From Methanomicrobia archaeon (lineage in GTDB: Archaea; Halobacteriota; Syntropharchaeia; Alkanophagales; Methanospirareceae): a stretch of 36,470 nt of DNA. The stretch spans positions 1 to 36,470 of the forward strand of contig JAFGKP010000123.1 in assembly GCA_016928455.1 (NCBI GenBank), in the 5' to 3' direction. Below, piece by piece: positions 1 to 36,470 of the stretch (position 1 is its first letter; each line of letters opens with the position of its first letter). The notes below the pieces were generated by a model, which saw only the letters and a list, made by a program, of their open reading frames with translations, was not told the origin of the DNA and made no database searches. Both the position numbers and the translations under genes were made by a program.

Positions 1-975
1 CGCTTCATCCAGCCCGAACATCAGGTTCATATTCTGGATTGCCTGTCCGGAGCCACCTTTTACCAGGTTGTCAATGGTCGAGATCACCACGATCCGATTA
101 CTGTCTTCTTCAATCGCGAAGCTGAGGTCGCAGAAATTCGTGCCGCGCACAGCACCCAGTGTGGGTACGCCCTGTCGCAGCCGTATAAATCGCTTGTCCG
201 CGTAAACTTGTGCGTAGAGCCGTTCTATTTCCTCAGCCGTCTTAGAGCCGCGGTCTTTCAAGAAGACATGCGCCGTGGTCAGTATACCGCGGATGGCGGG
301 TATGACATGGGGTGTGAAGCTCACGGGGACCGGTAACTCCTGCCGCATCTCCGCGACGTGCCGGTGCGCGGTGACCTGGTAGGGGATGATATTCTCAGCG
401 AGATTGGGAAAATGTGATTTCTCGGACGGCGCTTCCCCCGCACCCGAGATACCGGACTTCGAGTCGAAGAGCACGCGTTGCACCAGGCCTGCTCGTACGA
501 GCGGTGCCACCGCCAGGATCGCGCCGGTGGGGTAGCAGCCGGGATTCGCCACCAGGTTCGCCTGCGCGACCTCAGGATGCAGTTCCGGGAGCCCGTAGAC
601 CGCGTTGCGATCCTCTTTATCAGTATGTTCCAGCTTGTAAATCTTCTCGAAGTCTGCCCGCTTCAGGCGATAGTCCGCACTCAGGTCGATCACGCGCACC
701 CCGTTTTCGATGAGACGTGGCACATAGGTCATGGCACTGCCATGAGGAACCGCGACAAAGACCACGTCGCTCCGCGCCGCAATCTCTCGGGGATCAACAT
801 CGTCGTACGGAAGCGTGATGAACGGGGCGAGGTGTGGATTGACGTCGCTAACCTGCTGACCCTTATAGCGCCGGGACGTCACGACAGAGATATTCACCTC
901 GGGATGAGCGAGGAGCAACCGAATGAGCTCAAGGCCGGTGTACCCTGTTCCGCCTATTATTCCTGCTTCGATCAT
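1..975 (-). CDS. argC: N-acetyl-gamma-glutamyl-phosphate reductase (3' end runs off the window)
   Basis: Not in the ORF track. Manual minus-strand translation from ATG at 975 gives MIEAGIIGGTGYTGLELIRLL (Rossmann motif), VANPGCYPTG (catalytic Cys) and IDNLVKGGSGQAIQNMNLMFG near base 1. Confidence 0.96.
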   Translation of the reverse strand, partial: MIEAGIIGGTGYTGLELIRLLLAHPEVNISVVTSRRYKGQQVSDVNPHLAPFITLPYDDVDPREIAARSDVVFVAVPHGSAMTYVPRLIENGVRVIDLSADYRLKRADFEKIYKLEHTDKEDRNAVYGLPELHPEVAQANLVANPGCYPTGAILAVAPLVRAGLVQRVLFDSKSGISGAGEAPSEKSHFPNLAENIIPYQVTAHRHVAEMRQELPVPVSFTPHVIPAIRGILTTAHVFLKDRGSKTAEEIERLYAQVYADKRFIRLRQGVPTLGAVRGTNFCDLSFAIEEDSNRIVVISTIDNLVKGGSGQAIQNMNLMFGLDEA

Positions 976-1058
976 TTCCGCCTGTCTCTTACCATAATTG
1001 GGTGCTGCTTAATAAACTCCGATTGTTGCATCGTTCTCTTCGGGGCATACTGTTTTGA

Positions 1059-1352
1059 TCAGTCTTTCCAGTGCCACCAGTTCAGGAGTTCAGGCTCGTG
1101 GCGCTCGTGCGATGCGTAATAGACGGCACAGCGAAAGACGTAGAGCACACAGCGATCGACCGGTGCACCTGCACGCGCTTGAAGCTGGCTGAACAACGCT
1201 TCCGGATCGCGCCCCTGCAAATCTGCGATTGCGTGAATGCCCACGGCCCATAAATCTTCCGCGATACGCTTCCCGACGCCCGGTATCAGCTGCAGCTCTT
1301 GCAGCGCCGCTTGCTTCTTTGAGACGCGCATGCCACTCGTAGTTGAATTCAT
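1059..1352 (-). CDS. Helix-hairpin-helix protein (Cdd1/'pathogenicity locus'-like)
   Basis: LQLIPGVGKRIAEDL HhH motif; DRCVLYVFRCAVYYAS...WWHWKD C-terminus typical of this family. Start could be the later ATG (MRVSKK). Confidence 0.85.
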   Translation of the reverse strand: MNSTTSGMRVSKKQAALQELQLIPGVGKRIAEDLWAVGIHAIADLQGRDPEALFSQLQARAGAPVDRCVLYVFRCAVYYASHERHEPELLNWWHWKD

Positions 1353-1480
1353 TCGGCAGGTGTGATAAAGACCCGTGCTAGAAGAGTACGGATACCGGTT
1401 GGTGGCGCAGCCGTTGAACGACTTCGTGAGTCCGGAGGCCGAAAGAACTTAAAGGTTGAGACAGTAAGGTACAGATAGCG

Positions 1481-1603
1481 ATGGCACGTAAGAGTAACGC
1501 GAAGAAGGAACGAGACAATGCGCGGCTGCAGAAGCTCATTGTGGGGCTCTTTATGGCCTTGATCATGATCGGGTCAGCAATAACGGCGCTAACATTCTTT
1601 TAA
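1481..1603 (+). CDS. Small single-pass membrane protein (40 aa)
   Basis: MARKSNAKKERDNARLQKLIVGLFMALIMIGSAITALTFF*: basic N-terminus plus one hydrophobic helix; BRE/TATA-like GAAAGAACTTAAA at 1441-1453. Below the ORF-track cutoff. Confidence 0.65.
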   Translation: MARKSNAKKERDNARLQKLIVGLFMALIMIGSAITALTFF

Positions 1604-1622
1604 GCAGGATACCGGAGCTCGA

Positions 1623-2099
1623 TCAGGTCTGCTGCGCTTTGATGTACTTGATCAGCCCGCCGCTTTTCAAGAGCTGCTGCATGAACAGGGGAAGTGGTTG
1701 AAACGAATATGCCTCCTGTTTGGTCAGATTTTCTATGAGTCCGCGGTCTACATCGAGTTCGATCTGGTCTTTTTCATCGATCTGATCGACGACATCCGCC
1801 TCGATCAACGGGAGCCCGATATTGATGGCGTTTCTGAAGAAGATCCGTGCGAAGCTCCGTGCGATGACGCACGTTATCCCTGCGCCGAGCAGTGCACGCG
1901 GCGCGTGCTCTCGCGAGCTCCCGCAGCCGAAATTCGAGCCGGCCACGATGATGTCGCCCTCCTGCACCGCGACCGCAAATTCCGGGCGTACCTTCGAGAA
2001 CGCATGTACGGCGAGCGCCTTCGCATCCCCGGTCGTCAGGAACTCTGCGGGGATGATCTGATCGGTATCCACGTTATCACCAAACTTCCAGATTCGCAT
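1623..2099 (-). CDS. leuD: 3-isopropylmalate dehydratase/homoaconitase small subunit (LeuD/HacB family)
   Basis: DNVDTDQIIP, NFGCGSSREHAP and ARSFARIFFRNAINIGLP motifs. The specificity loop (EFLTT) does not settle LeuD versus HacB. Confidence 0.92.
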   Translation of the reverse strand: MRIWKFGDNVDTDQIIPAEFLTTGDAKALAVHAFSKVRPEFAVAVQEGDIIVAGSNFGCGSSREHAPRALLGAGITCVIARSFARIFFRNAINIGLPLIEADVVDQIDEKDQIELDVDRGLIENLTKQEAYSFQPLPLFMQQLLKSGGLIKYIKAQQT

Positions 2100-2265
2100 G
2101 ATCTCTTTCGTCCTAGCTGCAAACTACAGATTAAATAGCTGTGTTTTTTTTTTCGTATAAAAAAGCCAGGTTCAGTGCTGCGCTCCTCGAATTCCTGCAC
2201 ACTTCTCCCGAGCTGCGCTGAGCTGAGCTGTTCGCGACGTCAGGAGCTCTGACGAGCACCAGGAC

Positions 2266-2760
2266 TCACGTGAAGAAGCCCAGCACCCACATGCCAGCTT
2301 TCATTACGCCGACCTTGAGCGAATTACCGAGTCCAACGCCTTCGTACCGTATCGCGCCACTCTCTAAGGCGTCCTGGAACGCGGCAATGGGATTACTGGC
2401 ACTCAGTATCGCGTCTACCGTCGCCTCGGTACTATACGCGCGAATCGTGGGATCTGCGATCTCGCCCTTCACGAAGCTGACCACTTTGGCATCCGAGTCG
2501 GTCACAATGCCCAGTATAAGCACACTCCCGTCGTTCAGCGTGATCTCAGCGTTGATACGCGCATTGCTTGCAACGGTTTTGATGAACGGGATCTTGTCCA
2601 CATTCGCATTGTAGACCGCCACCATAGGCTCGATCGCAGTAAAGAGCGTATCACCCGGGTCCTGGGCTATAGCGGACGGAACGAATCCCGCGAGTATCGT
2701 ACTCACCATGCAGAGGGCGAGAAATGCTGAGAGCAGCTTCATTCTCTTCAGTGATAGCAT
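2266..2760 (-). CDS. Secreted hypothetical protein, possibly SCP2-like fold
   Basis: Signal peptide (KRMKLLSAFLALCMVSTILAGFVPSAIA); GGAGGTGA RBS upstream of ATG 2760; TATA-like TTTAAAT near 2811-2817 on the minus strand. Confidence 0.75.
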   Translation of the reverse strand: MLSLKRMKLLSAFLALCMVSTILAGFVPSAIAQDPGDTLFTAIEPMVAVYNANVDKIPFIKTVASNARINAEITLNDGSVLILGIVTDSDAKVVSFVKGEIADPTIRAYSTEATVDAILSASNPIAAFQDALESGAIRYEGVGLGNSLKVGVMKAGMWVLGFFT

Positions 2761-2853
2761 TTTCAATGGTTCACCTCCCACCTTGTTAGTGTTCTTCTCT
2801 TTTTTACCGTATTTAAACTTTACGTTCGGTTGGTTCTCGCGAGCATGTCAGAA

Positions 2854-4116
2854 CTACAACTCATTCGGGTCGGTAATCCGGCCGGTGATTGCCGATGCCG
2901 CAACGACCGCGGGATTCGCCAGATATACCTCAGAATCTTTATGCCCCATGCGGCCAATGAAGTTGCGGTTGGTGGTGCTCACGCACCGCTCTCCTTTCGC
3001 GAGCACGCCCATATGCCCGCCCAGGCACGCGCCACAGGTGGGGCCGCAGACAAACGCGCCTGCCGCGAGGAACGTCTGGATAAGCCCTTCTGCGATCGCC
3101 TGCTGGAAGACCCGATCGCTCGCTGGCACGATGATCATCCGCACATCGTCATGCACCCTCCGGGGTGCCTGCAAGAGCGCAGCAGCGACCCGCAAATCCT
3201 CGATACGTCCGTTCGTGCAGGAGCCGAGGTAGGCCTGATCAATAGTGACATCGAGATCGCGTGCCGGCGCGGTATTCTCGGGCACGAAGGGTCGGGCTAC
3301 GGTGGGCGGGATCTCAGCAGCGTCGTATTCATAGATCTTCTCGTAATCCTCACGATGCCCGTCCGCGTATACCGGCGAGTACTCGCCGCGAACGCGCCCC
3401 TTCAGGAACGTGAAGACTTTCTCGTCCGGTGGTATAATCCCGGTCTTCGCCCCGGCTTCGATCGCCATGTTTGCGATGGTAATTCGATCAGAGAGGCTCA
3501 ACTGCTCGATTGCGGTGCCGTAGAACTCCTGCGCACGATAGAGCGAGCCGGAGACGCCAATATCGCCAATGATGTGCAGAATGATATCCTTGCCCATCAC
3601 GAAGGGTTGCAGCGCGCCATCGACCACAAACTTCTGGGTCTCCGGGACCTTGAACCACAATGTACCGGTTGCCATCGCGGCTGCCGCCTCGGTGGAGCCC
3701 ACTCCGGTAGAAAAGGCACCGAGTGCACCGTAGGAGCACGTGTGGGAGTCAGCCCCGATGATTAACCGGCCTGGCGCGGCAAAACCGTCCTCGATCATCA
3801 CCTGGTGGCAGATACCGCCGCGTCCGATTTCATAGTAGTGCGCGATCTTGTAGCGACGCGCATAGGTCCGCAGCGCCTTCGCCTGCTCGGCCGAGGCCAC
3901 ATCCTTATTGGGCACGTAGTGATCCTGGACCACAACTACCTTCTCGCGTTTGATGCTCTGCTCGGGACCGAAGGCCTCGAAGACTTCGAAAGCCGGCACA
4001 CCCGTGACATCGTTCACCATGACATAATCCACGTCACACTCCACGATCTCACCGGCACGTGCCGCCTTCCCCTTGCCAGCTTTCTCACCCAGTATCTTCT
4101 CTGCTATCGTGGGCAT
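2854..4116 (-). CDS. leuC: 3-isopropylmalate dehydratase/homoaconitase large subunit (LeuC/HacA family)
   Basis: GICHQV, GADSHTC, GSCTNGRIEDL, CGACLGG and STTNRNFIGRMG aconitase-family [4Fe-4S] motifs. Confidence 0.95.
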   Translation of the reverse strand: MPTIAEKILGEKAGKGKAARAGEIVECDVDYVMVNDVTGVPAFEVFEAFGPEQSIKREKVVVVQDHYVPNKDVASAEQAKALRTYARRYKIAHYYEIGRGGICHQVMIEDGFAAPGRLIIGADSHTCSYGALGAFSTGVGSTEAAAAMATGTLWFKVPETQKFVVDGALQPFVMGKDIILHIIGDIGVSGSLYRAQEFYGTAIEQLSLSDRITIANMAIEAGAKTGIIPPDEKVFTFLKGRVRGEYSPVYADGHREDYEKIYEYDAAEIPPTVARPFVPENTAPARDLDVTIDQAYLGSCTNGRIEDLRVAAALLQAPRRVHDDVRMIIVPASDRVFQQAIAEGLIQTFLAAGAFVCGPTCGACLGGHMGVLAKGERCVSTTNRNFIGRMGHKDSEVYLANPAVVAASAITGRITDPNEL

Positions 4117-4194
4117 AGTATCCAGTACAGTAAGTAAGTAACTCCTCGATGCTACGTAAAGAAAAACGTTGCCGCTTTTTTTTTAACAGCCGGG

Positions 4195-4473
4195 CTAGCA
4201 AATTTCCGGGCGGGCGTTTTCGTCCTGCTCGTCGATCTGCTGCGCCAGCGCGATCACCATTGGTAGAGGGACCGTCACCACTCCCTCAGGCCCCGCATTC
4301 AGCGCGACCCAGGTATTCAACGCGGTGCAAATCTTCAGTATCTTTGACTCCTCAACGGTGTGACGGGTAATTGTATGGACGATCTCGTCCCGATTGAGGA
4401 TATTCAGAGCGTAGGTAGCCTCGATAACCTGCAGCAGCGCCTGCGCGCGCGCTCGTGCGTCTACGATGTCCAT
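4195..4473 (-). CDS. Hypothetical protein (92 aa)
   Basis: Fills the gap between co-oriented genes; natural-looking amphipathic composition. Confidence 0.6.
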   Translation of the reverse strand: MDIVDARARAQALLQVIEATYALNILNRDEIVHTITRHTVEESKILKICTALNTWVALNAGPEGVVTVPLPMVIALAQQIDEQDENARPEIC

Positions 4474-4542
4474 ACTGCTTTTTCTTATGCCTCGTTAAGT
4501 AAGCGCAAAAGGGTGTATGATGGTTTTCATGCGGTGCCCGCT

Positions 4543-6012
4543 TCAGGGATAGCTCCCATCCACCCATCTCGTGCCGGTAATCGCAGCCAGCTCCCGCGTT
4601 AGTGCAACGAGATCCTCGCGATCGAGCTTATTCACATCGTCCTTGCCCACAATCCGTGTGAGTTCAGCTATTTCGGCAGTCGCTACCTGTATAAAGTTCG
4701 AAAGCCGTTTTACACCCGCTTCGACCTCAAGCTGCTTCGTCAGACCGGGATTATGCGTCGTTACGCCGGTCGGGCATAGTCCGGTATGGCAGAGCCGGTA
4801 CTGCTCGCAGTTGAGCGCGATCAAGGCCGCGGTGCCCGTGTAAACGGCATTCGCACCCAGAGCGAGGCACCGAGCGAAATCAGCAGACGTCCGCAACCCG
4901 CCGGCGGCAATGAGCGTTATTTTACCGTTCAGGCCCTGATCGGTAAGGTATCGCGCAGCGCGCGGTAACGCCGCGAGAAGGGGAATCCCAACGTTCTCGC
5001 GCACGTAATAGTCGGTCGCACCGGTGCCGCCACCGAAGCCGTCAAGCGCCACGAAATCCACCCCAGCGTCTATGAGCACCTGCAGATCCTGCTCCACGTT
5101 CCCGCAGCCGATCTTCGCACCTACTGGCACACCGTTCGCCTTTTCACGCAGCCACGAGACTTTCGCCTTGATCTCCGCGGGCGTGGTCATGTCGTGGTGA
5201 TGAGCCGGCGAGTCCGCAGCTTCACCACCCGTCAGCCCCCGCACCTCCGCCACATCCGGAGTCATCTTGCTCGCCGGCAGATAGCTGCCCTTGCCGGGAT
5301 ACGCGCCCTGCCCGAACCGAATCTCAACGGCGGCCACACGTTTCAGGATACCCTCGTCCACGCCGAACCTGCCCGTCGCATACTGCCCGATAAGGTAGTC
5401 AGCAGCAGCGTCCAGTTCCTCGTCCAGTATGCCGCCCTCGCCTGAGTTGAATGCGATCTTCACGAGCGCCGCGGTCCGTGAGATGACGAGCTTCACCCGC
5501 TTTGAGGTCGCCCCGTAGCTCATGCCGGAGATCATAATCGGCGCTGCGAGCTTCAGCGGCCGCTTCGCCTGCGGCCCGATGACCACCGCGGTGTTTACCG
5601 GCTCTTCGCGATTTAACGGGATCCTGTGCACCTGTGCGGGAACGAACTGGAGGTGCTGTAACGAGTATGGCAGTTCTTTCAGGGAGCCCATGGACCGCAC
5701 CACGCTCGTGCCCGTCGCGGCCATCTCCTTGATGTCCACCATGGTCTGGTAAAACCCAGCATCCTCGTCCGCTCGCCGCTTGCGCATGCGTATGCCACTA
5801 TCACCAACCGCTTGTTTATCACAGTAGTAGATGCTCTGCAGCTCGTTCTCAGCATACACGGGGCAGAGCGGGCAGCTACAGCCCTTCACCGGGATATCGC
5901 AATTGCTCGCGCCCAGCGCGCAATACAGTACCTCGCCCTGGCACGTGTGCGGATAACTCGGGCAGCTCGCGCAGATGCACTTCTCCCGATTTTCCACGCT
6001 ATCTTCGACCAT
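4543..6012 (-). CDS. FMN-binding glutamate synthase family protein with N-terminal DUF2769-like Cys-rich domain
   Basis: ISGMSYGA, NSGEGG, EIRFGQGAYPGKG, DGFGGGTGA, AAGGLRT and CEQYRLCHTGLCPTG ([3Fe-4S]) motifs; N-terminal CICASCPSY...YC..G..C...CSCPLCPV...YYC. Confidence 0.9.
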   Translation of the reverse strand: MVEDSVENREKCICASCPSYPHTCQGEVLYCALGASNCDIPVKGCSCPLCPVYAENELQSIYYCDKQAVGDSGIRMRKRRADEDAGFYQTMVDIKEMAATGTSVVRSMGSLKELPYSLQHLQFVPAQVHRIPLNREEPVNTAVVIGPQAKRPLKLAAPIMISGMSYGATSKRVKLVISRTAALVKIAFNSGEGGILDEELDAAADYLIGQYATGRFGVDEGILKRVAAVEIRFGQGAYPGKGSYLPASKMTPDVAEVRGLTGGEAADSPAHHHDMTTPAEIKAKVSWLREKANGVPVGAKIGCGNVEQDLQVLIDAGVDFVALDGFGGGTGATDYYVRENVGIPLLAALPRAARYLTDQGLNGKITLIAAGGLRTSADFARCLALGANAVYTGTAALIALNCEQYRLCHTGLCPTGVTTHNPGLTKQLEVEAGVKRLSNFIQVATAEIAELTRIVGKDDVNKLDREDLVALTRELAAITGTRWVDGSYP

Positions 6013-6048
6013 CTTGAGTCCGCTCGCTCAGTTATGCTATGCGTATGC

Positions 6049-6363
6049 TTAGCGTGCTTTGCCGTCACGGCAGAAATAGCCCAGCGGTTTGCCGCTCACT
6101 AACCGGTACTCTTTCCAGATCGGGCAATCGCCGCAGATGCACATCTGACGGGTATTAAGGTCTTTGCAGGCCGCAGTACCCGTTGCGCAATAGAGGCCGG
6201 GAACATCTTCCGGCTTCGGCATCGCGCCGCTACCTCGTGCCCCCTTTGCCGTCGCCCGCTTCTCCTTCACGCATGCGCTTCCGGTCTGCACCGGGCACTG
6301 TGCGCAGATGCACTTCGCAACGTTCTCCGCAGTGAACGGGACTTTTGGGTTTTGTTCAACCAT
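6049..6363 (-). CDS. DUF2769-like Cys-rich protein
   Basis: CICAQCPV...LYCATG...C...CICGDCPI...YFC..G, the same pattern as the N-domain of the downstream gene. Confidence 0.85.
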   Translation of the reverse strand: MVEQNPKVPFTAENVAKCICAQCPVQTGSACVKEKRATAKGARGSGAMPKPEDVPGLYCATGTAACKDLNTRQMCICGDCPIWKEYRLVSGKPLGYFCRDGKAR

Positions 6364-6651
6364 CTTTCCACCACCCCATTTCGCTCCGCAGGTACAATAA
6401 AGGTACCCGAAAATTAAGGGTTCCGTTGTTCGTTACTTACTTGCTTGCTTACTTATTTACTACGTGGCGGAACAGGGCCCTTCCGCGCCAACGGCGTTAG
6501 AATACGTGGGGATAGTGCCTCACTCAGCGGTCTACCTGTTGTTTCTCTTCTTCATCCCGCAGCCCAGCACTATCCTATCCAGTCTGCGTTGCGGTTACGC
6601 GTCACGCAAAAGCGATAACTTCAGTGTCCCGCTTGCTTCCGCTACGTCTCT

Positions 6652-6951
6652 CTACGTTACTTTCTGAAGATAGAGCAATACGTCCTCGATCCGTTTTGAA
6701 ACGTCACCCAGTATTTTCTTCTCTTCCGCGCTCAGTGAAGGGGATACCTGGAGCCCTTTCAGGATACCTATCGCCTCAACGGCCTTGTTCATCTGATCTG
6801 TTCGCTTTTCGACCTCGACCCCTTTCTTCTCCCGCTTCTTCGCGCGCTTATGCTTTGCTCTCACATGATGTGCCAAGAGTAATGGCTTGTCAAATTCCGC
6901 GCCGCAATACTTGCACTTATATACCTTCTTCTCTCCAGTCATTTCTTTCAC
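6652..6951 (-). CDS. C2H2 zinc-finger protein
   Basis: YKCKYCGAEFDKPLLLAHHVRAKH followed by a basic/helical region; TATA-like TTTATATA near 6976-6983 on the minus strand. Confidence 0.85.
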   Translation of the reverse strand: MKEMTGEKKVYKCKYCGAEFDKPLLLAHHVRAKHKRAKKREKKGVEVEKRTDQMNKAVEAIGILKGLQVSPSLSAEEKKILGDVSKRIEDVLLYLQKVT

Positions 6952-7253
6952 CTTGCTCTTATGATTGTACAGTCAGTATATAAATACAGTGCAGGTATTG
7001 TAGCTGATCGAATGCTATGACCACGCTGTTACTGCTTATTGAGGCGTTGATTAAACACCTTTCTGCGCCTTTACTCTTAACGTTCGCGATGTTTGTGAAT
7101 ACAAAGCGAAATCGAGGATATCACGAACTCTGGGCCGATTGTTTCGTCGCAACAGACAAGCAAGCAGTGATTCATGAGCTGGATTTTCGTGGATGGACAG
7201 CGATATGCCTGTAAACGTGCTCGACCGCCGTATCTCCTCACGTTCAAGGTCCC

Positions 7254-7616
7254 TCACTGAGCAACCACGCCGAGGTAATAAGGGTCCAGAATGGATTGCG
7301 CGTTCTCTGAATGCGGTTCGCCCGTGCCGGGTTTCTCGTCCCACAATGCGGTGCTATCCGTGCCGCAACGCTGGAGTATCGTACTGCCAAAACTGCCACC
7401 GTGGCACGGTATGCCCGTAACGTTATAGACCTCCCCATGGACGACGATCCAGCAATCCTGAGCTGTATTGTGGCGCGCGACCTCTTCGAGCGTGAAGGTC
7501 GGTTCAGACCCATCGTCGCCACCCGGCGCCGGTGCCTGCTCCACGCATCCGATGGTGAAAAGTAGCGCGAGCAGCAGGCCTGCCATGATCCAACCATATA
7601 CATATCTTCGGGTCAT
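7254..7616 (-). CDS. Cytochrome b5-like heme-binding lipoprotein
   Basis: Lipobox-like LFTIG/C; FTLEEVARHNTAQDCWIVVHGEVYNVT...CHGG...CGTDST...HSENAQSILDPYYLG matches the b5 fold with two His ligands. Confidence 0.85.
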   Translation of the reverse strand: MTRRYVYGWIMAGLLLALLFTIGCVEQAPAPGGDDGSEPTFTLEEVARHNTAQDCWIVVHGEVYNVTGIPCHGGSFGSTILQRCGTDSTALWDEKPGTGEPHSENAQSILDPYYLGVVAQ

Positions 7617-7820
7617 TGGTACGGTATACTACGTGGTAAAGGTATTTCTCTCTTTCGCTTGCCTGCCTGCCTGTCTGCCTGCCCACGGGTCTGCCGTCAT
7701 GCATGCATACAGGCACATCGAGGAGCCTCGTGCTCTGTCTGGAACGTGCGCACGGAGCTGGGCGTGAAGATATTTGCCACCAGTGCTTACATACGTACTA
7801 CGCAGTAGAGGCAGCGAGCC

Positions 7821-9812
7821 GTGATGAACGAGTCTGAATATGTCCGGCATTTCACCGAACTGGTAGAGCTAGAGCGGGTGGAGCAGATGCGGCAGCACGA
7901 GCAGGAGATGCGGCGATTGAGCGGACGTGAGCGCGAGTCAAAAGGCCGGGCGTTCCTGGAGCTGCGGGGCAAATCGCAGGATCTGGGCCTGGGCGGTAAG
8001 CATCTGGTGCGGTTCAGAAAGCAGGTTACCGGGCAGCTGTTACCGGAGAGCGAGATCGAGGTTGGCGACCTCGTGCTGGTGAGCTCTGCGGACGGCCATC
8101 CGTGGGATGAGGATAATCCGACGGGGACCGTAGCAGAGAAGACCGCGCACGCGATTACCGTTGCGTTCGACGAGCCGCCGCCGGGCTTTGTATATCGCAA
8201 GGACCTCAGAATAGATCTCTTTGTCAATGACCTCACCTTTCACCGGATGTTTGAGGCGTTGCAGCGCTTCAAACGTCTGCCACGCGCGCGTAAGGAGACG
8301 CTGCTGGGGCTCGCGTCACCGCACTTCGCACCGATTACCGCAATTACGTTCTACAACGAGCAATTGAACGAGAGTCAAGCAGCAGCAGTGCTGCAGTGCC
8401 TGGCGGCACGTGATTTCTTCCTCATTCATGGGCCACCGGGCACGGGCAAGACGATTACCTGTATCGAAGTGGTTTTACAACTGATCAGTCGTGGCGAACG
8501 GATTCTGGCTGCTGCGGACTCGAATATCGCGGTTGACAACCTGGTAGAGCGGCTGGATAAAGCTGGTGTAAACGTTGTTCGCGTCGGCCATCCTGCACGT
8601 GTCATCCCGTCATTGCGTGAGCGGAGTTTGGATTATCGGGTGCAGGACGATCCTGATTATAAGCAGGCACAGGAGCTGCGGGAGCGTGCGATGGCGTTGA
8701 AAGCGAACACGGACGGGGGTGTTGTACCCGAGCTGCGCTGGCGCCGCGGCCTGAGCAACGAGGCGATCATAGAGCTTGCACGGCAGGGGCGATCGGTGCG
8801 CGGAATACCCGTGGCGAAACTGAAAGGGATGCAGAAGTGGCTGAAGGTGAAGCAGCAGATAGATAAACTATTCGCCATGGCGCGCGACCTGGAAGAGCTC
8901 GCGATCAACCGGGTCATCAGGGATGCGGACGTGGTGTGCGCGACGAACAGCACGGCGGGCTCGGAGATACTCAGGGGTGTGAAGTTCGATGTCGCGGTCA
9001 TTGACGAGGCGACGCAATCTACCGAGCCCTCGGCGTTGATCCCCGTGCTGAAGGCGAAGCGGTTCATCATGGCAGGCGACCACAAGCAGCTGCCCCCGAC
9101 GGTCCTGAACGAAGCAGCAGCGCGGGACAGCCTGAGCAGGAGCTTATTCGAGCGGTTGTTGCAGGCCTATGGCGACCGGATACGGGCGATGCTCGAGATT
9201 CAGTACCGGATGAACGAGGAGATCCAGGCCTTCCCGAATCAGGAATTTTACCAGGGCAAACTTCGCGCTTTTGATGCGGTGCGAGGGCGCACGTTGCGAG
9301 CGCTCATCCCGGCATCAAAGGACACGATCCTTGAGGCTGATGATCTCATACCATTCCTGTTCCTGGACACCCAGGGCCATGACCGGTATAAAGAACGAAC
9401 ACGGCCTGGCTCGACCTCGAAGGAGAATCCCGGCGAGGCGCGATTGGTGCGAGGCATTGCGGAACATCTGATAGATCTTGGCCTATCGCCCGAGGAGATC
9501 GCGATCATCTCGCCCTATGACGATCAGGTCTCGCTCATGAAATCACAGCTCAGGGTCGACGGGCTGGAGATAAAGACCGTTGACGGGTTCCAGGGCAGGG
9601 AGAAGGAGGCGGTTATCGTCTCCTTTGTGCGCAGCAACGAACGGGGAGAGCTCGGCTTTCTCAGTGATCTGCGACGGCTTAACGTCTCTATTACGCGTGC
9701 GAAACGGAAACTGGTTTGTATCGGCGATGCAACGACGCTGGAGCGCAGCGGCTGCTACCGGCGGTTGATCGAGTCGGCGAAGGCACGCGGCGCGTACAGA
9801 ACAGTGTCATAA
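7821..9812 (+). CDS. SF1B (IGHMBP2/SMUBP-2/Upf1-like) helicase
   Basis: LNESQ, HGPPGTGKT, SNIAVDNL, IDEATQ, GDHKQLPP, QYRMN, TVDGFQGREKE and RRLNVSITRAK motifs. Confidence 0.96.
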   Translation: MMNESEYVRHFTELVELERVEQMRQHEQEMRRLSGRERESKGRAFLELRGKSQDLGLGGKHLVRFRKQVTGQLLPESEIEVGDLVLVSSADGHPWDEDNPTGTVAEKTAHAITVAFDEPPPGFVYRKDLRIDLFVNDLTFHRMFEALQRFKRLPRARKETLLGLASPHFAPITAITFYNEQLNESQAAAVLQCLAARDFFLIHGPPGTGKTITCIEVVLQLISRGERILAAADSNIAVDNLVERLDKAGVNVVRVGHPARVIPSLRERSLDYRVQDDPDYKQAQELRERAMALKANTDGGVVPELRWRRGLSNEAIIELARQGRSVRGIPVAKLKGMQKWLKVKQQIDKLFAMARDLEELAINRVIRDADVVCATNSTAGSEILRGVKFDVAVIDEATQSTEPSALIPVLKAKRFIMAGDHKQLPPTVLNEAAARDSLSRSLFERLLQAYGDRIRAMLEIQYRMNEEIQAFPNQEFYQGKLRAFDAVRGRTLRALIPASKDTILEADDLIPFLFLDTQGHDRYKERTRPGSTSKENPGEARLVRGIAEHLIDLGLSPEEIAIISPYDDQVSLMKSQLRVDGLEIKTVDGFQGREKEAVIVSFVRSNERGELGFLSDLRRLNVSITRAKRKLVCIGDATTLERSGCYRRLIESAKARGAYRTVS

Positions 9813-9834
9813 TGAACGAGCTCTTTGCGCGCGT

Positions 9835-10050
9835 TCAGTCCTTTCGCTCGATCTCCACAACCTTCTTCCTGCTCGTCGCACCGGCAACGATCCGCACGTT
9901 AGCGTTGAAGTGGTGAGCGAGCAGATTAATGACCGCTTTATTAGCCTTGCCTTTTGTGGGCGGCGCCTTTACCCGCACGATGAGCGGTTCGGCCTCGATG
10001 ACCTCATCTGCTGGTGAATTGGGGATGACCTTGATTGTCCTCCGCTCCAT
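9835..10050 (-). CDS. DUF167 (UPF0235/YggU) protein
   Basis: IKVIPNS...VRVKAPPTKGKANKAVI...IVAGATSRKKVV; start moved to MERRT at 10050. Confidence 0.9.
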   Translation of the reverse strand: MERRTIKVIPNSPADEVIEAEPLIVRVKAPPTKGKANKAVINLLAHHFNANVRIVAGATSRKKVVEIERKD

Positions 10051-10131
10051 TACGAATGAGGTAGGTGCGGTAAGGGATTTAAAGGATAACGATCTTGGTT
10101 GAGAGCAGTAAGGCGAGCACATTGGTGAGCG

Positions 10132-10416
10132 ATGGAAGGAGTGGTAAGGGCGCACGTGGTGGTCTCCGGGCGTGTACAGGGTGTTTATTTTCGCTACGCG
10201 ACCAGAGAGGAAGCGTCATTGCGCGGTGTAAAGGGCTGGGTTCGCAACCTCGCTGATGGCCGTGTGGAAGCGATCTTTGAGGGCGATGAGGTGAAAGTGG
10301 AAGAGCTGATAGACTTCTGTCATTACGGCACGCCGGACGCAAAAGTCTCCTCGGTCGAGGTTACCTGGGAGGAGTACACGGGCGAGTTCAAGGAGTTCTC
10401 CATCCGCTATCGGTAA
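10132..10416 (+). CDS. acyP: Acylphosphatase
   Basis: VSGRVQGVYFR and GWVRNLADGRVEA signature motifs. Confidence 0.95.
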   Translation: MEGVVRAHVVVSGRVQGVYFRYATREEASLRGVKGWVRNLADGRVEAIFEGDEVKVEELIDFCHYGTPDAKVSSVEVTWEEYTGEFKEFSIRYR

Positions 10417-10460
10417 GGTCTCAGAGCCTTTTCCCGGTACCCGCTCCGTATACGCGAGCG

Positions 10461-10943
10461 TTATGGTGCAAAGACGCTGATGAGATCGTCACGCGCGATG
10501 ACCCCGACGAGCTTCCCCGCATCATCGACCACCGGTATGCGGTTGAAATCGTGTTTATGCATGATACGTGCGGCGTCCGAGATGGATGCTTCAGACGTGA
10601 TAGTGACAGGCTTTCGCGTCATCACGTCCTTCACGAGCCCCTCGAAGAGCGCATTGATCTCCTCAGGGATTCGCTTCACCTTGCTCATGTAGGCAGTGAG
10701 CGAGAAGACGGGGAAGGGGTTGAGCGGGTCAATATCGGGGAACGGCACGGATGCGGTTAGTTTCATGATGTCCGCTTCACTGATCACGCCGACCACGTTC
10801 CGGTCTTCATCGATCACCGGTGCGCCGCTGATATGATGCATGTGGAGCGTCCTCGCGACGTGCCGTATGGTATCCTCGGGCCGGAATGCGATGACCGCGG
10901 TGGTCATGAGCTCGTGAACTGTTTTGGCTGCTTTGGATGCCAT
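10461..10943 (-). CDS. CBS-pair domain protein
   Basis: Two CBS repeats (ISGAPVID...GVISEAD; FNRIPVVD...GVIARDD). Confidence 0.92.
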   Translation of the reverse strand: MASKAAKTVHELMTTAVIAFRPEDTIRHVARTLHMHHISGAPVIDEDRNVVGVISEADIMKLTASVPFPDIDPLNPFPVFSLTAYMSKVKRIPEEINALFEGLVKDVMTRKPVTITSEASISDAARIMHKHDFNRIPVVDDAGKLVGVIARDDLISVFAP

Positions 10944-10951
10944 TGCGTTCG

Positions 10952-11428
10952 TTATTCCACCTCCACCTGCTCGTAGAGCGATGCGAGTATATCGGCGCGC
11001 GTAACAATGCCGACCAGTGCGCCGGTCTCGTCGAGCACGGGCAAGCGATTGAAGCCGGTAAGGTACATGATCTGTGCCGCGTCATCGATCAGAGTATCCG
11101 GCGAGACCGTCTCGGGCGCCTTCGACATGATCTCTCGGATACGGGTCGCACCGGCGTTCTCGATATCCTGCTGGATGTCCTGGGGCTCTTTCTGATGGAG
11201 CTGCAAGATGTCAAGCGTGGTGAGGATGGGGGTGTACCAGCGGTAGGTATCGAGGAGCTTCAAGATGTCCGCTTCACTCACGACGCCCACGAGCTCCTTG
11301 CGCTCGTTCAGCACCGGCGCGCCCGCGACCTTTTTCGTCTTGAAGACCTGGGCGACCTCGCGCACCGAATCGTCCTCCTGTACCGTGATCACGTCCCGGG
11401 TCATTATCTCCGCAACTTTTTCTTTCAT
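10952..11428 (-). CDS. CBS-pair domain protein (tandem paralog)
   Basis: VAGAPVLN...GVVSEAD and FNRLPVLD...GIVTRAD; start moved to MKEKVAEIM at 11428 (AGGTG upstream). Confidence 0.92.
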   Translation of the reverse strand: MKEKVAEIMTRDVITVQEDDSVREVAQVFKTKKVAGAPVLNERKELVGVVSEADILKLLDTYRWYTPILTTLDILQLHQKEPQDIQQDIENAGATRIREIMSKAPETVSPDTLIDDAAQIMYLTGFNRLPVLDETGALVGIVTRADILASLYEQVEVE

Positions 11429-11510
11429 TTTAGTAACGCACCTGCCTGCGTTCGATACCAGGGGGGTTTTTGATTTTGATTCGCGTTCGTTCGTTCTTTC
11501 TTTCGTTCGT

Positions 11511-12179
11511 TCACATACCGCTCTGGAGCCCGATGGCTTTCCGAATGACCTGTGCGATGGGAATGGAGCAGACCATGTACCAGAACACCCAGTAGGGTAG
11601 TCCGAGGACGAAGCGTGCGGCAAGCTCCTTCTCGCCCATGAGCGGGAAGAGCACGGAGCCGATGGATGCGATATCAACGTAGCGCCAGATCCACATGAAG
11701 ATAGGGATGGTGATGATCCCGATGTACGCCATGGGCTTCATCTGCTGCCGGAACATCTCGCCGGAGAACTGCGTCTGTTTGCGCATGATCTCCTCCTTCT
11801 TCTTCTCCAGCTTCTTCATGAGGGTCTTGTTGTTCGTTCGTTTCGCCTCCAGCAGCTCTTTCTGCAGCTCCCGAACCTGCTTCTGATATTCCTTCGACTT
11901 CGCCATCAGGTCCCAGTTCATCGTATACTTCTGGACCACGGTCGTATACATGCCGGTAATGACCGAGAGAATGAGGATCGTAATGAGGAAATGATTCACG
12001 CCAACTGCGTCCGCGAGCGGATCGAGCACGACACCCAGCGCGCTTCCGAGCCCTTCGCGTAGGCCGGGAATGATGATAATCCCGAAGAGTATAAAGAACC
12101 CGAGCGCCATGAGCGCGCTCTCAAGGAGCTTCTTCATCCGCTCTTTCTGCTGCTGCGCGACGCGCTCTTTACTCACCAT
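11511..12179 (-). CDS. DUF106 / EMC3-TMCO1 (Oxa1-superfamily) membrane protein
   Basis: TM, coiled coil, QQMKPMAYIGIITIPIFMW, and WVFWYMVCSIPIAQVIRKAIG. Confidence 0.9.
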   Translation of the reverse strand: MVSKERVAQQQKERMKKLLESALMALGFFILFGIIIIPGLREGLGSALGVVLDPLADAVGVNHFLITILILSVITGMYTTVVQKYTMNWDLMAKSKEYQKQVRELQKELLEAKRTNNKTLMKKLEKKKEEIMRKQTQFSGEMFRQQMKPMAYIGIITIPIFMWIWRYVDIASIGSVLFPLMGEKELAARFVLGLPYWVFWYMVCSIPIAQVIRKAIGLQSGM

Positions 12180-12544
12180 TTGTAACGCACTTACTCCGCG
12201 TTATAGCAGTACAAAAGCGAAGTATTTAAACTTTTTCTGACCGCTAGAACGGTTTTTTTCAGCGTGCTTACCGCTGGACGTTCACCCGAATTCACGGGTA
12301 ATAACTACTGAACTAAGCTATCACGCCCTCTATTCCCTTTTTGCGGAGCAGCAGGTGGTTATGTACCGTTTAGGAAAAAAGGAGTGTTTTTTGGGGTATC
12401 CTGGTTATTCTGCTCTTCCGCGCTTAGCTCGCCTCGCTTCTCCGTACCATAGACCGATTGGATTCCCGGCTCTGGTTTGTCACCAACGGGTAACCAATAC
12501 GTCTTTTCTCTGAGCGTTACCAACTATCCGAGCATCTCACCGTA

Positions 12545-12552
12545 CTTATATA
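12545..12552 (+). promoter_or_regulatory. Putative TATA box of the S8 protease gene
   Basis: CTTATATA about 90 nt upstream of ATG 12638. Confidence 0.45.
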
Positions 12553-12637
12553 CTACTCGTCCACTTCATTCACTGTGATTAATCAAACAACTCGTGCTGC
12601 TCTGTTATGGTGGTAGCGACGTCGGGGGTTACAAGGG

Positions 12638-15600
12638 ATGAAGATGACTGCATCATGGTCGAAGAAAGGCAAGGTGGTGTGGGGGTTATTTGCAGTTGTG
12701 CTGCTTTTCACGAGTGTATTCGCTGCGCTGGCCGCACCGGATTTTGAAAGCGCGGAACTATCCGCATCAGGCGTGCCTGAAGCCCCGACGCGAATTCCCC
12801 GGACAGTAGATAGGGCTCATTCATCTGTTATTGCGCCAGCGCCTTCTGTTAGCTATGCTACAGCCACTATTTCAGAAGCGTCTGAATTCGTGCCTGGCGA
12901 GGTAATTGTTAAATTCAAGCAGCATGTACGATTCACGATCACACAACAATCGGATGGGATCGTTACCACAGGGATTAGATCACTAGATGCACTGAACACG
13001 CGCTATAACGTTATGGAACAGACAAACGTGTTTGAATCCGCAGAAAAGTACGTTTCGGCAGAAATCCCGGATCTTACCACTATTTACGTACTCACTTTTC
13101 CGCAAGACGCTGATATTCTCTCGATTATTACTGAGTATCAGAAGGACCGGAATGTTGAATATGCCGAGCCAAATTATATCAGAAAGGCGAGTGCCATCCC
13201 GAATGACCCTGTTTATCCTGGTCAGTGGGCACACCAGCTTATGTGGTCAGAGCAGGCATGGAACATTACACGGGGAAATAACGACGTTGTTATTGCGATT
13301 ATTGATACCGGTGTTGACTGGAATCATCCTGACCTTGCGGCAAATATATGGACAAATCAGGGCGAACTACCTGTAAACGGGATAGATGACGATGGCAACG
13401 GTTTTATTGACGATATTAGGGGCTGGGATTTCGTTGATACAGACGATTTGTCATGTGATGATGTTGATTGTTCTGACAGAGATAATGATCCCATGGATTT
13501 TGATGGCCATGGCACGCATTGTGCAGGGATAGCGGGCGCGGTAACTGACAATGGCATTGGCGTCGCGGGCATGGCCTGGAATTGCTCGATTATGACTGTT
13601 CGTGCTGGCTACCGCGCAGGTACTACTGCGTATTTAGAGGATCTTGATATAGCTGCTGCGATAGTATACGCAACGGACAACGGCGCGGATGTTATCAGTA
13701 TGAGTTTTTATGCTCCTGCTGTTTCAAACGTACTCCAGGATGCAATAACTTACGCAACTGCGAATGGGCTCGAATATGAACTAGGCGATGCTTCTACAAA
13801 CGGCATTGTATTCGTGGCTGCGGCGGGAAATGATAATTCAGACAGTATCACGTATCCCGCGGGTTATGATGACGTTATTGCGGTTGCAGCCACCAATCAA
13901 AGTGACGGGAAAACGGATTTTACGAGTTATGGCTCATGGGTAGATGTTGCTGCGCCCGGTTTTGACATACTCAGCACCTATTTCGATGACGCGTATGAGG
14001 TACTGTGCGGAACCTCGATGTCAACCCCGTACGTTGCAGGTTTGGCAGGACTTATTCTCTCAAAGAACCCGAGTTTTACACCGGACGAGGTAACCTCAAT
14101 CCTGCACAGTACCACAGATCCCGTAACCGCTTCCGAGTATATAGGTATTGGCAGGATAAACGCTTACAAAGCGCTTCAAATCAACTCGATACCCATAGCA
14201 ACGTTAGATCCGTCACTGGATGATGCAAAGGTTCGCGGTAGTATTGGCATTATCGGCACTGCTGCAGGCGCACATTTCCAGAATTACACGGTGGAGTACG
14301 GTGTGGGGATTTATCCGACGAGTTGGACAGCAATAACCGCATCCACCACACCTGTTATTAACGACACTCTCGCAACATGGTATGCAATCCCAGGAACAGT
14401 AAGCATCAGATTACGTGTAACAGACACTTTTGGTACCACAAGTGAAGATCGAGTTGTTATACATGCATCGTCAGGTAGCGCTGTAAGTTATGTACCAGAC
14501 AATTTTACAACAATTCGAGAAGCAGTAGTTGCCGCATGGGACGGAGACACGATCATCGTGCGTGATGGCACGTACACCGAAAACGTAGATGTAACCGTGA
14601 ATAATCTTACGATTCGGTCAGAGAACGGTTCTGCCCTTTGTCTTGTGCAAGCAGCAAATGCAAACGATCACGTGTTTGAGGTAACAGCAGATAATGTCGT
14701 CATCCGTGGATTCACGACAAAGAATGCAAAATACCCAAAGGCGGGCGTGTATCTTTCAGGTGCTAAGTACGGTGAAGTTGCAGATAACACTGTGTCAGGC
14801 AATTACCACGGTATTTATCTTTCTTCTTCGTGCTACAATAACTCTCTTACCAACAACACTGTCCAGAACAATTACTATGGCATTCGCCTGTATTCTTCGA
14901 GCAACAACAACCTGACGAACAACACAGTCAACTCGAACATTTACGACGGCATTAAGCTATCTTATTCGAGCAACAACAACTTGATGGGCAACACGGCCTC
15001 GAACAATGACGACGGTATTGGGCTGGGCTATTCGAGCAACTACAATATTCTGACTGACAACATTGTCACGAACAACGACGACGGCATTGGGCTGTATGCT
15101 TCAAGCAACTACAATATTCTGACAGGCAACACCGCCACCTCAAATACTAACTGCGGCATTTACCGGTCTTCTTCAAACAACAACCGCATTTATAATAACT
15201 ACTTCAACAACACGAATAACGCCAGGGACGATGGCACCAACGTCTGGAACATCACGCAGACCGAGGGCAGGAACATACTCGGCGGTCCCTATTTGGGCGG
15301 CAATTACTGGAGCGATTATAACGGCACCGATGCAGATGGCGATGGGCTCGGTGATACGCCGTATGATATCCCCGGCGGCACGAACAAGGATTACCACCCA
15401 TTAGTAACGATAGTGGCACAGCACCTATTTGATACGGGGAAGGGCGACTATCCGAGCCTCGCGGGATTACATACTGGTACAATTAAGCTAACGCAAACGG
15501 TCACGGTATCCACACTTTACACGTACCCCTGCAACGGCACCGGCGGGCATACCGAATATGTTAAACTTTGGAGAGGCTCGGAAGTAATCGCTGAGAAGAC

Positions 15601-15844
15601 GTGGAACGGCTACGTGGGTGACTGGTATAACCGCTCATTCGACACCTCGTTCACGATCTACGCGGGCATGACCTATAACTACACCATTCGCACGAGTTCG
15701 TATCCGCAGATCATCCATAATAGCACACTACTCACCGATAACGGCTGGATAACTTGCACTGGGTTCACGGATGCGAATGGTCGCAGGTACGATAACTGGA
15801 TACCTGCGATACGACTGTGGGCAGATCAGGGAGGGGAGCGTTGA
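12638..15844 (+). CDS. Secreted S8 (subtilisin-like) serine protease with NosD-like beta-helix repeats and a C-terminal surface-protein domain
   Basis: Signal peptide; propeptide ending VEYAEPNY; catalytic IIDTG, HGTHCAG, AAAGN and GTSMS; repeated GI.L..SSNN.L..N units; GGNYWSDY..D.DGDG.GD; C-terminal YPQIIH...WIPAIRL domain. Confidence 0.95.
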   Translation: MKMTASWSKKGKVVWGLFAVVLLFTSVFAALAAPDFESAELSASGVPEAPTRIPRTVDRAHSSVIAPAPSVSYATATISEASEFVPGEVIVKFKQHVRFTITQQSDGIVTTGIRSLDALNTRYNVMEQTNVFESAEKYVSAEIPDLTTIYVLTFPQDADILSIITEYQKDRNVEYAEPNYIRKASAIPNDPVYPGQWAHQLMWSEQAWNITRGNNDVVIAIIDTGVDWNHPDLAANIWTNQGELPVNGIDDDGNGFIDDIRGWDFVDTDDLSCDDVDCSDRDNDPMDFDGHGTHCAGIAGAVTDNGIGVAGMAWNCSIMTVRAGYRAGTTAYLEDLDIAAAIVYATDNGADVISMSFYAPAVSNVLQDAITYATANGLEYELGDASTNGIVFVAAAGNDNSDSITYPAGYDDVIAVAATNQSDGKTDFTSYGSWVDVAAPGFDILSTYFDDAYEVLCGTSMSTPYVAGLAGLILSKNPSFTPDEVTSILHSTTDPVTASEYIGIGRINAYKALQINSIPIATLDPSLDDAKVRGSIGIIGTAAGAHFQNYTVEYGVGIYPTSWTAITASTTPVINDTLATWYAIPGTVSIRLRVTDTFGTTSEDRVVIHASSGSAVSYVPDNFTTIREAVVAAWDGDTIIVRDGTYTENVDVTVNNLTIRSENGSALCLVQAANANDHVFEVTADNVVIRGFTTKNAKYPKAGVYLSGAKYGEVADNTVSGNYHGIYLSSSCYNNSLTNNTVQNNYYGIRLYSSSNNNLTNNTVNSNIYDGIKLSYSSNNNLMGNTASNNDDGIGLGYSSNYNILTDNIVTNNDDGIGLYASSNYNILTGNTATSNTNCGIYRSSSNNNRIYNNYFNNTNNARDDGTNVWNITQTEGRNILGGPYLGGNYWSDYNGTDADGDGLGDTPYDIPGGTNKDYHPLVTIVAQHLFDTGKGDYPSLAGLHTGTIKLTQTVTVSTLYTYPCNGTGGHTEYVKLWRGSEVIAEKTWNGYVGDWYNRSFDTSFTIYAGMTYNYTIRTSSYPQIIHNSTLLTDNGWITCTGFTDANGRRYDNWIPAIRLWADQGGER

Positions 15845-15869
15845 TACGAGGAGTCGGGCCTCTTCTAGC

Positions 15870-16019
15870 TACATCTATACAATCGTTACGGGCTCATATC
15901 CGCAGCTTATCCATCGGCATGAATACAACGCAACGGGTGGTATCATAACCTGCGAGGAGTTCGTGGACAGCAACGGCAAGCGGCACGAGGGGTGGATACC
16001 GGCTATTAAGCTGCAGTGA
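15870..16019 (+). pseudogene. Orphan copy of the C-terminal 49 aa of the protease's terminal domain
   Basis: YIYTIVTGSYPQLIH...WIPAIKLQ* versus YNYTIRTSSYPQIIH...WIPAIRLW (15674-15820): 26/49 identical, no gaps, no credible start of its own. Confidence 0.8.
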
Positions 16020-16111
16020 GCAGACGTGATCGAAGCGCAATCAACGCCCCTTAACCAGACGCACACCCGTCACGCGCGCTGCTATTCCCTGTTCCGCCCG
16101 TGACGTGATAT

Positions 16112-16975
16112 TCACGATGTCCCGGGTGCGTATTCACGTATCATGCGCTCCAGTACCGCGGCGGTGGATGCGTGCATGAGGAGCGCCTCGGTGAGTCGAG
16201 CGACGATATGCCGCTTTGCGTACTCGTCCTCCACGAAGCTGATCTCCGGATAGGTAACGTTTGCGAGTACGAGCCCGTAGGGCGGTGCAGGCTCGATCGC
16301 TTCGGTTATTTCGCGTTCCAGCAGCGCGTCCACCCATTCACAGGCTCTACTCCCGCGTCCGACCAGTGTCAGTGCGGTAACGATCTTCCGCACCATCTTG
16401 CGGAGGAAGCTGTTGGCCGCGATCTCAATGGTAATGAACGAGCTGTTAGCGTCATGTGAAATCTCGAGCCGCGTTATCTCGCGGATGGGCGAAAAATGTT
16501 CGGCTTCCTGCTCGTGATGCCCGGGCGCCTGCGCGAAATTAGAGAAGTCGTGCGTGCCGATAAAGCGCGCCGCAGCGTCCTGTATGCGCGCGACATCCAG
16601 GTCCGTGTTCGGCGGCGCGTAAAGGTAATAGCGATACGTGCGGCTGAGTGCGTCTTTGCGTGCGTTAAACGATGGAGTGGACGGCTTTGCGAGCCCGAAG
16701 ACCCAGATATCTCTGGGCAGCATGCTGTTGATCATGCGCGGGCTGAGGTTGCGCTGCGCGGTATCGAAGGAGAGGACCTGCGCGAAAGCGTGCACGCCCT
16801 TGTCCGTCCGTCCGGCTGCGGCATAGTTCGCGATTGCGCGATCTTCAATGATCTGAAGCGCGGTCAGAGCCTCGAAGAGCGCGCCCTCGATCGTCGGTAC
16901 GGCCGACTGCGGCTGCACCTGAAACCCGTGATAGTGCGTGCCGAGGTACCCGATTTTGAGTGCTATTCGCTCCAT
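16112..16975 (-). CDS. truA: tRNA pseudouridine(38-40) synthase
   Basis: IGYLGTHYHGFQVQP, AGRTDKGVHA, FNARKDALSRTYRY, GTHDFSNF and SFLRKMVR motifs. Confidence 0.96.
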   Translation of the reverse strand: MERIALKIGYLGTHYHGFQVQPQSAVPTIEGALFEALTALQIIEDRAIANYAAAGRTDKGVHAFAQVLSFDTAQRNLSPRMINSMLPRDIWVFGLAKPSTPSFNARKDALSRTYRYYLYAPPNTDLDVARIQDAAARFIGTHDFSNFAQAPGHHEQEAEHFSPIREITRLEISHDANSSFITIEIAANSFLRKMVRKIVTALTLVGRGSRACEWVDALLEREITEAIEPAPPYGLVLANVTYPEISFVEDEYAKRHIVARLTEALLMHASTAAVLERMIREYAPGTS

Positions 16976-17114
16976 GGTGGTTAGGGGGACGGCCCTTTAA
17001 GATAGACGTTTGTTAACTTAACGCCCGTCGTGTTTTTTTTTAGCGTTTTTCAGCTATGATGTTATTTTAATAGATTAGCTAGCCTGGCGAGCGTAAAAGA
17101 GGAGCGCTTATTCT

Positions 17115-17897
17115 ATGGACGTGCGTGTGATCCTGGTGGAGCCGAAGCTGGCGGAGAATATCGGTGCGGTGGCGCGTGTGCTGAAGAATTTCGGGTTCAG
17201 TGAGCTGTATCTGGTGAACCCGCCGGCGTTCGATGAGAAGATGTTCTGGGTCGCCTCGCATGCCGATGACGTGCTCAGGGCAAGCACCGTGGTGAGCAGT
17301 CTGGATGATGCGATTGCGGGCACGAACCTCGTGGTGGGCACGACGGCGAAGACCGGTATCTCGGCAAGCAGACATCTACGCAAGCCGCTGTTCTCGCCCC
17401 GTGAGCTGGTTGCGACGCTGGCGGACGGAGGAGCTGGAGGCGGGTTGCTCGCGCTGCTCTTCGGGCCTGAGGATAGAGGGCTCCTGAACGATGAGCTGGT
17501 GCACTGCGATCTCCTGGTCTCCATACCGACGAGTACGGCGTATCCCGTGCTGAATCTCTCGCATGCTGTCGCGATCGTGCTGTACGAACTGTACGAGGGG
17601 CAGGAGCAGCAGAAGTGCGAGCAGGGAAGTAGTCTGGAGCAGCAGCAACCGGCACTGGCAGCGGTAGCGGACAAGGAGCGACTGTTTGAGCATCTCAGCA
17701 GGTTCCTGGAGGAGATCGAGTATCGCGCGCACAAGCGGGCGCGGACCATGCTCATGCTCCGGCGGCTCCTGGGCCGGGCGGTGCTAACCGCGCGCGAGGT
17801 GCGTACGCTGCGCGGCATCCTGAGGAGCGCGGAGCGCAAGCTGCGTGAACAGGAACGGGAACGAGAACGGGAACGAGAACGGCGCGAGCAGCGGTAA
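17115..17897 (+). CDS. trmJ: tRNA (cytidine/uridine-32 2'-O)-methyltransferase, SPOUT TrmJ/LasT family
   Basis: VILVEP...NIGAVARVLKNFG, LFGPEDRGLLNDEL, IPTSTAYPVLNLSHAV and EVRTLRGIL. Confidence 0.92.
   Translation: MDVRVILVEPKLAENIGAVARVLKNFGFSELYLVNPPAFDEKMFWVASHADDVLRASTVVSSLDDAIAGTNLVVGTTAKTGISASRHLRKPLFSPRELVATLADGGAGGGLLALLFGPEDRGLLNDELVHCDLLVSIPTSTAYPVLNLSHAVAIVLYELYEGQEQQKCEQGSSLEQQQPALAAVADKERLFEHLSRFLEEIEYRAHKRARTMLMLRRLLGRAVLTAREVRTLRGILRSAERKLREQERERERERERREQR
17847..17882 (+). repeat. Hexanucleotide repeat encoding the EQ(ER)5 tail of TrmJ
   Basis: gaacag gaacgg gaacga gaacgg gaacga gaacgg. Confidence 0.8.
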
Positions 17898-18413
17898 GAT
17901 CATGCTGCGGTGAGAGCGAGCTTACCGATAGGTTATTAATGATCGCAACCGTCTGTTCCAGGCGCTCATAAGGCGTTTCTTGGTGTAAATGCACGCACCA
18001 CCATTTGCAGCCCGGTAACTTCGTGAGCCCCGTCAAGAAAATCATTCACATGTAACAAAAAAGTTTGTTGTTTGGCTAACACGGAGAGTAGCTCCGAACC
18101 AGCGGGAAAAGAACGGCGCTCGGTATGTGAAGTATCAGTGGATCGTTATTGGACGTGGTGAAGCGTTCAGCTCTGCTATACTAGATAAACAGAACTCTCA
18201 AAACACGCGGGAAAGGATTCTCCCTTGTCCGAAAGGTAGCCCTAGCTTGGAATATAGTTAAATAGACTCTGCACTTACTTATTGGTAATGGGGCGGGGAG
18301 AAGAAGATCATTTAGCCACACGGTAACCAACCCTACGCAGCAGACCGGAATCGGTCGCGGGTGGAGTATCACACATGGTAGAGCCTCCTGATACACACGA
18401 CATCAGTAATGAA

Positions 18414-18863
18414 ATGGCCCTCACATCTACGAACAAGCGGGCGATGCTCGAGCGTGTAAAAGCAGATTTCGAGGAGTTTGATGCGGGGTGCAGGGGGATA
18501 GTGCTTTTTGGCTCTTATGCTGAAGGGGAGCAGACGAAGAGAAGCGATATTGACGTTTGTATAATCAAGCCCTTGGATGGCATTCTTGACGCCATTTACG
18601 ATAAACTTGGTGGGAAATACGACATCAAAGTGTTTGAGAACTTGCCACTGTACATAAAACAGGAAGTTATAAGAACTCATGAAGTAGTAGTTGGCAATGA
18701 ACTTGACTTATCGGAATATTTCCACTTTTTTAGGAAATTGTGGCAGGATGTAGAGCACAGGATTATAGCGAACGAATTTACTACTTTTGCGGAAAGGAAG
18801 CGGTACAGGAGGCGATGGTTGCATGAGAAAGAGAAGATACTTCGAGAAATTGGAAGTATTTGA
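18414..18863 (+). CDS. mntA: Minimal nucleotidyltransferase antitoxin (type VII TA)
   Basis: LFGSYAEGEQTKRSDID = GSx10DxD; overlaps the HEPN gene. Start uncertain (18375/18414/18444). Confidence 0.88.
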   Translation: MALTSTNKRAMLERVKADFEEFDAGCRGIVLFGSYAEGEQTKRSDIDVCIIKPLDGILDAIYDKLGGKYDIKVFENLPLYIKQEVIRTHEVVVGNELDLSEYFHFFRKLWQDVEHRIIANEFTTFAERKRYRRRWLHEKEKILREIGSI

Positions 18864-19233
18864 AGGTGAGCTGAAATTCATACAAGCGAATGCATCTGCA
18901 TTACAGGACGATGTTACGAGACGGGCGTTGTTGTATGCGTTAGAGGTTTGCGTAGATGTGGTGATGGACGTGGTTGCGATGGCAACGAGGGACTTAGGAC
19001 TGACCGTTGAAGATGATTACACGAACATCGAGAAGCTCGAGAACGAGCAGATGCTGGTAGAGCGGGAAGGAGAGCTACTCAGGAGATTCAATGGTCTGAG
19101 GAATGCAATTGTGCATAGATATAATCAGCTGGATTTGAACGCGATCCAGAGGGGTTTGCGGGGAATAGAAGAGTTGTATGAGGTATTAGACAAATTAGTG
19201 GGTGTAGTTGAGCGAGAAGGGGCACTGGAGTGA
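18823..19233 (+). CDS. hepT: HEPN (DUF86) RNase toxin (type VII TA)
   Basis: RNAIVHRY = Rx4HxY; start at ATG 18823 overlapping the MNT 3' end. Confidence 0.9.
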   Translation: MRKRRYFEKLEVFEGELKFIQANASALQDDVTRRALLYALEVCVDVVMDVVAMATRDLGLTVEDDYTNIEKLENEQMLVEREGELLRRFNGLRNAIVHRYNQLDLNAIQRGLRGIEELYEVLDKLVGVVEREGALE

Positions 19234-19247
19234 GCCTGAGAAAGGAG

Positions 19248-19388
19248 ATGGTAAGCGAGAAGGTTGTAAAGGCGCTAGAGGAACAATTACGAATGATTGG
19301 CGGGCTGATATCGGAAGAGCGTCACCTAACAGTTAAGGATTATCGAGATTATTTGAAATCAACCGATGGCCGGAGTATTGAGGTATAG
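19248..19388 (+). CDS. Small hypothetical protein (46 aa), possibly an antitoxin remnant
   Basis: AGGAG then ATG; MVSEKVVKALEEQLRMIGGLISEERHLTVKDYRDYLKSTDGRSIEV*. Confidence 0.4.
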   Translation: MVSEKVVKALEEQLRMIGGLISEERHLTVKDYRDYLKSTDGRSIEV

Positions 19389-19432
19389 GATAGGCGGTGA
19401 ACGGGACACATGAATATTCCTGAATTGAAAGG

Positions 19433-19594
19433 ATGTTAATCGAATTGGATAAAAACCTCCATTCGATATTGGATATGGTGAGGGAGACGAGGAAGCCTGA
19501 AGAGGACGTTGTAGAATCAGTTGCGGGTGCTTGGGGATACGATGTGGATGGTGTGGAATTCGCAAGAAAACTGAGACGAACAGAACGGGTATGA
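19433..19594 (+). CDS. Putative VapB-type antitoxin (53 aa, possibly 5'-frameshifted)
   Basis: MLIELDKNL...VVESVAGAWGYDVDGVEFARKLRR; its stop overlaps the PIN start (ATGA at 19591-19594). Confidence 0.55.
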   Translation: MLIELDKNLHSILDMVRETRKPEEDVVESVAGAWGYDVDGVEFARKLRRTERV

Positions 19595-19770
19595 GACTGT
19601 TCCTGGACACGTCGATCTTTGTGGATGTTCTGAGGACTGTACAGGCTGAAACATCCAAATCAGTCATCAAGAGTTTACAGGAGGGTAATGAGGGTTTTAC
19701 ATCAGCAATAGCAGTTGCAGAGCTCAGTGTTCCTTTCCCTTTTTTCCCCTTTTATGATCGGTACCTATAA
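19591..19770 (+). pseudogene. vapC: Truncated PIN-domain (VapC) toxin
   Basis: MRLFLDTSIFVD...FTSAIAVAEL then an abrupt change to PFPFFPF; ends where the duplicated unit begins. Confidence 0.8.
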
Positions 19771-19846
19771 ACACCACTATTTAAAGGTTACTTACATGTA
19801 ACTAAAACCTATTATATATAAATATTACTTACAGAGTCCTCCGCTT

Positions 19847-19950
19847 CGACGCTAACACGGTCATGTGTCCGGAGCGGCTGATTGAGCTGGAGCGGCAATT
19901 CATCGCACGCCGTGAAATCGGGCTTGTGATCGCGTGGGTATTCAGCGTAT
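19847..19950 (-). pseudogene. 3' fragment of an archaeal pilin gene
   Basis: Minus strand reads TLNTHAI/(frameshift)KPDFTACDELPLQL...HDRVSV, matching TLNRGSISKPDFEIADELELLL...GDRISV of the pilin at 23189-23650; DNA matches aaatc.ggctt, tcatcg and cgacgct. Confidence 0.72.
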
Positions 19951-20060
19951 CTCCGAATGATAGGATACGACAAGAATGACTACAGGTTCCCGCCCCCAGA
20001 CACCGATAACGATTTATATGCCGTAGATACTACCTTATTAGTAGTGGTGCACCAAGAAAA

Positions 20061-20309
20061 ATGAGTTCTGTAACCGTAACGTTCCGTGGGATACCCGAAG
20101 AGATACTCAATAAAATGGTGGAGTACGGGATAGCGGAGACAAAAAGCGAAGCAATTCGGGTAGCTCTGGTAAATTTCGGCATTGAGATGGGATTACTCAG
20201 CGAACTGGAGTTGGTAAAATCACTGAGAGCGCAGCTAGCTGAGCGCAAACCATCGCACGTGGAAGTTGCCGAAGAGATTAAGAGGGCTAAACTTGAGAGT
20301 CTTCGTTGA
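20061..20309 (+). CDS. Ribbon-helix-helix antitoxin
   Basis: VTVTF...EILNKMVEYG...TKSEAIRVAL; overlaps the PIN start; TTTATAT at about 20013. Confidence 0.8.
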   Translation: MSSVTVTFRGIPEEILNKMVEYGIAETKSEAIRVALVNFGIEMGLLSELELVKSLRAQLAERKPSHVEVAEEIKRAKLESLR

Positions 20310-20708
20310 TAGCTCTGTATTCATTTACGGTCTCGAGTTTGCGGAATCCAACTCCGCCTTAATTTACGATGGAATAGCTCGTGGTACGGTCAAAGCGGTA
20401 ATCAATGAGAAAGTCATTAAAGAAGTTGTTAATTACTTCGGGCGAAGGAAGGCAGACATTTTGCGTATCTCATTGAGTCTCAACTCAGAAGAATCTGTGA
20501 AGTTAAGCAGCGACAGGATTACGCAGGCGAAATTGGGAACTGGAAGGGAATAATCAAAGATAAGGATTTGGAACATCTAGCGACTGCTAAAGCGTTCAAT
20601 TTGAAGATAGTCGCTTTTGATACTGACTTCCAGTCGTTCGAAGAATACCATACACCCAAACAATTTGTTGAAGTCCTGGGAGAAAAGCCGTATGAAATTG
20701 AGTGGTAA
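20293..20708 (+). pseudogene. vapC: Frameshifted PIN-domain (VapC) toxin
   Basis: TTG start, RVFVDSSVFI...VIKEVVNYF. After a shift near 20445-20455 another frame continues ...KDKDLEHLATAK...IVAFDTDF...PYEIEW* to 20708. Confidence 0.82.
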
Positions 20709-20902
20709 GTATCCAAAACCAGCGTCACACGGTTCTTGTCTTCGTGGAGCGGAGCGGACCCGCAAAGCTTAAACCCACAGAAACTAAAGAGTGTTTTGAA
20801 CAGGTGCGAGCGCTTTATTCGAGGCATTTTTGCCCACAATAGCGGGTCTCGTTCATACTATATCGCCGCTGTTCGTTCTTAACCTGAAGTTGGAGAAGAA
20901 CC
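20709..20902 (-). mobile_element. ISL3-family left-end remnant (putative IRL plus first ~40 codons of transposase)
   Basis: Minus strand begins GGTTCTTCTCCAACTTCAGG at 20902 (GG-initiated, ISL3-like). ATG 20827 gives MPRIKRSHLFKTLFSFCGFKLCG...RVTLVLD, homologous to the N-terminus of the remnant at 24071-24574. Confidence 0.7.
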
Positions 20903-20914
20903 AACAGTAGAGAC

Positions 20915-21310
20915 ATGGCAGTATTAGTAGATAAAACGGGGCGCATCGTCGCGACACATGCCATAACGCTCCACGGGCATTATGACCCTGAGCGCTGGGA
21001 TAGTGATACTGTAAGCGAGTTCATAGCAGAGAAGATGCAGCTCTTGGAGGATAAAGCTGATATAGAGCTATTACAGATTGATGGAGATAAGATAGAGGTA
21101 GTTGTCTACGTTTCCGAGCCTGATAAGCCGCCACATACTGTAGAGAGTTATGCGTTCTTCTGGATGATGAATCATGACATAACCCGGGAGAACGGACTAT
21201 TCGTGGATACCATTCTTGTTACTGAGTGTGAGGTTGAGCACAGTCTGTATATTGTGGTGGGGCACTATAAAAATAAGAATAAAAACAAAAATAGATCAGT
21301 ACATGAGTAA
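20915..21310 (+). CDS. Hypothetical protein, copy 1 (MAVLVDK...)
   Basis: 102/119 aa identical to the ORF at 24602-24973; both frames intact. Confidence 0.75.
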   Translation: MAVLVDKTGRIVATHAITLHGHYDPERWDSDTVSEFIAEKMQLLEDKADIELLQIDGDKIEVVVYVSEPDKPPHTVESYAFFWMMNHDITRENGLFVDTILVTECEVEHSLYIVVGHYKNKNKNKNRSVHE

Positions 21311-21314
21311 GGCT

Positions 21315-21368
21315 CGCGTGCATTTACAAAATTGTGCCAGCAGTGAGCTTTGTTGGGTTAACCAGACC
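21315..21368. repeat. 54-bp dispersed repeat, copy 1
   Basis: 45/54 identical, ungapped, to 36417-36470. Confidence 0.85.
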
Positions 21369-21386
21369 GAAAGGAATTAGTATATT

Positions 21387-21432
21387 GAGAGCGGATAAGT
21401 TATTGTGTTCGAATCAGTCTTATCCGCCCTCA
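21387..21432. other. Inverted repeat / hairpin
   Basis: TGAGAGCGGATAAG ... CTTATCCGCCCTCA, 14-bp arms with one mismatch. Confidence 0.7.
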
Positions 21433-21607
21433 AAAACAGTATATGTCTCATCCAACTTAAACGTACCGATTTGGGGGGATGACCCTCTGGTGGTCGGTAA
21501 AGGGCTCACTGAGCAATTCATAAGCGGGATCAACCTCGTCATGTCACGGATAGCCCCTGTAATCAGCAACTTTATAAGCATACAGTCACTAGTGGATTTC
21601 ACGGGCT

Positions 21608-21847
21608 ATGAAATTTAACATCACCCTTGAACGCGACGAGGAGGGGCGGTATGTTGCGGAATGTACCGACCTCCCCGGGTGTCTCTCTGAAGGCGAAACG
21701 GTGCAGGAAGCGATCGAGAACATCAGTGAAGCAATCGTGGGCTGTTTGAAATCGCGACTCAAGCTAGCTGGCGAGCAGTTGAAAGTCCCCGCGTTTTATC
21801 AGAAGCTGGATATTTCATTGGATCTTACGGGCACCGCGTATGTCTAA
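21608..21847 (+). CDS. hicB: HicB-like antitoxin (short form)
   Basis: YVAECTDLPGCLSEGETVQEAIENISEAI. Confidence 0.9.
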   Translation: MKFNITLERDEEGRYVAECTDLPGCLSEGETVQEAIENISEAIVGCLKSRLKLAGEQLKVPAFYQKLDISLDLTGTAYV

Positions 21848-22079
21848 GCTTCCCCGGGCGAGCGATGAGAAGCATGTTGCTGCGTTCAAACGAGCTGGTT
21901 GGAAGCTGAATCATATTGAAGGGAGTCACTACATTCTGATCAAAGAAGGGAGTGATGTCCACGTATCAATACCGGTACATAAGAATAAAACCCTCGGTCC
22001 CGGTCTTTTGAAGAAACTCATTGTCAAGGCAGATCTCACCATTGAGGGATATATCAAGCTCTTTTATAGCAAAAAGTAA
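21840..22079 (+). CDS. hicA: HicA mRNA interferase toxin
   Basis: GW...EGSHYIL...VSIPVH...LGPGLLKKLI; overlaps hicB. Confidence 0.9.
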   Translation: MSKLPRASDEKHVAAFKRAGWKLNHIEGSHYILIKEGSDVHVSIPVHKNKTLGPGLLKKLIVKADLTIEGYIKLFYSKK

Positions 22080-22376
22080 CCAAGTGGTCTTTAGCATCAT
22101 CACTACCAGTCTTTTCATTTTCCCCCATATTCTTTTTAGCGCTCACTTCTGCAGTGCTTCTGTACTTCCTCCTAACGTTTGAACATGCAGTGAATGTAGT
22201 TAGTTTGGTAGGATTATAACGCTACACACGCTTTCATCACAATCGTATTTCAACCACGCGGAATCGGTCTCAGGATTGCTTTTCTGGAGGAGCGCCCTCT
22301 CCGCACGCCCAAGGAATTATCAGGATACAAGTTATATAAGTATCCAATCACAATCTTTCAGTGGTGGCTGTGCTGT

Positions 22377-22562
22377 ATGGTGCTCAAAGTGAAGGCGCGG
22401 TATGAGGGTGAGGTCTTAAAGCCGCTGGAAGCGGTGGATTTGAAGGAAGGAGAAGAAGTAGAGCTTGAACTTAAGCGGGGTTCATTACAAGATTTTCATG
22501 GGAAGCTACAGCTTGAAAAAGAGCTTGCAGACGAAGTGATTGAGCTGGAGCTATGGGATTGA
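22377..22562 (+). CDS. AF2212-like (DUF104) antitoxin
   Basis: VKARYEGEVLKPLEAVDLKEGEEV; TTATATAA at about 22333. Confidence 0.88.
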   Translation: MVLKVKARYEGEVLKPLEAVDLKEGEEVELELKRGSLQDFHGKLQLEKELADEVIELELWD

Positions 22563-23053
22563 GCTTTGTCGGTATAAAATCAGGCGCAGGAATCTATGTG
22601 GATGCTAACATACACCTCTATTCCGCCTTTAAGCATCCCGTTTATGGTGCTTCGTGTCGGGATTTATTGATCCGTATAGATGAGGGGGACGTGTATGGTT
22701 ACACCTCGGATTTTGTGTTAGATGAGGTTTTGCATAAATTGATGATTGCGGAAGTAGCGAAGAACTATACAAAGAGTGCAAGGGAAGCGATTGTATATAT
22801 AAAAAAGAATCCCGAGGTGATTTCGCAGCTCGAGGTTGTATGGGCCGAGAGGGATCTCCTTGAACATTCTCATCTCGTCGTTTTGGAGAATCGATCTCTG
22901 TTCCCTGACTTTGTTAAGATATCGAAGAGCTATAACTTGATGGTCACTGATGCGGTTCACGTAGCTATAATGAGCAGGCACGGTTTGACGAACATCGCCA
23001 CGAACGATCCCGATTTCGAAAGAGTGGCAGGGCTCACGGTTTGGAAGCCGTAG
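22553..23053 (+). CDS. vapC: PIN-domain (VapC) toxin
   Basis: IYVDANI, TSDFVLDEV, TDAVHVA and IATNDPDF acidic catalytic set. Confidence 0.92.
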   Translation: MGLSFVGIKSGAGIYVDANIHLYSAFKHPVYGASCRDLLIRIDEGDVYGYTSDFVLDEVLHKLMIAEVAKNYTKSAREAIVYIKKNPEVISQLEVVWAERDLLEHSHLVVLENRSLFPDFVKISKSYNLMVTDAVHVAIMSRHGLTNIATNDPDFERVAGLTVWKP

Positions 23054-23188
23054 AGGCGTGTAAGCGGCGGTATGCTGCTGTTCTTCCCGGCATAGGCATC
23101 AAGCGATAGAAATAAAGGTCATCGGTCGCTGTCGGTCGCTCAGTCAGCACCTCCAGCAGATCCGGTTATTAAGTACGGTTAGAATAGT

Positions 23189-23650
23189 TCACACGACGAC
23201 CGTCCACTGGAGCACCTGGCCGCCGGAGACGGAGACGACGCTGATACGATCTCCGCTTTTGAGCTCAGCGCCCGGTGCGAGGAGTAATTCGAGCTCATCG
23301 GCGATCTCAAAATCAGGCTTCGAGATCGACCCGCGGTTCAGGGTCGCGTTACCCGCGTAGATCGCGCCGTTGATCCGAATCTCGAGGTTCTCACAGACCG
23401 TCTCGTTCAGGACGCGCTCGTCGGTGGGCTGGAAGGCGTTGGAGAGCGTATCCCCGCCCATATGCACGATGGTGACCTGATCAGAACCGGGCTTGGCACC
23501 CTCGATCATGATGTTGACCGAGTTCACCCTGAGTGCGGCATGCAGTATCCCCGCTGCGTACGTTGCGAGCATGGCCGCGATGATAATGACCACCACGATC
23601 ATCAGCAGCTCGCCGATTATCGGGCTCACCGCACGATCATCTTTGAGCAT
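23189..23650 (-). CDS. Archaeal type IV pilin (DUF1628/Pilin_N-type)
   Basis: Class III signal DDRA/VSPIIGELLMIVVVII; HMGGDTL motif; GGAGGTG RBS places the start at 23650. Confidence 0.9.
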   Translation of the reverse strand: MLKDDRAVSPIIGELLMIVVVIIIAAMLATYAAGILHAALRVNSVNIMIEGAKPGSDQVTIVHMGGDTLSNAFQPTDERVLNETVCENLEIRINGAIYAGNATLNRGSISKPDFEIADELELLLAPGAELKSGDRISVVSVSGGQVLQWTVVV

Positions 23651-24070
23651 CTCTTTCCACCTCCGTATCACTATTCTAGCCATCAGCAATATATACTTTG
23701 CGCTCGCGCACATGTTAGTCCCACCCAAACAGTTGCGCACGTTTGACAGCATTAAGCGAAGCGGAGAAGCTATACACTAACCATATAACACGTTTACCAG
23801 AACGTTTTTCACTCTAGAAAGTCTTTCATCTCTGTAGGTGGTGTTCCAAGAGGTGCTCGTGCTTGTTGCGACCAAGCCTAGCGGCCCGATCAGGGCGACG
23901 ATGCCGGGTGGTGTTACGAGTGGCACTTCTATTGGTTACTTACCGGTAACTAAAATCTATCACATATAACTGTTACTTACAGGTCATCCGCTTCGACGCG
24001 GTCACGCACGGCGTTCGCGAGTCTGCTCGTGTTCGGCTCGTGATCTGGTGGTGGAGCATGCGTAAAGAGC

Positions 24071-24574
24071 GCCGACCCAGATGACCGACTAGTCTGCTAT
24101 CCAGATCGCGTCGCGGACTACCGTGAAATAACGATGCTCCTTCTCATGGGTGATCTCGTCAATGCCGCGTTTCTCGGGATTCTGATCTTCAAGTTCAAGT
24201 CCCGTCACCAGGCGGTTCAGGTACTTCCTGTCAATCCGTTTCGCGGCCTTCCCGTTAATTGCGGCGACCTCACGTAGTCCTCGAAGCGTTTGGTATAGTG
24301 GCTGTACGTGTCCACGAAGTTTAGCTGGTACCGGATCTTCCGTTCAGTGAAGACGAAGAAGCACTGCTTCGGCCGATCTGCCGGGAACAGGTATCCTCAC
24401 GGGAACCGCAGCGTTTGCCACCGAGGCGAGGGGCACGTGGCAGTCTTACGTGTACGGTCCACTACCAGCGTCACTCGGTGCTCGTCTGCGCGGAGCGGAC
24501 GGAACCGCAAAGCTTAAAACCACAGCAATTAAAGTGGTTTCTGAACAGGGTTGAGAGAGCTTCAGTCGAGGCGT
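24071..24574 (-). mobile_element. Degraded ISL3-family transposase (5' half, several frameshifts)
   Basis: Frames join to LFRNHFNCCGFKLCG / VTLVVDRTRKTATCP / CFFVFTERKIR..LNFVDTYSHYTKRFEDYV / KRIDRKYL / GIDEITHEKEHRYFTVVRD / VIWVG, recognisable ISL3 zinc-finger, HTH and first DDE segments. Start ATG mutated to ACG. Confidence 0.85.
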
Positions 24575-24601
24575 TTTTGCTCACGCTGTTCGTTCCTGAA
24601 G

Positions 24602-24973
24602 ATGGCAGTATTAGTAGATAAAACGGGGCGCATCGTTGCGACACATTCCATAACGCTTCACGGGCATTATGACCCTAAGCGCTGGGATAGTGATACTGTA
24701 AGCGAGTTCATAGCAGAGCAGCTGCAGCTCTTGCAGGATAAAGCTGATAGAGAGCTATTACAGATCACGGGAAATACGATAGCTGTAGTGGTCTACGTTT
24801 CCGAGCCTGATAAGCCGCCATATACTATTGAGAGTTATGCTTTCTTCTGGATGATGACCCATGACATAACCCGAGAGAACGGCCTCTTTGTGGATACCAT
24901 TGATGTTACTGAGTGTACGGTTGAGAACAGTCTGTATATTGTGGTGGGGCACTGTAAAACAAAACAAGAATAA
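24602..24973 (+). CDS. Hypothetical protein, copy 2 (MAVLVDK...)
   Basis: Paralog of 20915-21310; start set by alignment. Confidence 0.75.
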   Translation: MAVLVDKTGRIVATHSITLHGHYDPKRWDSDTVSEFIAEQLQLLQDKADRELLQITGNTIAVVVYVSEPDKPPYTIESYAFFWMMTHDITRENGLFVDTIDVTECTVENSLYIVVGHCKTKQE

Positions 24974-25298
24974 ACCACTACATGATTACGGCTCCGCAGC
25001 GACCGGGGAGAACGGACGTGTTGTGTTCTGTAACCCGTTCACCGCTATTCTATCCCGGTACGGGCACGGAAAAAGCAGTCTCTTCGCGGCTTTTCGATCG
25101 GTGAATCGGGATCTGAACCACCGCACGACACGCTCGCGCTCATTCATAAACGTGGTGGAAACAAGCGAGCGAAGGCAGCCCGGGAACGGAAATCAGTCGG
25201 AAGTCCATGCTGGGACCCCAAGGTGGTGGCGATTCGCCGATTCATGAACATATTCACCAGGTCTTGCTGATCTGATACTCGCGCCGGTTCGAATTAAA

Positions 25299-25337
25299 GG
25301 AAAAATCAAAAGAGGGTGTTAAAAAAAAGCCACCCTC
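25299..25337 (-). terminator. Putative terminator downstream of the major pilin
   Basis: Minus strand GAGGGTG-gctttttttTaa-CACCCTC hairpin followed by TTTTGATTTTT. Confidence 0.65.
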
Positions 25338-25375
25338 GTATCCCTTTTCATGTTTATTATACTCTCGTTTCACGT

Positions 25376-25876
25376 CTACGATACAGTGATCCGCTGCAGG
25401 ATGTTGTCACTGGGCGTATGCAGGATAACAATGCTATCCCCATTTGTAAGATTGACGAACGTCAAATCGAGCTGATCTCCGGGAGCAAAACGAGCATCCC
25501 AATTAGCAGAGGCATTATTCCAAGCTACACTGTTTTTTGATAATGCACTTAGCTGGTTGCTACCACATGCAACACCATTTAGTCTTATCTCAAGGTACTC
25601 CCACTTATCAGTCATATTCGTTTTTTCAGCAGAGTCAAATGCATCGGTGATTGTATCACCGCCGTGATGGAATACCGTTACGGGGACAGTTCCGCCCGCA
25701 CTAACGCCTTCAACGACCATTGCGGAACTGGGCGCTTTATTCACGCCGCCGATGATCCCGTAGGCGAAGGCCGCAACAACTGCGGCAATGATCACGACGA
25801 TCGCGATCATCATGATCACACCGATGACCGGTGATACTGCTTTATCGTCCTTCTTCATGCTTCTTTTGGTTGTCAT
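25376..25876 (-). CDS. Archaeal type IV pilin, probable major pilin
   Basis: KKDDKA/VSPVIGVIMMIAIVVIIAAVVAAF class III signal; HHGGDTI; strong GGAGGTGA RBS at 25888-25895; own terminator. Confidence 0.93.
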   Translation of the reverse strand: MTTKRSMKKDDKAVSPVIGVIMMIAIVVIIAAVVAAFAYGIIGGVNKAPSSAMVVEGVSAGGTVPVTVFHHGGDTITDAFDSAEKTNMTDKWEYLEIRLNGVACGSNQLSALSKNSVAWNNASANWDARFAPGDQLDLTFVNLTNGDSIVILHTPSDNILQRITVS

Positions 25877-25901
25877 TTTTTATCGTATCACCTCCTAAAA
25901 C

Positions 25902-26084
25902 GTTTCTTTGACAAAGAAACCTTTACGAAAGAAACTTTTTTTCAGATCTTTCAGCTCGGGTCTCTTTGCATCGTGTCTCGATTCTGTAGGTACAAGAGCC
26001 TTCCGGGTCTCGGAAGGCTGGTCAGAGCCCACAAGAAGGGCTCGTGACAGTAAACAAGGTAGCTGAGTTACGAAGTTTGAGATC
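25902..26084 (-). promoter_or_regulatory. Candidate structured intercistronic/leader RNA upstream of the pilin
   Basis: Stems 25997-26019 (9 bp), 26021-26048 (10 bp with bulge), enclosing TCAGCT/AGCTGA (25951/26061), and palindrome 25902-25920. Confidence 0.5.
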
Positions 26085-26370
26085 ATCTTGCACGTTTCAC
26101 CGGTGGCGTTGGTGTCCACCACCAGTCCTCCTTTTCTCCTTGACCGTATTCTCCTCCGTCGTCTCGCTCAGCTCGCGTACCCGCGTCGCTGTTAGTATCA
26201 TCATCATCGAGTGCGGGGCAGTGGAGGTAATGGTGAACGGCGACGGTGAGTGCATCCTTGGTGGTGATCGTGCCGGAGCGTCGTTTTAATGCGTCCAGTT
26301 GTGATCGCAGGAGTGGCACCTGCGCGAAGACTACTTCGGTATCCTCCTGTCCTCGCATCCGCATCACCAT
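26083..26370 (-). CDS. DUF5371-like protein, predicted ribbon-helix-helix
   Basis: VVFAQVPLLRSQLDALKRRSGTITTKDALTVAVHHYLHCP; GGTGA RBS and promoter position favour a start at 26370. Confidence 0.72.
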   Translation of the reverse strand: MVMRMRGQEDTEVVFAQVPLLRSQLDALKRRSGTITTKDALTVAVHHYLHCPALDDDDTNSDAGTRAERDDGGEYGQGEKEDWWWTPTPPVKRAR

Positions 26371-26437
26371 GAGCAGCTCACCACCATGAGATTCATGCGT
26401 GTCCACCTCATCACCATCATTCATTCGCCACATTGCC

Positions 26438-26471
26438 TATATAAGCTTTGGGGGTGCATTTCCACTGGAAA
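26438..26471 (-). promoter_or_regulatory. Promoter (BRE/TATA) with upstream palindrome; copy 1 of a 32-bp direct repeat
   Basis: Minus strand TTTCCAGTGGAAA-tgcaccccc-AAAGCTTATATA; 30/32 identical to 28988-29019. Confidence 0.75.
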
Positions 26472-27128
26472 CTAATGGTCTCGCAGCGGTGTATTTTTCC
26501 GCCGAAATCTTATTGTGGTGAGTCTATATATAGAGACCGTTGGTGGATATTGCTCTGTTCTTGCAGTTTTGCAGTATTGTGAGTATTGTTTTACTATCTT
26601 CGACTCAGCTCAGTAGCATCAGCTCATGAAGGCAGTCAACATTGCACAGCGGAAGTGGTAAAGATGACGGGGATAGCGGTAGTATGATGTACGAGAATGG
26701 CGCAGCATCTCCAGGCCATGGGAGCAAGATACGGTAGGATGTATTGGTCCCGAGCTGGTGATAATTTCCAAATTGATCCTCGACCACGACCCGGCCTGCT
26801 GGTTTTCAGATTGGATTGCTGTTACTGCGAACTTTTTGAGATATTTTTAACGGTTGAACAGTTGAATTCTTCTGCTCTCTTCGTGAACGTTACGAGATAC
26901 TCCAAGGCCTGTTTCATCCCGACTCGGGAATCGCGATATCGGTGGTCTAGCTGCGGGAGTAACCGTTTTAAACAGTCAGATGATCTGCCCTTGCGATCCA
27001 GGAACAGTATCAGGAGCTATTCCATTAAGAACGCGCTCTTTAAGACGGGGAGAAGCGCTCCACGTCTGGGGTCATCAGGAATGGATCGTGATTCCCCTAT
27101 TTACTGACCTCACCCGCGTTGGAACGCC

Positions 27129-27536
27129 TTATTCAGGTGGTACCACGATAAAGGCATCATACTGCTTGAAATGTTCATCAAACGCAAAAGCTTCGGTTAC
27201 TCCCAGTCGTTCCATCAAAGCAAAGCTCGTACAGTCGGTAAAACTAAAGGACTTATCATGGTAACTCACGAATATCTCCCATGCCCTGTTCTCATCTTGT
27301 GGGGTTATATGTATAAGATTGGCGATGGATTCGTCCCACAGTTTATGTCCAATCTCGACAGCGACCTCATAGCCCAGATGGCTCCTTACCAAAGTAATAA
27401 CCTCATCTACAATGTAGTTGCTCGTAATCATGGGGTGAACTAACGAGTCTTGTAACGTTACTGCAGCATGATGGTTGGCATCACTTTTATCGAGGAGTGC
27501 GTACCAGGCACTGGTATCAACGAATAAGTAAGGCAC
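27129..27536 (-). CDS. vapC: PIN-domain (VapC) toxin
   Basis: LFVDTSAW, SNYIVDEV, SFTDCTSF and AFAFDEHF. Confidence 0.93.
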   Translation of the reverse strand: MPYLFVDTSAWYALLDKSDANHHAAVTLQDSLVHPMITSNYIVDEVITLVRSHLGYEVAVEIGHKLWDESIANLIHITPQDENRAWEIFVSYHDKSFSFTDCTSFALMERLGVTEAFAFDEHFKQYDAFIVVPPE

Positions 27537-27541
27537 GTTAT

Positions 27542-27763
27542 CTATCCCTCATAGAGATAATGGTCATGTCTGCGTGAAACATCGCGGACGCCGCTCTCGC
27601 CAATACCAATAATATCAGATAATTCCTTCCGCTGTGATTCCAGTAGGTCCGCATCCTCCTCTGGTATAACCACTAAGTGCACATGCTTGTGCTCAGGGAA
27701 GTCTATCTTCTGAAGTGGCTTGAATACGCCATCCTTATACACCGCCACTATTGTTTTTGCCAT
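27542..27763 (-). CDS. AF2212-like (DUF104) antitoxin
   Basis: MAKTIVAVYKDGVFKPL...GIGESGVRDVSRRHDHYLY; start moved to 27763. Confidence 0.88.
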   Translation of the reverse strand: MAKTIVAVYKDGVFKPLQKIDFPEHKHVHLVVIPEEDADLLESQRKELSDIIGIGESGVRDVSRRHDHYLYEG

Positions 27764-28151
27764 TTTTTTTAGAAACAGTATCTTTTTCGTGCATATATAT
27801 TTGTGCGCTTTTCCGTCCTCCACGTCGCGGGATGATGATAGTCATGTTCGTGGCAGCCGACCTCGTGTCCAGGCACTTGCACCAGGTTGCCCAAGAACTA
27901 AAGAAATCTCTACCCGGTCTGCTTCACTCCAACTCAGTGTGATATTTTGTTTTGTGAGAATCCGACATATTCATCGTCTCCGATAGATAGGATGGATATT
28001 CGCAAGTGGTACAGGTACGTCATGGACCACGTTATCTCGTGCCAGGTCTCCTGGTGACGAAATGCTGAAGAGCCGAAGATTATTCTTACCGGTATAGAAG
28101 AACCATTATACGTGGATTATCTATTATCTTACACTATAAGGGCTATCAGCG

Positions 28152-28371
28152 ATGACCAGGACGAAGAGGATAGAGCTGGTATATGAGGGTGGTGGATTTG
28201 GAGGAAGGAATTAGTGGACAATCAAATTTAAGAACGAAAGGCAAGAACCGGGGTGTGCTCACGTCCAGAGACCTTGAGGAATTACGAACGCTATTGAAAT
28301 CTTTACCAAAGACAACCGTTGACTTCAAGAAGTTGGATGAATTATACTATGAAGCAAAAATGCGCAGTTAG
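28152..28371 (+). pseudogene. AF2212-like antitoxin broken by an internal deletion
   Basis: MTRTKRIELVYEGG in one frame, VDLEEG...LDELYYEAKMRS* in another; the KPLE segment is missing between GGTG microhomologies (compare 22401-22450). Confidence 0.7.
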
Positions 28372-28530
28372 TTGGTACAACTGTACTCCTCAAAGTAATT
28401 CTAGAAGGAGATAGTGACCTGATAGAATTTAATGAATCCCAAATCCTTAGCGGATATAACGGATAGGATAGTGATAGAGAAGATCATCATTCTGGATACT
28501 ACTATCTATGGAATTCAAGGAGCGGTTAGA
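28349..28530 (+). pseudogene. Decayed PIN toxin remnant
   Basis: ATG overlapping the antitoxin end; MKQKCAV/(shift)GTTVLLKVILEGD resembles a PIN N-terminus. Right boundary approximate. Confidence 0.45.
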
Positions 28531-28654
28531 ACGGTGAACGTGATCCGCCGGTATTCGCTTTCGTTTTCCCTTTCCGCAGCCAGATGCTGGCTCCCGGAAT
28601 CTCGTGCGGCTCTCAGGAACGGTGCAGCATGCTCGATACTGCGGCTACTTAAAC

Positions 28655-28909
28655 TTAACGTGACGCCGCGCCGGAGCGCAGGAGCGCGAATTTGGTGGCC
28701 AGTACCGGCGTGGCCGGGCTGTCTTCGCGCACCACCGCTTTCGCGAGATCTTCGAGCTCCATGAACTCCTCCCTGGGTGCACCGCATTCGGGACAGACCC
28801 AGGCATCAGGCAGCGCGTCAAACGGGATCCCGGGCTCGATCGCGCCCTCAAAATCGCCCAATTTGGGGTCGTAGACCTCGCCACAGATAAGGCATTCGTA
28901 CCGTTTCAT
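28655..28909 (-). CDS. Rubredoxin with C-terminal extension
   Basis: [14 protein letters not shown]...[26 protein letters not shown]. Confidence 0.93.
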
Positions 28910-28987
28910 CGTTCACAAAACCCCCACATAGCAGCCCGCAGATCACACAACGATACAATTACGGGATACGTCCATGCGCTTGGTGGA

Positions 28988-29019
28988 TATATAAGCCTTG
29001 GGGGTACATTTCCACTGGA
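28988..29019 (-). promoter_or_regulatory. Promoter with palindrome; copy 2 of the 32-bp direct repeat, upstream of rubredoxin
   Basis: tatataagccttgggggtacatttccactgga versus tatataagctttgggggtgcatttccactgga. Confidence 0.75.
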
Positions 29020-29217
29020 GATGCGGCTGTCCGGTGCTGCACTCAGTGCTCCGAATTGAACGGTATGCCGGCTCATGCATGTTCAGGAACGCAAGCAGCG
29101 GATGGATCGTGACGCTTTTTATTCGCTTTTTCAGTCGCGGGCTTCCGTGTTAGCGGGGCACAGGAACATTTAATACATAAAAACGCGTTAGGCATTCTCG
29201 ATCAGCAGCATACTACC

Positions 29218-29907
29218 ATGCCACGCAGCAGCGGTCACTCGTTCACCGGTCGCCCGGCTCGTGCCGGGCTGCTCATCAGTAGGATGCTCACGGCCGTCGT
29301 GCTCGTCCTGATTCTGGCTGCGGATGCTTCGGCCGCAGCTGTAACGAACGGCGAGTCCCCGCTCGCCGACGAACCGGGTGAGGATATCGCGACGGTTGCC
29401 TTTACGTCTCCGGACGACCCGCAGCTCGCGATCTTACGCGACTTCCGCGATACCGTGTTGCTCACCAACCCGGTAGGCGCGTTCGTATGGACCACGTATA
29501 CTGCAGTGAGCCCGCCGATCGCGGCGGTGCTGCTGGAGCGCGAGCACCTGCGTATCGCGACCCGAGTCTTACTGCTCACGCCGGTGATCTATCTCGCGGC
29601 GCTGTGTATGAACACGATCGCGCTGCTCGCCTTTATCGTGCTCATTCTGCTCGTGCTCGTGAGCCTGCGTCGTTATCTCAAGCCCATCCTCACGGGCGTC
29701 CTCTACGGCGTCCTGGCCGGTGCCGCGTTTGCGGTCGCTGCGGTCACGCTCGGCGCGCTCGGCCACGAGCTGCCGTACTGCGCGGTGATTGCCGCGTATC
29801 TGCTGCCCGTGATCGTTCCTGTCGGGCTTGCCGTCTGTCTCATCACCTGGATCGAGTCGCAGGCGCGCCCGCGTGCGGCCCCGCGTCTGAGGCCACGACT
29901 GTATTGA
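29218..29907 (+). CDS. Membrane protein with a CFI-box-CTERM-like domain
   Basis: Signal-like N-terminus; IATVAF.SP..PQLAILRDFRD.VLLTNPVG..V..Y..VSPPIA..L....LR...R.LL.P; then about three further TM helices. Confidence 0.8.
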   Translation: MPRSSGHSFTGRPARAGLLISRMLTAVVLVLILAADASAAAVTNGESPLADEPGEDIATVAFTSPDDPQLAILRDFRDTVLLTNPVGAFVWTTYTAVSPPIAAVLLEREHLRIATRVLLLTPVIYLAALCMNTIALLAFIVLILLVLVSLRRYLKPILTGVLYGVLAGAAFAVAAVTLGALGHELPYCAVIAAYLLPVIVPVGLAVCLITWIESQARPRAAPRLRPRLY

Positions 29908-30327
29908 TTAAATCCACGTTTTAGCTCACTCTACTGAATGTTTCACCGTGATCCGTTTCTTTAGATGAAAAACCGTTCGTCTCTTTCATCAATCGTCTGC
30001 AATCCATGCGTTTTGAGTCCCTGGTAATCGGTGAGAACAGGGTCACAAAGTGCACTGAACGCTGAGTTATTTAGTAATTAGAAAGGCACATACGTATGAC
30101 CGAGCGTTTAGCGGGATTCGTAGCAGAATGAAAATGTTGATAACGGAATAGTAGGGTAAAGGTATCACTGTCCTTCTTTATCCGAGTTCAGACACAAGAA
30201 GATATCCGGTTGAACTGTACCGTACTGTACGTGAAGACAAGGACTTTGTGTTCTTGTGGGTCTCGAGCAAGAGTATATTAAATGAGCAGTATTGACGTTA
30301 TGTACTACCCATAAGGCGCAAGCAAAT

Positions 30328-30342
30328 GGAAAGCTTTATATA
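30328..30342 (+). promoter_or_regulatory. BRE/TATA promoter of the giant pilin-like operon
   Basis: GGAAAGCTTTATATA about 55 nt upstream of ATG 30397; AAAGCTT(T)ATATAGGCA is shared with the DUF5371 promoter. Confidence 0.65.
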
Positions 30343-30396
30343 GGCAGGAAAACATACAGAAATGAGTTAAACCAGTCCAATTGTTTTCGCACGCTC

Positions 30397-32637
30397 ATGA
30401 GTCTCAAAATCCGGAGGAATAGAACCAGGAGCACAAACAAGAGCATCCTTCAGGACACGCGTGCGATCTCTGAGGTATTAGGTGCTTTGATCATTATGGC
30501 TATTCTGCTTTCCGCATCGTCTATCTATCTCGCGCAGCAACTGCCTGAATGGACAAAGGAGTATGAGGCGAAACATGCAGCTGCAGTGCCACATGACTTT
30601 GCCACGCTCGAGGCTAATATCGAGCGTGCGGTATTGAGCGAAGATCCAACCACCGTAACGTCTACAACGGTTGGTATGCTCCCTGAAGGCGTCCCGCTGA
30701 TTGGCATGTACCCAGCCGGTGGCACGCTCCAGTTCAACCCGAATCAAGAAACGTTCGAATGCATCGCCGCCACACCAGATGATTCAGCGGTTTCTGGCAG
30801 TGGCTATTATTGGAATAACACTACCGATTGGAATACCTTCAATGATACGTATCATGTAGTTGTCACTACGTCAAAAGCAGAGTTGGAACCTGCGAAGAGA
30901 GGAAATTTAAATATTACGAAAAATCAGTCGCTATCCGGGGAATATTATCGTGATACGTTCAGTGTGCGAAACAACTCGACACTGACCATTGATGGGCGGT
31001 TAACGATCCATGCTCGGACTATTTTCGTTGAAGAGGGATCAAGCATCAATGCGGACGGCAAGGGCTGGTCCGGTGGGCTGGGCAACTCACCTGGAGATAA
31101 CGGGACTGGTGTGGGCGGGGGACTGGGCGGGAATCAATCAAAAACGGGAAATGCAGGTGGTGATGGTGGAGGAGGCGGGGGCTGTGGCGGTAATGGCGGT
31201 AATGGCGGTGAAAATCAGAATTCGGGCGGCAATGCCTCTGATTTGCTAAACTACTTAGGACCCAGTTGTGCCGGAGAGGTGATGGGCTCTGGCGGCGGAG
31301 GTGGTGGTGATGGTCATGACAGTGAGGGACAAATGATAGCTTCATCCGGCGGTGACGGCGGCAGTGGCGGGGGTTATGTCTGCTTAGACGCCGCTTTTAT
31401 TGACATTAGCGGCAACATCTCCGCCTGCGGCGCGAACGGTGAAGGTAAGTTGCAATATGATGAGAATGAATCCTACCGAGGTGGTGGCGGAGGAGGCGGT
31501 AGCGGAGGCTGGATAAAAATCATTGGCGATAACGTGAACATTACTGGAGTCCTCGTTGCCGCGGGTGGCAATGGAGGTGAGAGCCCCGCAGGAGATGGTG
31601 GGGGTGGGGGTGGGGGTGGAATAGTTGAGGTATTTTACTATAGCCCCTCACAGATCAAGGAGAGCCATATAGATGTGCGCCCTGGGAGAGGTGGAAATGG
31701 TTCTCTGCCAGGTAATAATGGTACTTCGGGGATAAAGGATCCCCCAAAAAACCAACCATATAACTCCACCCTTTTTCACTATGAGTCTGGTTATCTCGTC
31801 TCGAATATGACCGAAGTCCCGGACCAAGAGAAGGTTGGGTACGATACGAACAGCTCACGTACTCGCTACGGTAATCTGACGTATCGTGCGGATGTGCCTG
31901 CGGGAACGGACATCGTGCTCAAGGTGCGCACCTCTATGTATGATGACATGCACGATGCAATGCCCTGGGAGACCTGCCCGCCGGTCGCAAACGGAACGGC
32001 CATCTCTGGTCTCATCTCTGTCTCCGACGGGCACCGGTACATCCAGTGGCGCGCGGAGCTGCTCACCTTCAGCCCCGAAATCACACCCCGGCTCCACTGG
32101 GTCAATATCACTTATGACTATGGCGAGCCCGTGCTCGCGCGCACTTCCGGCACGATCAGCTACGCGAGCCAGTACCTCTATTACCCCAATTATAACCTCG
32201 TCTATGCACATGGCGCCACGATCAGGGAGCAGTATGGCCGGGCCTTCATGCTCTTCCCACCGCCGGTCTTCGTCGAGGCTCATGAGACGGGAAGCGCGCT
32301 CACCATCACGGCGATTGATATAACCGGTGATGAGTCCTCAGTCAGCGGCCGTATGAGCGCTACCGTCCAAACCGCGCCACAGGGCGCTGCGCTGCTCAAG
32401 CCCGGCCTGAACTATGCGAATATTACCCTTAATCTGACTACCGCGTATCGTAGCGCATGGGTGGATTGGTTCACCGCGACCTGCAACGACGCGGGCTTAT
32501 CACATGGGACAGAACCAGGACAGTACAACATCACCATTACACCAGATGCGCTCCAGGTCATCTTTTATGGCAACGAGACGAAGCCCGTGAAGTTGTGGCT
32601 CAAGCGTGCAGAAGCCAGGGTAAAACTCACTGAATGA
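30397..32637 (+). CDS. Giant pilin-like protein (class III signal) with glycine-rich insert, paralog 1
   Basis: QDTRA/ISEVLGALIIMAILL; PEWTKEYE..H...V..DF; GGGGG tracts at 30895-31776; YIQWRAEL domain; many N-x-S/T sequons. Start moved to 30397, downstream of the promoter. Confidence 0.88.
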   Translation: MSLKIRRNRTRSTNKSILQDTRAISEVLGALIIMAILLSASSIYLAQQLPEWTKEYEAKHAAAVPHDFATLEANIERAVLSEDPTTVTSTTVGMLPEGVPLIGMYPAGGTLQFNPNQETFECIAATPDDSAVSGSGYYWNNTTDWNTFNDTYHVVVTTSKAELEPAKRGNLNITKNQSLSGEYYRDTFSVRNNSTLTIDGRLTIHARTIFVEEGSSINADGKGWSGGLGNSPGDNGTGVGGGLGGNQSKTGNAGGDGGGGGGCGGNGGNGGENQNSGGNASDLLNYLGPSCAGEVMGSGGGGGGDGHDSEGQMIASSGGDGGSGGGYVCLDAAFIDISGNISACGANGEGKLQYDENESYRGGGGGGGSGGWIKIIGDNVNITGVLVAAGGNGGESPAGDGGGGGGGGIVEVFYYSPSQIKESHIDVRPGRGGNGSLPGNNGTSGIKDPPKNQPYNSTLFHYESGYLVSNMTEVPDQEKVGYDTNSSRTRYGNLTYRADVPAGTDIVLKVRTSMYDDMHDAMPWETCPPVANGTAISGLISVSDGHRYIQWRAELLTFSPEITPRLHWVNITYDYGEPVLARTSGTISYASQYLYYPNYNLVYAHGATIREQYGRAFMLFPPPVFVEAHETGSALTITAIDITGDESSVSGRMSATVQTAPQGAALLKPGLNYANITLNLTTAYRSAWVDWFTATCNDAGLSHGTEPGQYNITITPDALQVIFYGNETKPVKLWLKRAEARVKLTE

Positions 32638-32678
32638 AGTGATAATATGGAGAACCTAATGGGAAAAGAACAGAGGCT

Positions 32679-34886
32679 ATGACAGCATTCTGGAAGAGCG
32701 AGCAGGCCGTTTCTGAAGTGGTGGGCGTGCTCCTGATAATGGCTATTCTCCTCTCTCTGAGCGCGATCTTCTTCTCGCGAGAGGTTCCGGCATGGACGAA
32801 GGAGTTCGAATATCAGCATGCCGCAAAGGTCCCGCAGGACTTCGCGGCACTCGGCGCACAAATTGATATGGCGCTGGCGAGCGAAGACCCAGCGACACCC
32901 TTGTCTACTGCTATCGGGATGACCCCCGGTACTGTCCCGCTGGTCGGCCTCCAGGCCGCCGAAGGCACGCTCACCTTCGAGCCTGATGAAGAGACTTTCG
33001 AATGTATCGCCACCACGCTCGAAGCAGCAAATACCTCGGGGAACGCCTACTGGAATGATAGCTCTACCTGGACTAAATTCGAGAAGTACCATGTGAAAGT
33101 GACCGATTCGGGCGTACGGCTGGAATCCGACGCGGGAGAATATAAAGACCCTATTGAAACGAACGGGACACTCTCGGGGGAATATTATTGCGATCGCTTC
33201 ATCGTCCGGAATAATTCGACACTGACCGTACCGGGACGGTTAACGATCCACGCCATGAACATTTTCGTTGATGAAGGGACTCTAATTACCGCAGATGGCT
33301 GGGGCTATGCGGGTGGGGCGGGCAACAAGCCGGGGTATAACGGGAGTGGAACAGGTGGAGGGAAAGGTGGAGACGAAGGTGAAAATAAGAAAGAAGGGGG
33401 TTACGGCGGCGGTGGTGGGGGATGCGGCGGAGAAGGGGGCCGTGGGGGGAATAATACCGACTCAGGTGGCAGTGCATCGCATTTGAACGATTTGATGGGC
33501 TCTGGCGGCGGTGGCGGTGGCGACTGGAAGGATCCTAATGGTAAGATCGTACTCTCATCAGGTGGTGCCGGTGGGTCGGGTGGGGGTTATATACAGTTAG
33601 ATGCGGCCACTATTGATATTCGGGGTATTATCTCCGCTAATGGATCAGACGGAGTAGGTGCTCAATTATCTAAGGACAATAACTTTTTTGGTGGGGGTGG
33701 CGGTGGTGGTAGCGGCGGCCTGATCATCATCAAAGGTAATGTCGTCAATATTACCGGTATGCTCTACGCCATGGGCGGTGATGGGGGCAGTAATGACGAT
33801 AAAGGAACCGGCGGTGGTGGTGGCGGGGGCGGTGAAATCCATGTATATTACGATAGCAGTATCTTTCCAAATGACGTAAAAGCTGACCATATCAATGTAG
33901 GTTACGGTAATGGTGGCAGCAGTGGTAAGGAGGGGGCGGAGGATGGGAAGAACGGCACGCCCGGATCACCCGTGGTAAATCAATCCCTTTACTTTCCGAG
34001 TATCTTCTACTACAGCTCAGGGTATATCGTCTCGAACATGATCAACGTCTCAGACCAGGGGCAGGTCGGGTACGATACGAAGAACAGCACCCTCATTCGC
34101 TACGGGAATGTAACGTACGGGTCTGAGCTTCCGCCTGATACTGATATCGTGCTGAAGGTCCGCACCTCGATGTGTCCTGACATGCACGATGCGCTACCCT
34201 GGGAAGACTGCCCGCCCGTTGCCAATAACACGTACATCCCGAACCTCCCCTCGGCCTCTGACGGGCACCAGTACATCCAGTGGCGTGCTGAACTGCTCAC
34301 CTTCGATCCGCGCATCACGCCCGTGCTCTCGTGGGTCAATATCAGCTACGAGTATGGCAAACGACCGGTGCTCGTTACGTCATCCGGGCATCTGGACTAC
34401 AAGAGCCAGTATCTCTATTTCCCCAATTATCAACTCGTCCACACACACGGCGGCACGATTAAACTTCAGGATGACGAGAGTTTCATGCTCTTCGCACCGC
34501 CTATCTTTGTGAGCACTGATGATTCAGGAATATCGCTCAAAATCACCGCGGTCAACCTTACAGGTACTAAAAGAACGCTCAGCGGACGGCTCAGCGCCAC
34601 CGTGCAGGCCTCGTACCTTGAGGACACCCTGCTCACCAACGGCTTGAACTTCGCGAATATCACCCTGAATATCACGACCAACTATCCCGCCGCATGGGCA
34701 GACTGGTTCAACACGACCTGCAAAGACGCGGGAATAGTGTATGGAAATGCTTCCGGGCAGTATAACATCACCTACAAGAGCACCGCCGCACCAGATACGC
34801 TCCAGATTGTCTTCTACGGCAACGAGACGAAGCCGGTGAACCTGTGGTTGAAACGATCCCGTGCGAAGGTCGAAATAACGAGCTGA
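32679..34886 (+). CDS. Giant pilin-like protein with glycine-rich insert, paralog 2
   Basis: SEQA/VSEVVGVLLIMAILL; colinear with paralog 1; insert at 33132-34007. Confidence 0.9.
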   Translation: MTAFWKSEQAVSEVVGVLLIMAILLSLSAIFFSREVPAWTKEFEYQHAAKVPQDFAALGAQIDMALASEDPATPLSTAIGMTPGTVPLVGLQAAEGTLTFEPDEETFECIATTLEAANTSGNAYWNDSSTWTKFEKYHVKVTDSGVRLESDAGEYKDPIETNGTLSGEYYCDRFIVRNNSTLTVPGRLTIHAMNIFVDEGTLITADGWGYAGGAGNKPGYNGSGTGGGKGGDEGENKKEGGYGGGGGGCGGEGGRGGNNTDSGGSASHLNDLMGSGGGGGGDWKDPNGKIVLSSGGAGGSGGGYIQLDAATIDIRGIISANGSDGVGAQLSKDNNFFGGGGGGGSGGLIIIKGNVVNITGMLYAMGGDGGSNDDKGTGGGGGGGGEIHVYYDSSIFPNDVKADHINVGYGNGGSSGKEGAEDGKNGTPGSPVVNQSLYFPSIFYYSSGYIVSNMINVSDQGQVGYDTKNSTLIRYGNVTYGSELPPDTDIVLKVRTSMCPDMHDALPWEDCPPVANNTYIPNLPSASDGHQYIQWRAELLTFDPRITPVLSWVNISYEYGKRPVLVTSSGHLDYKSQYLYFPNYQLVHTHGGTIKLQDDESFMLFAPPIFVSTDDSGISLKITAVNLTGTKRTLSGRLSATVQASYLEDTLLTNGLNFANITLNITTNYPAAWADWFNTTCKDAGIVYGNASGQYNITYKSTAAPDTLQIVFYGNETKPVNLWLKRSRAKVEITS

Positions 34887-34913
34887 AACGAATGAAGGGA
34901 TTCTGAGAGCTAT

Positions 34914-36245
34914 ATGAGTATGCGACGCCGATCAGAACCAGGAACCGAAGCCGCCCAGGCGTTCGTCGTGGGGGCGATCCTCATCACCGGGATCGTGCTT
35001 ACCACGTCCTTTATCTACCTCTCCATCAACACGCCGGCAGCGACCAAAGCGGGCGAGTATCAGCATGCCGCCGCGGTCGCTGCGGATTTCAATACGCTCT
35101 GCTACAGCATTACCGCTTTGAGAGCTTCAGCATCGTCTGGTGCTTCACTCTCCGTGCCGATCCGCATGAGCCCTGCGAAAGAGTCGCTCATCGCGCTTCC
35201 CGCAGCCGCGGGCACGATCAGCTTCTCACCCGCTACCGAGCAGGTGAGCATTAGCGTCAATGGCACGGGCTCGCCTCCTGCTGGGCCCTGGACGGACGAG
35301 GAGTTCACGCATACCGACCGCTTTAAAGTCGAGATAGCGTCAGGCAACGCCACGCTCGCCAAGCCGCGATACGCACGGGGCTATCTGGAATCGAACCATA
35401 GTACTACACCGGGCAAGATCGGGGGGAAGGATCTGGGAAGTGCGAACATTACGTACGAGAACTTCTCGTGGAACACCAGTCTTCCAGCAAACACGCGGAT
35501 CGTCTTGAAGGTGAGAACGGACATGTTCCCGGATATGAGGCATGCTAAGAACTGGAGCGACTGCCCGGCAATCGAATCACAAGACGGGTTCAATAACAGA
35601 AGTCTCGCGAAAATCGCATCGGTCTCACCGGGGCATCAGTATGTGCAGTATCGCGCGGAGCTCAGCACCTGGGATCCCGATTTAACGCCCACGTTATGTA
35701 ACGTGAGCATCTCTTACAACTTCTCACAACCAGAGGTTGTCCTCGCGAGCTCTTCCGGCTCGATCAGCTTCACGAGCAACCACTGCTATCTCCCGGAGCA
35801 TACCCTCAGCTATGCAAGTGGCGCGGTAATCAAGAAGCAGCAGGACAATGAGTTCGTGCTCGGGAATTTCAGCATCTCCGCCGCTAAAGCAGGCAGTACT
35901 ACAGAAATCCGCATCTCGCTCTTTGACCTGACCGGAACCTCGGTCCCTGCGCAGAGTGGCCAACCAACGACCATCATTAAAATATATCGCGATGACTACG
36001 GACTCATCTCTGATTCGTTCTATTATCCCAATCTCACGCTGAACATCACGACGAATTATACCCAGGCCTGGTCAGACTGGCTGAATAAGACCCTTGACGC
36101 GGCTGGATTGGTCCGCAGCTCTGACTCTGACTACAATCTCTCGAGGCCTACTAATAACTCGGTACGGGTCGTGTTTTATGGCCATGATGATGGTGTTAAG
36201 TTGTATCTCGATAAGACCACCGTTCAGGTACGCATACCAACATAA
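34914..36245 (+). CDS. Pilin-like protein, paralog 3, lacking the glycine-rich insert
   Basis: TEAA/QAFVVGAILITGIVL; EYQHAAAV..DF; IVLKVRT..W.DCP; HQYVQYRAEL; LNITTNY..AW.DW. Confidence 0.88.
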   Translation: MSMRRRSEPGTEAAQAFVVGAILITGIVLTTSFIYLSINTPAATKAGEYQHAAAVAADFNTLCYSITALRASASSGASLSVPIRMSPAKESLIALPAAAGTISFSPATEQVSISVNGTGSPPAGPWTDEEFTHTDRFKVEIASGNATLAKPRYARGYLESNHSTTPGKIGGKDLGSANITYENFSWNTSLPANTRIVLKVRTDMFPDMRHAKNWSDCPAIESQDGFNNRSLAKIASVSPGHQYVQYRAELSTWDPDLTPTLCNVSISYNFSQPEVVLASSSGSISFTSNHCYLPEHTLSYASGAVIKKQQDNEFVLGNFSISAAKAGSTTEIRISLFDLTGTSVPAQSGQPTTIIKIYRDDYGLISDSFYYPNLTLNITTNYTQAWSDWLNKTLDAAGLVRSSDSDYNLSRPTNNSVRVVFYGHDDGVKLYLDKTTVQVRIPT

Positions 36246-36416
36246 GTTATGCTGGTAGCGAGCGCGGTGACGGTATCGTGTGCGTGGTGCTACGTTAGAG
36301 CATTCTGTACGTTTGGATGGTTCGGATGATGTCCGATTCCGCATCAGGCCTGCATTGAGCGTGTATGTATGCAGGATGAACGACCGAAAGCGGGGTTGTC
36401 AAGTTAATGGGTGCTG

Positions 36417-36470
36417 CGCGTGATTTTACAAAATTGCGTTAGCAGCGAGCTTCGTTAGGGTAACCAGACC
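36417..36470. repeat. 54-bp dispersed repeat, copy 2 (runs to the window end)
   Basis: 45/54 identical to 21315-21368. Confidence 0.85.

Follow-up and report, generated by a model that had tools for sequence, protein, structure and literature searches.

Giant DUF7289-family pilin-like proteins of an ANME-1-family archaeon with internally inserted jelly-roll and predicted glycine-rich beta-helix domains, probable modular minor pilins

ANME-1 archaea are uncultured organisms with a key role in methane oxidation. In PMC5947290 and PMC9539880 their 'flagellin/pilin' genes are treated as small subunits only, with a possible part in contact or electron transfer with partner bacteria. The stretch of DNA analysed here (the window, 36,470 nt in length) contains three tandem genes for giant pilin-like proteins, and raises the question of what lies inside their pilin-like scaffold and whether such proteins are displayed on a pilus. 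The genes and their upstream elements are:

29218..29907, + strand: CFI-box-CTERM membrane protein (NF041770, E 1.1e-16), directly upstream of P1
30335..30342, + strand: likely archaeal promoter of the three-gene operon, a TTTATATA box with an A-rich (AAAGC) upstream flank
30397..32637, + strand: paralog 1 (P1), ORF of 746 aa, DUF7289-type pilin-like protein with a cassette of glycine-rich module and jelly-roll
32679..34886, + strand: paralog 2 (P2), ORF of 735 aa, architecture as P1
34914..36245, + strand: paralog 3 (P3), ORF of 443 aa, scaffold and jelly-roll without the glycine module

The three genes lie on the same strand, separated by 41 nt (P1-P2) and 27 nt (P2-P3), an arrangement that suggests one operon, probably co-transcribed. 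An alignment of the three paralogs gives 58% identity for P1/P2 and 36% for P1/P3. The first in-frame ATG of P1 is at 30397; the ORF list instead begins P1 at TTG 30292. Read from the sequence, the TTTATATA box lies 55 nt upstream of the ATG and within the longer TTG-started ORF, and the ATG is therefore favoured as the start of P1, with the box as the likely promoter of the P1-P2-P3 operon. In the closest relative (L011) an ortholog of the CFI-box-CTERM gene, 71% identical, likewise precedes three pilin genes, showing a conserved neighbourhood. Because orthologs of identical layout are held by other genomes, and because a public-run contig from an independent assembly covers 28340-36413 with zero differences, the three-gene architecture is neither chance nor an assembly artefact; the run that yielded this contig may be the source sample of the genome. 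Two metatranscriptome runs of the same study returned nothing, which weighs neither for nor against expression of the genes.

The boundaries of the inserts were set by a six-frame search of the organism's own genome with P3 as query. In the P1 region, P3 residues 15-151 match 30466-30894 and residues 152-441 match 31777-32628; in the P2 region, residues 12-148 match 32700-33122 and residues 153-441 match 34011-34877. The resulting parts are:

30895..31776, + strand: glycine-rich beta-helix/PGII-like module of P1 (294 aa; gap in the six-frame alignment with P3)
33123..34010, + strand: glycine-rich beta-helix/PGII-like module of P2 (296 aa, aa 149-444; alignment gap and structure model)
34011..34403, + strand: jelly-roll (CBM-like) beta-sandwich core of P2 (aa 445-575, IVLKVRT...YIQWRAEL; homologous to P3 aa ~150-278)
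34404..34886, + strand: C-terminal half of the P2 pilin body (DUF7289 profile positions ~111-200)
Parts of P3: N part, aa 1-115; cassette, aa ~116-278; C part, aa 279-443

The original prediction of three tandem paralogs with a nested insertion at a shared site of a pilin-like scaffold is borne out by both the six-frame search and the alignment. The interval it gave for the P1 insert (30895-31776) is exact and that for P2 (33132-34007) is off by up to three codons, and the domain that it placed in all three proteins is marked by motifs invariant across the paralogs, IVLKVRT and Y(I/V)Q(W/Y)RAEL. Plain DUF7289 proteins of 260-303 aa align with all three paralogs at columns 1-134 and ~601-780 only, and in a representative search the matches of proteins of ~270-300 aa fall into two separate segments of the query, ~3-130 and ~565-700. 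Since these plain relatives cover the N and C parts only, everything between is an inserted cassette, which is a jelly-roll in all three paralogs with the glycine-rich module added in P1 and P2. Searching with P2 retrieves 954 relatives at E<=1e-3. A relative, P0040, has a CBM96 added at the same insertion site. In a tree of the family the P3-type proteins (10 rows) group in a single clade at 100% support, the P3-type and P1/P2-type clades are old and separate, and P1 and P2 of the window stem from a duplication common to L011 only. The suggestion that the cassette is removable corresponds to a single case of presence or absence between clades, and the tree accommodates loss as well as gain.

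The scaffold itself is pilin-like by several measures. P1 (28.2 bits) and P2 (27.8 bits) pass the cut-off of 27 bits for PF23960 (DUF7289); P3, at 21.6 bits, falls below it and is homologous to P1 and P2 by alignment. The insert interrupts the domain, so that the matches extend over positions ~108-204 only of the 238 in the profile. P2 scores 15.8 bits (E 0.027) against Pilin_N (PF07790; cut-off 25.2) and 12.1 against TIGR02537 (cut-off 20), and P1 and P3 match neither model. Each of the three proteins has a charged leader ending in [D/E/R/Q]-A followed by a hydrophobic 19-mer (Kyte-Doolittle mean 2.3-2.9), with junctions ..TRA|ISEVLG, ..EQA|VSEVVG and ..EAAQ|AFVVG. A strict form of the class-III hexamer fits 22 of 59 family members and none of the three window proteins; as it also misses the two canonical small pilins, this form of the pattern is an unreliable guide. 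The best PDB match of a scaffold profile is the GspG alpha-1 helix (5wda_A, E 4.7e-4), and type IV pilins or pseudopilins make up eight of the 11 matches listed. The model of P3 places helices at 11-39 and 42-71 with beta structure after them, at low confidence overall (mean pLDDT 55.8); it is poor outside the jelly-roll, and the pilin fold itself is therefore putative. Sequons (N-x-S/T) number 27 in P1, 23 in P2 and 17 in P3 as opposed to 7.5, 6.8 and 4.9 in shuffled sequences, counts that were reached in none of 2000 shuffles and whose best reading is an extracellular location with heavy N-glycosylation.

The confidently modelled part of P3 is the jelly-roll itself (aa ~150-278), which in a fold search matches jelly-roll and CBM-type folds (Z 6-8.1). 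This domain is also found in non-pilin proteins.

The glycine-rich module contains 30% glycine against 5-8% elsewhere, with pure G runs of 6, 6, 7 and 8 in P1 and likewise in P2, and P3 is without any G run of four or more. The tracts interleave with strands such as YIQLDAATIDIRGIISANG and LIIIKGNVVNITGMLYAMGG, an alternation that had been foreseen, with tracts of five to nine glycines rather than the lengths found. An AF2 model of P2 aa 140-470 (pLDDT 86.1, pTM 0.85) predicts an ordered insert in which long and short strands recur as pairs; model residues 66-164 are also well predicted (pLDDT 81-97), with nearly no helix or strand and one-residue bridges at most. In VIA-align, where the stated background is Z 7-8 and the module's values of 8-11 are modestly higher, the P2 module aligns with beta-helix adhesins (TPS-domain helices; Z 9.2-10.7, rmsd 2.2-4.6, 120-154 residues aligned), the tapirin-like 4wa0 (Z 9.6) and a springtail PPII-bundle antifreeze protein (7jjv_B; Z 8.7, rmsd 4.2, 124 of 126 residues aligned). 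The fold predicted for the module is a beta-helix, with ordered polyglycine-II-like segments making up the rest of its surface, and agrees with the PGII/beta-solenoid insert originally proposed. Foldseek against the PDB gave 0 matches at E<=1e-3, and no close solved structure was found. By sequence, Gly_rich_2 (PF21722) scores 10.6 bits on P2 (E 0.55; gathering threshold 24.3 bits), and in a scan of 10 relatives the module lies outside every Pfam model. It is 73% identical to its L011 ortholog, a value as high as in the flanking parts, and recurs in hundreds of large surface proteins of bacterial, archaeal and viral origin.

With regard to a filament that could carry these proteins, two small pilins are encoded upstream:

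23189..23752, - strand: second small pilin, ORF of 187 aa (TIGR02537 E 4.3e-6, Pilin_N 54.7 bits)
25376..25876, - strand: small canonical archaeal pilin, 166 aa, KAVSPVIG... (TIGR02537 E 8.2e-9, Pilin_N 62.1 bits)

The pilin at 25376..25876 is a candidate major subunit, and the real start of the second small pilin is likely to be the internal Met preceding KDDRAVSPIIG. They are the only two Pilin_N genes found in the genome, and no archaellin was found. The machinery genes, whose location had been called for, lie off the window contig: contig C130 carries a T2SSE ATPase (3948-5906) and two TadC-like T2SSF platform genes (5864-6796 and 6699-7751), the one type-IV-filament machine of the genome, and contig C129 its one A24 prepilin-type peptidase. 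By gene content, the C130 set (one ATPase, two separate platform genes) corresponds to the Epd-type or 'system 1' class as defined in the available text of PMC13705601. P1-P3 are not adjacent to the ATPase locus in this genome or in L011.

The linkage is seen in relatives. The big-pilin family is restricted to one archaeal family (ANME-1/Methanospirareceae-like MAGs), and a hand-made co-occurrence table covers 79 genomes of the class. Of the 31 genomes with a best ATPase match at E<=1e-170, 23 contain big pilins, versus two of the 48 others, the two exceptions being 79% and 61% complete. In eight genomes with an orthologous ATPase no big pilin was found using this query. ATPase and big pilins share a contig in 10 of the 23 genomes, and in six of the 23 related loci examined (L012, L022, L023, L025, L026, L027) the big pilins abut homologs of TadC2-TadC1-ATPase that are 54-73% identical to those of C130. 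In L022, L023 and L024 small pilins are encoded upstream in divergent orientation. The number of big-pilin matches per genome varies from one to eight, and one genome has four in tandem; L026 has two big pilins and L023 a single one, flanked by a small pilin and TadC2. The three-gene order is kept in L011 and L029, and P3-type genes stand alone behind gyrA, away from pilus genes, in five loci (L014-L017 and L019).

We consider it probable that P1-P3 are cassette-bearing, DUF7289-family modular minor or tip pilin-like adhesins, displayed on the only pilus of this ANME-1-family archaeon. Each would comprise, in order, a short charged leader, a hydrophobic alpha-1 helix and a beta-rich pilin body, a loop of which would be opened by the cassette, with the ~295-aa glycine-rich module preceding the jelly-roll in P1 and P2. 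The genome's single prepilin-type peptidase would process the proteins, which would then join the filament of the only type-IV-filament machine as low-abundance priming or tip subunits, a position suggested because the bulky cassette could not be packed in a shaft. The shaft would be made of the small Pilin_N pilins, both encoded 5-7 kb upstream, and the displayed jelly-roll and beta-helix would serve as adhesins for glycans, partner cells or particles.

The proteins could instead be membrane-anchored and never polymerised, the N-terminal helix remaining as an uncleaved, anchoring TM segment, so that they act independently of filaments as envelope decoration, S-layer-associated adhesins or a pseudopilin-like base or stator. 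The degenerate leader motif, the Pilin_N scores below cut-off, the lack of linkage to the ATPase here and in L011, the solitary P3-type genes behind gyrA and the eight ATPase-bearing genomes would all fit this reading, which we nevertheless regard as rather unlikely given the tight co-occurrence with one ATPase orthogroup, the physical adjacency to the ATPase in relatives (10 genomes, six named loci) and the alpha-1 profile match to pilins and pseudopilins. Another reading is that an obligate 1:1:1 P1-P2-P3 heterotrimer caps the pilus in the manner of GspI-J-K. The tandem, probably co-transcribed genes, the gene order conserved in L011 and L029, the old and separate P3-type and P1/P2-type clades and the bacterial precedent of GspIJK (in the available text of PMC8179133) are consistent with such a complex, an early proposal for this locus. 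It is nonetheless doubtful, and as an obligate assembly unsupported, because copy number runs from one to eight and P3-type genes also occur alone; moreover, the P1/P2 duplication is common to L011 only.

Other readings concern what the cassette does. Many right-handed beta-helices are polysaccharide lyases or hydrolases. The module might accordingly be a surface enzyme of this kind that cuts glycans of the matrix or of partners, the jelly-roll serving as its carbohydrate-binding module, as the CBM-like jelly-roll, the CBM96 of P0040 and weak Foldseek rows (PL6 alginate lyases, pectate lyase and tailspikes, E 1.6-10) may hint. This is very improbable: the module has no match to any catalytic family in Pfam, NCBIfam or PDB sequences, its invariant columns are almost all glycines and show no sign of a conserved catalytic set of acidic or basic residues, and its top fold matches are adhesin-type beta-helices. 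By analogy with Thermus ComZ, a DNA-binding pilin with an inserted beta-solenoid (in the portion of PMC6561018 available), the module could also be a receptor of extracellular DNA for uptake or exchange. We give this almost no credence, as ComZ is absent from the sequence matches and the listed fold matches, the loci examined revealed no competence genes, and the module, rich in glycine and dense in sequons, is not basic.

As modular pilin-like adhesins, P1-P3 complete an inventory of one filament machine, two small pilins, three giant modular proteins and no archaellin, which provides a concrete, testable candidate for an adhesive filament end and carries over to archaea a concept from bacteria, the modular pilin formed by domain insertion. 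The module is of structural interest as a confident prediction without a close solved relative, and solving one structure would annotate many of the surface and viral proteins, hundreds in number, in which it recurs. In a speculative extension that we think unlikely to hold in full, the small subunits of ANME-1's only type IV filament would be the reported highly expressed 'flaB' of AOM consortia, the giant tip pilins with their structurally unsolved beta-helix/polyglycine-II fold would determine partner or substrate contact in methane-oxidising consortia, and the fold, present also in proteins of giant viruses and phages, would constitute a general receptor-binding module so far unrecognised.

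Several known systems share parts of this architecture. The springtail antifreeze protein 7jjv, the receptor-binding domain of phage gp38 and the ALK/LTK glycine-rich domain are polyglycine/polyproline-II bundle proteins and, as in these, the long G tracts of the module are predicted to be ordered without alpha or beta assignment; unlike them, the module joins its glycine segments to a predicted long-strand beta-helix. Phage gp38 (9v85) reaches only E 4.2 with Foldseek against the module model, and ALK/LTK is absent among the Foldseek and VIA-align matches listed. The best fold matches are surface adhesins, namely the two-partner-secretion proteins FHA, HxuA, EtpA and HMW1 and the tapirins of Caldicellulosiruptor, which have no sequence similarity to the module and are neither glycine-rich nor inserted in pilins. 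Tapirins are encoded in a T4P locus.

Archaeal Epd-type or 'system 1' filaments (PMC13705601; PMC4858521) have one ATPase and two platform genes, as on C130, and the available text of these two papers makes no mention of ANME-1, DUF7289, glycine-rich modules or internal domain insertion. A modular-pilin survey (PMC8179133), in its available part, has 0 occurrences of archaea; it treats GspK of type II secretion and the 'modular pilins' PilB (vWA) and PilC (lectin) of Streptococcus sanguinis, all bacterial, as minor pilins with an extra functional module at the filament tip. The modules of PilB and PilC are C-terminal grafts rather than insertions; that of GspK is inserted within the pilin beta-sheet, as here, but is an alpha-domain. 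ComZ, a competence minor pilin of Thermus thermophilus encoded beside other pilins, has a ~380-aa beta-solenoid inserted in the pilin beta-sheet, and its placement at the tip was argued by its authors on steric grounds (PMC6561018, as far as its text is available). It is bacterial, with a single inserted domain, a solenoid that is not glycine-rich and no detectable sequence relation to P1-P3, whereas P1-P3 have an archaeal DUF7289 scaffold and a jelly-roll cassette, joined in P1 and P2 by the glycine-rich helix. No archaeal description of such a domain-inserted pilin was found in the literature, but the architecture, at first thought undescribed, is not unprecedented, because a beta-solenoid inserted in a pilin is known in bacteria (ComZ; compare GspK). 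By analogy with these proteins, P1-P3 are a new archaeal form of a pilin-insertion architecture known from bacteria.

The window is one entire contig (C37, 36,470 bp) of a 1.51-Mb metagenome-assembled genome (MAG) of 154 contigs, 75% complete. Three giant pilin-like genes, paralogs P1, P2 and P3, lie in tandem, separated by 41 nt (P1-P2) and 27 nt (P2-P3), and the window also contains the only two Pilin_N genes found in the genome.

Pilin-related genes of the window
23189-23752, minus strand: small pilin with a Pilin_N domain
25376-25876, minus strand: small pilin with a Pilin_N domain
30397-32637, plus strand: P1, ORF of 746 aa counted from the first in-frame ATG
32679-34886, plus strand: P2, ORF of 735 aa
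34914-36245, plus strand: P3, ORF of 443 aa

A TTTATATA box at 30335-30342 lies 55 nt 5′ of the ATG at 30397; its position favours this ATG over an upstream TTG as the start of P1, and it would fit a single archaeal promoter serving all three genes. Scans for sigma-70 promoters and terminators, a type of scan not suited to archaea, gave counts at or below shuffle expectation, and neither an Rfam family nor a tRNA was detected in the window. In two metatranscriptome runs of the same study nothing mapped to 22900-36470. A public DNA run that may be the source sample, assembled independently, gave one contig that covers 28340-36413 with zero differences.

Identity is 58% between P1 and P2 and 36% between P1 and P3. 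The insert, or glycine module, is the glycine-rich stretch of P1 and P2 that has no counterpart in P3. In a six-frame search with P3, the P1 insert spans 30895-31776 (294 aa) between P3 residues 151 and 152, exactly as in the original prediction, and the P2 insert spans 33123-34010 (296 aa) between P3 residues 148 and 153, within three codons of the borders first proposed. The ORFs and the six-frame search together confirm three tandem paralogs, two of them with an insert at a shared site. Glycine makes up 30% of both inserts, which include runs of 6, 6, 7 and 8 glycines; P3 has none. N-glycosylation sequons number 27, 23 and 17 in P1, P2 and P3 versus 7.5, 6.8 and 4.9 in shuffles (0 of 2000 shuffles as high), an enrichment that is consistent with exported archaeal surface proteins.

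The sole Pfam match of the three proteins is DUF7289 (PF23960), at profile positions ~108-204 and in the C-terminal part of each; P1 and P2 score barely above the cut-off and P3 beneath it. An exhaustive search of representatives returned 954 relatives of P2 at E ≤ 1e-3, and these are of three kinds: proteins of ~690-810 aa matching over their full length; many proteins of ~260-300 aa with two separate matching stretches (query ~3-130 and ~565-700); and large proteins of 1,000-7,000 aa in which the match is confined to query ~160-570. Seven small proteins, which are also DUF7289 members and some of which have sub-threshold Pilin_N starts, align with P1-P3 in two blocks, columns 1-134 (N part) and columns ~601-780 (C part), and with nothing between. 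The basic unit is therefore a protein of ~270 aa. On these alignments, one loop of this unit holds all the inserted sequence (the cassette), which is ~160 aa in P3, where it is a predicted jelly-roll, and ~455 aa in P1 and P2, where the glycine module is added, so that one level of nested insertion is evident.

The glycine module (24-32% glycine) is present in all fifteen homologs of ~700-800 aa whose insert was extracted, including ten in which BLAST had missed it. The original prediction had proposed a survey of homologs for other cargo at the same site; the idea of variable cargo was rejected, the same module being found in 15/15 inserts. The exception, and the sole relative in which additional cargo was seen at the insertion site, is P0040, a metagenomic DUF7289 pilin-like protein of 1038 aa whose cassette combines a CBM96 domain, a glycine module and two jelly-roll copies. 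BLAST picks up only the part of the cassette that follows the insert. A second level of nesting, with the glycine module inside the jelly-roll and not just ahead of it, was looked for with an HMM of the 70 residues before the module, built from 21 non-pilin proteins, which found no significant match in P3-type proteins (best E 0.024); the pre-module segments of these 21 proteins are heterogeneous.

The glycine module was modelled from P2 residues 140-470 with a 44-row alignment (mean pLDDT 86.1, pTM 0.85). The model has recurring pairs of long and short strands (residues 28-37/42-44, 48-58/63-65, 165-175/178-180 and 209-219/222-224), and its residues 66-164, with pLDDT of 81-97, are essentially free of helix or strand assignment. 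Foldseek against the PDB gave no match at E ≤ 1e-3; its weak rows comprise beta-helix lyases, a tapirin, a mycobacteriophage tail-tip protein and the receptor-binding domain of phage gp38. Exhaustive alignment with VIA-align placed beta-helix adhesins on top, led by the FHA secretion domain (Z 10.7, rmsd 3.7, 127 aligned residues) and followed by HxuA (Z 10.5), EtpA (9.9), a tapirin-type adhesin (9.6) and HMW1 (9.2). A springtail antifreeze protein built of nine polyproline-II helices reached Z 8.7 (rmsd 4.2, 124/126 residues, 28% identity). Because best Z values of 7-8 are a common background for this tool, there is moderate support for a predicted beta-helix combined with PGII-like segments. 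Among predicted viral structures 12 matches were found at E ≤ 1e-3 (best 8e-9, TMq 0.49), to 'collagen-like' proteins of prasinovirus, Orpheovirus and Pandoravirus and to proteins of uncultured phages. No family in Pfam, NCBIfam or the PDB sequences covers the module: its PDB sequence profile returned nothing beyond a synthetic Gly-Ser linker (E 0.041), and the A3 profile had no match in the PDB. ESM Atlas matches are to unnamed clusters alone (scores 0.92-0.93), and PHROGs gave a single family of unknown function (E 4.4e-4). Only the jelly-roll is modelled with confidence in P3 (pLDDT ~80). With Z 6-8.1 it aligns with sandwiches of the jelly-roll and CBM type, among them phage tail proteins, Endo-D, Eph ligand-binding domains and reelin, which on the predicted structure amounts to a generic fold match.

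The N-termini of P1-P3 consist of a charged leader ending in [D/E/R/Q]-A and a 19-mer of mean hydropathy 2.3-2.9. In the P3 model, for which mean pLDDT is just 55.8, helices at residues 11-39 and 42-71 precede the strands. For a scaffold profile the top PDB hit is to a pseudopilin, GspG, in its alpha-1 helix (E 4.7e-4), and type IV pilins or pseudopilins occupy eight of the 11 PDB rows listed, three archaeal ones among them. Scores of P1-P3 against Pilin_N and TIGR02537 lie under the cut-offs. A strict FlaFind-like class-III hexamer occurs in none of the three proteins and in 22 of 59 family members; since neither of the two canonical small pilins matches it, the pattern is judged unreliable. 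Components of a pilus machinery are encoded on two other contigs of the same genome, C129 and C130.

Pilus machinery outside the window
C130, immediately before the ATPase gene: conserved 301-aa protein
C130, 3948-5906: T2SSE-type ATPase, the only one found in the genome
C130, 5864-6796 and 6699-7751: two T2SSF/TadC genes, directly after the ATPase gene
C129: A24 prepilin peptidase, one gene

One ATPase with two platform genes corresponds to 'system 1', the Epd type, in the part of a 2026 survey that was available (PMC13705601), and the C130 locus resembles it in this composition. Neither an archaellin (PF01917) nor an archaellum ATPase was found in this genome, and at 75% completeness such absences are provisional. 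The MCR alpha subunit (PF02249) was likewise not found, though relatives are labelled ANME-1 or Methanospirareceae; incompleteness may account for both this subunit and the archaellin.

A scan of GTDB species genomes gave 31 loci, the close ones titled ANME-1/Methanophagales or Methanospirareceae, or loosely 'Methanosarcinales' or 'Halobacteria', and the ORFs of 23 (L011-L033) were compared with pieces of P2, P3 and the C130 genes. The order is identical in L011, a Methanospirareceae MAG locus (P3 62% identical), where a CFI-box protein is followed by genes for 742, 728 and 460 aa; 3′ of the third are an unknown 421-aa gene, toxin-antitoxin genes and isopropylmalate dehydrogenase. Between the window and L011 the glycine module is 73% identical, the N part, jelly-roll core and C part 68-76%, and the short pre-insert segment 48%. 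L029 has big genes of 751, 821 and 483 aa. The big-pilin and ATPase loci lie apart in the window's genome and in L011; in six loci (L012, L022, L023, L025, L026 and L027) the big genes adjoin TadC2-TadC1-ATPase homologs of 54-73% identity, four of the six with a homolog of the 301-aa protein as well. Small pilins are encoded divergently upstream in L022, L023 and L024.

Relatives of P2 occur in 25 of 79 genomes of the class, all from one family; with the window's genome left out, the counts are 24/65 in the family versus 0/13 in five other families. They occur in 5/15 genomes of the window's genus and in 12/28 high-quality genomes. Orthologs of the C130 ATPase (58-88% identity, E ≤ 1e-170) were found in 31 genomes, and elsewhere the matches are paralogs (≤49%). 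Big pilins accompany the ortholog in 23 of these 31 genomes versus two of the 48 without it (those two 79% and 61% complete), in a hand tabulation whose related genomes are not independent but whose pattern covers nine genera. In eight genomes with the ortholog no big pilin was found, and a ninth genome (G047), whose ortholog is seemingly fragmented, is counted within the 48. Both gene sets share one contig in 10 of the 23 genomes.

A quick maximum-likelihood tree (37 rows, 430 columns) included the three window proteins and 27 locus ORFs judged full-length, with the seven small proteins serving as the outgroup; ORFs left out were fragments, or pieces at contig ends, from L012, L013, L018, L021, L022, L025, L030, L032 and L033. 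Its clades are eight genes of ~700 aa from ATPase-linked loci, ten P3-type genes that all lack the glycine module (support 100) and twelve genes of the P1/P2 type (support 99). Each of P1 and P2 is paired with one L011 ortholog and the two pairs are sisters, so the P1/P2 duplication belongs to this lineage alone. As the tree gives no branching order for the three clades, either the P3-type genes lost the module or the others gained it. L030 (MAXT01000001.1), from a 'Desulfuromonadales bacterium' MAG, has ANME-1-type big pilins nested inside the archaeal clade; it is likely an archaeal contig from a consortium that was mis-binned, gene transfer being less likely.

Several features of the surrounding sequence were recorded in addition. 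A CFI-box-CTERM membrane protein lies directly 5′ of the trio in the window (29218-29907, plus strand) and in L011 (3270-3956), with 71% identity, and a functional tie to the pilin operon is possible on this conserved position. Both small pilin genes are inside a low-GC island (0.44-0.50; 18375-28000) dense in toxin-antitoxin genes.

Toxin-antitoxin genes of the low-GC island
18375-19233: nucleotidyltransferase/HepT
20266-20553, 22553-23053 and 27129-27536: PIN genes
21608-22079: HicB/HicA

A duplicated stretch (20755-21310 and 24500-24973), with copies on either side of the first small pilin gene, comprises a 50-nt upstream element (84% identical) and an ORF of 131 or 140 aa (88-91% DNA identity) that has no Pfam family. 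A 54-nt direct repeat (21315-21368 and 36417-36470, 83% identical; 28-mer core matched twice versus 0 expected) flanks a 15-kb stretch with toxin-antitoxin genes, small pilins and big pilins. Its first copy directly follows the 131-aa ORF, its second is the extreme contig end, 171 nt 3′ of P3, and the assembled genome has no further copy; the repeat could be att-like or assembly-breaking. A gene at 12638-15844 (plus strand) encodes another large surface protein, unrelated to the pilins; it is of secreted type, 1068 aa long, and has NosD/right-handed beta-helix repeats after a subtilase S8 domain.

The best-supported reading, which we hold to be probable, is that P1-P3 serve the family's Epd-type filament as modular minor pilins. 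The carrier would be the pilin body, the small Pilin_N proteins would make up the shaft, and the jelly-roll, alone or joined by the glycine-rich beta-helix, would be the displayed adhesive module. This module is placed probably at the tip, because the bulk of the cassette cannot pack in a shaft. The main rival, a good deal less probable, is that P1-P3 are membrane-anchored surface proteins that never polymerise; the sub-threshold Pilin_N scores speak for it, the pseudopilin matches of the scaffold and the co-occurrence with the ATPase against it. That the glycine-rich beta-helix is an enzyme, beta-helix lyases being among the weak structural matches and adhesins at the top of the stronger ones, or that the proteins are a DNA receptor, are minor alternatives.

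The original prediction combined nested insertion in a pilin-like scaffold, which stands at one level, with a heterotrimer of the three paralogs, which is now disfavoured. Three genes in fixed order recur in L011; gene number elsewhere varies, with one big gene in L023, two in L026, four in tandem in one genome and eight matches in another. Five loci (L014, L015, L016, L017 and L019) have a lone P3-type gene directly downstream of gyrA, even overlapping it; in these Methanophagales-type loci the genes lie at ~5.9-8.5 kb with no other pilus gene nearby. Variable gene number and lone P3-type genes argue against an obligate heterotrimer, which is unlikely.

In the ANME-1 papers, as far as their accessible text goes, the discussion concerns solely highly expressed 'flaB' or flagellin genes (PMC9539880, PMC5947290); these may be small pilins of the present system, since neither archaellin nor archaellum ATPase was found in the window's genome. 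No mention of DUF7289 was found in the literature searched, and the titles and abstract openings of the papers listed held nothing relevant on an archaeal glycine-rich beta-solenoid pilin. For archaeal T4F loci, adhesin-like proteins of large size and class-III proteins that carry additional domains are described (Makarova et al. 2016, PMC4858521; PMC13705601); in the available main text of both, ANME-1, glycine-rich modules and internal insertion are unmentioned, and the supplements may list corresponding arCOGs. The general principle was set in bacteria with GspK and the 'modular pilins' of Streptococcus sanguinis, in a source whose available part does not mention archaea (PMC8179133). The nearest characterised analogue of P1-P3 is Thermus ComZ, which, in the portion of the report available, carries a beta-solenoid of ~380 residues inserted between the two final strands of its pseudopilin-like fold, binds its neighbour PilA2 and is argued to be a tip pilin (PMC6561018). 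P1-P3 would add a new archaeal variant to an already known class, minor pilins made modular by domain insertion, and the glycine-rich module that P1 and P2 carry is widespread, yet structurally unsolved.
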